Assembly: GCA_963931085.1 (NCBI GenBank) | Contig: OZ006973.1 | Location: forward strand, 1,568,053-1,632,052 | Direction: 5' to 3' | Length of the DNA stretch: 64,000 nucleotides | DNA from: an uncultured Clostridia bacterium | GTDB lineage: Bacteria; Bacillota; Clostridia; TANB77; CAG-508 | Shown here: piece after piece, positions 1 through 64,000 of the stretch | How the letters are laid out: each line of letters opens with the position of its first letter | How positions within the stretch are numbered: position 1 is the stretch's first letter | Notes under the pieces: generated by a model | What the model saw: only the letters and a program-made list of their open reading frames with translations | Database searches by the model: none | What the model was told of the DNA's origin: nothing | Position numbers and translations under genes: made by a program

Positions 1-10368: not shown

Positions 10369-11875
10369 ATGAAATTAAATGATTTATTAAAAGGTCTAGA
10401 AGTATTAGAAACTGTTGGTGATCTAAATTTAGATATAACAAATATACATTCAGACTCAAGAAAAATTAAGGAAGGCGGTTTATTTGTAGCAATAAATGGA
10501 TATGCAAAAAATGGTATAGATTTTTTAGAATCTGCTATAGAAAATGGTGCTATTGCAGCTGTAGTAGAACCTGATACAGATATAAAAAGTTTAAATTTTA
10601 ATATCCCTATTGTAAAAGTAAAAAATACTAGAAAATCACTTGCACTTATAAGTTGTACTTTTTATGATAATCCATCTAGAAAGTTTAAACTTATAGGAAT
10701 TACAGGGACAAAAGGAAAGACTACTTCAACGTTTATGACTAAAGCTCTTTTAGAAGCTCATGGTTTAAAAGTTGGATTAATTGGTAGTATTGCTGTATAC
10801 ATCGGTGATAAGAAAATCGAAGATACAGATAGGACAACCCCAGAAAGTCCTGAAATTCAAAAACGTTTAGCTCAAATGGCTGATGAACATTGTGATGCAG
10901 TAATTTTAGAGGTGTCATCACAAGCAATGAAACTAGATAGAGTTACTGGTTCTGATTTTGATATTGGTTTATTTACAAACCTTACAGAAGATCATATAAG
11001 TAAAAATGAACATGCAAATATGGAAGAATATTTTGAATGTAAAGCATCACTTATAAGATCATGTAAACTTGGAATTATAAATATTGATGATAAAACAGTA
11101 TCTACTCTAAAAGATTCAATTAAAAATATTCCAATCAAAACATTTGGTATCAGAAATAAAGCTGATATATCTGCAGATTTAGATACTTTAAAAATTACAC
11201 CATCTTGTGTTGATTTTGTATTAAATATTGATGGCAAAAAAGAAAAAATGGAAGTTGGAATTCCTGGTGAATTCAGTGTATATAATTCACTAGGTGCTAT
11301 AAGTATTGCTCATGAATTTAATGTTACTCCTGATGAAATGAGAAAAGCTTTAAAAGATTTAAAAGTATTAGGAAGAAATGAATTAGTTCCTAATAAACTA
11401 GGGCTTACTATATTAATAGATTATGCTCATACTCCATCTAGTTTAGAGAGTATCTTAAAATCTGTAAAAACATATGCAAAAGGAAAAATCATTTGTGCTT
11501 GGGGTGTTGGTGGTGATAGAGACTCTGCTAAACGTCCTATAATGGGTGAAATATCTCGGAAGACTTGCAGATTATACAATTCTTATGTCTGATCAAGTTC
11601 GTACAGAAGATCCTCTTAAAATATTAAAAGATATTGAAGTTGGAGTAAAAAAATCAGGTGGAAAATATACTATTATTGTTGACAGAACAGAAGGTATTCG
11701 CCATGCAATATCTGTTGCTACTCCTGATGATATAATAGTAATACCAGGCCTTGGCCATGACTTATATCTAGAAAGAAATGGAGTTAAATATCCTTACGAT
11801 GAAAGAAAAGTAATCGCAAAACTTATAGATGAAATGATTGCAAGTGGTGAAAAAAAGCCTATAGATAATAAATAA
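10369..11875 (+). CDS. murE: UDP-N-acetylmuramoyl-L-alanyl-D-glutamate--2,6-diaminopimelate ligase. The frame is interrupted once at a CGG codon.
   Basis: The ORF pieces are 10363..11592 and 11546..11875. GGAGGG precedes the ATG at 10369. Skipping the C of CGG at 11557-11559 gives [37 protein letters not shown]. Confidence 0.8.
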
Positions 11876-11886
11876 TAAATAATAAA

Positions 11887-11918
11887 TATTAAAATATTAA
11901 AATATTAAAATATTAAAA
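11887..11918. repeat. 8-bp microsatellite (tattaaaa x4) just after the murE stop
   Basis: Direct reading shows tattaaaa tattaaaa tattaaaa tattaaaa. Confidence 0.8.
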
Positions 11919-11926
11919 TATAAAAA

Positions 11927-11975
11927 AATAAAAAGCATGAAATAAGTATATATTTATTCTATGCTTTTTATTTTT
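11927..11975. terminator. Putative bidirectional intrinsic terminator between convergent murE and sigE
   Basis: An imperfect AT-rich hairpin is closed by agcat/atgct (11934-11938 / 11961-11965). It has an A-run on one side and a T-run on the other. Confidence 0.45.
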
Positions 11976-12046
11976 GTTTTTTATTCTTTACTTTTATTTT
12001 TGTTCTTTTGTTTTTATTTTTTATTCTTTTATTATAATTAAATTAA

Positions 12047-12778
12047 TTATCCTGTTTTACTGGTAATATCTTTTCTCATTTTAAGCATTATTTTCTTTTC
12101 TAATCTTGAAATATAACTTTGAGAAATTCCAAGCATATCAGCAACTTCTTTTTGTGTCTTTTCTTTATGTCCAGACATTCCAAACCTTAAATTCATGATA
12201 TTTTTTTCTTTATCTGTTAACTTCTCCATTGCTGATTTTAATAATCTTTTATCTACTTCATCTTCTAAATTTTTATATACAATATCTTCATCTGTTCCTA
12301 GTAAATCTGATAGTAATAATTCATTACCATCTCCATCTTGATTTAATGGTTCATCAATGGAAATCTCTCCTTTTAATCTATTACTTCTTCTTAAAAACAT
12401 TAATATCTCATTCTCTATACACCTAGATGCATATGTAGCAAGCTTAATATTTTTCTTATTATTAAAAGTATTTATTGCCTTCATAAGGCCAATTGTTCCG
12501 ATAGAAATTAAATCTTCTAAGTCAACTCCTGTATTTTCGAACTTTTTAGCAATATATACTACTAATCTCAAATTATGTTCTACTAAAATCTTTCTTGCTT
12601 CTATATTATTATCATCTAATTTAGAAAGTAATTCTTCCTCTTCTTCATTACTAAGAGGTGGTGGTAATGTTTGACTTCCATTAATATAAAAAATAGGAAG
12701 ATCATCTAAATTATTTTTTCTTAAATATTTAATATAAATTAAATTTATATTATCTTTTAATTTTTTAAATACATCCAT
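12047..12778 (-). CDS. sigE: Sporulation sigma factor SigE (pro-sigma-E)
   Basis: 243 aa with a pro-sequence. Motifs are [21 protein letters not shown], region 2 ([10 protein letters not shown]) and region 4 ([13 protein letters not shown]). It lies immediately downstream of spoIIGA. Confidence 0.9.
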
Positions 12779-12804
12779 ACTACTCCACTCCTTTATCTAA
12801 TATT

Positions 12805-13612
12805 TCAATTCCGAACTAATCCTTTATAAGAATCATTCTTGCTTAATTTACCATCATACAAACCAAGTATTGCATCATAAATAACATAATTGTTATTTAT
12901 GCTTAATCTAATGTATTCTGGTCTTATTCCAAATAGCACTTTATTTTTACTTCCAAGTGTTTCATATGGTATTAAATAAATTTTTCTTTTAGTCTTTGTG
13001 TCTGTAATTACATCTTTTAAGATATTTTTTTCTATTATCACCACAGGCAAACCGAAAAATTGGATCTTTTAAAAGATTTCCTGTATCTAATAATACTTTT
13101 GTATTATATAACTTTTTATCTATGCATATTTCTAAATTACATATCATGTTATCTTTTCTTATATTTCTTGATATTAATTTAAATGTATATTTAATAAGTA
13201 CTGCTGAAAATATAATCGATAATAAAATAATCCATGATGAATACTTTCCTACCATAAAACCAGTATTAAAAAAAGTATTTAATGATTTTGAAAACATAAG
13301 TGATATCGTAATTCCTGCATAAATAAAACTTACTATGTAAAACACAAAAATTTCTTTTGCAAATTCTTTTAAATCTTTTGTTTTATAAATTATCTTTATC
13401 ATTAGTATCGATGTTAAAATCTTTATTATCCATCTTATAATAGGAGTAAAGTTTATAAATATGTCTAAAACTGTTTCTAACACTCCAATAATAGATGAAA
13501 TAACAATTTTCATACTATTTGTTTTTTTCTTTAGAACTGATGTTGTTGTAAGAAGTAATATAAAGTCCATTATAAATTCTTTTATAATTATCAGATCTAA
13601 GTATAAAACCAT
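12805..13612 (-). CDS. spoIIGA: Sigma-E processing peptidase SpoIIGA. The frame is interrupted once at a CGG codon.
   Basis: The ORF pieces are 12989..13612 (membrane domain, LLDTGN aspartic-protease motif) and 12805..13050. Skipping the C of CGG at 13052-13054 gives DTGNLLKDPIFGLPVVIIEKNIL. Confidence 0.75.
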
Positions 13613-13901
13613 TAACTAACCTTCTTTTGTATATGATACATATATTGTAATTCATCGTATTTAAAAATACTGTCGATATGTATATATTAAATTTATTTTT
13701 ATATACAAGCTTTTTACTTTTTATTTTATTTATATATTTTTTTATTCTTTTTTATACTTTTTTTGATTTTTATTCCAAAAAATATTTCTAAATCCAAAAA
13801 AATAAGCAAGTATCAAAACTTGCTTATTTAATATAATAATATGTCTAATCTTTTGTAAGGTAATGTAGTAATGTAGTTTTATGTATTAATATTATTGCTA
13901 A

Positions 13902-15011
13902 CTATTTATTGTTTTTTCTTAAGAAAGTTGGAATATCAAGTTCTCCATTGTTTGATGAAGATCTATCTGCAACTCCACCTATTGTATTCATCTTTCTTTC
14001 CCAAGCTTTATTTACTATATCGTTTGCTTTTTGTTCTCTTTCATCATCACCTTCAAAACCAGTAGCAATTACTGTAATTCTGATTTCATCACCCATTGAA
14101 TCATCTGTAACAGAACCAAATATAATATTTGCTTCTGGATCTGCTGAGCGTTGAATTAATTCTGCTGCTGTGTTTGCTTCATGTAATCCAACATCTGATC
14201 CACCAGTAATATTAATAATAACTCCTCTTGCACCTTCTATTGATGTTTCTAGTAATGGACTTTGGATAGCTTGTTTTGCTGCATCTTCTGCTCTGTTTTC
14301 ACCAGAAGCAGTACCAATACCCATATGAGCCATTCCTCTATCAAGCATTATTGTTTTAACATCAGCAAAGTCTAGGTTAATAAGTCCTGGTACTGAGATT
14401 AAATCAGATATACCTTGAACACCTTGTCTTAAAACATCATCAGCCATTCTAAAAGCTTCTACTATTGATGTCTTTCTATCTATAACTTGTAATAATTTAT
14501 CATTAGGAATTACAACTAAAGTATCTACTTTACCTTTTAGATTTTCAATTCCTCTTTCAGCTTGCGCTAATCTTTTCTTTCCTTCAAAAGTAAATGGTTT
14601 AGTAACAACACCTATTGTTAATATTCCCATTTCTTTAGCAGTAGCAGCAACTATTGGTGCAGCACCTGTACCTGTTCCACCACCCATACCAGATGTAACA
14701 AATACCATATCTGCTCCTCTTAAAGCTTCAGCAACTTCAGCTTTACTTTCTTCTGCAGCTTGTGCACCTATATCTGGGTTTGCACCAGCTCCTAATCCTC
14801 TAGTTAATTTTTCTCCAATTTGAATTTTAGTTGAAGCTTTTGATAATTGAAGTGCTTGTCTATCTGTATTAACAGCTATGAATTCTACATTTTTAATTCC
14901 CGCATCAATCATTCTGTTTACAGCATTATTTCCAGCTCCTCCAACACCTATTACTTTTATTGTAGCTGTTCCATCCATCATGAATTTCTCTTCATCATTT
15001 TCCATAATCAT
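13902..15011 (-). CDS. ftsZ: Cell division protein FtsZ
   Basis: 369 aa. Motifs are [17 protein letters not shown] and [17 protein letters not shown] lies 8 nt upstream of the ATG. Confidence 0.97.
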
Positions 15012-15078
15012 AAAGTAGATCCTCCCTTACATATTATATATTTCCTTAAAATTAAAAACTTAATTATTTATCTATTTA

Positions 15079-16311
15079 TTAAGAATAAAAGAAATCTCTA
15101 ATCTTATCTAAAATTGTTTTAAATAAAGATTGTTCATTTCTTGTATCTATACTACTTGATACACTGCTAGCAAATGGTCTTGAAGCTATATATCTAACTA
15201 TTGCATAACTTGTTCTATAAGTTGATTTTACTGTAGTAACTAATCTTCCTGCAGCGATTTTTACTGGAATATTTAAAATAATCTTTCCTGCCATATCGCT
15301 TTTATTAAGATTAACTATCCCCTCTCCAACAAGTACAACATTATTTATATTATTTTTTAAACCTTGAGCAATTATTTCTTTATTTACTAAAGAAAATATC
15401 TCTTCAACTCTGGCTTCTATTATTTCGATTAATTCTGAACTCTTTATTGTTTTATTCTTTGAATCTCCACCCATATATGTATTTAAAACAATATTATTAT
15501 CATTATCTATAAAAGATTTCAAAGCTAGTCCATATTGTCTTTTTAACTTTTCCGCTTCCTCTAGAGAAATATTTAGTACATATGCTATATCATTAGTAAC
15601 ATTATCTCCACCAAGAGGTAATGTATTTGTATAGATATAACTTGATCCATTAAAAATACCTATATCAGTATTTCCTGCACCAATATCTATTAACATAACA
15701 TTATCATTTAATTCATTTAAATCTAAAACTAAATTTCTCTCAGCTAAAGTATTTGGTACGATTCCATCTATATCAATTCCAGCTTTTCTACATATATTAG
15801 TGATCTTTTTAACATGCTCTTTTTCTGCAAGTATAATCTGTGCTAATAAAGTAAAACTAGAACTAAACTTTCCTATAGGATCATCTGTTACTTTACCATC
15901 ATCTAGTATAAACTTATCTGGAACTATATCGATTAGTATCTTATCTTCTGGAATTTCAATATCTCTTATTTGGTTCATTGCTGATACAACATCTTTTAAT
16001 GATATTCCAGCATATTTATCTTTTGCTTCTTTTACGATACTGTTTTGTACTATAGTTACATACTTTCCAGGAATATTAATGTAAGCTGAATTAATCTTAA
16101 AATCAGAAATATCTTCTGCTTCGGCAACTGTTTTTTCGATAGATTTTGTTATAGCTTCTTCATCTATAATCTTACCTTTATTAATTCCATGGCATTTATT
16201 ACTGGTGCTACAAATAATCTCAATTTGATTGAAGTTATTTACTTCGCCAACAACTGCACTAACTTTAGACGTTCCAATATCGATACCTACAATTATATCA
16301 CCTATTGCCAA
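15079..16311 (-). CDS. ftsA: Cell division protein FtsA (TTG start)
   Basis: 410 aa with the actin-like motif IVGIDIGTSKV. A TTG start is preceded by GGGGGA. It lies directly upstream of ftsZ. Confidence 0.9.
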   Translation of the reverse strand: MAIGDIIVGIDIGTSKVSAVVGEVNNFNQIEIICSTSNKCHGINKGKIIDEEAITKSIEKTVAEAEDISDFKINSAYINIPGKYVTIVQNSIVKEAKDKYAGISLKDVVSAMNQIRDIEIPEDKILIDIVPDKFILDDGKVTDDPIGKFSSSFTLLAQIILAEKEHVKKITNICRKAGIDIDGIVPNTLAERNLVLDLNELNDNVMLIDIGAGNTDIGIFNGSSYIYTNTLPLGGDNVTNDIAYVLNISLEEAEKLKRQYGLALKSFIDNDNNIVLNTYMGGDSKNKTIKSSELIEIIEARVEEIFSLVNKEIIAQGLKNNINNVVLVGEGIVNLNKSDMAGKIILNIPVKIAAGRLVTTVKSTYRTSYAIVRYIASRPFASSVSSSIDTRNEQSLFKTILDKIRDFFYS

Positions 16312-16590
16312 GTTTATTCCCCCATCTTCTTTATTTGCTTAAGAATATTATATTTTATTAAAAAAGTCAATAGAAATTGTCACTTTTTTGTAACCCTTTT
16401 GTAATGTTTTTGTAATTATTTTATTCGTAAATACTAGAATACTATATAACAATTTTTTTAAAAAATCAACAGCTCTAGACATAAAAATTATAAAAAATAA
16501 AACAGATTTTAAAGATTCTTTTTTTCTCTTTCATCTGTTTCATTTGTAAAAATATTAAATTTGCCTATATTTAAGGCATTTTTTTGATTT

Positions 16591-16974
16591 CTAGTCTTCT
16601 ATTAACTCTTTCTTCTTATTTCTTTTATTAGCTTTTTTTGACCATAGTTCAACATAATATCTTCTAATAATTGCTAAATTATTAAACATTCTACCAACAA
16701 ATACAATTACGGCAGCTAAATAAATATCTACATTTAGTCTTTCACCTAAATATGTAAGTAGCATTGCAAGAATCGCATTACCAAAGAATCCTGTTACAAA
16801 TATCTTAATATCAAAATTCTTTTTTAGTGATGAAGATATTCCTCCAAATACTGAATCTAATGCAGCAATAATCGCTATTGCTAAATATCCTGAATATGAA
16901 TATGAAATTGTTGGAAGATTAAGCCCCAAAATAACACCTAATACACAACTTATTATAATAGTTATATAAATCAT
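16591..16974 (-). CDS. sbp: Small basic protein (DUF1290, Sbp-like membrane protein)
   Basis: 127 aa with multiple TM segments and a basic tail. It sits in the conserved position upstream of ftsA, as in the Bacillus ylxW-ylxX-sbp-ftsA arrangement. Confidence 0.7.
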   Translation of the reverse strand: MIYITIIISCVLGVILGLNLPTISYSYSGYLAIAIIAALDSVFGGISSSLKKNFDIKIFVTGFFGNAILAMLLTYLGERLNVDIYLAAVIVFVGRMFNNLAIIRRYYVELWSKKANKRNKKKELIED

Positions 16975-16985
16975 TTTTCAACCTC

Positions 16986-17666
16986 CTATTTTCCGTAATT
17001 TATTTCCATTACACCATTATATTTTTCTATTCTTATATCATCTTTTACTTTATATGAAACTACTTTTCCTTCAGCCTCCATTGTATCTTTATATCCACCT
17101 TTTATATTTACAGCACTTTCTAAGTATGATGGATCTCCTATTGCTTTTATAGTATATGGTGATACAAGTCTTTGTCCATTGACAAATATAAATTTATTTT
17201 CAACATCAACTATATCAGTAATTGTTACATATCTCTCATCATTTATTGATATTGCTTCTGCTCCAACATATTTAAGTTCATATATTAATAAAAGTATGTC
17301 TTCTGCACTAACCGCAGCTTCACCATCTTCAACTGTAATTTCAATTCCTTTACCAGTAACTGCTGTATACCCTGCTGAAGTTTCAAGTTTTGAAAGTTCA
17401 CTCTTAAGTAATTCTAATGAACTGTTATCATTTTCTATATCTTTATTATATTCTTCTAACAATTTTTTATTTTCTTCAAGTGTTGCCTCAGCTTCTTCTG
17501 TTTTACTTCTCCAAGATGTAAGCTCTGCTCTTAGCTCGCTTTCTCTCATGTCACTAATTCCTGATCTTTCTACAACTCGAACTGTTTTAAACTGAACAAA
17601 CATAACACTAGTAAGTAAAATACAAATAATTGCAATTGTTATAAGCATAATTAATTTTGATTTCAT
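16986..17666 (-). CDS. DUF881-family division/sporulation-associated protein (YlxX-like)
   Basis: 226 aa with an N-terminal TM, a coiled coil and a conserved C-domain. It is a paralog of the adjacent ORF. Confidence 0.65.
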   Translation of the reverse strand: MKSKLIMLITIAIICILLTSVMFVQFKTVRVVERSGISDMRESELRAELTSWRSKTEEAEATLEENKKLLEEYNKDIENDNSSLELLKSELSKLETSAGYTAVTGKGIEITVEDGEAAVSAEDILLLIYELKYVGAEAISINDERYVTITDIVDVENKFIFVNGQRLVSPYTIKAIGDPSYLESAVNIKGGYKDTMEAEGKVVSYKVKDDIRIEKYNGVMEINYGK

Positions 17667-17677
17667 ATTACTTCCTC

Positions 17678-18400
17678 CTAGTCTGCTCTTTTTATATAAT
17701 CTGAATTATATACACCTGTATACTTAGGTACAGTTATATTACTTTCTTCTCTAACTTCTACGCTAACACCTTCATATTCCATCCATTCTAAATATCCACC
17801 AGGTCTTAGAAGTTGTCCATATAATTCATTTGGATTTCCTATAGCTTTTATTTCATATGGTGAACCTAGCTTTTCTCCATTTACTCTTATAATATTTCCA
17901 GAACACATAATTGAACTAACACTTACTATTCTTTCCCCATTTATAGAAACAGCTTCTGCACCAGCATTAAACAATTCGTTTACTATATTTTTTAAATCAC
18001 CATCATGAACCATATACATACTTAAATAATCTGTATCAAATCCTTCTGTATTTTCCGGTGTTCCATCTTTAACTGTTACTACTAATCCTTTTCCTTTTAC
18101 ATCTGTATATCCTAAAATAGCATTTAATTCACTTATTTGTTTTTCAATTTTAGATGCTTCAGTACTACTATCTGCTACAGTTGATCTTATATTTTCTAGT
18201 TCAGTTGTAACATCTTGAAGCTCTTGATAAGTTCTTTCATATTTTTCTTTTTCTTTAAGTACACTATCTTTTAATTTATTTTCTGTAGTAGATTGCATAG
18301 ATGTACTTGTATTCCAACTTTGTACTGTCTTCACTTGTACTGTGATACCTATTGAAATGATAAAACATAGCACACCTATAATTAAGTATTGCTTTTTCAA
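17678..18400 (-). CDS. DUF881-family protein (YlxW-like)
   Basis: 240 aa with the same architecture as 16986..17666. The shared pattern is VNGERIVS / GSPYEIKAIG versus VNGQRLVSPYTIKAIG. Confidence 0.65.
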   Translation of the reverse strand: MKKQYLIIGVLCFIISIGITVQVKTVQSWNTSTSMQSTTENKLKDSVLKEKEKYERTYQELQDVTTELENIRSTVADSSTEASKIEKQISELNAILGYTDVKGKGLVVTVKDGTPENTEGFDTDYLSMYMVHDGDLKNIVNELFNAGAEAVSINGERIVSVSSIMCSGNIIRVNGEKLGSPYEIKAIGNPNELYGQLLRPGGYLEWMEYEGVSVEVREESNITVPKYTGVYNSDYIKRAD

Positions 18401-18414
18401 ACTACTTACCTCCT

Positions 18415-19518
18415 TTACACATCTTCTCTAAAATAAATATAATCTTCATTTAAGTCTCCATTTATAAAAATTTGACCTTTTTCACCTTTTGTGTCTTTTA
18501 ATATTTCTATTAAATATAATACTCTTGTATTTAAATCAGAACAATCTCCAAAATAAACTATTTTATTTTGTTGTTCTTTATTTAGTTTTAATTTAATATC
18601 ATCTGAATCACCAATATCAAATCCATCAATATATGAATATAATTCATAATCTTTCATCATAGATATTATTTTTAATATATTTCCTAAAGAATTCAGATCA
18701 TCTTCACATAATCTTGAAGTGCTATCTTCTGCTCTTAAAGTTGTAAAATCAGTTTTAGCTGAAGTAATCACAGGAACGTCCAATTTATCTTTAGCATATT
18801 CTAATATATATCCTTGATTATCTACATATACATATGTACTATCATCTAATTTTATCTGAAGAGCAGGAGTTCTTTCTGTTACTTCTATTGTAATTTTGTT
18901 TGGAAAATTTCTTAAAATTTTAGCACTTTCTATGTATGGTTCAGCATTTAAGATTTTACTATTTGCATTTGATTTTCTAAATAAAAATATATTTTTATAC
19001 TTTTTAATTTCTGAAACACTTTCTATTCTATCACTTGAAACTTTATTATTACCTTTAACTTCTATTTCAGTTATATTAAATACTGGTGAAATAAATAGAA
19101 AAATAAGTATTCCAATAATAATAAATCCAAGTAATATAAATTTTAATATTTTTTGTCTTCTTATTTTCTTTTTTTCATTTTGAACTAATTGTTTATTTTT
19201 TATCTTTCCTGTGGCAATATTTTTACTTAATGTTTCTTTTTGCCTTAATATATCAGCTTCTTTATTTGATAATTTTTTAGTATTAGAACTTGATCTTTTA
19301 TTTTTTGAATTATTACCTTTCTGTTTATTAGTTGCATTATAAGTGTTATTCTTTTCTCTTTTACTTTTTTTATCATTTTGATTTTTTTTATGCTTTTTAT
19401 TATTTTCTGAATCAGATAACCCTAAAAAATAATCTTGATCAAAATTAAATCTATCGTCTACTACTTGTTTTTTATTTTTATTTTTTTTACTTTTATTTAT
19501 ATTACTTGCTTTTTTCAA
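18415..19518 (-). CDS. divIB: Cell division protein DivIB/FtsQ with a Lys/Asn-rich cytoplasmic tail
   Basis: 367 aa. It has a low-complexity K/N-rich N-terminus, a single TM (ILKFILLGFIIIGILIFLFI) and a POTRA-like segment (NITEIEVKGNNKVS). Confidence 0.75.
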   Translation of the reverse strand: MKKASNINKSKKNKNKKQVVDDRFNFDQDYFLGLSDSENNKKHKKNQNDKKSKREKNNTYNATNKQKGNNSKNKRSSSNTKKLSNKEADILRQKETLSKNIATGKIKNKQLVQNEKKKIRRQKILKFILLGFIIIGILIFLFISPVFNITEIEVKGNNKVSSDRIESVSEIKKYKNIFLFRKSNANSKILNAEPYIESAKILRNFPNKITIEVTERTPALQIKLDDSTYVYVDNQGYILEYAKDKLDVPVITSAKTDFTTLRAEDSTSRLCEDDLNSLGNILKIISMMKDYELYSYIDGFDIGDSDDIKLKLNKEQQNKIVYFGDCSDLNTRVLYLIEILKDTKGEKGQIFINGDLNEDYIYFREDV

Positions 19519-19527
19519 AGTCTAGTA

Positions 19528-20775
19528 TCACCTCTCTTTATATATACTAGCTCCTATTTTCGTAAGCTTTGTCTCTAGCTTCTCATATCCTCTTTCAATA
19601 AAACCTATATTTTCTATTTTAGTATAACCATTTGCAGTAAGTCCAGCAATAACTAAAGCAATACCTCCTCTTAAATCAGTTGCTCTAACTTCTGTGCCTG
19701 TAAGTCTTCTTACTCCCTTTACTATTGCAGTATTTCCTTCGATTTTTATTTTTGCTCCCATTCTATTTAATTCAGGAACACATTTAAATCTATTTTCAAA
19801 AATATTTTCAGTAATTACTGATGTCCCTTTAGCGTTACACAGCATTCCTAAAAATATTGACTGCATATCAGTAGGAAATCCTGGATATGGTAATGTTTTT
19901 ATATCAATTGCTCTTAATCTTTTTTTAGCTTCTATATATATATTATTTTTATCTTTTTCAATTTTACATCCCGCTTCTTCTAATTTATCTAAAACAGGAA
20001 TTATATGATTATAGTTTGTATTTTTAAGCTCTAAGTTTCCACTAGTAGCAGCACACATTGCTAAAAAAGTTCCAGTTTCAATTCTGTCAGGCATTATCGT
20101 ATATGAAACTTCTTTTAATCTCTTTACACCAACTACTTTTATGCAGTTAGTTCCTGCACCATAAACTTTTGCACCCATTCTATTTAAGAATTCTTGTAAA
20201 TCTACTATCTCTGGTTCCATTGCAGCATTAGTTATAGTAAGTTCAGCATCTGATAAAATTGACGCTAAAATTAAATTTTCTGTTGCTCCTACACTCGGAA
20301 ATTCAAGATGTACCTCTGCAGTCTTTATTTTATCACAATTACATACTATATATCCAGCATTTTCTTCAATATTTATTCCAATTTTTTTAAAATTTTCAAT
20401 ATGTAGGTCTATAGGCCTAGCTCCAATCTCGCATCCACCAGGATAAGAAAAGATTGCTCTCTTAAATCTTCCTATTATAGAACCTGCTAAAATTACTGAA
20501 GATCTAAGTTCTCTCATTAGATCATGTGGTACTGTATATTTATCCATATTTGATGAATCTATTATAACTTTATTTTTCTTTTTATCTACTTTGCATCCTA
20601 GAAGCTCAAGTATTTTTAATGTAGTTTTTACATCTTTTATATCAGGAAGATTATATATTGTCGCTTTTTTTCCATTTAATATAGTTGCAGCTAATATTGG
20701 AAGTGAAGCATTTTTAGAACCAGATATATTTACTATTCCTTCTAGTTTTTTCACACCTTTTAATTTATATTTCAT
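19528..20775 (-). CDS. murA: UDP-N-acetylglucosamine 1-carboxyvinyltransferase
   Basis: 415 aa. Motifs are GIVNISGSKNASLPILAATIL, PGGCEIGARPIDLH and FPTDMQ. Confidence 0.92.
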   Translation of the reverse strand: MKYKLKGVKKLEGIVNISGSKNASLPILAATILNGKKATIYNLPDIKDVKTTLKILELLGCKVDKKKNKVIIDSSNMDKYTVPHDLMRELRSSVILAGSIIGRFKRAIFSYPGGCEIGARPIDLHIENFKKIGINIEENAGYIVCNCDKIKTAEVHLEFPSVGATENLILASILSDAELTITNAAMEPEIVDLQEFLNRMGAKVYGAGTNCIKVVGVKRLKEVSYTIMPDRIETGTFLAMCAATSGNLELKNTNYNHIIPVLDKLEEAGCKIEKDKNNIYIEAKKRLRAIDIKTLPYPGFPTDMQSIFLGMLCNAKGTSVITENIFENRFKCVPELNRMGAKIKIEGNTAIVKGVRRLTGTEVRATDLRGGIALVIAGLTANGYTKIENIGFIERGYEKLETKLTKIGASIYKER

Positions 20776-20910
20776 AATTATACCTCCATTTTAAATATTA
20801 TAATTTTCAATAAATTAAAATTTAAAATATAATAATTAATACTTATTATTAAAAAATTATTATTTATTTTAAGTTGATATATATTATGAAAAATAAACAT
20901 AATGTGTGAA

Positions 20911-20947
20911 CTAATAAAAGTGAGCTTAAAATAAAATTTAAGCTCAC
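20911..20947 (-). terminator. Intrinsic terminator of topB
   Basis: A perfect 11-bp stem, gtgagcttaaa (20920-20930) / tttaagctcac (20937-20947), overlaps the stop codon. TTTTATT follows on the minus strand. Confidence 0.6.
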
Positions 20948-31000: not shown

Positions 31001-31402
31001 AATATCATTTTCTGTAATACTATGTTTTTTAAACTCTGTAATAGAATTTAATATTAAGTCTAGATTTTTATTTGAATCATTTAAATATACAAGTTTAGAC
31101 TTTAACTTTTGAGCACAAGAATATACAATCATTGCCTTACCAATTTTAGATAATCTTGCTTTAGTATTTCCTGACACTTCTGAAACAACTCTAGTTGCCA
31201 TTCTGCTTAAAGTTAAAACTTCAGCATTAATTATGCTTTTTGTTCCAATAGTATTTAATAATCTTTTTTCCATTGAAAAAGAATATTGTTCTGGAACAAT
31301 AATATATATTTTTTTATTTTCATTTATCTTTTCTTTTATCTCATCTAGTATAAGCTGTGACTTTCCTGTCCCGCTTCTACCATATATTAATTGTAAACTC
31401 AT
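28055..31402 (-). CDS. addB: ATP-dependent helicase/deoxyribonuclease subunit B (AddB)
   Basis: 1115 aa. It has an N-terminal Walker A (YGRSGTGKS) and C-terminal Fe-S/nuclease cysteines (RRCPFSFHLKYGL ... CDYCEYKSIC). Confidence 0.85.
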   Translation of the reverse strand: MSLQLIYGRSGTGKSQLILDEIKEKINENKKIYIIVPEQYSFSMEKRLLNTIGTKSIINAEVLTLSRMATRVVSEVSGNTKARLSKIGKAMIVYSCAQKLKSKLVYLNDSNKNLDLILNSITEFKKHSITENDINSVIEKTDDEYLKIKLNDIKMVLDKYNKTISNSYIDESDLLGLLIDDIDKTDMFNDTLIYIDEFMGFTSQEYKIIEKLINIASKVTITVCADELNYDLVDMSDIFYFNKQTANKLLAIARNNNYEIEKSICLKDNKRIKSKELRFLEENLYSKKFNKYLDKCDNISIFMAKNPYSEVEHVASEILSLVRDNNARYKEIGIITKNIEDYSFNVKAIFDEYNIPIFIDEKKDINNNILMIYIVSLFNILTKNWSYESVFSFLKTGLVDLKEEDIYDLENYSLKWGIKGNKWYKEDFCFEEKNDKQDRINVSRRKLVDLVFSFKNILSNSKKVKDIAKGLVDFINLNNISKMIYKMADDLENKGLYEIASEYRNSLKLFYNVLDEMVLVYENEEMNFDKFNNILQIGLSKSEFGTIPATLDEVVLGDMDRTRLNNVKYLFVLGMNDGVIPSIVKNEGFLNDADREFLKQNGLDVAKGTIEQIYENQFNIYKIFSGIENKLYISYPVADKDGKNLRHSVLITKIKNMFKNIKESSDVIKKDFKISLKDSSFDDAISKYKEYLETGKIDDWWLDVLNWYYINEKEKFLKVLKGLDDTNISSNISRKNVEILYGNTMKTSISRLEQYRRCPFSFHLKYGLKLKEPEEFNIRSIDTGSFMHDIIDTFFNYVLDKNIDISSLVEDELKQIIYDIIDERLKMSKNYIFTSTPKYIVLTERLSKVVYESMTYIVDGLKNSKFRVLGNEIEFNENASHKPIELNLSDGRKVELTGKIDRADIANIDGKDYVRIIDYKSSVKDIDLNQVIAGLQIQLISYLDAISEESNLNPAGILYFNLIDKIVNKSRNLTDEEIKLEIRKAYKMKGLIVADIDIARAMDTKLEKGFSDTIPVYVDKDESVNNSRSSTISKEKFESLQKYAKKIIKEISSEILDGNIDIKPYYLNKKTGCDYCEYKSICGFNINNKGNEYNYIHSYDKDYLLDLIEEEKENE

Positions 31403-31459
31403 ATTTTACTTTACCTTTCAAAATTTGATTAGATTTTATCACAAGATAAATTATATATC

Positions 31460-31500
31460 AATCAAATAAATAAGCTTGCCCCGGTCTTCCGGGGCAAGCT
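31460..31500 (-). terminator. GC-rich intrinsic terminator of the 31508..31927 ORF
   Basis: A perfect 12-bp stem, agcttgccccgg (31473-31484) / ccggggcaagct (31489-31500), has the loop tctt. TATTTATTT follows on the minus strand. Confidence 0.7.
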
Positions 31501-31507
31501 ATAAAAA

Positions 31508-31927
31508 TCACTTCCACTCATTTTGCCATAGCGATAACCGCACAGCATGTTCAATCCTCTCTACCTTTTCATAAGTCTCTAAAATATCGTCTCTCTGCTC
31601 TTTGCTCATCAAATACATATATCTTTCGTCAATTGCTTCATAACTCTTTTCAGTCTCCCATACAAGCACTTGAATTTTTTTAACAAAATCCTCATAGTCT
31701 CCGTATTTTACCACAATAACGAAATTTGTTCCTTCATATGGTATCTCGTCACCATCATTTTTAGGATTTTTCATAAATTCTAGAACAGTATTATATGCAT
31801 CGCATAAATCTTGAGCCTTTTCAAAAAAATTATCTGTCTGCCTCCAAAACCGTGTATGGTCAATAAAGACAAGTATTGCTATAAATGAAAGAAGAAGAAA
31901 AATACTGTACATTAAAAATACCTCCAT
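31508..31927 (-). CDS. Hypothetical small membrane-anchored protein in a locally G+C-richer segment
   Basis: 139 aa with an N-terminal TM (IFLLLSFIAILVFI). It has visibly higher G+C than its flanks. It uses CGG twice in frame (31539-31541 and 31850-31852). I do not recognise a family. Confidence 0.5.
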   Translation of the reverse strand: MEVFLMYSIFLLLSFIAILVFIDHTRFWRQTDNFFEKAQDLCDAYNTVLEFMKNPKNDGDEIPYEGTNFVIVVKYGDYEDFVKKIQVLVWETEKSYEAIDERYMYLMSKEQRDDILETYEKVERIEHAVRLSLWQNEWK

Positions 31928-32035
31928 AAATTATTAAACAGATATTTCTTAACTATTCAATTTGCGTATAATTATATCAGCTTGAATGCAGTATTTCAAG
32001 GAACAACTATAACCGAATTTTTACATATAACTTAT

Positions 32036-32902
32036 TTAATCATTTTCTCTTCTATAATAAAATAAATATTGTTGAGCAAGTCCACATATATTACCATATA
32101 ATTCATTTGCTATTTTTAATATTTCTTTTTTATTTACTTTTTCCTCATTTTCATTATGTATATATAAATCATTCATTACTCTTCTTACCCAAACATCTAT
32201 TGGGAATACATCATATCTTTTTAAAGAAAAAAGCATTATACAATCTGCAACTTTTGGACCTACACCATCTAATTTTAAAAGTTCTTCTCTTATCTCATCA
32301 CTATTTTTCATTTCTTTTAATTTATCTAAATCAACAACTTTTTCTTTTATCTTTTTGCAAGTATTAAATACTCTAATATCTCTAAATCCAAGTCCTAATG
32401 ATCTTAAATCTTCTACAGATAATTTAGAAAGCTCTGAAACGCTCGGAAATAAATAATATTCTTTTTCATTATAAATAACTCTTCTTGAGCATTTTTTAGA
32501 TAATCTTTCTATAATTCCTTTAATTCTTGGAATATTATTATTTGCAGATATTATAAAAGAAATAATACATTCAAATAAATCTTGATTAAGTATCCTTATA
32601 CCATAACCATATTCAATACTTTTTTTCATATTATCATCAATTTTTGAAAGTTTATTTTTAATTTCTTCATAATTATTATTTAAGTCAAAATAATCTATTA
32701 CTATTTCTTTTATGTTTCCATCTAACATTCCCTCAAAAGTAATTAGTCCATTTTCCTTTTTCACATTTAATATACCTTGTTTAATCACTCCTGTATAACT
32801 TCCATCTTCCTCTTCATTCCATCTAAAACATTGTCCACAATCAAATATATGTTTAAGTTCAAAAGATTCCATATCCTTTATCTCATACTTTTGTTTCTCC
32901 AT
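32036..32902 (-). CDS. ogg: 8-oxoguanine DNA glycosylase/AP lyase (Ogg, HhH-GPD superfamily)
   Basis: 288 aa. Motifs are FDCGQCFRW (OGG N-domain), the HhH-GPD motif LDGVGPKVADCIMLF, and PIDVWV. Confidence 0.75.
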   Translation of the reverse strand: MEKQKYEIKDMESFELKHIFDCGQCFRWNEEEDGSYTGVIKQGILNVKKENGLITFEGMLDGNIKEIVIDYFDLNNNYEEIKNKLSKIDDNMKKSIEYGYGIRILNQDLFECIISFIISANNNIPRIKGIIERLSKKCSRRVIYNEKEYYLFPSVSELSKLSVEDLRSLGLGFRDIRVFNTCKKIKEKVVDLDKLKEMKNSDEIREELLKLDGVGPKVADCIMLFSLKRYDVFPIDVWVRRVMNDLYIHNENEEKVNKKEILKIANELYGNICGLAQQYLFYYRREND

Positions 32903-32970
32903 TTTTTACTCCTTAAATTATCATTTCTGTTTCAATTTCAATTATAATCTAATATATTAATATCACAAAT

Positions 32971-33022
32971 CAAAAAAAATTAGTATAATAAATTATAAAT
33001 TTGTTTATTATACTAATTTTTA
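32971..33022 (-). terminator. Intrinsic terminator downstream of yvcK
   Basis: A perfect 14-bp stem, attagtataataaa (32979-32992) / tttattatactaat (33004-33017), is flanked by an A8 run on one side and a T5 run on the other. Confidence 0.6.
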
Positions 33023-33105
33023 TTTTATTTAATTTTATTTTATTCAATTTGATTTTATTTAATTTAATTTAAAATATAAAAGATTTTCTCTGCAAACTAT
33101 CAATA

Positions 33106-34095
33106 TTAATAAATTACATCATCTTGTTTTCCTCTCATAAGATATGAGAATATATCAGAACTTAATTTCATACTATTATGTCTAATTATACCTTTTGAAG
33201 ATACTAATAAATCATCTTCTATTAGCTCATAATTTCCTTCTTCAATATTTTCATAATCAATTCTTACTTGATCTTTTTGTTCTTCTGTTTCATACTTTGC
33301 AAGAACTTTCTTTGATAATTTTGTATTACTTGCAATAACAACATCTATTGAATCTTTACCAAGATATCTTTCTAAAGCTTTAACATGATCACTTACACCG
33401 AAATTATCTGTCTCTCCTGGTTGAGTCATTGCATTACATATGTACATTACTTTAGCTTTTTTAGCATTATTTATTGCATCTACCATATCTTTACAAATAA
33501 TATGTGGCATAACAGAAGTATACAAACTTCCAATGCTTAATATTATTAAATCAGCTTTTGCTATCGCATCAAAAACTTCTGGTAATATATGAGGATCTTC
33601 TTTATAAAATAATCTCTTATATTTTTTATTTGCTTTAGTAATTTCTTCTTCACCTTCTATTATTTCTCCATCAACAGTTTCTCCCATTAATGTTAAATAA
33701 TCTTCAGAAAGTGGAAGTACAGTATGTTTTACAGCTAATAATTTGCTCAAATATTCAATACTAGTCTTTAAACTTCCTGTTTCTTTTATAAGAGATGTTA
33801 AAATTAAATTACCAAGTGCGTGACCATTTAATTCACTACAAGTAGATAATCTATATTCCATAACATCTTTAATCTCATCTGGAAGTGTAGACATATTACT
33901 TAAAACTTTTCTAATATCTCCAACAGCAGGTGTAGCAAACTCCTTTCTTAATCTTCCTGTACTGCTTCCATTATCAGAAACAGTAATTATTGCAGTAATA
34001 TCAACTGGGAAATATTTTAATCCCCTAAGTAAAGTTGATGTTCCTGTTCCTCCTCCTAAAACTACAACTTTTTTATTTTTTTGCATATTCTTCAT
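33106..34095 (-). CDS. yvcK: Gluconeogenesis factor YvcK (CofD-like, UPF0052)
   Basis: 329 aa. Motifs are KKVVVLGGGTGTSTLLRGLK and GPGSLYTS-like SIGSLYTSVMP. Confidence 0.85.
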   Translation of the reverse strand: MKNMQKNKKVVVLGGGTGTSTLLRGLKYFPVDITAIITVSDNGSSTGRLRKEFATPAVGDIRKVLSNMSTLPDEIKDVMEYRLSTCSELNGHALGNLILTSLIKETGSLKTSIEYLSKLLAVKHTVLPLSEDYLTLMGETVDGEIIEGEEEITKANKKYKRLFYKEDPHILPEVFDAIAKADLIILSIGSLYTSVMPHIICKDMVDAINNAKKAKVMYICNAMTQPGETDNFGVSDHVKALERYLGKDSIDVVIASNTKLSKKVLAKYETEEQKDQVRIDYENIEEGNYELIEDDLLVSSKGIIRHNSMKLSSDIFSYLMRGKQDDVIY

Positions 34096-34108
34096 CCTTT
34101 CAATTAAA

Positions 34109-34732
34109 TTATGCTAGAATATAATCTTTTAAAGTCTTACATTCTACTAAATTTTTAATATCTAGTTCTTGTTTAGAATATTTATTTTTTTCTCTTCTAA
34201 CTCTGACTAGAATTTTAGGATTTCTTGATGCTAATCCTAACAAATCTTTAGGACTGTCATCGAAAAAAATCCCTTCTTCATATTTTAAATCTAAATTAAA
34301 TTTTAAACTTGATGAAATTATAATATTGTCAAAGTACTCTGATAAACCTGATCCTTTTATTTTTGTAAGTTGATAACTTAAGTCTTCTTTTGCAACATAT
34401 GTAAGAACATTTATAATATGATTTTTTTCTTTTAACTCCTTTAAAAAAGATATTACATCATCATATACATATTTCTTACCATCTAATATAATATCTTCTA
34501 CTTTATCTATTAAAATACTTTCTTCTATATTATATTTTTTAGCAAAGAATTTTGCTAATTTATATATATTATAAATATTTTCTCTATTGAACATTGATTT
34601 TAGCTCATCAAAAATATCATTTTCACTTATACTTGTTTTCTTAGATATTTCATATGCTAAACCTTTTAGCATATCATTTGAAAGTCTTGAAGTTTCATAT
34701 AAAGTATTATCAAAATCAAGATAATAGTTCAT
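34109..34732 (-). CDS. HAD-superfamily hydrolase
   Basis: 207 aa with the N-terminal DxD motif YLDFDNTLYE and a C-terminal FFDDS. Confidence 0.6.
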   Translation of the reverse strand: MNYYLDFDNTLYETSRLSNDMLKGLAYEISKKTSISENDIFDELKSMFNRENIYNIYKLAKFFAKKYNIEESILIDKVEDIILDGKKYVYDDVISFLKELKEKNHIINVLTYVAKEDLSYQLTKIKGSGLSEYFDNIIISSSLKFNLDLKYEEGIFFDDSPKDLLGLASRNPKILVRVRREKNKYSKQELDIKNLVECKTLKDYILA

Positions 34733-34877
34733 TTATCTCCTCCTAAATATATATTATAAATGTCATGACTAATCATATCAAATTTTATATATAAAGTCAA
34801 TTAAGATAAATTGGCTAAAAAAACCTATTTTTCATGAATTTTCTTTACTTTTAAGGATGTTTTTGTTTAAAACACTT

Positions 34878-35762
34878 TTAAATCTTACTTTCTTTTGTAA
34901 ACCCTAATCCATATACATCTATAGCATCAGATATTATCATAAATGCAGCATCATCTACTTGCTTTACAATCTCTTTTAATTTAATTAAATCTCTTTTTTT
35001 AATTACACACATGAGTATTAATTTTTCTTTATTTTGATACATTCCTTTTCCATATATTCCAGATAAACCCTTATCTAAATCATTTAAAATCTTATTTGAA
35101 ATTTCAGTACTTTTATCTGAAATTATATAAACAATTTTAGTAAAATTTACACCTTCTATAAACAAATCTACTATTTTTGAATTTAAAAATATTACTATAA
35201 ATGAATATAATCCTATTTCAATTTGTTTAAATACTATTAAATTCAGACCAACAATAATTGAATCTATAATAATTAGCAATTTAGAAACTTTAATATTATC
35301 TTTATAAGATAGTATTATCTGAATTAAAAGCTCTGTTCCTCCTGTAGAATTATTTGCTTTAAATATGCATGTTGTCCCTATTCCAATTATTACACCACCA
35401 TATATAGCAGATAATAAAATATCATCTATATTTAAAAACAAATTCATATTTTCAAAAAAATTTATACAAAAAGAAAGTAACCATGTTGCAAACATAGTCT
35501 TAAAAAAGAAATATTTTCCTATTCTAAAAAATCCAATAATTAATAAAGGAATATTTAATATCCATATAACAGTCCCTAGCTTTAGATTAAATAAATAATA
35601 TGTTATAGTCGCAATTCCACTAAAACCTCCAGCTGATATTTTTAAAGGAAGCAAAAAGAATACTATTCCTGCTGATATAAATATGCATCCTATTATAGAA
35701 AATATAATATCTTTTAGAATTATTATATTTTTTCTTTTTAAATTTCTAATCATAAAAAGCAC
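34878..35762 (-). CDS. YitT-family membrane protein (with a DUF2179 C-domain)
   Basis: 294 aa. It has multiple TM segments followed by a soluble C-terminal domain (LIKLKEIVKQVDDAAFMIISDAIDVYG). Confidence 0.7.
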   Translation of the reverse strand: MLFMIRNLKRKNIIILKDIIFSIIGCIFISAGIVFFLLPLKISAGGFSGIATITYYLFNLKLGTVIWILNIPLLIIGFFRIGKYFFFKTMFATWLLSFCINFFENMNLFLNIDDILLSAIYGGVIIGIGTTCIFKANNSTGGTELLIQIILSYKDNIKVSKLLIIIDSIIVGLNLIVFKQIEIGLYSFIVIFLNSKIVDLFIEGVNFTKIVYIISDKSTEISNKILNDLDKGLSGIYGKGMYQNKEKLILMCVIKKRDLIKLKEIVKQVDDAAFMIISDAIDVYGLGFTKESKI

Positions 35763-35812
35763 CCATATTTATTATGAGTGCTTTTTAATCTTCTATACAT
35801 ATTAAATCTATT

Positions 35813-36880
35813 TTATTTTTTATCATCATCTAAAAAATCTTTATATCTTTTAGCAACTTTTGTTTTAATTCTTCCTTTTTTCATTTTATTACTTTGAATA
35901 ACTTTTATATCAACATCATAAACTTCTTTAATTTTTTCTATATTGCTTCTTTTATATCCTACAATATTATTAACATCTTGTGGATTTGCAATTATTTCTA
36001 CTTCTTTTACTTTATTTTCATAAGATTTTATTTTTTCTGAAATTACATCATACATCATTTCTGTATCTACTAGCTGTCTAAAAGATTCATGATATGGTCC
36101 TGCTACTACTTCACTTGCAACATTTTTATTTGGATCTGATATTGTATCTGTACTTTGAAGTCCTATTCTAATTACAGTAATCTTCTTTTTATCAAAGAAA
36201 TAACATAATTCTTTACATCTACTTACAGCTTGGTTTACTTCTAGTGGTTCATATTCACCATTTTTATAATCCTCTAAAAGAGCTGTTCCTTTAATTACAA
36301 GTACAGGATAAATTCTAACAATTTTAGGTTTTAATTTTGCTAAATCTTTTGCAGTATTTAATTCATCTAAAAGTGTACTTTCTGGAAGTCCAACCATCAT
36401 TTGATGTCCTAATGTAAATCTATATTTTCTAATTAATTTAGATGCTTTTTTCACATCTTCAAAAGTATGTCCTCTTTTTACTTTAGAAAGGATATAATCA
36501 TTACTTGATTGAACTCCAAGTTCTATTGTTTTTACATGATATTTTTTAAGCATTTTTAATATATCTTTACTAATATAATCTGGTCTTGTAGAACATCTTA
36601 TTGAATTTACTTTTTTTCTTTTTATATATGGCTGTACTGCTTCTAAAAGTTCAATTTGTTTCTCTTTAGGAATTCCTGTAAAACTGCCACCAAAAAAAGC
36701 AACTTCAACATAATTTTCTTTATCTTTAAAATTACTTAAATACATATCTATTGTATCTTTAACATCTTTTGGAGTTACTTCTTTTATTTGTCCGCTAATA
36801 GATTTTTGATTACAAAAAGAACAATCATTCTTGCAACCTAGATGTGGTACAAATATTGGTATAATATATTCTTTTTTCAT
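35813..36880 (-). CDS. Radical SAM protein (ELP3/MiaB/NifB-like family)
   Basis: 355 aa with the motif FVPHLGCKNDCSFCNQ (CxxxCxxC). It lies immediately downstream of rnc. Confidence 0.65.
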   Translation of the reverse strand: MKKEYIIPIFVPHLGCKNDCSFCNQKSISGQIKEVTPKDVKDTIDMYLSNFKDKENYVEVAFFGGSFTGIPKEKQIELLEAVQPYIKRKKVNSIRCSTRPDYISKDILKMLKKYHVKTIELGVQSSNDYILSKVKRGHTFEDVKKASKLIRKYRFTLGHQMMVGLPESTLLDELNTAKDLAKLKPKIVRIYPVLVIKGTALLEDYKNGEYEPLEVNQAVSRCKELCYFFDKKKITVIRIGLQSTDTISDPNKNVASEVVAGPYHESFRQLVDTEMMYDVISEKIKSYENKVKEVEIIANPQDVNNIVGYKRSNIEKIKEVYDVDIKVIQSNKMKKGRIKTKVAKRYKDFLDDDKK

Positions 36881-36891
36881 GATTCTCCTTT

Positions 36892-37560
36892 CTACATGTT
36901 AGTTAATGCATTTTTTGCAGCATCCATTTCTGCTTGTTTTTTATTTTTTCCCATACCTTCAGCAAGTTTCTTATTATCACATACAACTTCAACTATAAAA
37001 ACTTTTTCATGATCTGGACCTAGTTCTTTTAATACATTATACTTAATTGAAACATCTCCATGAACTTGAAGTTTTTCTTGAAGTACAGTTTTATAATCTT
37101 TATCTCCGACATGCTTTGTAGATTCATCTATATATTCTCTTAAATTGTCAATTATAAATTTTTCGGAATTTTCTAATGAACTATCTAAATATATAGCTGC
37201 AATCAAAGCCTCAACAGCATCAGACAAAATTGCTTCTTTGCTATTTTTAGAAGCTCTTTCACTTTTACCTAAATATAAAAAATCACTAAAATTATGCCTT
37301 TTAGCAATTACAAATAAACTCTTTTCACAAACTACATTTGCTCTAACTTTAGTCATTTCTCCTTCAGATAAATTAGTATAATTATTATATAAAAATTTAC
37401 TAACTACAAACTCTAAAATACTATCTCCTAAATACTCTAACTTTTCATTACTGTCTACTTTATTTTCATAAGCATATGATGTGTGAGTTAAAGATTTTTT
37501 TAGCAAATTCCTATTGTTAAATTTATACCCTATATTTGCTTCAAATTGCTCTAAATTCAT
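36892..37560 (-). CDS. rnc: Ribonuclease III
   Basis: 222 aa. It has the signature NEKLEYLGDSILEF and a C-terminal dsRBD (GKNKKQAEMDAAKNAL). Confidence 0.92.
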   Translation of the reverse strand: MNLEQFEANIGYKFNNRNLLKKSLTHTSYAYENKVDSNEKLEYLGDSILEFVVSKFLYNNYTNLSEGEMTKVRANVVCEKSLFVIAKRHNFSDFLYLGKSERASKNSKEAILSDAVEALIAAIYLDSSLENSEKFIIDNLREYIDESTKHVGDKDYKTVLQEKLQVHGDVSIKYNVLKELGPDHEKVFIVEVVCDNKKLAEGMGKNKKQAEMDAAKNALTNM

Positions 37561-37672
37561 TTTTTCACCTCCAACACATAAAATTATATACCTTTACCTA
37601 AAAAAAAGCAAATATCCTAAAATAAAAATAATCACCTAGCAATCTAGGTGACTACTTTTATTAAAGCATATA

Positions 37673-37912
37673 TTATACGTTTTCTTTAATATATTCTACA
37701 ACGTCTCCTACTGTTGCAACTTTTTCAGCGTCAGCGTCTGGTATTTCTATATCAAACTCTTCTTCAAGAGCCATTACTAATTCAACTATATCTAAAGAAT
37801 CAGCTCCTAAGTCATCTATGAAAGATGCTTCCATTGTTACAGATGCTTCTGCAACACCAAGTTGTTCAACAATAATTCCTTTTACTTTTTCAAAAACTTC
37901 TTCAGTACTCAT
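37673..37912 (-). CDS. acpP: Acyl carrier protein
   Basis: 79 aa with the phosphopantetheine site motif [20 protein letters not shown]. Confidence 0.95.
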
Positions 37913-37990
37913 TAGTACACCTCCCCTTTAAATTTATAACTTGTTTGTATTATTATTAGTCTATGTATTATAAAATGTCAAGCATATTTT

Positions 37991-39016
37991 TTAATTTTTA
38001 TTTAAATTTTCAAACTCTTCTATCATTTTGTCTACAGCTTTGTTTTTTACAAATTTTTCAGCTTGTTTAATTGTAAACTCAAATAATATTTCATCACTAC
38101 TTCCATGAGCTTTTACAACTGGTTTTTTTACTCCTAAAAATAAAGCTCCACCATAAGACTTATAATCCATTGCTTTTTGAAGTCCTTTTATAGCTGGAAG
38201 TGATGGAATAGCTGCAATCTTAGTTACAATATTTTTCAAGAAATTTTCTTTTAGGCTTACTTTTACAAGTCTACCTACTCCTTCTACTGCTTTTAAGAAT
38301 ATATTTCCTGTAAATCCATCTGTTACTATTGCATCTACATTTCCTGAAAAAGCATCTCTTCCTTCTATATTTCCAATAAAATTAATTCCAAGCTCAGGTG
38401 ATTTTTCCTTTAATAATTTATATGATTCTTTTGTTAAATCATTACCTTTTGTTTCTTCTGTTCCTATGTTTAGCAATCCTATTGCTGGTTTTTCAATACC
38501 AAATGTATTTCTTAAATAAATTGATGACATTTGTGCAAATTGTAATAAATTAATTGGTTTACAATTCGTATTCGCACCAGAATCAATTAATAAAAGTTGA
38601 CTATGGTATGCTGGAAGAATTCCAGCTAATGCTGGTCTATCTATTCCTCTAATTCTTCCAACTAATAGTGTTGCACCTGTAAGCAAAGCTCCAGAATTAC
38701 CAGCAGAGATAAATACATCTCCTTCTCCTTCTTTAAGCATTTTAAATCCAACTACCATTGAAGAATCTTTTTTATGCTTTATTGCATGTGTTGGAATATC
38801 TTCCATTTCTATTGTTTCTGTTGTATGTTTTATTTTTAGTCTTTCTGAAATATCTTCTAATTCTTTTCCGTAATATTCTTTTACTTTTTCTCTAATTATA
38901 TTCTCATTTCCTACAAGAATTACTTCTGCTTCGATTTGATTAATTGCTCTTACAGCACCTTTAATAGTTGCCTCTGGAGCATTATCTCCTCCCATTGCAT
39001 CTAAAAGTATTTTCAT
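37991..39016 (-). CDS. plsX: Phosphate acyltransferase PlsX
   Basis: 341 aa. Motifs are MKILLDAMGGDNAP and SAGNSGAL. Confidence 0.92.
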   Translation of the reverse strand: MKILLDAMGGDNAPEATIKGAVRAINQIEAEVILVGNENIIREKVKEYYGKELEDISERLKIKHTTETIEMEDIPTHAIKHKKDSSMVVGFKMLKEGEGDVFISAGNSGALLTGATLLVGRIRGIDRPALAGILPAYHSQLLLIDSGANTNCKPINLLQFAQMSSIYLRNTFGIEKPAIGLLNIGTEETKGNDLTKESYKLLKEKSPELGINFIGNIEGRDAFSGNVDAIVTDGFTGNIFLKAVEGVGRLVKVSLKENFLKNIVTKIAAIPSLPAIKGLQKAMDYKSYGGALFLGVKKPVVKAHGSSDEILFEFTIKQAEKFVKNKAVDKMIEEFENLNKN

Positions 39017-39140
39017 TGTTTAGCCCCCTAGTACATTTAAATATACAATTATTTTATTATGCACACTAAAAAAAATCAATAGTAATTTTAGAAAATAAAT
39101 TATATTTAAAATCCAAAATTACTATTAAATGTATTTATAT

Positions 39141-39169
39141 ATATTAAATAATTTTTTTAATTTTGTCAA
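39141..39169 (-). promoter_or_regulatory. Putative sigma-A promoter of the plsX-acpP-rnc block
   Basis: The minus strand reads TTGACA (39164-39169), a 17-nt spacer, then TAATAT (39141-39146). Confidence 0.4.
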
Positions 39170-39240
39170 CTATTAAAAATTGCTTAATTTCATTAAGAAA
39201 ATCCACATTATACACTAAAAAATAATATAAATTTAAGAAG

Positions 39241-42200
39241 TTATCTTTCGTCTCCTGATTGTCTTCTATACTCTCTTCTTGATTTAGGAAGATCTCTAGT
39301 TCCTTCATCATCAAAAGTATATTCTCTCGTTTGTCTTTTATTTCTTTTTTTGTCTGTATTTGTCTTTCTTGCATTTTCAGCAACATCTAAAGCTGTATCA
39401 GCAATAATAGCTCCTTTTAAAATATCTCCAATCACTTCTGTACTCCTTTCCACAGTAGGATTTATTACAGTTTCATTTACAGTTTTTACTGTATCTACAG
39501 TCTTTGATACAGTTTCATAATGACCTTCAACGTCAACTACTGTTTTTATAATATCATCTACTTTAACTCTTTCAGTTATTCCTGGGACTAAATCAGAAAG
39601 TTTAGTCCAGAATCTATCACCAACTGCAACATATAGATTACTTAATGTATCTACATCTACTGTTCCATCATTTACATCATTTACCAACTCATCTACTGTT
39701 ATATTTTGTCTTAATACTCCAGAATCTAGCATATCTGCTGCGAAAGTACCATCTGTTAATGTTGGAGCCCTTAGTCCGGCAGTATCAGATAATCCATGTC
39801 CTCCGCTTCCAACTGAATTAAATATCGCAGTAATTTTTTCATCTCCAGATAAAGTATAAACTTCTGGCAATCTTTCTCCTCCATATACTGAATAAAATCC
39901 TGTAACCTGCTTTCCACTGTTTGAAGCCATAAGTTCATCAAGTGTTCTCGACTTATTGATAACATCATCATATACTGGCATAGTCTCTGTTTTATATGTT
40001 GTAGGTACCCATTCTTCTGTTGTTATAGTTTCAGTAGATGGAACTTCAACTTGTCTTGTTATTTTATTATGTTCTAAAATCCAATCATGAATTTTAGGTC
40101 CAATATATTTTACAGCTAATCCTTTTGCAAAACCTTTAATTACAGTAGTTCTTAATGTATTTACTTCTTTACTTGCAATAGCATGTTGCTTGTCATCTAC
40201 TGCATCTGTTTGCTCTGAAGCAATAGGACCATTATTTACTAAAGAATTTAAATTATCTCTTGCATTTTGCAAACTATTTCTTTTAGAAGTAATTGCATTT
40301 TCTACATCTATTCTATTTGAAGCTCCTGGATTTCTCCTTAAAGAATCTTCTAGTCTTCTTATCTGTATTTCAAATTCTCTTATCTGAGTATTTAATGCAT
40401 TTATTAATACTGCGTTTCTCTCTTGAGAAATAATATTTTGCTTAATATCTGCAGCTCCTGCTCTTAAGACAGCTTCATTTCCTTCTTTAGCTCTAAATAA
40501 AGCTTTAAATCTTGCTTCTATTGCATTTCTAAATGGATGTCTTACAGGATTTACACTTGCAGGATTAGGAGATGATGCTCTTAATCTTTCTGTTTCATCT
40601 TCGTCTCTTTGCCTTGCAATATCAGCAAAATAATCTCTTCTAGCTACCATTCTATGATAAACATTATTTTTATATGGAGAAGCATCTCTTCCTCTTGTAA
40701 TTAATCTATGTAACGGTTGAGCAACATTTCTTCCTATAAATCTGTATACTGGTGCAAAAACGTTTCTTACAAATATTCCGGCATTTAATACTACTCTTCC
40801 AGCATTTCTTAGTAGTCCTGTTTGTCTTGGGATATATGGCATAGTTTCACCATACTTCCCAAGTGTTGCTAAATCACTTTGCGTATATTCGTGTTGATTA
40901 AATGTATGATTTCTAGTTTCTATATATTCTTTATCATTATCATATGTATGACTTGTTCCATTATATACAGATGTATCTCCTGCATCAAATCTTGTCATTC
41001 TTTCAAGTGCAGATTTATATCCATCTAAAAGTAAGAATTTTTCATCATCTTCTCTTTCAGGATAATCTCTAATTGTTCTATATGTTATTCCACCACTTGT
41101 AGTATCAATCTCATTTGATTTAAATCTTTCAGATCTTTCTAGATACTCTCTTTCATAATCTTTATCTCCATAGAATTTAGCAAGCATATCATCTCTTCTT
41201 CTTAGATATTCGTTTTCAATTCTATCATTATCTAAAGTATAAGTTAAACTAGGATCAGATGGTATATCTATTTCTTGAGCTGTAAAATCAAATCTTTTTG
41301 AAGAAGCTCTATTTATTGCATCTTGAAGTACGGCTCTATCATAATCATCTCTTTCTACATTCTCTAAGTTTTGTGTAAATACTTCTTCGTGCCTAATAAA
41401 ATTATTTTGCCCTAAAAGCATCCATCTAAAATCATCTCGTGATGATGTAGCACGACCTTTTTTAGCATCCCATGTTAAATCAGTATTGTACCATTTTCCA
41501 TTACCATGCTCATCTTTTATTTCGACTTGATTCCATGCATGACCTGTATTATCATTTCCTGTTTCACAATTTCCTGTTACAAGTCTTGATCTTATTCCTA
41601 CTAAAGAAAGAGCATTTCTTAAAATATCAGCATATCCTGCACAAACAGTTTTTCCCTCTATAATACCTTCTTTAAGATTTCTGCACTCATTTATTCTTCT
41701 AGAATAATATAAAGCACTTGTTTTATCATCATGTCTTATTGCATCATGGTCATAAGAAATTGAATCTGCAAGTCTAGTATAAATAGTCGTAAATTTATCT
41801 AAATCTGAATCAGCTGGATTAATTCCTCTTACAACCCTATCTAATGTATCTCTAATATATATATACTCTGCTTGTGAATATGAATCTATTTGATAACTCC
41901 AATTATCAAAATTATCATCTAAAATTTGTACTCCAGAAATATTCATTCCCACATTATTCATTCTTCTTGACAAATCTCTAAGAGTAACACTATCTAGTTC
42001 TGATACATCTTTAATTTTTACTCTTACATCCTGCGGAATGACTTTTCCCGAATTTAATAAATGTTCTATCTGAGGAATTGTAAGTAATAAATTAGCATCT
42101 TGAAGATAAGATCTTGTAAAATCTGTAGAATCAATTTCTGATTCATTTTCAATCATTATTGGATTTTCTTTAATTTTTAAGTTACCTCTTATAATCTCTG

Positions 42201-44106
42201 CATCTTTTATATAATATGGAGCTTTATTCATAGACCACATTAATCTATCAACAGCATCATCTTTTGTAGTTGTATTTCTATCACCCTTAGCTATTCCTGA
42301 ATCAAAATAAATTTTCTTTAAAAACTCAAAAGATTCATCAGAAATGTCTGGTGCATTTATTATTTGGTTTCTTATTCCAGTATTATTATTTAGATAATAT
42401 ATTAAATATGGATTAGTTCTATAAAAATTCTCTACTCTTTCTATATCATTAACACCTAAATCATTACTCATTAAATTAAGTAATCCAAGTCTTCCATCAA
42501 AGTTTTCTAATCCATCTATATCATTTACTTGTGAATTAGTAATATTCACCATTACAAGATTAGAATTTACAGAAAGTTCTCTTAATATTTTTCTATCATG
42601 TAAATGCTGACCATTTATCGTAATATCATGTAATGTACATGATGGATAAATAGTACTCATAAACTGATTAAATTCACTATCAGAAATACTATTTATTTCT
42701 AAAATTGGAATAGAATCTAATCCACTAACAGAAGAGATATTTTCTGTTCTTCCACCTCTTAATATAATCTTTCTTAAAGCAGGTAATCTCTCTACATCTA
42801 CATTTATTAAGTTTATTCCTTCAAAAGAAATAGCTTCAATATTATCTGATAACTTAGTACCAAAGTTTGGTATTTGAATAGCTGAACTTGGATCTGTATT
42901 TCTAAATGCTATTGTTTGATATTCTTTTTTACCATCTATTCTATAATTATTATTTGATATTTTTGGTACTTTTGATAAATCAATATCAAAATCTTCTGCT
43001 ATATTACTTGAAATAGTTAAAGTTATTGGATAATATCTTGCATACTCGCTATTTGATTGAACTTCATAAATTTTATCTACTACTTCTTGTAAATCAACAT
43101 GACTTCCTGTTTCATTAGAAATATCTATTTTACTTAATATTTCAGGATAATATGTAGCAATTTCTTCTAACTCTATTTTTAAATCATCATAACTAGTATC
43201 AGTAACATTAATTTTAAGTTCTGGTAATTCTTTTTTTAGAGTCTCCTCTGTAATTTCATTTCCTTCAAAAATTCCAGAAAGCTCTTTACTCTTTATCTCA
43301 ACTTTTTTTCTTTCTTCAGGAACAGGTGGGATAATTTCATCTTCCTTATTTACTTTATTTTCCTCATTATTTTGTCTATCTATATATGAAAGGACACTAT
43401 CTATTGCTTTATTTATCTCTTCCCTAGGTAAAAATCTATCTGAAGATGTCTCTACCATATCTGTTTTATGTTCTGGCATATAATAAAACTCTGGATTAGA
43501 TAAGAAATTCATAAATACAGGAGTTTCATTAATATTATTATTAAAAAACTCATCCGAATCCTTTGCCAAATCTAAAGGATAGTATATATTTCCTATCTGA
43601 ATTTCATTCCATGCATCAAAATTACTATTATAAATATATTTACATGGAATTCCATTTCTTCTCATTGCTTCATAAAAAATAGAAGCAAGACCTGCAGAAT
43701 CTGTTTTATTACCAATAAGAGCAGATAAATCATATGATGCTTTATTTTTCTCTAAATCACTTCGTGGAATTTGCTGAAACATTTTATAGAAATATATAGC
43801 TTTTTCTATATTGCTCCACTCAGGATTCATTCTTCTTTCAATTTCATTAAATTCATTTATTAAATCAATAAATGCTTCTTTTGTATATGTTAATAATTTT
43901 CTTCCTGATGATTTTTCGTACTCTTGAATATCGTTATCAGGATTAATTCTTATAATACAGTCATCACTTAATTCTCTTATTAAATTTATATTTTGATTTT
44001 TAGTAGAGCTAAATTCTACTATTACTGGTGCTATACTATTAATTTCTTTTATATCTTCTACTCTGATATTTCCTTTAATACGGATTAATTTCATTTTCTT
44101 CTCCAT
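39241..44106 (-). CDS. Giant orphan protein A (1621 aa). It has a degenerate transglutaminase-like domain, leucine-rich repeats, an intact transglutaminase-like Cys-His-Asp core, and a long C-terminal region with amphipathic segments and a charged tail.
   Basis: The core reads GKTVCAGYADILRNALSLVGIRSRLVTG...GHAWNQ...WYNTDLTWD. Codon positions are Cys 41641-41643, His 41539-41541 and Asp 41479-41481. The LRR block covers about aa 425-575 (42382-42834). There is no signal peptide. The likelier start is the ATG at 44094, where GGAG lies 6 nt upstream. Confidence 0.8.
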   Translation of the reverse strand: MEKKMKLIRIKGNIRVEDIKEINSIAPVIVEFSSTKNQNINLIRELSDDCIIRINPDNDIQEYEKSSGRKLLTYTKEAFIDLINEFNEIERRMNPEWSNIEKAIYFYKMFQQIPRSDLEKNKASYDLSALIGNKTDSAGLASIFYEAMRRNGIPCKYIYNSNFDAWNEIQIGNIYYPLDLAKDSDEFFNNNINETPVFMNFLSNPEFYYMPEHKTDMVETSSDRFLPREEINKAIDSVLSYIDRQNNEENKVNKEDEIIPPVPEERKKVEIKSKELSGIFEGNEITEETLKKELPELKINVTDTSYDDLKIELEEIATYYPEILSKIDISNETGSHVDLQEVVDKIYEVQSNSEYARYYPITLTISSNIAEDFDIDLSKVPKISNNNYRIDGKKEYQTIAFRNTDPSSAIQIPNFGTKLSDNIEAISFEGINLINVDVERLPALRKIILRGGRTENISSVSGLDSIPILEINSISDSEFNQFMSTIYPSCTLHDITINGQHLHDRKILRELSVNSNLVMVNITNSQVNDIDGLENFDGRLGLLNLMSNDLGVNDIERVENFYRTNPYLIYYLNNNTGIRNQIINAPDISDESFEFLKKIYFDSGIAKGDRNTTTKDDAVDRLMWSMNKAPYYIKDAEIIRGNLKIKENPIMIENESEIDSTDFTRSYLQDANLLLTIPQIEHLLNSGKVIPQDVRVKIKDVSELDSVTLRDLSRRMNNVGMNISGVQILDDNFDNWSYQIDSYSQAEYIYIRDTLDRVVRGINPADSDLDKFTTIYTRLADSISYDHDAIRHDDKTSALYYSRRINECRNLKEGIIEGKTVCAGYADILRNALSLVGIRSRLVTGNCETGNDNTGHAWNQVEIKDEHGNGKWYNTDLTWDAKKGRATSSRDDFRWMLLGQNNFIRHEEVFTQNLENVERDDYDRAVLQDAINRASSKRFDFTAQEIDIPSDPSLTYTLDNDRIENEYLRRRDDMLAKFYGDKDYEREYLERSERFKSNEIDTTSGGITYRTIRDYPEREDDEKFLLLDGYKSALERMTRFDAGDTSVYNGTSHTYDNDKEYIETRNHTFNQHEYTQSDLATLGKYGETMPYIPRQTGLLRNAGRVVLNAGIFVRNVFAPVYRFIGRNVAQPLHRLITRGRDASPYKNNVYHRMVARRDYFADIARQRDEDETERLRASSPNPASVNPVRHPFRNAIEARFKALFRAKEGNEAVLRAGAADIKQNIISQERNAVLINALNTQIREFEIQIRRLEDSLRRNPGASNRIDVENAITSKRNSLQNARDNLNSLVNNGPIASEQTDAVDDKQHAIASKEVNTLRTTVIKGFAKGLAVKYIGPKIHDWILEHNKITRQVEVPSTETITTEEWVPTTYKTETMPVYDDVINKSRTLDELMASNSGKQVTGFYSVYGGERLPEVYTLSGDEKITAIFNSVGSGGHGLSDTAGLRAPTLTDGTFAADMLDSGVLRQNITVDELVNDVNDGTVDVDTLSNLYVAVGDRFWTKLSDLVPGITERVKVDDIIKTVVDVEGHYETVSKTVDTVKTVNETVINPTVERSTEVIGDILKGAIIADTALDVAENARKTNTDKKRNKRQTREYTFDDEGTRDLPKSRREYRRQSGDER

Positions 44107-44131
44107 TTATTCTTATATTTTATTTTTACTA

Positions 44132-44767
44132 CTATCTACCTAAAGTATCATATAATTCTAAGTTTTCTTTATGTGAATATACAGTATTAGGATTAACATT
44201 TACATCTTCTACTTTTACTCCATCGCTATCATATAAAATAGAACCATCTAAAACGACTCTCTTTAGATTTAGAAAATCTGATAAGTCTCTTATTCCATAA
44301 ATTCTTGAACTTAATAAATTTAATATTTTTGCTTTTTCAATATTAATACATTTAAAAGGAATATTTGATCCGATAATCTCTACAACTTCTAAAGGTGGAT
44401 ACTTAAATGGAATTTCTCTACATCCCTTTATTCGTAATTTCAAGTTTGGATTTACATCTTTAAAATCAATTTCATCAAAAGAACAATCTGTAAATTCTAA
44501 AGAACGTAAATTTCTATTTTTTAAAATTTTATCCACAATTTCTTGAGATATGTGGAAATCTGAGATGCCGAGAATTTCTAAAGATGGGAAAAAAGATAAC
44601 ATATCTAAGTCTATATCTGATCTGCTACCATCAAACCTTTTTCCACCTAAATTAATTTCTCTTATTTCTTGAATATCTTCTTCTGTAACATGATTAAAAT
44701 CCATTTTACATGATTTAACAGCAATTAATCTTCTTAAATCTTCACTTTTTATTTCTTCTAATTTCAT
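44132..44767 (-). CDS. Leucine-rich-repeat protein (211 aa), first gene of the giant-A operon
   Basis: LRR-like periodic leucines occur (LSFFPSLEILGISDFHIS..., NLRSLEFTDCSF..., LKRVVLDGSIL). AGGAG lies upstream of the ATG. The gene is 25 nt upstream of giant A. Confidence 0.65.
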   Translation of the reverse strand: MKLEEIKSEDLRRLIAVKSCKMDFNHVTEEDIQEIREINLGGKRFDGSRSDIDLDMLSFFPSLEILGISDFHISQEIVDKILKNRNLRSLEFTDCSFDEIDFKDVNPNLKLRIKGCREIPFKYPPLEVVEIIGSNIPFKCINIEKAKILNLLSSRIYGIRDLSDFLNLKRVVLDGSILYDSDGVKVEDVNVNPNTVYSHKENLELYDTLGR

Positions 44768-44793
44768 TTTTCTTCTCCTACAATATAATTAAT

Positions 44794-44837
44794 ATTATAC
44801 ATTATTTTCTAACTTTTAACAATATTTTATGTAAATT
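44794..44837 (-). promoter_or_regulatory. Sigma-A-type promoter with an upstream TTTACATAAA dyad (giant-A operon)
   Basis: The minus strand reads AATTTACATAAAATATTGTTA, a 17-nt spacer, then TATAAT. The -35 is at 44817-44822 and the -10 at 44794-44799. Confidence 0.6.
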
Positions 44838-44846
44838 AATTAGTGC

Positions 44847-44879
44847 AAAAAAAAAAAAGACACTTTATAAAAGTGTCTT
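44847..44879 (-). terminator. Intrinsic terminator of tuf
   Basis: The stem is aagacactt (44857-44865) / aagtgtctt (44871-44879). A T-run of at least 10 follows on the minus strand. Confidence 0.8.
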
Positions 44880-44900
44880 TTCTCTATTTTAAAGAATAAA

Positions 44901-46103
44901 TTATTCTTTGATTTCTGAAACGATACCAGAACCTACTGTTCTACCACCTTCACGAATAGCGAATCTTAATCCTTTTTCGATAGCGATTGGAGTAATTAAT
45001 TCGATATCCATTGTTACGTTATCTCCTGGCATAACCATTTCTGTTCCTGCAGGTAATTCGATAACACCTGTAACGTCAGTTGTTCTGAAATAGAATTGTG
45101 GTCTATATCCGTTAAAGAATGGAGTATGTCTTCCACCTTCTTCTTTAGTTAAGATATAAACTTCAGCTTTGAATTTTGTATGTGGGTGTATTGTTCCTGG
45201 TTTTGCTAAAACTTGACCTCTTTCGATTTCGTTTCTTTGAACGCCTCTTAATAATACACCTATATTATCACCAGCTTCAGCTTGGTCTAATAATTTTCTG
45301 AACATTTCTACACCAGTAATAACTGTTTTTGAAGCTTGTGGTTTTAAACCAACGATTTCAACTTCATCAGAAACTTTAACAACTCCTCTTTCTACTCTAC
45401 CTGTTGCAACAGTTCCTCTACCTGTGATAGAGAATACGTCTTCAACTGGCATTAAGAATGGTTGGTCTGTTGGTCTGTCTGGTGTTGGGATGTAGCTGTC
45501 TACTGCATCCATTAATTCTTTCATTGGAGCATATACAGGATCGTTAGGATCTGTTGATGTGCTCTCTAATACTTGTAATGAAGATCCTTTGATAATTGGA
45601 ATCTCGTCACCTGGGAAGTCATAAGCAGATAATAAGTCTCTAACTTCCATTTCAACTAATTCTAATAATTCTGGATCATCAACCATATCGCATTTATTTA
45701 AGTAAACTACGATATATTTAACACCAACTTGTCTAGCAAGTAAGATGTGCTCTCTTGTTTGTGGCATTGGTCCATCAGCAGCTGAAACTACTAATATAGC
45801 ACCATCCATTTGAGCAGCACCAGTGATCATGTTTTTAACATAGTCAGCATGTCCTGGGCAGTCAACGTGAGCATAATGTCTCTTGTCTGTTTCATATTCA
45901 ACGTGAGCTGTATTAATTGTTATACCTCTTGCTTTTTCTTCTGGAGCTCCATCGATTTGATCGTAAGCTTCAAATTTAGCTTTTCCTAATAAGCTTAAGT
46001 ATTTTGTAATAGCAGCTGTTGTTGTTGTTTTTCCATGGTCAACGTGACCAATTGTACCAATATTTACGTGTGGTTTTGTTCTTTCAAATTTAGCTTTTGC
46101 CAT
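44901..46103 (-). CDS. tuf: Elongation factor Tu
   Basis: 400 aa with GHVDHGKTT and DCPGHADY. Confidence 0.98.
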
Positions 46104-46161
46104 TTGAAAATTCCTCCTTTTTTTATTTTTTATTTAATTTAAATTTAATAACTAATTTAGC

Positions 46162-46198
46162 ACTTGCATTTTATAATATTTTTTCTTAAAATGCAAGT
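46162..46198 (-). other. Perfect 12-bp stem-loop in the fusA-tuf spacer (partial terminator or processing site)
   Basis: The stem is acttgcatttta (46162-46173) / taaaatgcaagt (46187-46198) with a 13-nt loop. Confidence 0.5.
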
Positions 46199-46230
46199 AT
46201 TTTAAAGAGTTTCATATTTATTTATAAATA

Positions 46231-48315
46231 TTATTCCTCTTTTTTAGCTCTAGAAGATACGATTGCTTCTAAAACTGATTTTGGAACTTCTTCATAATGA
46301 GATGGTTCCATAGAATATGTTCCTCTACCTTGAGTCTTAGAACGTAAGTCTGTTGCATATCCAAACATTTCTGATAATGGAATATTTGCTCTAATTTCTT
46401 GCATTCCATCAACATTTTCCATACCTTCCATTCTACCTCTTCTAGAGTTAACATCTCCAATAACATCTCCCATGTATTCTTCTGGAACTGTTATTTCTAC
46501 TTTCATAATTGGCTCTAAGATAACTGACTTACCTTTCTTACATCCTTCTTTAAATGCCATAGAACCAGCAATTTTGAAGGCCATTTCAGAAGAGTCAACA
46601 TCGTGGTAAGAACCATCAACTAAAGTAGCTTTAAAGTCGATAACTGGGTATCCAGCTAATATTCCACTTTCAGCAGCTTCTCTAACACCATCTTCAACTG
46701 GTTTGATATATTCTTTTGGAACAACACCACCAACGATTTTGCTCTCAAATTTAATACCAGAACCTGGCTCTAATGGTTCCATCTCTAGCCATACGTGACC
46801 ATATTGTCCACGTCCACCAGATTGACGGATGAATTTTCCTTCTACTTTAACTTTTTCTCTAATTGTTTCTTTGTAAGCAACTTGAGGTTTACCTACATTA
46901 CATTCAACTTTAAATTCTCTTTTTAATCTATCTACGATGATATCTAGGTGTAATTCACCCATACCAGCTATGATAGTTTGACCAGTTTCATGATTTGTAT
47001 AAGCTTTGAATGTTGGATCTTCTTCAGCAAGTTTTGCTAAAGCTATACCCATTTTTTCTTGAGCTGCTTTATCTTTTGGCTCAATAGCTATATCAATAAC
47101 TGGTTCTGGGAATTCCATTGATTCAAGGATTATTGGATGATCAGGATCACATAAAGTATTTCCTGTTGTAACATCTTTTAATCCAACTGCAGCTGCTATA
47201 TCACCAGCATATACTTTATCTATATCTTCTCTGTGATTAGCGTGCATTTGAAGAATTCTACCAACTCTTTCTTTTTTATCTTTACTTGAATTTAAAACTG
47301 TTGATCCTGATTCTAATGTTCCAGAATAAACTCTGAAGAAACATAATTTTCCTACATATGGATCTGTAGCAATTTTAAATGCAAGTGCAGCAAATGGTTC
47401 AGAATCTGAAGTTTTAGCTTCTGTTTCTTCTCCATCTAATGTTTCACCTTTAATATGAGCAATATCTAGTGGTGATGGCATATAATCAATTATTGCATTT
47501 AATAATTCTTGTACACCTTTATTTTTATAAGAAGAACCACAAGTTACAGGAACTATTTTGTTTGCTATTGTTCCTATTCTTAAACCTCTTTTGATTTCTT
47601 CTTCAGTGATTTCTTCACCTTCAAGATATTTCATCATTAATTCTTCGTCTTGTTCTACAGCTGCTTCAATCATTTCATTTCTGAACTTTTCAGCATCTGC
47701 TTTCATATCTTCTGGTATATCACATTCTTCAATTTCTTTTCCTAAATCATCTTTGTGAACAAATGCTCTCATTTTAATTAAGTCAACTATACCTTTGAAT
47801 TGATCTTCAGCTCCAATTGGTAATTGAATTGGAATAGCGTTAGCTTTTAATCTATTTTTTAATTGATCAACACAAAGCATAAAGTTTGCACCTGTAATAT
47901 CCATTTTGTTTACATATACCATTCTTGGTACATTATATTTATCTGCTTGTCTCCAAACAGTTTCTGTTTGAGGTTGAACACCACCTTTAGCAGCTAAAAC
48001 AGTAACTGATCCGTCAAGTACTCTTAAAGATCTTTGAACTTCTACAGTAAAGTCAACGTGACCTGGAGTATCAATTATATTAATTCTATGACCTAACCAT
48101 TCACAAGTTGTAGCAGCTGAAGTAATTGTTATACCTCTTTCTTGTTCTTGTTCCATCCAGTCCATTGTTGCAGCACCATCATGTACTTCACCAATTTTAT
48201 GAGTTTTTCCTGTATAGAATAAGATTCTCTCTGTTGTTGTTGTTTTTCCAGCATCTATATGTGCCATTATTCCTATATTTCTTGTTTTTTCTAATGGGAA
48301 TGCTCTTCCAGCCAT
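46231..48315 (-). CDS. fusA: Elongation factor G
   Basis: 694 aa with [15 protein letters not shown] and DTPGHVDF. Confidence 0.98.
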
Positions 48316-48356
48316 ATTCTTTTTTCCCCTTTCTGGTTATTCACCTAAATTATATT

Positions 48357-48851
<495 letters not shown>

Positions 48852-49000
48852 TTAAACTTAGTATTAATTTGTAATACTAAAAGGTACTCTGGAAAGATTA
48901 TTTCACTTTCCCGTAACAGTGCTACTTATATATGTACAATTTTAAAAATTGACCAACATATAATTTGCACTATTAGTAATTAAAACTAAAACTCCTAATT

Positions 49001-49414
49001 TTATTTTTTAGGTTTCTTAGCTCCATACTTAGATCTTGCTTGCATTCTATCTTTAACACCTGCAGTATCTAAAGTTCCTCTAATAATATGATATCTAACA
49101 CCTGGGATATCTTTAACCCTTCCACCTCTTATTAGAACAACGCTGTGCTCTTGTAAGTTGTGTCCTTCACCAGGAATATAAGATGTTACTTCATAACCAT
49201 TAGATAATCTAACCCTTGCTACTTTTCTTAAAGCTGAGTTTGGTTTCTTAGGTGTAACTGTTTTAACTACTGTACAAACACCTCTTTTTTGTGGAGATCT
49301 TGCATTAGTTGTAGTTTTCTTTTTTGAGTTATAACCTTTTTGAAGAGCAGGAGAATTAGATTTTGATTTACTAGTTTGTCTTCCTTTTCTTACTAATTGA
49401 TTAATTGTTGGCAT
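49001..49414 (-). CDS. rpsL: 30S ribosomal protein S12
   Basis: 137 aa with [12 protein letters not shown] and [10 protein letters not shown]. Confidence 0.98.
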
Positions 49415-49452
49415 TTTTAAAATTTCACCTCCTAATTTTATACTAAAATAAA

Positions 49453-49494
49453 TATACGCTAGCCCTTATTTCCGTAGAAATATACTAGCGTATA
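49453..49494 (-). terminator. Long bipartite hairpin between the small-protein operon and rpsL (terminator and/or rpsL 5' stem-loop)
   Basis: The outer 10-bp stem is tatacgctag (49453-49462) / ctagcgtata (49485-49494). The inner stem is tatttc/gaaata. TTTATTTT follows on the minus strand. Confidence 0.5.
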
Positions 49495-49496
49495 AT

Positions 49497-49525
49497 ATTT
49501 TATCATCTTTGTTTTTTAAAGTCAA
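49497..49525 (-). promoter_or_regulatory. Sigma-A promoter of the str operon
   Basis: The minus strand reads TTGACT (49520-49525), a 17-nt spacer, then TGaTAAAAT (hexamer 49497-49502). The -35 overlaps the stop codon of the upstream small ORF. Confidence 0.55.
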
Positions 49526-49797
49526 CATTTGTGCAAAAATAATTTAGCTATTTTATCAATTTTTTTGATTTTAATATTATTTGCAATTATCAATAATACA
49601 TCTTTTTTTATTTCATCTGATATATCATTATTTATGTACAGTTCATCATTTTCTATTTTATATTCTACAACATCACCTGTAATTGGCTTTTCCGTAGTAG
49701 ATAAAAAGAAATATTTTTTATTTTTATATAGTACATTATCCATAATCATATACTTTTTTCCATCATAAACAATTTCATCACCAATAAAAAAATCCAT
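49522..49797 (-). CDS. Small acidic/aromatic protein, paralog 3 of a three-member family (DUF1292-like pattern)
   Basis: 91 aa with the core VYDGKKYMIMDNVLYKNKKYFFL. It aligns with the ORFs at 50270..50566 and 50668..50982. Confidence 0.55.
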   Translation of the reverse strand: MDFFIGDEIVYDGKKYMIMDNVLYKNKKYFFLSTTEKPITGDVVEYKIENDELYINNDISDEIKKDVLLIIANNIKIKKIDKIAKLFLHKC

Positions 49798-49798
49798 T

Positions 49799-50215
49799 CT
49801 ATCTAGTCTCCCTTTCTTGGTTACTAATAACTTTATTTTCAGCCTCTTTTGCTAAACTTTCATATTCTTCCATGTCTATTTTTCTTTCTTCTAATCTAGC
49901 CTTTGTATCATCCCAAAAGTGTTTAGCAAACTCTGAATTATATCCTGCTTGATATGCTCCATATCCCAGAGCAGATAACGTAGCAATAATTAAAGCTTTT
50001 TTAAAACCATTAAATGACTCTTGTTTTTTCTTTGAACGATTCTCTTTTGTATATGTCGCCCTTCTCCAGTCAGATTGATTTTTATTTGTACCTACTGAGG
50101 TTATAAAAGGTTTTTCTAATTCTCTAAAATCACTACTGCTCATGTCTATTGAATCTAAAAATTTTTCAAAATCTTTATCAAATGATCCTTCATCTAATCC
50201 TGTTTTTCTTTCCAT
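49799..50215 (-). CDS. Hypothetical single-pass membrane protein
   Basis: 138 aa with a central TM (ALIIATLSALGYGAYQAGY) and charged flanks. Its stop abuts the start of the downstream small ORF. Confidence 0.5.
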   Translation of the reverse strand: MERKTGLDEGSFDKDFEKFLDSIDMSSSDFRELEKPFITSVGTNKNQSDWRRATYTKENRSKKKQESFNGFKKALIIATLSALGYGAYQAGYNSEFAKHFWDDTKARLEERKIDMEEYESLAKEAENKVISNQERETR

Positions 50216-50234
50216 TTATATTAACATCCTTTCC

Positions 50235-50265
50235 AAAGAAAAATAGGAGCATAAAACTCCTATTT
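50235..50265 (-). terminator. Internal hairpin (attenuator or terminator) after small paralog 2
   Basis: A 9-bp stem, aaataggag (50241-50249) / ctcctattt (50257-50265), is followed by TTCTTT on the minus strand. Confidence 0.4.
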
Positions 50266-50269
50266 CTTT

Positions 50270-50566
50270 TTAAACATTTGCTTTAGCAATTTTTCTATTT
50301 ATTTTATCAATTGCTATATTGCACAATTCTCCAAAGATTTTTTCATCTGTAACTTTATCAAAATATCTATCATAAACCTTATATATGAATTCAGTAGTAG
50401 AGAAACTATATTTAATATCATTTAAATTATAATTCTTATCTTCCATTTCTGACTTATTAACGATGAAATAATATTTTCTTCCTTTATATTGAAGACAATC
50501 AATTATACAAAATTCCTTTCCTTCATATGTAGTTTCAGCAAATCTTTTATCCCCTGAATTTACCAT
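50270..50566 (-). CDS. Small protein, paralog 2 (DUF1292-like pattern)
   Basis: 98 aa with the core TYEGKEFCIIDCLQYKGRKYYFIV ... EFIYKVYDRYFDKVTDEKIFGEL. Confidence 0.55.
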   Translation of the reverse strand: MVNSGDKRFAETTYEGKEFCIIDCLQYKGRKYYFIVNKSEMEDKNYNLNDIKYSFSTTEFIYKVYDRYFDKVTDEKIFGELCNIAIDKINRKIAKANV

Positions 50567-50667
50567 ACTTTTTTTGGCTCCTTTCTCAAATATTATTTTT
50601 ATCTTTCGTTTTAAAAATCTGTACTATGAAGAGAAAAGGAAGATTGTTCCTTCACTCTATATAAGCA

Positions 50668-50982
50668 TTATTTTTTCAAATTATCATATAAGCCTTTAAA
50701 ATATTTATTTTCTTGTAAAAATATTCTTTTAGTAGCTTCTTTTGACAATTCTTTATATAATTGATCATCATCTACTGTTTGATAATACTTATCTTCAACT
50801 TCATATATGAAATTAACTTCAACTTCTTTATTACCATAATCTTCAATATTATCTTTTCCTTCTTCATAAATATCTTCCATTATGTAATAATATTTTTTTC
50901 CTTTATATTCAAAGAAGTCTATTATAAAATACTCTTTTTCTCCATATTTTATTTTTACAAAATTACTATTTTTAAATTCCAT
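50668..50982 (-). CDS. Small protein, paralog 1 (DUF1292-like pattern), translationally close-coupled to giant B
   Basis: 104 aa with the core KYGEKEYFIIDFFEYKGKKYYYIM ... NFIYEVEDKYYQTVDDDQLYKEL. AAGGAG lies 8 nt before the ATG, within the 17 nt after the giant-B stop. Confidence 0.6.
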   Translation of the reverse strand: MEFKNSNFVKIKYGEKEYFIIDFFEYKGKKYYYIMEDIYEEGKDNIEDYGNKEVEVNFIYEVEDKYYQTVDDDQLYKELSKEATKRIFLQENKYFKGLYDNLKK

Positions 50983-50999
50983 ATATCTTTCTCCTTTGT

Positions 51000-53900
51000 T
51001 TATCTATCTTCTCCTTGATCACGATCTTGATCATTATTCTCTTGGTTGTCACGTTCTTGATCATTGTCTCTTTGTTCTTCTTGTCCTCTTGAAGCATTTT
51101 CTCTTCTTCTAATATCTTCACCAAAAGCAGCATTTCCCATTGTTGCTCCTAATACTACTGCTGCTGGGATAACTGAAGAATCTATTGCAATATTGAAGTC
51201 ACCAATATGACTAGCTGATTGAATTGTTCCAGAAACTGTTGGAACTGTAATTGATTGTGCTGCATTTTGTAATAAGTTATTTAAGTTACCTCTTTGAGCT
51301 AGTGCTTCTCTAGTTACATCTACCATAGATTGATATGTTGATGAATATTGTGATCCACTATTTATAGCTTGTTGTAATACTCCCATTTGATATTGCATAC
51401 TACTTACAATTTCTGGTTCAATTGTATTTTGATTAAATTGTAATATAGTATTTATAGCACCTTGGAAGTTACCAGCTTGTGCTAAAGCATCTGCTTGTTG
51501 TACTGCTGATAAATATTGAGAATTCATTTGTTCAACCATTTGGTGAACTTGAGCATCCTTTGCGAAATCCCATGCTCCACCAGCTACTTGGTTAGCAGAT
51601 ACTGTAAATGAATCATGATATCTAGCTAAAAGTCCTTGTATATTTCCATCTGTAACTGTCTTAAACGCTTCGTATGTACCCTGATCTGGAGTAGCAGTTT
51701 GACTATATGATTTTATTTGATTTAGTGCATTTTGATAGTCTTGCTCTACTTGTAAATTATTTTGATTTACCTGGTCTAGATGAGTATTATGAGCTGCATG
51801 TTCTTGGTCTAATCTAAGTTGTTCAGATGCAATTTTATTATTTTGTATCATTGCATTAGCAAAGTTAACTACTGCTGCAGTTAATGCTACATTTGCCATA
51901 ATTTGACGAGATCTTGTATCATCTCTATCAGAAGGAATAACAGTTGTTTTTTCACGTTGTGCTTTTCCTCTTGTAATTACTATTGGACCGAAATGTTTAG
52001 TTTCAGTATTTTTTTCAAGTGATTGAACCATTTCAAATTCTTGGTCTCTTGCTGTTTGTTCATCTCCTCTTCCTCTCGCTTCTCTAACCATATCATGTCT
52101 TTCTGCCATTTCTTCAATTAAATCTCTGTTATCTGGATTTGTTTTTGCAAATAATTTGAAGAAAGGAAATGTTGGTCCATAATTATCTCTATTTCTACTT
52201 TTATTAAACATAGCTCTTTCAACAGCTTTATATTGTTCTACTACTTTTCTTTCTGTTAAAGATTCAGCAGAAATATCTCTACTAGAATAAGCATTTCTTT
52301 CTTGTCTCATTGCTTGGTAATTAGCAATCATTCGATCTAATTGTTCTCTTGTAAATACGCCTGCATTAATTAAATCATTTTCCATTCCCTCGATTTCTGC
52401 TATTGTTGCCCTATCACAGTATGTCTTATCACTCAATAATAATTTAGCATCTTCTGCATTAAATTGTCTTCCATTTACTTGAACTCTATTTCCAACTGTA
52501 TTTGCTACTGCTTCTCTAGCCTCTGTCATTCTTTGATCTATTTCTTCTGCTTTTTGTTGATTTACCGCTCTATAGTTATCAGAGAATTCAACTCTATCTG
52601 AAGTCTCTTCCCCTAAAACTTCCATAACAGCTTGCATGTATAAATCGTTTAATTTATATTGTCTTGCTGTACTTTCATGAACTAATCCATACATATTCTG
52701 TCCATTTGGTCCAGGCTCACCATTTAATAATACATTCCATTCATCTGGATGGTTATCACGTAAGTCTCTTAAATTAGCACACATTTCTTGGAATTGATTT
52801 TCTGTTTTTTTATTTCCGATTGCATTAATTGCTTTAGCTCCTAATTTTACTGGAAGCATTACAGCAGTAACAGGTAATCCAAGCCATCCAATACCTCCAT
52901 CCTTTATAGATGTTGGTCCCAATTTTGCATGAGCTAAGTTTCTAAGTGTAATTGCTCTAGATGTTGCTTGAGGTCCATCATAAGATGTATCAGCTACAAT
53001 TCTCCAGAATCCTCTAGTTGTCAAATCATGTTTATGTCCATCATCGTCATCATCGTGTCCATGTCCATCATCGTCATCATCATGTCCATGTCCGTCATCG
53101 TCATCATCATGTCCATGTCCATCATCGTCATCATCATGTCCATGTCCATCATCGTCATCATCGTGTCCATGTCCATCATCGTCATCATCGTGTCCATGTC
53201 CATCATCGTCATCATCATGTCCATGTCCATCATCGTCATCATCATGTCCATGTCCGTCATCGTCATCATCGTGTCCATGTCCATCATCGTCATCATCATG
53301 TCCATGTCCATCATCATCATGTGTACGGTCAACAGGAACTCTTTCTGTTACTCTTTCTCTAGTTAATGATTCTAACTCGGAAATTATATTGTTTAACTGT
53401 TCTAATCTTCTACGCTCTGCATCTGTTAAAGGAGCACGATTTTGATTCCCCTCTAATTGTTGTCTTTCTTCTTCTAATCTAGCAATTTGTTCTCTTATTG
53501 AATTTAATCTATCTTGTAATGTATTTACATCTTCATTTACAGTAACATTTTGAGGTGACTCATTTAATAAATCAATTGCAGCTGAATAGCTACTTTCACT
53601 TCTTCTTAATTCTTCTAATTGCCTATCTATTTCTTCTCTTCTTTGAGCCTCTCTATCTTGAGTATTATCTCCTCTTTGATTAATTTCTCTTAATCCTTCT
53701 CTTAATTCTTGGAATTCATCTATTTCATTATCATCTAATTGATTTTGAATTGCATGTTCATCTTCATTTTCTATTCCTTCTAATTCTGGAACTACTCTAC
53801 CTAAAACTTGTGCCATCATTATTCTTAATTCTGCTTTTCTTGCAGGAGTAGTTGAATCATTATTAAATTCTTCTCTTAATTCTTGGAATCTATCAATTTC

Positions 53901-56531
53901 GTTATCATCTAATTGATTTTGAATTGCATGCTCGTCTTCGTTTTCTATTCCATCTAATTCTGGAACTTCTCTACCTAAAATTTGTGACATCCTGTATCTT
54001 ATTGCTTGTGCTCTTATTCTATCTTCTGGAGATAATTCAGGAGAATCATTCGTATTTTCTCCGTTTGCTCTGGCTAGAAGTGCATCTCTTTCTGCTCTAT
54101 ACTCTTCTAACCTTCTATCTACTTCTGAAGCTTCTACATATGGTCTTTCATCAGATGTTCTACTTAATAAATCTCTAAGTTCTGGTAAAACATCATTTGC
54201 TCTTTGAATATCTGCTTCTGATACCTGTTCTGTCTCTCTTTCTGTTGTAATTGTGTATTGATATGTAGACATTAACATAGTTAAACGTCTCTTTGTATCA
54301 TCTGATACATTTTCTAAGCTATTTATATATTCAGCTTCTTGTTCTGGAGTACGAGTAATATCTGCATTTATTAGATTGTCTCTTTCTCTTGTTAAAGTAT
54401 CAATTTCAGCTTGCATTCCATCAAGTTCCGCTCTTTCTTCCTCTGTAAGTTCAGGTTGATTTCTTGTAACTCTTACAAGTCTTATTGGAGTAACAACTCC
54501 ATCATCCATTCCTTCAGCTCCATCTCTTACTTCAACATCATAATTATTAATATTTTCATTAATCTCTTCTTCAGACATATTCATTTCTTGTCTTAATATA
54601 GCTCTTACTAAATCTTGTCCTTGTAGTCTTCCATTTCCATATGTCTCAATATAAAGATTATCCATTCCTTCAACAGGTTCTCTTGTCTCTGTTTCTCTTG
54701 ATCCTGGTTCAATTGTTCTCGTTCTAACTACTATACTTCTTGAAAGAGGTCCATCATCATATAAACCATTTGCGTCTTCTACAGTCTCCATAGAATATTC
54801 ATTTATTGTTCTATCTATTTCTTCGTCTGATATTCCATTTTGTCTTAACACTGTTCTTATAAAATCTTCATCTGATATTCTAGGAAAATTATTTATATCT
54901 AAATCAGTTTGGACTTCTTCTCTAATAGTTCTAGGTGACGTTTCTATTTCATTTCTTCTTGCTTCTAAAGCATTTCTTCTCTCTTCAATTAAATTATCTA
55001 ATTCTCTAGTTCTATTATTTACTATTTCTTGGTATTGTCTTGAATTTTGAAGATCTAACAAACGAGTTCTTTCATCTGTAGATAAATCACTTCTAGATAA
55101 TTCTTGATTAATTCTATCTTGGTCATATGATAAATCTTCTGGTAAGTTAGAATTACTATTAGCTTCTCTTTCAGCTCTTTGTCTATTTATCTCTTGATAT
55201 CTTCTAGCATCTTCTCTACTTATTGTAGTAAGTACTGGTTCTCTTCTAGTTTGATTTGCTAAAACACCTTCATAATAATTAATTCTATCTTGAATAGTTT
55301 GTCTTGTAACAACTTCAATTTCTCTATTCTCATATTCTTGTTCAGTTTCTTGAGAAGAATCACCTGTAGTACCTTCTGCTGATGTATCTGTAGCTTCTTG
55401 TTCTGGTTCTTCTGCTTGTCTTCTTTCTTCTTCTCTTTCTTCTTCAACTTGTCTATCAACATCTTTTGATAAACCTTGAATTAATCTGTTTACAACAGCT
55501 TTATCTTCATCTGATAATTCATCAAGTCCAAGCATATTTTGAAGTCTAACAAGCATTAATCTTTTATCTCTTATTGTTCCAGAATATGCTCTAAAGTTTC
55601 CATCTCTATCATATCTAAATCCAACTGTTGAACTAAGCATTGATTGAAGATCTGTTTCTTGTACTCTTGAAACTAGAACACCTGCTCTTACACCAAAATT
55701 ATCAGTTCTTCTTTTTTCTTCAGGAGATGTTGTTCTATCTACTTCTCCTATCTCTTGAATTCTTCTATGTAAATCAGCATAATTTTCATATCTAACTTCG
55801 CCTTCACTTGCTGTTAATTCTTCTCTTACTCTATCATTTTCAGTTCTATCATTTGTAGCTATATCTCTTGCAATATCGTTTCTCATTCTTGGTAAAAATG
55901 ATTCTACATAAGTTCTTACTTCTGGAGTTAATCTATCTGTTTGCAATAAATCATTTATTCTATTAGCAATTACTGTTCTATTACGTACAGATCCTGTAAC
56001 ACTTACTCTTCCTTCTTCGTCCATTACGAAGTTTACAGGTCTATTTGTTAAAGGATATTCATATGTTCCATTATTATTATCTATACCATTTTCTCTATTC
56101 CCAGATCTTTCTGCCATTTCAGATAAATTAGTAACTAATTCATCATATTCTCTATTTGCAGTCTCTTGAACTCTTTCTGCCCTTGAAACAGCTTCATCTA
56201 ATGATCTAAGTAATGTGTCTATTGTATCATCTATTCTATTATCTTCATCTGTTCTTTCTTCAGTACTTGTTCTTCTTCTATCTCTTAAATCTCTTAAAGA
56301 TCTTGCTAAATCTCTTTTACCATTAGTTGGTCCTAATGCTGTAATTTGATTATCTGCTCCCACTTTAAATTTTACTTCTCTTGGGAAAGTGCTTCTATAA
56401 GAAGTAGCTTCAATTTTTGTAACTGAATTGTTTAAACTTCTTCTTATTTCTCCTATGTCACTTGCTCTTCCTACTGTTGATATATAACCTCTAACTGCTG
56501 CTAATAATCTTTCATCGGAAATATTTGCCAT
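51000..56531 (-). CDS. Giant orphan protein B (1843 aa). It has an Arg/Glu/Asp-rich repetitive N-terminal 1070 aa, a DDDDDGHGH tandem array, hydrophobic segments, a Gln/Asn/Ala-rich helical C-region and an acidic tail.
   Basis: This is a long uninterrupted ORF. AGGAGG lies 8-9 nt before the ATG at 56531, and a strong promoter lies upstream. There is no signal peptide. Internal repeats are described in the findings. Confidence 0.8.
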   Translation of the reverse strand: MANISDERLLAAVRGYISTVGRASDIGEIRRSLNNSVTKIEATSYRSTFPREVKFKVGADNQITALGPTNGKRDLARSLRDLRDRRRTSTEERTDEDNRIDDTIDTLLRSLDEAVSRAERVQETANREYDELVTNLSEMAERSGNRENGIDNNNGTYEYPLTNRPVNFVMDEEGRVSVTGSVRNRTVIANRINDLLQTDRLTPEVRTYVESFLPRMRNDIARDIATNDRTENDRVREELTASEGEVRYENYADLHRRIQEIGEVDRTTSPEEKRRTDNFGVRAGVLVSRVQETDLQSMLSSTVGFRYDRDGNFRAYSGTIRDKRLMLVRLQNMLGLDELSDEDKAVVNRLIQGLSKDVDRQVEEEREEERRQAEEPEQEATDTSAEGTTGDSSQETEQEYENREIEVVTRQTIQDRINYYEGVLANQTRREPVLTTISREDARRYQEINRQRAEREANSNSNLPEDLSYDQDRINQELSRSDLSTDERTRLLDLQNSRQYQEIVNNRTRELDNLIEERRNALEARRNEIETSPRTIREEVQTDLDINNFPRISDEDFIRTVLRQNGISDEEIDRTINEYSMETVEDANGLYDDGPLSRSIVVRTRTIEPGSRETETREPVEGMDNLYIETYGNGRLQGQDLVRAILRQEMNMSEEEINENINNYDVEVRDGAEGMDDGVVTPIRLVRVTRNQPELTEEERAELDGMQAEIDTLTRERDNLINADITRTPEQEAEYINSLENVSDDTKRRLTMLMSTYQYTITTERETEQVSEADIQRANDVLPELRDLLSRTSDERPYVEASEVDRRLEEYRAERDALLARANGENTNDSPELSPEDRIRAQAIRYRMSQILGREVPELDGIENEDEHAIQNQLDDNEIDRFQELREEFNNDSTTPARKAELRIMMAQVLGRVVPELEGIENEDEHAIQNQLDDNEIDEFQELREGLREINQRGDNTQDREAQRREEIDRQLEELRRSESSYSAAIDLLNESPQNVTVNEDVNTLQDRLNSIREQIARLEEERQQLEGNQNRAPLTDAERRRLEQLNNIISELESLTRERVTERVPVDRTHDDDGHGHDDDDDGHGHDDDDDGHGHDDDDDGHGHDDDDDGHGHDDDDDGHGHDDDDDGHGHDDDDDGHGHDDDDDGHGHDDDDDGHGHDDDDDGHKHDLTTRGFWRIVADTSYDGPQATSRAITLRNLAHAKLGPTSIKDGGIGWLGLPVTAVMLPVKLGAKAINAIGNKKTENQFQEMCANLRDLRDNHPDEWNVLLNGEPGPNGQNMYGLVHESTARQYKLNDLYMQAVMEVLGEETSDRVEFSDNYRAVNQQKAEEIDQRMTEAREAVANTVGNRVQVNGRQFNAEDAKLLLSDKTYCDRATIAEIEGMENDLINAGVFTREQLDRMIANYQAMRQERNAYSSRDISAESLTERKVVEQYKAVERAMFNKSRNRDNYGPTFPFFKLFAKTNPDNRDLIEEMAERHDMVREARGRGDEQTARDQEFEMVQSLEKNTETKHFGPIVITRGKAQREKTTVIPSDRDDTRSRQIMANVALTAAVVNFANAMIQNNKIASEQLRLDQEHAAHNTHLDQVNQNNLQVEQDYQNALNQIKSYSQTATPDQGTYEAFKTVTDGNIQGLLARYHDSFTVSANQVAGGAWDFAKDAQVHQMVEQMNSQYLSAVQQADALAQAGNFQGAINTILQFNQNTIEPEIVSSMQYQMGVLQQAINSGSQYSSTYQSMVDVTREALAQRGNLNNLLQNAAQSITVPTVSGTIQSASHIGDFNIAIDSSVIPAAVVLGATMGNAAFGEDIRRRENASRGQEEQRDNDQERDNQENNDQDRDQGEDR
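53034..53321 (-). repeat. In-frame 27-bp tandem repeat, 10 full units plus truncated ends, encoding (DDDDDGHGH)n
   Basis: Units start at 53040 and recur every 27 bp to 53309. The copies differ only at CAC/CAT and GAT/GAC third positions. Confidence 0.95.
53697..53989 (-). repeat. Tandem duplication with a 174-bp period inside giant B. About 119 bp of each copy is highly similar.
   Basis: Copy 1 is 53697-53815 and copy 2 is 53871-53989. They encode VPELEGIENEDEHAIQNQLDDNEIDEFQELRE and VPELDGIENEDEHAIQNQLDDNEIDRFQELRE. Confidence 0.85.
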
Positions 56532-56567
56532 ATTTCTTTTTCCTCCTCACAATAAATCACTAACTCC

Positions 56568-56610
56568 ATTATACCAATATTGCAACATTTTTTCAATATT
56601 TATGTAAACT
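56568..56610 (-). promoter_or_regulatory. Strong sigma-A-type promoter with an upstream TTTACATAAA dyad (giant-B operon)
   Basis: The minus strand reads AGTTTACATAAATATTGAAA, a 17-nt spacer, then TGgTATAAT. The -35 is at 56591-56596 and the -10 at 56568-56573. Confidence 0.65.
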
Positions 56611-56884
56611 TTTTGTTAGATAATTCTCCTTTATATCATAATTAATTTGATTTTAACAATAAAATATATTTTTTTCAACTTTTTTTCAAAATTTATTTTA
56701 TTTTTAATCTATTCGTCATAATATTGTAATATATGATTTTTTTATTAAGAGTATATCCTATAAAATCTTTTTTTATGACAATGCAATATTAATAATTTTT
56801 TTTAATTTCACTTTGCAAAGTTATTAATCATTGTTAATATTTTATAATATTATGTTAACTCTTGTAAAGTTAATAATTTTAATA

Positions 56885-56911
56885 TTAATTATAAGTTCTG
56901 CTTATAATTAA
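56885..56911. other. Perfect 11-bp inverted repeat with a 5-nt spacer, next to the trmFO terminator
   Basis: The arms are ttaattataag (56885-56895) and cttataattaa (56901-56911). Confidence 0.6.
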
Positions 56912-56915
56912 TATA

Positions 56916-56951
56916 ATAAAAAAATTCTATTAATACATTATTAATAGAATT
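56916..56951 (-). terminator. Intrinsic terminator of trmFO
   Basis: A 13-bp stem, aattctattaata (56923-56935) / tattaatagaatt (56939-56951), has a 3-nt loop. A T7 run follows on the minus strand. Confidence 0.7.
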
Positions 56952-56971
56952 CATAAAAAAGCTTAAATATT

Positions 56972-58276
56972 CTAAATATTTTTAATTTTTTCTCTTAAAA
57001 TATTAATAGATCTTTCAGACATTTTTTCATATCTTTCCATCTTATCTTTTATTTTCATTTCAAGTGGTGGTAATATTCCAAAATTAGCATTCATTGGTTG
57101 GAATTTATCATTTTCTGTTGAAATATATTTTGAAAGAGCCCCTATCATATTTTCTCTATCAAATGTTAATCTTTCTTTTCCGTTCAATTTGTTTGCAAGA
57201 TTAATTGCTGAAACAAGTCCTGAGGCAATAGATTCCACATATCCTTCAACACCTGTGATTTGCCCTGCAAAATATATTTTTTCATTATTTTTCATACAAT
57301 ATGTTTCGTCAAGTAATTTTGTAGAATTAATAAATGTATTTCTATGCATTACACCATATTTCACAAACTCTGCATTTTTAAGTCCTGGTATCATAGAAAA
57401 AACTCTTTTTTGTTCTCCATATTTTAGATTAGTTTGAAATCCTACCATATTGTATAAAGTTTTTGCACTATTATCTTGTCTTAATTGAACTATAGCATAT
57501 GGTCTTTTCTCTGTTCTAGGATCTAAAAATCCTACTGGTTTTAATGGTCCGTATCTTAATGTATCTTCTCCTCTTTTTGCCATAACTTCAACTGGCATAC
57601 ATCCTTCAAAAATTTCTCTTTTTTCAAACTCATGTAAAGTTACAACATCCGCATTTATAAGCTCATTATAAAAAGTTTTATATTCTTCCTCATTCATAGG
57701 CAAATTTATATATGAACTATCTCCTTTACCATATCTATCTCCGTAAAAAGCTATATTCATATCTATTGAATCTTTTTCTATAATTGGAGCTGCTGCATCA
57801 TAAAAATGAAGAGAATCTTCTTTTATAAGATTTTGAATCTCTTTATATAGCACATCTGAAGTTAATGGTCCTGTTGCTATAATTGTATACTCGTCTACAT
57901 CTATATTTGTTACTTCTTCTCTTATAATTTCAATATTATCAATCTTTTCTATTTCTTGTGTAACTCTTTTTGAAAAAAGTTCTCTATCTACTGCTAGTGC
58001 TTGCCCTGCAGGGACTTTTACTTCATCTGCTATGTGAATTAAAAGAGAACCTAGCATTCTAAGTTCTTCCTTTAATAATCCGCATGCATTAGTCTTTAGA
58101 TTAGACTTAAACGAATTACTACATACAATCTCTGCTAGATTCTCATCACTATGTGCAGGAGAAAACTTCTTTGGTTTCATTTCATATAGTTTAACTTTTA
58201 TTCCTCTTTTTGATAATTGATATGCTGCTTCACATCCAGCAAGTCCAGCACCAATTACTTTTACTATTTTCTCCAC
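56972..58276 (-). CDS. trmFO: Methylenetetrahydrofolate--tRNA-(uracil54-C5)-methyltransferase TrmFO (GTG start)
   Basis: 434 aa with the FAD motif VIGAGLAGCEAAYQL and conserved CSNS. Confidence 0.92.
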   Translation of the reverse strand: MEKIVKVIGAGLAGCEAAYQLSKRGIKVKLYEMKPKKFSPAHSDENLAEIVCSNSFKSNLKTNACGLLKEELRMLGSLLIHIADEVKVPAGQALAVDRELFSKRVTQEIEKIDNIEIIREEVTNIDVDEYTIIATGPLTSDVLYKEIQNLIKEDSLHFYDAAAPIIEKDSIDMNIAFYGDRYGKGDSSYINLPMNEEEYKTFYNELINADVVTLHEFEKREIFEGCMPVEVMAKRGEDTLRYGPLKPVGFLDPRTEKRPYAIVQLRQDNSAKTLYNMVGFQTNLKYGEQKRVFSMIPGLKNAEFVKYGVMHRNTFINSTKLLDETYCMKNNEKIYFAGQITGVEGYVESIASGLVSAINLANKLNGKERLTFDRENMIGALSKYISTENDKFQPMNANFGILPPLEMKIKDKMERYEKMSERSINILREKIKNI

Positions 58277-58292
58277 TTTTCACCTCTACAAA

Positions 58293-64000: not shown

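Follow-up and report, generated by a model that had tools for sequence, protein, structure and literature searches.

Giant protein A is a modular protein, restricted to the TANB77/CAG-508 lineage of gut Clostridia, in which an enzyme of a known kind is joined to a previously undescribed C-terminal module of 695 residues. Its open reading frame (39241–44106, minus strand, 1621 aa) is part of the window, as we call the whole stretch of 64,000 nucleotides that was analysed, and the reading frame as well as all motif and codon coordinates given in a first-pass annotation of this DNA were found to be exact. Translation probably starts at the second ATG, because the homologues all open with MKLIRIK and a GGAG is located about 8 nt upstream of it. 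The head of the protein (aa 5–925) is built from a small α/β domain, a dead transglutaminase-like domain, a leucine-rich-repeat (LRR) solenoid, an α/β linker and a domain with a Cys-His-Asp triad, and the module follows it. The features are collected in Table 1, and residue conservation was counted over 13 aligned sequences, namely giant protein A and 12 homologues.

Table 1. Positions of the features of giant protein A, of its small LRR partner u211 and of the DNA ahead of both.
Feature	Position in the window	Strand	Extent or basis
Giant protein A, open reading frame	39241..44106	-	1621 aa; 1617 aa from likely start 44094
N-terminal small α/β domain, aa 5–70	43897..44094	-	AF2 model, pLDDT 83–91
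Degenerate transglutaminase-like core, aa ~73–193	43528..43890	-	hhalign against the intact core
LRR solenoid, ~8 repeats, aa ~395–575	42382..42924	-	profile matches; model; Foldseek
Intact transglutaminase-like core, aa ~745–880	41467..41874	-	Pfam PF01841; PDB 9crn by sequence and fold
Orphan C-terminal module, aa 927–1621	39244..41328	-	family HMM; AF2 pLDDT 64.6
Basic amphipathic helix in the module, LLRNAGRVVLNAGIFVRNVFAPVYRFIG, aa 1098–1125	40732..40815	-	invariant N/R, 3–4 residue spacing
Tail motif ENxRKT...K.R.YxFDD	39307..39378	-	conserved in aligned homologues
u211, small LRR partner, 211 aa	44132..44767	-	upstream of the giant gene
Sigma-70-like promoter TTGTTA-17-TATAAT with TG, ahead of u211	44822-44794	-	consensus match only
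tuf terminator hairpin	44855-44881	-	consensus match only

The intact core belongs to the transglutaminase-like superfamily (PF01841), as its score, the order of its triad and its fold all fit. The Pfam model Transglut_core matches aa 759–876 with an E-value of 1.1e-13 and 51.8 bits against a gathering threshold of 23, and with an E-value of 2.2e-9 the family profile matches PDB 9crn, whose VCxGYA / HAWN / D-TW motifs align to the triad motifs of giant protein A. The three residues are found in the motifs GKTVCAGYA (Cys822, codon 41641–41643), GHAWNQ (His856, codon 41539–41541) and WYNTDLTWD (Asp876, codon 41479–41481) and they are invariant in 13/13 aligned sequences. By fold, Foldseek returned 9crn (E 8.6e-6), 4xz7 (5.5e-4), 3isr (2e-3) and 8z4f (3.9e-3). 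In the model of the head Cys822 occupies the N-terminal end of a helix, the strand after this helix carries His856, and the strand after that is immediately followed by Asp876; as modelled, this is the canonical arrangement of papain and transglutaminases. One intact core with a Cys-His-Asp triad had already been read from the sequence in the first-pass annotation, and profile and structure agree with it, also on the point that the annotation had named as its refutation, as the triad does fit the transglutaminase-like fold in the model. From its triad the core is predicted to be catalytically competent.

Further members of PF01841, like TglA from Streptococcus pyogenes (9crn), a putative cysteine protease from Cytophaga (3isr) and the pseudomurein endoisopeptidase PeiP (8z4f), have the fold of the core and the order of Cys, His and Asp in common with giant protein A, but these known examples are enzymes of about 220–510 residues or membrane or periplasmic enzymes, whereas the core described here is located in the middle of a protein of 1617 aa, after a dead duplicate and an LRR block and before a module of 695 aa. 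A search for PDB 9crn ‘TglA’ found nothing in the collection of papers that it covered. The MAG6410 family transglutaminase-related lipoprotein from Mycoplasma (NF045980) is similar over the core only (aa 812–924, 72.3 bits against a cut-off of 450), but giant protein A has no lipoprotein signal and its remainder is unrelated.

The duplicate of the core had been recognized by eye as a degenerate copy, and the profile–profile comparison of aa ~73–193 with aa ~742–890 (probability 98.9%, E 3.7e-17) confirms this. In the alignment Ser137 (DSAGLASIF, codon 43696–43698) takes the place of the cysteine, a variable residue other than His takes the place of the histidine and Asp179 is kept; the motif FDAWNE was confirmed as well, and S, WNE and YP-D are invariant among the aligned homologues. 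Judged by its sequence the N-terminal core is a true homologue of the intact core and catalytically dead. The LRR block that had been proposed between the two cores is real as well, as LRR structures are matched by its profile (E ~2e-4), its model is confident (pLDDT 85, strands about 81–96) with eight evenly spaced strands at aa ~398–571, and Foldseek returned internalins, NLRC4 and Roco LRRs. Among the internalins the predicted solenoid matches InlA, InlB, InlC2 and InlF, but giant protein A differs from them in having neither a signal peptide nor a cell-wall anchor, and no Pfam LRR model matches it at E ≤ 1, where Transglut_core is the only hit. Compared with an orthologue of 90% identity the overall dN/dS of giant protein A is 0.18, and all three domains of the head are under strong purifying selection with 0.14 for the dead core, 0.12 for the LRR block and 0.10 for the intact core. 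Variation between strains is greatest in the domain at aa 5–70 (80% identity, dN/dS 0.51).

No signal peptide, as had been noticed before, and no transmembrane helix were found in giant protein A; its N-terminus has no hydrophobic segment, and a transmembrane or signal segment was rejected as the highest Kyte–Doolittle mean over 19 residues is only 1.33, in a stretch that includes an Asp. Tandem repeats within the protein were also not found. In Pfam and NCBIfam the transglutaminase core is the sole real match and there is no full-length model, a second NCBIfam match being at chance level (E 0.13) and far under its cut-off, and scans against PHROGs and PADLOC gave no match. A known full-length family was therefore rejected and the combination of an LRR block, two transglutaminase-like cores and this C-terminal part, suspected from the beginning to be new, corresponds as far as its sequence tells to no described family.

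Towards the C-terminus the family HMM spans aa 927–1621, and in an exhaustive HMMER search the module was found in 107 of 1.84e9 representative proteins. No match to the module exists in Pfam, NCBIfam, PHROG, PADLOC, PDB or BFVD, and its 43 long members show no Pfam families beyond those of their heads, with Transglut_core being present in 6/43. The same module is combined with different heads at the loci L014, L015, L023, L038–L040 and L046, and in relatives it is mostly located between trmFO and rpsL. The module is thus an autonomous unit, which relatives join to unrelated, highly charged heads. Its AF2 model shows long helices and two long β-hairpins around a small domain; a known fold was rejected, as the best Foldseek E-values with this model of moderate confidence (pLDDT 64.6) were 0.9 against the PDB and 0.067 against BFVD. 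A basic amphipathic stretch, a coiled-coil-like stretch and a charged tail had been assigned to the last 530 residues, and these elements are indeed present (residues 1095–1200 have a net charge of +10), but the extent has to be corrected since they are part of the larger autonomous module. The protein ends with ...GDER. In the YxxxD of the tail motif the Tyr is invariant and the Asp is kept by 90% or more of the aligned homologues, and the tail motif also exists as a stand-alone ORF of 64–70 aa just downstream of the module genes at L038 and L040.

Only 25 nt separate the gene u211 from the first ATG of the giant gene, and 37 nt separate it from the likely start. Because of this short gap, the lack of a terminator-like site between both genes and a promoter of their own after the tuf terminator, u211 and the giant gene are apparently co-transcribed, as predicted from the DNA. 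A promoter of sporulation type was looked for ahead of the operon, but the best consensus match looks sigma-A-like. Not counting the window, u211 immediately precedes the giant gene in 8/12 full-length loci and no u211 gene was detectable in the other 4/12. It also adjoins short transglutaminase paralogues (L017–L020, L032 and L037), a fusion of u211 with a transglutaminase core is present in L028, and altogether it is adjacent in 14 loci with a transglutaminase head versus 0/10 loci with the C-terminal module alone, showing that u211 tracks the transglutaminase head and not the module. Members of the u211 family have precomputed Pfam LRR_4 matches. The idea that u211 is a copy of the giant's internal LRR was rejected, since the two resemble each other only weakly (hhalign E 4.5e-4, probability 33%). 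The partner is fast-evolving: its dN/dS is 0.51 for the whole protein and 0.66 for the C-terminal half, several alleles exist that are 54–64% identical, and strains in which giant protein A is 90–93% identical and the transglutaminase core 97% identical share only 59–60% identity in u211.

A precedent for such a pair is known from Legionella, where the LRR protein LegL1 arches over and blocks the active site of RavJ, a transglutaminase-like Cys-His-Asp enzyme encoded next to it (PMC5199130). Here as well a gene for a transglutaminase-like enzyme stands beside a gene for a small LRR protein, at 14 loci plus one fusion, although the Foldseek match to RavJ-LegL1 (4xa9, E 1.5e-2) involves only its LRR part. 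The Legionella pair travels by a type IV secretion system, whereas ours belongs to a monoderm gut commensal that is not known to have an export route, and no secretion genes were recognized nearby; the catalytic domain also evolves much more slowly than u211.

With this comparison in mind we tentatively favour, at somewhat less than an even chance, a cysteine enzyme that would be tethered, guided by LRRs and gated or targeted by the small LRR partner, and that would modify proteins or peptides. The intact core would be a cysteine-dependent enzyme for protein or peptide substrates, which it would cleave, cross-link or deamidate at isopeptide bonds or glutamine, and surfaces for docking or substrate recognition might be offered by the dead core and by the LRR block of the head. 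By analogy to LegL1 on RavJ, u211 may bind to the head and gate or redirect the active site. However, a simple plug of the active site would be expected to be conserved, which is at odds with the divergence of u211 next to an almost identical core, and 4/12 full-length loci are without a detectable u211 gene. The module, elongated in its model, could tether or assemble the enzyme at a cellular structure, but the elongated tether is weakly based since the model is of low confidence. As neither giant protein A nor u211 nor the short paralogue has an export signal, the enzyme would most likely act inside the producing cell, which in an organism encoding SigE might extend to the mother cell and the spore surface. 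The promoter of the operon, which looks sigma-A-like, speaks against a sporulation-specific setting. The conserved tail motif, found as a small ORF of its own as well, could argue against an intracellular site: it could be an export or sorting signal, and an extracellular role would then be indicated.

The last point leads to the idea of an exported effector or toxin, which would leave the cell by a non-classical route via the module and the YxxxD tail, with the head acting on proteins of a host or competitor and u211 as an immunity-like protein or chaperone. An effector in host interaction had also been suggested in the first-pass annotation. LRRs and papain- or transglutaminase-like folds are typical of effectors, with RavJ/LegL1 as precedent (PMC5199130), and the rapid evolution of u211 with its several alleles, the conserved tail and its stand-alone form would fit too. 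The same is true for the position of the u211-giant unit, which differs in its chromosomal site from genome to genome and here has been inserted between tuf and plsX, two genes that adjoin in relatives. The top fold matches of the module include ClyA-family pore-forming toxins, but these matches are not significant (E > 0.9, with a low-confidence model). We nevertheless regard an effector as rather unlikely, as giant protein A has no Sec or Tat signal and no LXG or WXG100 domain in Pfam, no secretion-system genes were recognized among the scanned window genes including the immediate neighbours, and most members of the module family are placed, as a core gene would be, in a conserved slot among housekeeping genes. 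In contrast to polymorphic toxins of the LXG type, the conserved part is C-terminal and the N-terminal part variable, and the partner gene is upstream and not downstream. A conserved neighbourhood that would name a pathway was rejected as well, since u211 is the sole neighbour common to the giant loci and the other flanks vary.

The insertion of a two-gene unit at variable sites and a fast-evolving LRR partner, together with the size of the protein, its long helices and its enzyme domain, might also be expected from a structural protein of a phage or mobile element (a tape-measure protein or virion-associated lysin) or from an anti-phage pair of sensor and effector. This explanation is largely refuted and we consider it very improbable, since giant protein A differs from phage tape-measure and virion proteins in having no PHROG match and no significant BFVD match and in its housekeeping neighbours tuf and plsX, with no phage, integrase or transposase genes beside the giant gene. 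PADLOC gave no match for giant protein A, u211 and their large neighbours, and an NTPase domain as in known LRR/STAND-type sensors is absent.

A site at the spore surface would make giant protein A a morphogenetic protein of the spore coat or exosporium, made in the mother cell and placed on the forespore by the module, with the core cross-linking or trimming coat proteins. Transglutaminase cross-linking by Tgl is a known step of coat maturation in B. subtilis, and proteins that are lineage-specific, fast-diverging, free of signal peptides and rich in charged low-complexity sequence resemble coat proteins. The window does encode a spoIIGA-like gene as well as sigE, which scores higher than its curated cut-off, and such lineage-specific, fast-diverging proteins without signal peptide are found here with charged low-complexity stretches, as in the repeats of a neighbouring protein of 557 aa and in GIANT_B, a neighbouring protein of 1843 aa (51000–56531) with a (DDDDDGHGH)n repeat. 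A coat function is nevertheless improbable to us, as the promoter of the operon looks sigma-A-like and not sporulation-specific, no similarity to known coat proteins or Tgl was found in Pfam and NCBIfam, and sporulation of TANB77 is putative, with the spoIIGA homologue being short and below its cut-off. A further idea, which we likewise think improbable, is that module and tail peptide form a previously undescribed TANB77-specific system placing large heads at a defined site, which could be the surface of the cell or spore or, without a signal peptide, the outside of the cell; in this system giant protein A would deliver an LRR-gated transglutaminase-like enzyme to targets of the host or of neighbouring cells and the hypervariable u211 would be a specificity or immunity factor.

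TANB77 has been linked to the response to immunotherapy (PMC11680825), and if the head acts on proteins of the host or of neighbouring cells this order would have in giant protein A a candidate factor for interaction with the host, whereas an action inside the cell would point to a previously undescribed structural system. With its about 700 residues, the orphan module is specific to the clade and sufficiently conserved for use as a marker and as an entry point. The repeated association of small LRR proteins with transglutaminase-like enzymes, adjacent or fused, parallels RavJ-LegL1, the only structurally characterized pair in which an LRR protein inhibits a transglutaminase, in a Gram-positive commensal, and the duplication into a dead and a live core is directly open to mutagenesis. 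The order itself is abundant in the gut, wholly uncultured and has reduced genomes.

GIANT_B was also considered as a paralogue of giant protein A and rejected, as the module was detected in it neither by BLASTP nor by hhalign nor by a family HMM. The repeats of the neighbouring protein of 557 aa are KPEDKK repeats, and in GIANT_B it is the middle region only that resembles the heads of other module proteins.

Giant protein A is a real and constrained protein that combines two transglutaminase-like cores, one live and one dead, with LRR and an orphan C-terminal module (C-module). Every motif and codon coordinate of the first-pass annotation was exact on recheck against the ORF (see the table), including FDAWNE, a basic amphipathic stretch at aa 1098–1125 and the C-terminus ...GDER. 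The second ATG at 44094 is probably the true start, because MKLIRIK opens all homologues and GGAG lies about 8 nt upstream. Transglut_core was the only Pfam match (aa 759–876, E 1.1e-13), and the family profile matched transglutaminase-like 9crn (E 2.2e-9) in an alignment that pairs all three catalytic motifs. C822, H856 and D876 are unchanged across 13 aligned sequences of 36–98% identity, the numbering of this alignment running one lower than the giant A residue numbers. That an additional, pseudo-enzyme copy is present was borne out by profile–profile comparison, which showed homology between aa ~73–193 and the intact core (probability 98.9%, E 3.7e-17); here an invariant Ser stands for Cys and a variable non-His residue for His, and the Asp is kept. 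In a confident AlphaFold2 model of aa 5–931 (pLDDT 85.1, pTM 0.66) Cys822 sits at a helix N-terminus, with His856 on the next strand and Asp876 right after the following one, Ser137 occupies the equivalent helix N-terminus of the dead copy, and eight regularly spaced strands build an LRR solenoid at aa ~398–571. Foldseek matched the head (aa 5–925) to the transglutaminase-like structures 9crn (8.6e-6), 4xz7, 3isr and PeiP 8z4f, and to the LRR of internalins, NLRC4 and Roco. Purifying selection is strong on each of the three head domains (dN/dS 0.10–0.14 against a 90%-identical orthologue).

Coordinates of the features of the window and of related loci from other genomes (L handles)
Feature	Location	Strand	Remark
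Giant A ORF	39241-44106	-	1621 codons
Cys822	41641-41643	-	within GKTVCAGYA
His856	41539-41541	-	within GHAWNQ
Asp876	41479-41481	-	within WYNTDLTWD
Ser137	43696-43698	-	within DSAGLASIF
Partner u211, 211 aa	44132-44767	-	family members carry LRR_4 matches
u211-like + transglutaminase fusion, 496 aa	L028 9224-10711	+	full-length u211-like LRR domain aa 21-225, core aa 296-449
Two extra ORFs between tuf and u211 gene	L001 7665-9322; L043 1827-3105		171 aa and 245-260 aa; missing from window
Stand-alone tail-motif ORFs, 64-70 aa	L038 11253-11465; L040 10827-11021		directly downstream of C-module genes; motif ENxRKT...Y.FD
sigE	within 12047-12778 / 12989-13612 pair	-	376 bits, above curated cut-off
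spoIIGA-like gene, short (207 aa)	near sigE, same pair	-	below its cut-off
Probable ftsZ	13902-15011		judged solely by C-terminal sequence
GIANT_B, 1843 aa	51000-56531	-	no Pfam, NCBIfam or PADLOC match
27-bp x 11 tandem repeat in GIANT_B gene	53025-53320		codes for (DDDDDGHGH)n
Three small paralogous ORFs	49525-49851, 50273-50623, 50668-50982	-	between GIANT_B and rpsL
138-aa ORF	49799-50215	-	upstream of rpsL
846-aa ORF	58293-60833	-	no Pfam or NCBIfam match
584-aa ORF	62154-63908	-	no Pfam or NCBIfam match
368-aa ORF	24286-25392	+	no Pfam or NCBIfam match

The C-module (aa 927–1621) is the best-conserved part of giant A and is autonomous, as it stands behind unrelated, highly charged heads in three related loci (L014, L015, L023; proteins of 1068–1296 aa). 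An exhaustive HMMER search found it in just 107 of 1.84 billion representative proteins. Transglut_core is present in 6 of the 43 long members examined; among the others no Pfam domain recurs, one unrelated Pfam match being present in each of two single members, and none of the 48 clusters from a word-indexed search was informatively named. C-module genes without a transglutaminase head usually occupy a conserved position between trmFO and rpsL (L014–L016, L023, L038–L040, L046). The AlphaFold2 model, of moderate confidence (pLDDT 64.6), suggests helices of 40–50 residues, two long beta-hairpins around a small domain, a last helix and a disordered charged tail, and with this model as query neither PDB nor BFVD gave a fold match. 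Residues 1095–1200 form a basic stretch of net charge +10 in which invariant Asn/Arg are spaced as on a helix, and the tail carries the conserved motif ENxRKT...K.R.YxFDD. The stand-alone ORFs with this tail motif also have a charged ...EDR-like terminus.

The sole conserved neighbour of giant A is the small LRR protein u211, whose ORF stops 25 nt short of giant A's first ATG and 37 nt short of the likely start, and which has a sigma-70-like promoter of its own after the tuf terminator. A family HMM placed u211 directly beside a giant A-type gene in 8 of the 12 distinct full-length loci, beside short (~600-aa) LRR-plus-transglutaminase paralogues in six further loci, and beside none of ten module-only genes. 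u211 and the enzyme head are genetically coupled. The L028 fusion, as Rosetta-stone evidence, points to a direct functional link between u211 and the transglutaminase core. u211 evolves fast (dN/dS 0.51, and 0.66 in its C-terminal half), being only 59–60% identical between strains with 98% identical tuf and 90–93% identical giant A. Since tuf and plsX are adjacent in relatives, the u211–giant A unit is an insertion here. In the close relatives L001 and L043 (tuf 98% identical) the two extra ORFs, each with a hydrophobic segment, show that the insertion site is polymorphic for an indel.

The window has a G+C content of ~25% and carries ordinary chromosomal genes, with the minus-strand order trmFO-like, GIANT_B ORF, rpsL, rpsG, fusA, tuf, 211-aa ORF, giant A, plsX, rnc and a radical-SAM gene, and elsewhere addB, a topoisomerase, murA, ftsA and a Mur ligase. 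All related loci belong to MAGs of uncultured gut Clostridia (rabbit, human, mouse, chicken, ruminants), among them Candidatus Scatovivens faecipullorum, assigned to order TANB77, family CAG-508 in GTDB-based work (PMC13106387); TANB77 is an uncultured order with reduced genomes (PMC11680825). Downstream of ftsA and the probable ftsZ follow sigE and a spoIIGA-like gene, and this reduced TANB77 genome therefore encodes endospore mother-cell machinery.

The live core of giant A may be a cysteine-dependent enzyme modifying proteins or peptides, with LRR and dead core serving recognition, u211 gating or targeting the enzyme and the C-module tethering or assembling it. Among characterised systems the nearest analogue is the Legionella pair RavJ and LegL1, in which LegL1, an LRR metaeffector encoded next to RavJ, blocks the active site of RavJ (PMC5199130). 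An exported effector is kept as an alternative in view of the fast evolution of u211, the varying insertion sites of the unit and the conserved tail peptide. The first-pass annotation had seen no signal peptide in giant A, and indeed neither this nor a transmembrane helix was detected, nor any export signal in u211 or the short paralogue; we therefore weakly prefer action inside the producing cell, with the mother cell and the spore surface as possible sites in view of sigE. A phage origin or a defence role is largely ruled out, as PHROG, BFVD and PADLOC searches gave no significant match. Enzyme core and LRR are of known kinds; none of the libraries searched describes the dead-plus-live core duplication, the recurrent LRR partner of a transglutaminase head, the 695-residue C-module with its narrow TANB77 distribution or its syntenic slot.

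The trmFO–rpsL slot, which holds C-module proteins in relatives, is occupied in the window by the second giant protein, GIANT_B. Its aa ~540–950 are similar to the heads of C-module proteins from this slot, the C-module HMM gave no match on it, and charged tails close both GIANT_B (...GEDR) and giant A. The three small paralogous ORFs beside it have the common motif ...K.YF.I..-Y.-KKY..., with a weak DUF1292 match in one, and in the related locus L047 a C-module gene is immediately followed by a DUF1292-like gene. The 138-aa ORF has a weakly hydrophobic centre and a charged C-terminus, ...ERETR, which recalls the way in which giant A, GIANT_B and the small tail ORFs end, in [DE]xR. Large unannotated ORFs (963–1379 aa) are found next to trmFO in relatives as well.

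Follow-up and report, generated by a model that had tools for sequence, protein, structure and literature searches.

What kind of protein is encoded by the giant reading frame near trmFO and rpsL in an uncultured gut Clostridia genome, and where in the cell would it act? The window, that is, the whole stretch of DNA analyzed, spans 64 kb, and the features that bear on this question are collected in Table 1. The original prediction described giant protein B as an orphan whose first ~1070 residues are dominated by Arg, Glu, and Asp, perhaps a highly expressed membrane-associated scaffold or a tail-anchored protein. Every sequence feature listed there was found in B. Translation bore out the 1843-aa frame, and composition counts over aa 1 to 1070 gave 14.1% Glu, 13.2% Arg, 8.5% Asp (Asp plus Glu, 22.6%), and 0.9% Lys, with a net charge of -91; the whole protein carries a net charge of -168, and Cys is nearly absent (2 in 1843 aa).

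B is a real protein gene, not a chance frame. It runs uninterrupted across 5.5 kb despite a genome of 26% GC, where stop codons are frequent, and it is intact in >20 assemblies. Compared with two diverged strains (L007 and L008), dN/dS is 0.24 to 0.26, with a value of ~0.13 within aa 400 to 600; a ratio of about 0.25 implies a real gene under constraint. Evolution is fast across the N-terminal 400 aa, which are mosaic between strains (dN 0.11 to 0.23, dS patchy). Codon usage is native, with AGA serving for 169 of the 187 Arg codons, and B ranks 12th of 48 ORFs in codon-adaptation index when tuf, fusA, rpsL, and rpsG are the reference set.

Table 1. Features of giant protein B and its surroundings (positions in the 64-kb window)
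Feature	Residues of B	Position	Strand	Remarks
Giant protein B ORF	1-1843	51000..56531	-	ATG start; 1843 aa + stop codon
Promoter P2		56635..56678	-	TTGAAA, 17 nt, TGtTAAAAT; overlapping near-palindrome ATCAAATTAATTATGAT; promoter scan
Promoter P1		56568..56609	-	GTTTACATAAATA, TTGAAA, 17 nt, TGgTATAAT; 11/12 consensus positions
Ribosome-binding site		56542..56547	-	AGGAGG, 10 nt before ATG
Module M1	46-150	56082..56396	-	Beta-hairpin, helix, long helix
Module M2	160-245	55797..56054	-	AlphaFold and profile comparison
Module M3	298-375	55407..55640	-	AlphaFold and profile comparison
Most conserved family block	403-540	54912..55325	-	Contains motif PVLTTISREDARRYQEINRQRA
LRQ..S.EEI..IN.Y modules, x2	551-597, 635-681	54489..54881	-	Variable cassette
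Second conserved block	700-830	54042..54434	-	LINADITR...LMSTYQYTI...LPELRDLLSRTSDE
58-codon tandem duplication	838-953	53673..54020	-	Self-BLASTP
Asp/His array, DDDDDGHGH x 11 units	1071-1170	53022..53321	-	In-frame variable-number repeat
Hydrophobic segment 1 and basic patch	1212-1242	52806..52898	-	GIGWLGLPVTAVMLPVKLGAKAINAIGNKK
Helical sub-domain	1320-1420	52272..52574	-	pLDDT 78-88
Hydrophobic segment 2	1543-1563	51843..51905	-	Kyte-Doolittle 1.66
Gln/Asn/Ala-rich helical region	1564-1780	51192..51842	-	Helical at low confidence
Hydrophobic segment 3 and charged tail	1781-1805, 1806-1843	51003..51191	-	Ends GEDR
Four small ORFs downstream of B		49522..50982	-	104, 98, 91, 138 aa
p846, distant B paralogue		58293..60833	-	846 aa; just upstream of trmFO

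Neither sequence nor fold searches assigned B to a characterized family, in agreement with the original prediction. There was no match at E <= 0.01 in Pfam (queried with the whole protein) or in PHROGs and PADLOC (queried with two halves), none at E <= 0.1 in NCBIfam (whole protein), and none in plasmids; the best phmmer match among PDB sequences had an E value of only 0.084, over 40 residues. Structure prediction by segment returned helix-rich modules at the N-terminal end, with poor confidence (mean pLDDT 66 and pTM 0.35 for the N-terminal 540 aa; mean pLDDT 47 for the C-terminal half). The best Foldseek hits against the PDB had E values of 0.52 and 1.9 and TM-scores of <= 0.17, and this fold test is a weak one because the models are of low-to-moderate confidence.

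Several known protein classes were rejected. No LPXTG sorting signal was found in B; the LPxT[GANS] pattern matches once, at aa 1219 (LPVTA; LPISI in P0010), 620 residues before the end, and a sortase-anchored surface protein was rejected on account of this distance, the lack of conservation, and the acidic C-terminal tail. A type VII secretion substrate was rejected since B has neither a WXG nor an LXG motif at its N-terminus: there was no Pfam match to WXG100 or LXG and no L-x-G in the first 120 residues, and the sole W-x-G sits within hydrophobic segment 1. In a Fourier test for a period of 3.5, z exceeded 2.5 only at aa 57 to 168, 1429 to 1484, 1569 to 1624, and 1709 to 1764, the last two within the Gln/Asn/Ala-rich region. 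No heptad periodicity was seen anywhere in aa 440 to 1070, which hold 19 Pro and 20 Gly, so that this part is not a classical coiled-coil rod; a long rod of the SMC, Scy, or FilP kind was rejected because heptads are not sustained over hundreds of residues. Phage tape-measure proteins resemble B in being very long, helix-rich, and Gln/Asn/Ala-rich, with hydrophobic segments and tandem duplications. This candidate was rejected for want of phage homology (no PHROG match, no hit by tblastn in 50,697 phage records, none in viral contigs, and a best viral fold match of E = 0.078 with a TM-score near 0.1), the fixed trmFO-rpsL locus, and the lack of phage genes nearby.

The term "orphan" holds for B in that it belongs to no known family, but not in the sense of a protein without relatives, since B has a small family of orthologues, all at one chromosomal position, and a paralogue lies 1.7 kb from it. 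When 1.84 billion representatives were searched exhaustively with an HMM, only five proteins matched, all B orthologues. The survey of relatives that had been proposed gave orthologue lengths of 946 to 1878 aa and an Asp/His array that varies in length. Every orthologue lies with trmFO on one side and the small ORFs and rpsL on the other, a position kept by P0010 (45% identical) and by the more distant P0012 and P0014. B thus appears to be a genuine, vertically inherited structural protein specific to an uncultured spore-forming, low-GC gut Clostridia lineage. The paralogue, p846, probably starts at the ATG at 60806. It gave three collinear BLASTP matches to the B orthologue P0012 (E = 6e-12, 1e-4, and 0.011), its N-terminus matched the M3 profile (E = 5.7e-4), and, unlike B, it is Lys-rich. 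We define here a B/p846 family whose genes flank trmFO and whose proteins have an N-terminal beta-hairpin/helix module of ~70 aa, a spacer of acidic, low-complexity sequence, and a hydrophobic GxGL..A.V segment with G-(K/N)-KK after it; all of these were found.

The N-terminus of B is conserved and predicted to be helical. Beyond it lie three V-x-F modules, which escaped BLAST self-comparison of B; profile-profile comparison based on orthologue alignments shows that M1, M2, and M3 are homologous to one another (M2 versus M3, E = 2.6e-7 and probability 93%; M1 versus M3, 2.2e-5; M1 versus M2, 0.065). The repeats first recognized are therefore upheld, although each spans ~70 aa and is longer than had been stated. 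AlphaFold models each as a beta-hairpin followed by a helix and a long helix, with strands at 54 to 57 and 63 to 66 and helices at 69 to 88 and 95 to 147 in M1 (pLDDT 68 to 89), strands at 155 to 179 and helices at 182 to 196 and 203 to 242 in M2, and strands at 305 to 315 and helices at 320 to 334 and 341 to 374 in M3. M1 was found in P0012, P0013, and P0014, and M2 is missing from P0012. The block at aa 403 to 540, modeled as helices (pLDDT 78 to 90), is near-invariant between B and P0010 and is matched in P0012 at E = 8e-25. The two LRQ modules are present, though weaker (self-BLAST E = 0.004, 40% identity), and in P0010 this region is swapped for three unrelated repeats of about 70 aa. The block at aa 700 to 830 has many invariant positions in the B-orthologue alignment A1 and can be seen by eye in P0012 as NLVNAEVTRSQEEE...LKTMLVSYQIEL...TPELESLLETT. 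BLASTP confirmed the 58-codon tandem duplication (aa 840 to 887 versus 898 to 945, 68 to 94% identity, E = 1e-11 and 2e-7), and P0010 keeps both copies.

The most unusual feature of B, missed by the original prediction, is the near-total replacement of Lys by Arg. R/(K+R) is 0.85 in B versus 0.25 in neighboring genes (P about 1e-65), and the bias is also found in B orthologues. Lys makes up 1.8% of B versus about 11% of other ORFs; it is avoided most strongly in the N-terminal 1170 aa, and for aa 1 to 1070 the binomial P is about 5e-65. Given that Lys has been purged against the very strong mutational bias of an AT-rich genome, we read this as a clear sign that selection acts on side-chain chemistry; the pressure could come from cross-linking, acylation, proteolysis, or cohesion specific to arginine. 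The catalytic chains of AB toxins (ricin A, cholera toxin A1, and pertussis toxin S1) also favor Arg over Lys, which Hazes and Read, in 1997, reportedly took as avoidance of lysine-targeted ubiquitination; B, however, has no toxin domain, B subunit, or export signal.

The C-terminal half bears on where B might be located. In a Kyte-Doolittle scan, no 19-residue window exceeded 1.0 before aa 1208, so B has no signal peptide, as had been predicted; Sec/Tat export was rejected, the N-terminus (MANISDERLLAAVRGYISTVGRASDIGEIRR) having no hydrophobic core on this scale. The three hydrophobic segments and the acidic GEDR tail are present as described. Transmembrane prediction put the segments (Kyte-Doolittle 1.47 to 1.66, summed Hessa energies +4 to +6.6 kcal/mol) below genuine transmembrane helices in the window (1.9 to 2.8 and -3 to +3 kcal/mol), and they are too weakly hydrophobic to support classical transmembrane helices plus a tail anchor. 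Segment 2 is not a conserved transmembrane helix, as its P0010 counterpart has a Kyte-Doolittle value of 1.11 and contains charged residues. The proposed tail anchoring is unlikely, since segment 3 is weak on simple scales (1.62, summed Hessa energy +6.5 kcal/mol), weaker in P0010 (1.29), and followed by a tail of 38 residues that is 52% charged. Segment 1 (1.47) is conserved in P0010 and, with its basic patch, is a candidate membrane hairpin or amphipathic anchor. In the C-terminal half, B, P0012, and p846 have just one feature in common, a hydrophobic segment with G-(K/N)-KK after it (P0012 versus p846, BLASTP E = 6e-12 at that segment; the likeness of B to both was read by eye), and the allele P0009 has at the segment 1 position a 57-residue hairpin with a Kyte-Doolittle value of 2.27. 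The helical sub-domain is the sole confidently modeled stretch of this half, and Foldseek returned no match for it. The Gln/Asn/Ala-rich region at aa 1564 to 1780 contains 13.7% Gln, 12% Ala, and 9.1% Asn, with only 12% of residues charged.

From these features we infer that B is located in the cytoplasm, is anchored at the membrane, and serves as a scaffold or tether. We tentatively favor a reading in which B is a modular polyanionic scaffold of the cytoplasm, kept at the membrane by a hydrophobic hairpin in its central part and the basic patch that follows it. We imagine that the full chain would be made in and kept in the cytoplasm, with the segment at aa 1212 to 1239 and the amphipathic, basic AKAINAIGNKK dipping into or lying on the inner membrane face; if this element is a hairpin, both arms of B would stay inside the cell. 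The Asp/His array would form a length-variable polyanionic spacer reaching out from the anchor and, with about 700 residues of Arg/Glu-rich helical modules, would hold out an N-terminal head. This head, made of the three homologous beta-hairpin/helix modules and the invariant TTISREDARRY block, may be the partner-binding end, while the Gln/Asn/Ala-rich C-terminal arm may mediate self-association or partner association. B would probably act together with the small proteins encoded downstream and with p846, whose gene has the same promoter element. The "membrane-associated scaffold" first proposed thus survives as the most economical reading through the shared segment 1 and the P0009 hairpin, although the segments themselves are weak.

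Their weakness could also mean that they are buried helices of a soluble protein. We consider it unlikely that B is a cytosolic polyanion without membrane contact that would serve as a scaffold, form a matrix by self-association, or buffer charge or cations, and likewise unlikely that its three hydrophobic stretches are buried helices of a C-terminal helical domain. The absence of a signal peptide, the low hydrophobicity relative to genuine transmembrane helices in the window, and the loss of hydrophobicity of segment 2 in P0010 all fit this idea; the conservation of segment 1 and its basic patch, common to p846 and P0012, and the unmistakably membrane-like hairpin of P0009 argue against it. 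The charge pattern cuts both ways. Arginine-enriched mixed-charge domains of nuclear-speckle proteins resemble B in dense Arg and Asp/Glu and avoidance of Lys; such sequences give cohesive, multivalent contacts, and changing Arg to Lys abolishes their cohesion (bioRxiv 10.1101/771592). However, excess negative charge abolished the condensation of these domains (bioRxiv 10.1101/771592), and B, a bacterial protein whose charged region is predicted to be helical and modular rather than disordered, is strongly net negative both in aa 1 to 1070 and overall.

A plain cytoplasmic scaffold leaves two things unexplained, the extreme avoidance of Lys and the fast evolution of the N-terminus. Another reading, which we regard as improbable, is that B is exported and forms part of the structure of the cell surface or spore envelope, reaching its place by a nonclassical route or by deposition from the mother cell; that Lys avoidance and variable repeats reflect exposure to proteases, cross-linking, host, or phage outside the cell is an improbable explanation as well. 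Consistent with export are the mosaic N-terminal 400 aa, the near absence of Cys, and the in-frame variation of the array between strains, variable in-frame arrays being typical of surface proteins. The Gln/Asn/Ala-rich helical composition is like that of secreted filament proteins, the organism carries spoIIGA and a sigma factor of the sporulation type, P2 is preceded by a Spo0A-box-like TGACGAA that is conserved in L002 as TGTCGAA, and a neighbor, giant protein A, combines a transglutaminase-like core with apparent leucine-rich repeats and is also without a signal peptide. Against export, B has no signal peptide and no LPXTG, WXG, or LXG motif, no secretion system was found in the 64-kb window, and an 1843-aa chain with a net charge of -168 would be hard to export without a dedicated machine.

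The promoters also speak against it, both P1 and P2 being of the housekeeping sigma-70 type and not the mother-cell type. The predicted near-consensus expression signals were borne out by the promoter scan; they are strong and are conserved between orthologues. P1 (TTGAAA-17 nt-TGgTATAAT at 56596-56568) is the top-scoring promoter-like site in the region. A 20-nt element, GTTWACATAAATATTGAAAA, occurs only at P1 and upstream of p846; the P1 element is conserved in L007, L008, and L002, partial in L005, and absent from L006. The DNA upstream of B is conserved in all six orthologous loci that were compared. At P2, most -35 and -10 positions are invariant in 6/6 orthologous upstream regions, including those of L005 and L006, whose proteins are only 25 to 33% identical to B over the N-terminal region. 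The GAGGA core of the ribosome-binding site is conserved upstream of all B orthologues.

B is surrounded by trmFO, rpsL, rpsG, fusA, and tuf, with no phage genes nearby, and a cell-division gene cluster lies elsewhere in the window, at 13.9 to 20.8 kb. Only 17 nt separate the B stop from the next start, and no minus-strand terminator was found between the B stop and the next ORF. The small-ORF set adjoins B in L002, L003, L005, L007, and L008. Its 104-, 98-, and 91-aa members are mutually similar by eye; the 104-aa product matched DUF1292 (PF06949) with 17.4 bits (E = 0.0086; gathering score, 24 bits), the 98-aa product had a sub-threshold Pfam match to DUF6673, and the 138-aa product has one weak hydrophobic helix. 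The 104- and 91-aa proteins, with 16% Lys and 0 to 1% Arg, are at the opposite extreme to B. Giant protein A, in which leucine-rich repeats were recognized by eye, matched Transglut_core (E = 1e-13), with the Cys/His/Asp motifs intact by eye (GKTVCAGYA, GHAWNQV, and NTDLTWD), and lies 7 kb from B in every strain examined.

Such a neighborhood raises the idea, in our view a doubtful one, that B is a substrate or partner of A, its Gln-rich, Lys-poor arm donating glutamines to Lys-rich partners; it is just as doubtful that p846 or the small proteins of the B operon would be these partners. Lys would then have been purged from B to prevent uncontrolled self-cross-linking. The domain match and the apparently intact motifs of A, its constant distance from B, the Lys-rich small proteins, and the enrichment of Gln in B (6.1% versus 1.9% in other ORFs, and 13.7% in aa 1560 to 1800) alongside the depletion of Lys would all agree with this. 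However, most transglutaminase-core domains are proteases or have no known activity, A and B belong to different transcription units with the str operon between them, and Lys avoidance peaks in the N-terminal 1170 aa and not in the Gln-rich arm. One can carry the idea further, to a hitherto undescribed, lineage-specific covalent scaffold of B, p846, the Lys-rich small proteins, and A, which is quite unlikely. It is a similarly slim prospect that B, recoded from Lys to Arg, offers only the glutamines of its Gln-rich arm and a few conserved lysines to an isopeptide-forming enzyme, and we give little credence to the supposed product, an ordered cross-linked layer at the membrane or spore surface, or to the analogy with the involucrin/loricrin cornified envelope, of which it would be a bacterial analogue.

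The Asp/His array invites yet another explanation. Asp accounts for 54 and His for 23 of its 100 residues (Tandem Repeats Finder: 27-nt unit, 11 copies, 95% identity), so that a His-rich tract is present in this species group, and His/Asp/Gly-rich tracts are known metal binders, as in the His/Asp-rich tails of SlyD or Hpn. That B is mainly a store or buffer of divalent cations or metals, with (DDDDDGHGH)11 binding Zn, Ni, or Ca, is nevertheless very unlikely: the His residues are reduced or lost in other lineages, where DDDEK, DDDDDGKGH, or PSVEPTVEPTKSE takes the place of the array (DDDEK in P0010, DDDDDGKGH in P0009, and a Pro/Glu/Thr repeat in P0012), and the array is only 5% of B, the other 1740 residues being conserved. 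Its copy number, too, speaks against a metal role: among 20 near-identical proteins the array is 27 to 126 aa long, always a multiple of 9 (3 to ~14 units). Given this variation between strains and the replacement by acidic or Pro-rich repeats, neither the length nor the exact sequence of the array appears to be constrained, although it remains acidic and extended. Finally, low-complexity segments and the lack of annotated homologues might suggest a chance or decaying, nonfunctional frame, a reading effectively refuted by the dN/dS of 0.25, the conserved promoter and ribosome-binding site, and array changes that are always in frame, in addition to the intact 5.5 kb at 26% GC in >20 assemblies.

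Known organizers offer partial parallels to the membrane-held scaffold that we favor. ZipA, the FtsK linker, EzrA, and MapZ are laid out much like B, with an end that is globular or binds a partner, a hydrophobic element for the membrane, and a long tether of charged or low-complexity sequence; like B, they have no signal peptide and have housekeeping promoters. No sequence or fold similarity to them was found, and the anchor of B is central and weak and not an N-terminal transmembrane helix, B is 2 to 5 times larger, and its gene lies outside the cell-division cluster. MamJ, regarded as a link between a membrane structure and a filament, is likewise strongly acidic and lineage-restricted, with length-variable tandem repeats. 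It has no homology to B, which differs in having hydrophobic segments of its own, and the window contains no magnetosome or other organelle genes.

If B is expressed, as its strong, conserved promoters suggest, a little-known clade of gut Clostridia with genomes of roughly 1.8 Mb would spend about 0.3% of their coding capacity on a protein without relatives outside their own lineage among 1.84 billion sequence clusters. The purge of Lys from B provides a directly testable case of selection on side-chain chemistry, and B, p846, the small ORFs, and giant protein A make up a compact, syntenic set of coevolving, uncharacterized proteins.

Giant protein B belongs to a new protein family that can be assigned to no known one. 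As the original prediction had it, no family was recognized: B gave no match in Pfam, NCBIfam, PHROGs, or PADLOC, nor among PDB sequences. Foldseek comparison of both AlphaFold models of B with the PDB and viral structures gave a best E value of 0.078, which is not significant; confidence in these models was low to moderate (mean pLDDT of 47 for the C-terminal half; mean pLDDT of 66 and pTM of 0.35 for the N-terminal 540 residues). With a profile of B residues 1-540 as the query, HMMER exhaustively searched 1.84 billion cluster representatives and returned five proteins, the close relatives P0007 and P0010 and three distant ones, P0012 (946 aa), P0013 (145 aa), and a fragment of 373 aa, P0014. 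Word-indexed searches with full-length B, its C-terminal 673 residues, or a linker-free family profile recovered just near-identical proteins and fragments. Among GTDB genome contigs, one species-level metagenome-assembled genome, from an uncultured Clostridia bacterium, carries B; two scans of metagenome contigs, one scan of viral contigs, and tblastn against phages and plasmids gave no match. Given a small, lineage-restricted family and a local paralogue, the term orphan was too strong.

All relatives of B, including the most distant, sit between trmFO and the set of small ORFs that is followed by rpsL and rpsG. This fixed position implies that B is an old, vertically inherited resident of the lineage, and horizontal acquisition was rejected on the grounds of conserved synteny and native codon usage, with AGA serving for 169 of 187 Arg codons. 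The paralogue, p846, has no Pfam or NCBIfam match, and its alignment profile, when compared directly with that of B, gave no significant match. It does show collinear similarity to the B orthologue P0012 at three places: a hydrophobic segment followed by GKK..KEL..FKRLD (E = 6e-12), the C terminus (E = 1e-4), and an N-terminal module (E = 0.011). In addition, M3, one of the N-terminal V-x-F modules of B, matched the p846 N terminus in a profile comparison (E = 5.7e-4). With P0012 serving as an intermediate and the module profiles matching, B and p846 are distant paralogues flanking trmFO. An internal repeat in p846, suspected by eye, was not confirmed by BLAST.

Coordinates of the features discussed, in the window unless a locus is named
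Feature	Position	Strand	Description
Giant protein B	51000-56531	(-)	ATG start; 1843 residues
p846	58293-60833	(-)	846-aa ORF directly upstream of trmFO
Promoter P2	56678-56650	(-)	TTGAAA, 17 nt, TGtTAAAAT; common to all six orthologous upstream regions
Conserved DNA upstream of B	56635-56718	(-)
20-nt element GTTWACATAAATATTGAAAA	56590-56609; 60861-60880	(-)	Contains -35 hexamer; upstream of B and p846
Four small ORFs after B	49522-50982	(-)	104, 98, 91, 138 aa
Giant protein A	39241-44106	(-)	1621 aa; transglutaminase core
211-aa ORF	44132-44767	(-)	Between tuf and giant protein A
Similar C-terminal regions	39241-44106; 49799-50215; 51003-51116; L002 7245-7766; L005 5652-5996	(-) for the window positions
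Cell-division/sporulation cluster	12047-20775	(-)	murA, ftsQ, two DUF881 genes, ftsA, ftsZ, spoIIGA, sporulation-type sigma factor
Cohesin-domain protein	23019-23783	(-)	254 aa

The ORF is real, and the description of B as a highly charged protein built of repeats proved accurate. Residues 1-1070 contain 14.1% Glu, 13.2% Arg, and 8.5% Asp (net charge, -91), the last 673 residues are far less charged than the rest, and residues 1560-1800 make up the Gln/Asn/Ala-rich region (13.7% Gln, 12% Ala, 9.1% Asn). The three V-x-F modules are homologous by profile comparison (M2/M3, E = 2.6e-7; M1/M3, 2.2e-5; M1/M2, 0.065); each spans about 70 residues and is predicted by AlphaFold to fold as a β-hairpin, a short helix, and a long helix. 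P0014 has three such modules, P0012 two, and p846 one. Residues 403-540, with the motif PVLTTISREDARRYQEINRQRA, form the most conserved block of the family, and a second conserved block covers residues 700-830, with a similar block visible by eye in P0012. Between them lies a variable cassette, consisting in B of the two LRQ modules (residues 551-597 match 635-681) and in P0010 of three unrelated repeats of about 70 residues. The 58-codon tandem duplication is also present, residues 840-887 matching 898-945. A classical coiled-coil rod was ruled out; heptad periodicity occurs in short stretches only, with none in residues 440-1070. Beyond the hydrophobic segment, the C-terminal arm measures some 150 residues in P0012 and some 600 in B. 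In P0009, a B allele from an ENA metagenome, the N-terminal 1100 residues are the same as in B and the C-terminal half is different, and the arm thus appears to be exchangeable as a module.

How B relates to the membrane is less straightforward. The three hydrophobic stretches (segments 1, 2, and 3, at residues 1212-1239, 1543-1563, and 1781-1805) and a tail ending in GEDR are present as originally described. On the simple Kyte-Doolittle scale, the segments score 1.47, 1.66, and 1.62, and their Hessa energies total +4 to +6.6 kcal/mol; the corresponding values for bona fide transmembrane helices encoded in the window (YitT-family and Gate-domain proteins) are 1.9-2.8 and -3 to +3. Segment 2 carries charged residues in P0010 and is therefore not a conserved transmembrane helix. 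The proposal of a tail anchor does not survive, as segment 3 is weaker in P0010 and is followed by 38 residues that are 52% charged. The segment 1 motif and the basic patch after it, however, recur in P0010 and, by eye, in P0012 and p846, and at this position, where its divergent C-terminal half begins, P0009 has a strongly hydrophobic stretch of 57 residues (Kyte-Doolittle, 2.27), which could accommodate a two-helix hairpin. Of the two localizations first suggested, a membrane-associated scaffold and a tail-anchored protein, only the former is thus retained, as our leading guess.

We tentatively imagine B as a cytoplasmic, modular, polyanionic scaffold on the inner face of the membrane. A central hydrophobic hairpin and the basic patch would attach it there, while the acidic spacer of free length and the Arg/Glu-rich helical modules would hold out the conserved three-module head, with B acting together with p846 and the co-operonic small proteins. 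With a hairpin or in-plane anchor, both arms would stay cytoplasmic, which fits the lack of an export signal and the basic residues after segment 1. Given the modest hydrophobicity of the segments, B might instead be a fully soluble scaffold; with segment 1 and its patch conserved, we consider this unlikely. Neither more nor less plausible is a surface or spore-envelope protein exported by a nonclassical route. A signal peptide is absent, as predicted, since no hydrophobic window precedes residue 1208. A sortase signal was also ruled out, the LPVTA motif being internal and not conserved.

The most unusual property of B, absent from the original prediction, is its avoidance of lysine. B contains 34 Lys and 187 Arg, for an R/(K+R) ratio of 0.85, compared to a pooled ratio of 0.25 for the other ORFs of the window (individually mostly 0.13-0.45). 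Residues 357-1166 have just 2 Lys against 91 Arg, and the Lys depletion in residues 1-1070 has a binomial probability of about 5e-65. The bias is old in the family; P0010, P0012, and P0014 have it too (Lys:Arg of 4:72, 15:45, and 8:47 in the N-terminal halves; loci of about 31-32% GC). In aligned full-length orthologues, 4 of the 10 N-terminal lysines of B are invariant; Gln is enriched about threefold in B. In contrast, p846 and the small operon proteins are Lys rich, with 16% Lys and 0-1% Arg in the 104- and 91-aa ORFs. We infer from the Lys/Arg bias that basic side-chain chemistry is under selection. One possible cause is escape from lysine-directed cross-linking, acylation, or proteolysis; another is the stronger multivalent contacts that arginine makes in mixed-charge sequences (bioRxiv 10.1101/771592), a cohesion that excess negative charge abolished in that study.

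Cross-linking brings to mind giant protein A, the transglutaminase-like neighbor beyond the str operon. By eye, its N-terminal half is leucine-rich-repeat-like and the Cys, His, and Asp motifs look intact; the transglutaminase core lies at about residues 750-900. The protein lacks a signal peptide, is Arg rich and Lys poor at about residues 900-1200, and has an overall R/(K+R) of 0.56. In A, B, and the 138-aa protein alike, a Gly/Ala-rich hydrophobic helix near the end leads into a highly charged stretch of about 40-45 residues, and the last residue is Arg (SGDER in A and QGEDR in B; the 138-aa protein has ERETR in the window, EGEDR in L002, and NGGER in L005). This C-terminal arrangement may be a common signal, albeit of low statistical weight; BLASTP found no similarity between A and B. 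That B is a substrate or partner of A seems to us improbable.

A role as a metal or cation store, which the Asp/His array might bring to mind, is slightly more doubtful still. The array (residues 1071-1170) is 54% Asp, 23% His, and 21% Gly, and is encoded by 11 copies of a 27-nt unit with 95% identity. Among 20 near-identical proteins, this hypervariable spacer before the hydrophobic segment ranges from 27 to 126 residues, always in multiples of 9. P0010 carries DDDEK here, P0009 carries DDDDDGKGH, and P0012 carries PSVEPTVEPTKSE and then poly-Glu; what the family retains is an extended acidic spacer, not histidine.

B is a real gene under selection, with a dN/dS of 0.24-0.26 against two strains (L007 and L008; flanking trmFO dS, ~0.65), and a nonfunctional frame is effectively excluded. 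In the same comparison, evolution is fast over residues 1-400 (dN, 0.11-0.23), and residues 400-600 are under tighter constraint. p846 and the 211-aa ORF (leucine-rich-repeat-like by eye, with no family match) are both fast evolving, with dN/dS of 0.41-0.44 and 0.52-0.53, respectively. Synonymous divergence from these strains (window positions 44132-56531) is a mosaic. The 211-aa ORF, trmFO, and p846 have dS values of about 0.6-0.7 and the 138-aa ORF has 0.35, and dS falls to 0-0.1 from about residue 600 of B through the 104- and 98-aa ORFs, rpsL, rpsG, fusA, and tuf. Allele patches in the B protein alignment show the same mosaic. Recent recombination across the B-to-tuf segment is the most likely cause, and codon bias may contribute to the low dS of highly expressed genes. 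Between tuf and the 211-aa gene, L007 and L008 have two extra ORFs (171 and 246 aa) that the window lacks.

The expression signals foreseen for B were found: TTGAAA, 17 nt, and TGgTATAAT form the top-scoring sigma-70-like site of the region, and AGGAGG lies 10 nt upstream of the ATG. When codon adaptation is indexed against tuf, fusA, rpsL, and rpsG, B ranks 12th among 48 ORFs, lending weak support to fairly high expression. Conservation of the noncoding DNA upstream of B reaches further than that of the protein, across loci (L002 and L005 to L008) whose orthologues fall to 25-33% identity. In addition to the second promoter, P2, all six orthologous upstream regions have a near-palindrome, ATCAAATTAATTATGAT, that overlaps P2; a block, AAGTTTACATAA; and, before the ribosome-binding site, GAGTTAGTGAT. 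We regard GTTWACATAAATA and the near-palindrome at P2 as candidate factor-binding sites. Some 34 nt upstream of P2 is a Spo0A-box-like heptamer, TGACGAA (TGTCGAA in L002); it is kept in the closer loci only (L007, L008, and L002), and such heptamers number just 10 in the whole window. The window has two copies of GTTWACATAAATATTGAAAA and no further match even with up to three mismatches, each copy being followed by 17 nt and TGnTATAAT; the presence of this element before both B and p846 suggests a common regulator or a duplicated promoter. The B leader RNA showed no special structure (z-score, +0.84).

The scan for minus-strand terminators found none between B and the small ORFs, a set kept with B in all lineages having enough contig. 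The 104-, 98-, and 91-aa ORFs are mutually similar by eye, with sub-threshold Pfam matches for the first two (DUF1292 and DUF6673, respectively; DUF1292 is uncharacterized in the papers found), and the 138-aa protein has one weak hydrophobic helix. Elsewhere, the window (21-34% GC) carries plsX, rnc, and the str operon; across positions 1-64000, scans yielded neither a tRNA gene nor any Rfam family at the gathering threshold. Contigs carrying the same B protein reach 1.8 Mb, and samples in which the organism occurs include ERZ21549406, ERZ16268152, and JGI 3300011008. The organism is a spore-forming member of the Clostridia with a small genome, known from metagenomes alone, and it may have cellulosome-type components. 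The immediate impact of B is limited, in part because its organism is uncultured. Nevertheless, a purge of lysine in a genome of 26% GC, conserved regulatory DNA, and syntenic, uncharacterized partners make it a good, if not outstanding, target.

Follow-up and report, generated by a model that had tools for sequence, protein, structure and literature searches.

The 27-bp in-frame tandem array found in the window (the whole 64-kb stretch of DNA analysed here) differs in copy number between otherwise identical genes, and it occupies a slot of the host protein that is kept in position across most of the protein family while the peptide filling it is not. With moderate confidence, the array is read here as a variable-number tandem repeat (VNTR) that fills this recurrent linker slot with a hyper-acidic, His/Gly-rich spacer, acting as a flexible tether rather than as a dedicated metal-binding device. 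Judging from its composition, the encoded spacer is probably disordered.

The array and its host gene

The ORF harbouring the array (Table 1) codes for a protein whose N-terminal region is charged and helical and whose C-terminal module, likewise helical, is conserved; it also contains two low-complexity linkers. Of the protein's residues, 1.8% are Lys and 10.1% Arg; avoidance of lysine is striking in the window's clade of the host protein family. Orthologs have other sequences in place of linker 1: L005 carries (TPATP)n, L004 (VEPT)n and P0010 Q/G/E repeats. A candidate promoter upstream of the ORF, proposed on its consensus match alone, agrees at 11 of 12 positions. The gene is syntenic in uncultured gut Clostridia, with a fixed position between trmFO and the str operon (rpsL). 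Its neighbours are trmFO, small orphan ORFs, rpsL, rpsG, fusA, tuf, a gene for a transglutaminase-core protein and plsX, and the DUF1292-like gene is a conserved downstream neighbour in orthologous loci. Genes for metal-enzyme maturation or metal transport were not found in this neighbourhood, and scanning of the window with Rfam and a tRNA search returned nothing. The 1843-aa protein matched no Pfam family at E <= 0.1, models of His-rich Ca-binding repeats included, and no NCBIfam, PHROGs or PADLOC entry; neither a signal peptide nor a recognisable secretion or anchoring domain was found in it.

Table 1 Features of the host gene and the array in the window
Feature	Position	Strand	Remarks
Promoter-like site, best of the region	56568..56596	minus	TTGAAA, 17-nt spacer, TG-extended TATAAT; upstream of the ORF
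Putative ribosome-binding site of the 1843-aa ORF	56542-56548	minus	GAGGAGG
ORF carrying the array, 1843 aa	51000..56531	minus	orphan giant protein
Linker 1, aa 362-401	55329..55448	minus	E/R/Q/T-rich, low-complexity
N-side bracket of the linker slot, aa 1041-1056	53364..53411	minus	RRLEQLNNIISELESL; motif L.NII.ELE.L
Asp/His array, aa 1071-1168	53028..53321	minus	27-bp in-frame tandem units; codon-by-codon reading
Array lead, HDDDGHGH	53321-53298	minus	codon-by-codon reading
Array units 1-9, DDDDDGHGH	53297-53055	minus	codon-by-codon reading
Array unit 10, DDDDDGHKH	53054-53028	minus	codon-by-codon reading
C-side bracket of the linker slot, RGFWRIV, aa 1173-1179	52995..53015	minus	opens the conserved C-terminal module
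First moderately hydrophobic segment, aa 1214-1232	52836..52892	minus	IGWLGLPVTAVMLPVKLGA; Kyte-Doolittle mean 1.47
Second moderately hydrophobic segment, aa 1544-1562	51846..51902	minus	Kyte-Doolittle mean 1.66
Third moderately hydrophobic segment, aa 1781-1799	51135..51191	minus	Kyte-Doolittle mean 1.62
DUF1292-like gene, 104 aa	50668..50982	minus	immediately downstream of the 1843-aa ORF

Tandem Repeats Finder identified 53025-53320 as by far the strongest tandem array in the window (27-bp period, 11.0 copies, 95% matches, no indels, score 529). Its units stand head to tail, are a multiple of 3 bp in length and show high identity to each other. Among the ten units only two synonymous C/T sites vary, apart from GGA->AAA in the last one. 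For His9, coding units 1, 4, 5 and 9 use CAC and the others CAT; for Asp5, coding units 2 and 8 use GAC and the others GAT. The sole non-synonymous change, Gly8->Lys, involves two nucleotides of the promoter-distal unit 10. The codon table and Tandem Repeats Finder bear out the earlier note, which had described a genuine coding repeat of ten units differing at synonymous sites, with Gly-to-Lys as the only non-synonymous variant. In that note the units were counted on the plus strand from 53040, whereas the gene lies on the minus strand; after conversion its list of variants (units 1, 5, 6 and 9; units 3 and 9) is exact. Three additional ORFs across the array (52968-53366 and 53018-53362 on the plus strand, 53021-53332 on the minus strand) were rejected as artefacts, which arise because the 27-bp unit is devoid of stop codons in those frames.

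The slot between both flanking motifs comprises 117 residues, among which 55 Asp, 23 His and 21 Gly, and the stretch of 105 aa that was scanned ahead of the C-side motif has a net charge of -51. A search of 5.8 billion proteins with the array peptide (99 residues) alone retrieved one unrelated secreted protein, with GDDDDGYGH repeats; on this search, the D5GHGH unit is essentially without precedent among proteins. The array had been placed immediately N-terminal to the first hydrophobic segment, but 45 residues separate the two. This first segment contains a Lys that is conserved in the family. Hydrophobic segments across the family likewise have conserved Lys, and their Kyte-Doolittle means are 0.7-1.7; a clearly hydrophobic stretch (2.27) was found only in the divergent C-terminus of P0009. 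The location of the array at a membrane surface, as suggested in the earlier note, is conjectural.

Copy number and unit haplotypes among alleles

Variation in copy number, which the earlier note had proposed to look for, was found among the assembled alleles of close genomes and ranges from 2 to 12 units. The ten units of the window are replaced by six in P0001, P0002, P0006, P0007 and P0008, by seven in P0004 and by twelve in P0003; P0005 has two, a count from a MEGAHIT k87 contig, and copy numbers from short-read assemblies such as this one are unreliable. P0001 and P0002 are each identical to the window protein at all 1742 flanking residues compared. In 5,229 bp of coding DNA flanking the array, a 6-unit allele on a Canu long-read contig matches the window without a single mismatch; identity over the surrounding 11.4 kb is 99.94%. 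Gain and loss of units is the fastest change at the locus, because 6 and 10 units occur with identical flanking DNA.

The two C/T sites define three unit haplotypes, A, B and C, which recur reshuffled in other strains. They are also present in L007, the N-terminal region of which is ~13% different from that of the window (136 of 1067 residues). Units follow each other as ABCAACCBA+K in the window and as ABCBA+K in L006, a difference of a single clean 108-bp (4-unit) indel. The six synonymous differences among the window's units reduce to two old C/T polymorphisms in three shared haplotypes, and therefore represent two mutational events rather than six. The chance that both of two events are synonymous is P = 0.026 when all substitutions are taken as equal and 0.11 when only transitions are considered, and the GGA->AAA change in unit 10 adds two non-synonymous nucleotides to the tally of the array.

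Non-synonymous changes in other alleles (D->G, H->R, G->K) are located in edge units. The array of P0009 is homogenised to H-D5-G-K-G (DDDDDGKGH), with other codons and one His per unit. The earlier interpretation, that the DNA had diverged under selection on the peptide and that recent slippage was not involved, is contradicted by the shared haplotypes and by the 6-unit allele; its inference of peptide selection is further countered by the D->G and H->R changes, by the homogenisation in P0009 and by unrelated repeats in orthologs. D5GHGH is kept in the interior units of window-lineage alleles despite the ~13% difference in N-terminal residues. Weak selection on Asp/His content may act in the window's species cluster, concerted evolution being the alternative. 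Divergence between strains amounts to ~13% in the N-terminal half versus ~1% in the C-terminal module. Mosaic alleles exist as well: L009 matches the window over the first ~470 aa and then diverges.

The linker slot across the protein family

An HMM search of 1.84 billion representatives found 34 relatives only, forming an orphan family with lengths of 620-1868 aa. A GFWRIV-type motif directly follows the slot in every relative with a C-terminal module. L.NII.ELE.L brackets the slot on its N side in roughly one third of the family representatives examined; P0010, L005, P0018, P0022 and P0024 have this motif, as does the window protein. Where both motifs occur, the slot measures 45-137 aa. Syntenic, diverged orthologs carry (DDDEK)13 (P0010), (DDDKDK)n (L009), (ETP/ETS)n (L005) or (xEPT)n of ~100 aa (L004) at this same position, and (GGGTQTPEGL)n, (GKDPK)n and Lys/Pro-rich sequence are other fillings in the family. 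Roughly half of the relatives with the C-side motif have a tandem repeat at most 110 aa upstream of it, with a different unit in each. The filling of the slot thus differs in every lineage, its position being kept and its sequence not. Outside the window's lineage the slot contains 0-5 His. Across the family, net charge in the scanned 105 aa ahead of the C-side motif varies from -54 to +11, and the slot is net basic in P0024 and P0035. The slot of all five close lineages is strongly acidic, its net charge lying between -12 and -57, and therefore charge may matter.

The presence of unrelated repeats at the same slot in relatives argues that the array is a local filling of a linker slot and not a dedicated metal device. 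Whole units would be added or removed by slippage in replication or by unequal recombination between near-identical units, and such gain or loss would always preserve the reading frame. The same process would homogenise the interior units (concerted evolution), while edge units would gather substitutions. What the protein would need is a hydrophilic, flexible tether of loosely fixed length that joins its N-terminal coiled-coil-like region to the C-terminal module; this tether need not be the D5GHGH peptide in particular. In these respects the array resembles in-frame coding VNTRs and low-complexity linkers of bacteria and fungi (e.g. Pro/Thr-rich linkers), which consist of head-to-tail units with a length that is a multiple of 3 bp, vary in copy number between near-identical strains and have homogenised interiors and degenerate edges. 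Coding VNTR linkers also keep their position but not their sequence, as is the case for the array slot with its PT/EPT-type linkers in orthologs. M. tuberculosis leuA contains a 57-bp coding VNTR (PMC2704214), and in Epa1 of the yeast Candida glabrata a tandem-repeat spacer is reported to set display height (PMC7199969). Unlike these known systems, the array has an essentially unprecedented unit and is hosted by an uncharacterised family.

Structural comparison was carried out with the C-terminal module, both AF2 runs covering sequence without the array. An alignment of 3 sequences resulted in an unusable model (pLDDT 51.6), and one of 28 sequences in a pLDDT of 74.3. Foldseek searches with this module against PDB and BFVD yielded nothing below E = 0.1. 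The top matches were ClyA-family alpha-pore-forming toxins (SmhB, AhlB, YaxA/XaxA), which share long helical bundles and moderately hydrophobic helical segments with the module; they are non-significant (E >= 0.39, TM <= 0.28) and serve as a lead only. ClyA-type toxins and tape-measure proteins were rejected as evidence, being generic helical matches. In PDB sequence searches, neither protein half nor the family profile retrieved more than coiled-coil noise on N-terminal overhang columns, to which the matches with CFAP46, EnvC-like proteins and YukC belong.

Alternative readings and significance

A likeness of the array to acidic Ca-binding and His-rich metal-binding proteins had been proposed earlier. 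As far as composition goes this holds, since the array resembles low-affinity Ca-binding and His-rich metal-binding sequences, but the His residues are not conserved in orthologs. Metal binding by the array in vitro is likely from its sequence; it would be near-certain for such a composition, and its detection would therefore not show function. By the comparison of relatives, metal binding is not a conserved function of the slot. SlyD, Hpn and ZnuA bind Ni or Zn through their His/Asp-rich tails; like the array, which is itself probably disordered, the C-terminal tail of SlyD, Hpn, the tails of UreE and HypB and the ZnuA loop are GH/DH-rich, disordered and of low complexity, and they chelate Ni/Zn. 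These proteins are tied to genes for metallo-enzyme maturation or metal uptake, whereas the host gene has no Ni/Zn enzyme or transporter genes among its neighbours and its His segment is not conserved in orthologs. To our knowledge, their His-rich segments never form long perfect tandem arrays with copy-number polymorphism, unlike the array. It is unlikely that the array is a lineage-specific, high-capacity, low-affinity binder or buffer of divalent cations (Zn/Ni via GHGH, Ca/Mg via Asp5) with a capacity tuned by copy number. The Asp and His content and charge of the slot given above would suit this role, as would the retention of D5GHGH by interior units in all window-lineage alleles. The histidine-rich Ca-binding protein (HRC) of the sarcoplasmic reticulum, which has low-affinity, high-capacity Ca binding presumed to occur via its acidic repeats, forms a parallel, as this capacity has been attributed to repeats alternating a His-rich motif with a poly-acidic run (PMC6171002). 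The HRC repeats, however, are 29 aa long and combine HRHRGH with 10-11 acidic residues; the protein itself is eukaryotic and luminal and has a signal peptide, and no sequence homology between it and the 1843-aa protein was detected (Pfam E <= 0.1, NCBIfam). Against the cation binder speak also the slots without any His in P0010, L009, L004 and L005, the scarcity of His elsewhere outside the window's lineage, the net basic slots of P0024 and P0035, the halved His content per unit in P0009, the lack of metal-related genes near trmFO, the str operon and plsX, and the absence of Pfam matches. Co-option of the slot in the window's lineage as a copy-number-tunable, metal- or pH-responsive element that switches N-terminal/C-terminal geometry, in an undescribed, lysine-avoiding giant structural protein, is a long shot; if true, chelation of Zn/Ni/Ca or a shift in net charge would come from ~55 Asp and 20-25 His, the pKa of which is near 6.

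Only slightly less of a long shot is a contingency-type hypervariable region of an exposed protein, in which a change in copy number would alter the reach or the antigenicity under pressure from host, phage or immune system. PT/EPT-type linkers, as carried by orthologs, are typical of extracellular proteins. Copy-number differences between otherwise identical genes, the greater divergence of the N-terminal half, mosaic alleles such as L009 and the tandem-repeat spacer of Epa1 all point the same way. The host protein, however, lacks a signal peptide and a secretion or anchoring domain and is encoded by a fixed syntenic core gene beside the ribosomal str operon, and the unit length, being a multiple of 3, allows no on/off switching by frameshift. 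Hardly credible is an assembly artefact, by collapse or expansion, as the origin of the array or of its length. It is true that the breaks in short-read metagenome-assembled genomes (MAGs) coincide with the array (L001 stops at aa 1076, L002 and L003 begin at aa 1128 and aa 1160), that the arrays of L010 and L009 contain an N gap and a frameshift, respectively, and that the sample accession of the 2-unit P0005 is near that of a 6-unit Canu assembly. Yet no allele lacks the array, which stays in frame with the conserved 1843-aa ORF. Seven contigs, four of which exceed 1 Mb, carry the 6-unit form, and three contigs of up to 1.805 Mb carry the 10-unit form. Canu contigs are among them, and one clean indel separates the two forms in an otherwise identical unit order. 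The apparent split of the L009 gene at its array (1074 aa + 650 aa) was rejected, as it reflects a frameshift within (DDDKDK)n, where its sister L010 has the N gap.

Read as a variable-length linker, the array by itself is of little weight: another coding VNTR filling a linker. Short-read assemblies break, collapse or frameshift at such an array, and some MAG annotations therefore split the gene (L009) or truncate it (L001-L003). The host family is the more interesting object, an orphan group of 34 representatives among 1.84 billion with no match in Pfam, PDB or Foldseek searches. Its non-homologous linker fillings constitute a natural linker-swap series for what the slot needs, be it length, charge or flexibility.

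The tandem array and its copy-number alleles

The array reported in the earlier note was recovered by Tandem Repeats Finder at 53025-53320 (27-bp period, 11.0 copies, 95% matches, 0 indels, score 529) and lies within the ORF of a 1843-aa giant protein; it is an in-frame VNTR. The ten full units vary in two nucleotide columns only, both synonymous, apart from an additional Gly to Lys replacement (GGA to AAA) in the final unit. His9 is encoded by CAC in coding units 1, 4, 5 and 9 and by CAT in the others, and Asp5 by GAC in units 2 and 8 and by GAT in the others. The variant units listed in that note were exact once coding units are renumbered on the plus strand. Three further ORFs overlap the array merely because its unit lacks a stop codon in those frames.

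Coordinates of the array, the giant protein and neighbouring features
Feature	Position	Strand	Description
Giant-protein ORF	51000-56531	-	1843 aa
Array	53028-53321	-	aa 1071-1168 of the giant protein
Array lead HDDDGHGH	53321-53298	-	codon-by-codon reading
Nine DDDDDGHGH units and final DDDDDGHKH unit	53297-53028	-	codon-by-codon reading
GIENEDEHAIQNQLDDNEID(R/E)FQELRE, twice	53697-53777, 53871-53951	-	N-terminal region; DNA copies 89% identical
~42-aa module …EEI(D/N)…N(E/N)Y…DG…(V/L)VR(T/V)TR, twice	54459-54584, 54714-54839	-	
C-terminal tail	51003-51110	-	acidic, repetitive, ends ...DQGEDR; includes TRF match 51019-51076
Small orphan ORF before rpsL	50668-50982	-	weakly DUF1292-like (E = 0.009)
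Small orphan ORF before rpsL	50270-50566	-	
Small orphan ORF before rpsL	49799-50215	-	
Small orphan ORF before rpsL	49522-49797	-	
Orphan upstream of trmFO	58293-60833	-	846 aa; no family match
Transglutaminase-core protein	39241-44106	-	1621 aa; sole recognisable domain at aa 759-876

The comparison of copy number across strains proposed in the earlier note was carried out, and flank-identical proteins were found to carry 10 (window), 6 (P0001), 6 (P0002) and 2 (P0005) units. In these homologues all aligned flanking residues are identical to the window protein (1742 residues for P0001, one N-terminal-region residue fewer for P0002 and P0005). The locus encoding P0001 (L006) is 99.94% identical to the window across 11.4 kb, and the sole difference in the gene is one clean 108-bp, 4-unit indel. 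Very recent slippage had been argued against; the gain or loss of units is nevertheless recent, as the 6- and 10-unit alleles show 0 mismatches in 3,201 + 2,028 bp of flanking coding DNA. Gain and loss of whole units in the array outpaces the accumulation of point substitutions elsewhere in the gene. The 6-unit allele is carried by 7 contigs, of which 4 exceed 1 Mb and some are Canu 'tig' records, and the 10-unit allele by 3 contigs, the longest of 1.805 Mb. Because both alleles reside on large contigs, this polymorphism is probably real. The 2-unit allele of P0005 comes from a MEGAHIT k87 contig (L008) and is likely an assembly collapse.

Short-read MAG contigs L001, L002 and L003 start or end within the array, L010 has an N gap in it (L010 7821-7940), and the two-gene split of L009 (1074-aa and 650-aa ORFs) is due to a frameshift in the array (L009 7870-7890). 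Repeat arrays of this gene family show breaks, gaps and frameshifts in public MAGs (L001-L003, L009, L010, L012 5106-5942), and gene calls are therefore truncated or split.

Unit haplotypes and candidate mosaic alleles

The synonymous differences between window units had been taken as a sign of selection on the peptide. However, the six differences amount to 2 polymorphic sites and 3 unit haplotypes, A (Asp5 GAT, His9 CAC), B (Asp5 GAC, His9 CAT) and C (Asp5 GAT, His9 CAT). Since 13 of the 81 possible substitutions in a DDDDDGHGH unit (9 of 27 transitions) are synonymous, two out of two events are synonymous by chance with P = 0.026 to 0.11 (all substitutions versus transitions only). The unit order is A B C A A C C B A + K in the window allele, A B C B A + K in the Canu contig L006 and A + K in L008. 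L007, encoding P0003, reads variant, B, C, B', A, C, B, A, C, C, B + K, and upstream of its array ~13% of N-terminal-region residues differ from those of the window. Old unit variants have been duplicated, deleted and reshuffled among alleles, with no independent origins.

Furthermore, the Gly to Lys change comprises two non-synonymous nucleotides within the window array, and the arrays of P0003, P0004 and P0008 harbour GHGR variants together with GDDDD, DDGDD and GDGDD, respectively, mostly in edge units. Array interiors are homogenised and edges degenerate. In P0009 the homogenised unit is CAC GAT GAT GAT GAC GAT GGT AAA GGT (H-D5-G-K-G), with one His and Gly codons different from those of the window. 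Such a pattern is characteristic of a tandem array under concerted evolution, in which a variant that spreads becomes the unit. The argument for peptide selection thus fails on the number of sites, on the other alleles and on the replaced P0009 unit.

Between strains, aa 1-1067 are about 11-13% divergent (122-139/1067 residues) and the C-terminal module (aa 1169-1843) ~1%. L009 4780-8004 hardly differs from the window over its first ~470 aa and diverges from there on. This uneven divergence and the L009 pattern suggest mosaic alleles and recombination. P0009 (L015 1208-6499) is 87% identical to the window in its N-terminal region, but its C-terminal region is a different one of far greater hydrophobicity (Kyte-Doolittle mean 2.27 at aa 1242). 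The GFWRIV motif is missing from it, and the small ORF that comes next is not the usual one, an arrangement that suggests a module swap at the array or close to it.

The linker slot and the metal-binding hypothesis

The array fills a linker slot just upstream of a conserved motif, (R/K)GFWR(I/L)V, that opens the C-terminal module; the stretch preceding this motif is lineage-specific. Other lineages fill the slot with unrelated low-complexity sequence: (DDDEK)13 in P0010 (45% identical), (DDDKDK)n in L009, (ETPETS/ETP)n in L005 (37% identical) and (xEPT)n of about 100 aa in L004 (45% identical, rabbit MAG). A search of the C-terminal-module profile against 1.84 billion representative proteins (E < 1e-3) yielded only 34 relatives, 620-1240 aa long, in which a charged helical N-terminus is followed by a low-complexity stretch, a conserved motif (RGFWRIV, PRHWVEIMAETQTQS, LPIRSFWEIYN or ISFFEVVAKT) and a helical module. 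Slot repeats in these relatives include (GGGTQTPEGL)n, (DGKDP)n, (EPDEI/V)n, (EPVP)n, (DKFQPPAVVEK)n, (GKDPK)n, (TPAPT)n, (DGKTP)n, (EEKSE)n, (RNPNPGSTERDGEG)n and (GEPGP)n, and a Lys/Pro-rich basic stretch was also found.

The 105 aa upstream of the motif contain 23-25 His in the window lineage, against 10 in P0009 and 0-5 in the other relatives, and net charges range from -54 to +11. Slot length is 45-137 aa where the N-side motif L.NII.ELE.L is present too. Because repeats, His, charge and length vary among relatives, what is conserved is a spacer of hydrophilic, low-complexity sequence that in many cases is tandemly repeated. His is not conserved, length is not fixed and acidity is not conserved outside close relatives. 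Linker 1 (aa 362-401) behaves in the same way.

Coding VNTRs and low-complexity linkers of many bacterial and fungal proteins work in the same way as the array, which shares with them all defining features tested. Units would be gained and lost by replication slippage or unequal recombination, and the encoded segment would be disordered, acting as a flexible tether between N-terminal region and C-terminal module. This combined reading of an in-frame VNTR as a linker is considered fairly likely. The earlier note had proposed metal binding, which is possible as a lineage-specific addition. As the reason for the slot it is opposed by the orthologues, which do not conserve array composition, and by the housekeeping-gene neighbourhood; metal binding in vitro would not establish function, because composition alone predicts binding. 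Membership of the HRC (histidine-rich Ca-binding protein of sarcoplasmic reticulum) or metallochaperone families was rejected, as there is no sequence match and no supporting gene context, and His is not conserved. The array peptide alone gave one match among 5.8 billion proteins, an unrelated secreted protein with GDDDDGYGH repeats; the DDDDDGHGH unit is nearly unique.

The giant host protein and its locus

Synteny around the giant gene is shared by every relative examined, in the order ~500-880-aa orphan, trmFO, giant gene, ~92-105-aa DUF1292-like ORF, rpsL, rpsG, fusA and tuf, followed in longer loci by plsX. In every related locus, distant ones included, the DUF1292-like ORF is conserved directly downstream of the giant gene. 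Upstream of the giant ORF lie a promoter-like site of the extended -10 type, close to consensus, and a putative GAGGAGG ribosome-binding site. The transglutaminase-core protein, partly lysine-depleted (K 5.6%, R 7.2%), is kept downstream of tuf in related loci. Orthologues of the orphan upstream of trmFO have tandem repeats of their own, (TPETP)n in L005 2785-4530 and (ETKEP)n in L012 2055-3572, and its N-terminus has a 'DGxYSIGGNAT...' type motif in common with repeats of the giant protein.

No match to the giant protein was found in Pfam, NCBIfam, PHROGs, PADLOC or the PDB sequence library, and no signal peptide is evident in its sequence. An AF2 model of the C-terminal 675 aa (28-sequence alignment; pLDDT 74.3, pTM 0.53) is all-helical plus one beta hairpin. 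Foldseek searches of PDB and BFVD with this model gave no match at E < 0.1; ClyA-type pore-forming toxins and tape-measure proteins ranked highest and were dismissed as generic long-helix likeness. Three hydrophobic segments, possibly transmembrane (Kyte-Doolittle mean 1.5-1.7 in the window protein, 0.7-1.7 family-wide) have a conserved Lys within. The array had been placed immediately before the first of these; the gap is 45 residues. The GIENEDEHAIQNQLDDNEID-type sequence and the ~42-aa module are both duplicated within the N-terminal region. The GIENEDEHAIQNQLDDNEID-type duplication occurs in 2-4 copies in relatives, many of which also end in an acidic stretch whose terminus resembles D(D/E)G(E)R and may be a conserved C-terminal signal.

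The giant protein strongly avoids lysine (K 1.8%, R 10.1%), whereas most proteins encoded nearby have K 10-16% and R 2-4%, and GC3 is the same in its gene and the neighbours (about 0.10; window 26.7% GC). This avoidance is common to P0003, P0009, P0010 and L004 and absent in the most distant L005 (K 9.7%). More unusual than the array itself are its orphan host family and the lysine avoidance seen there.
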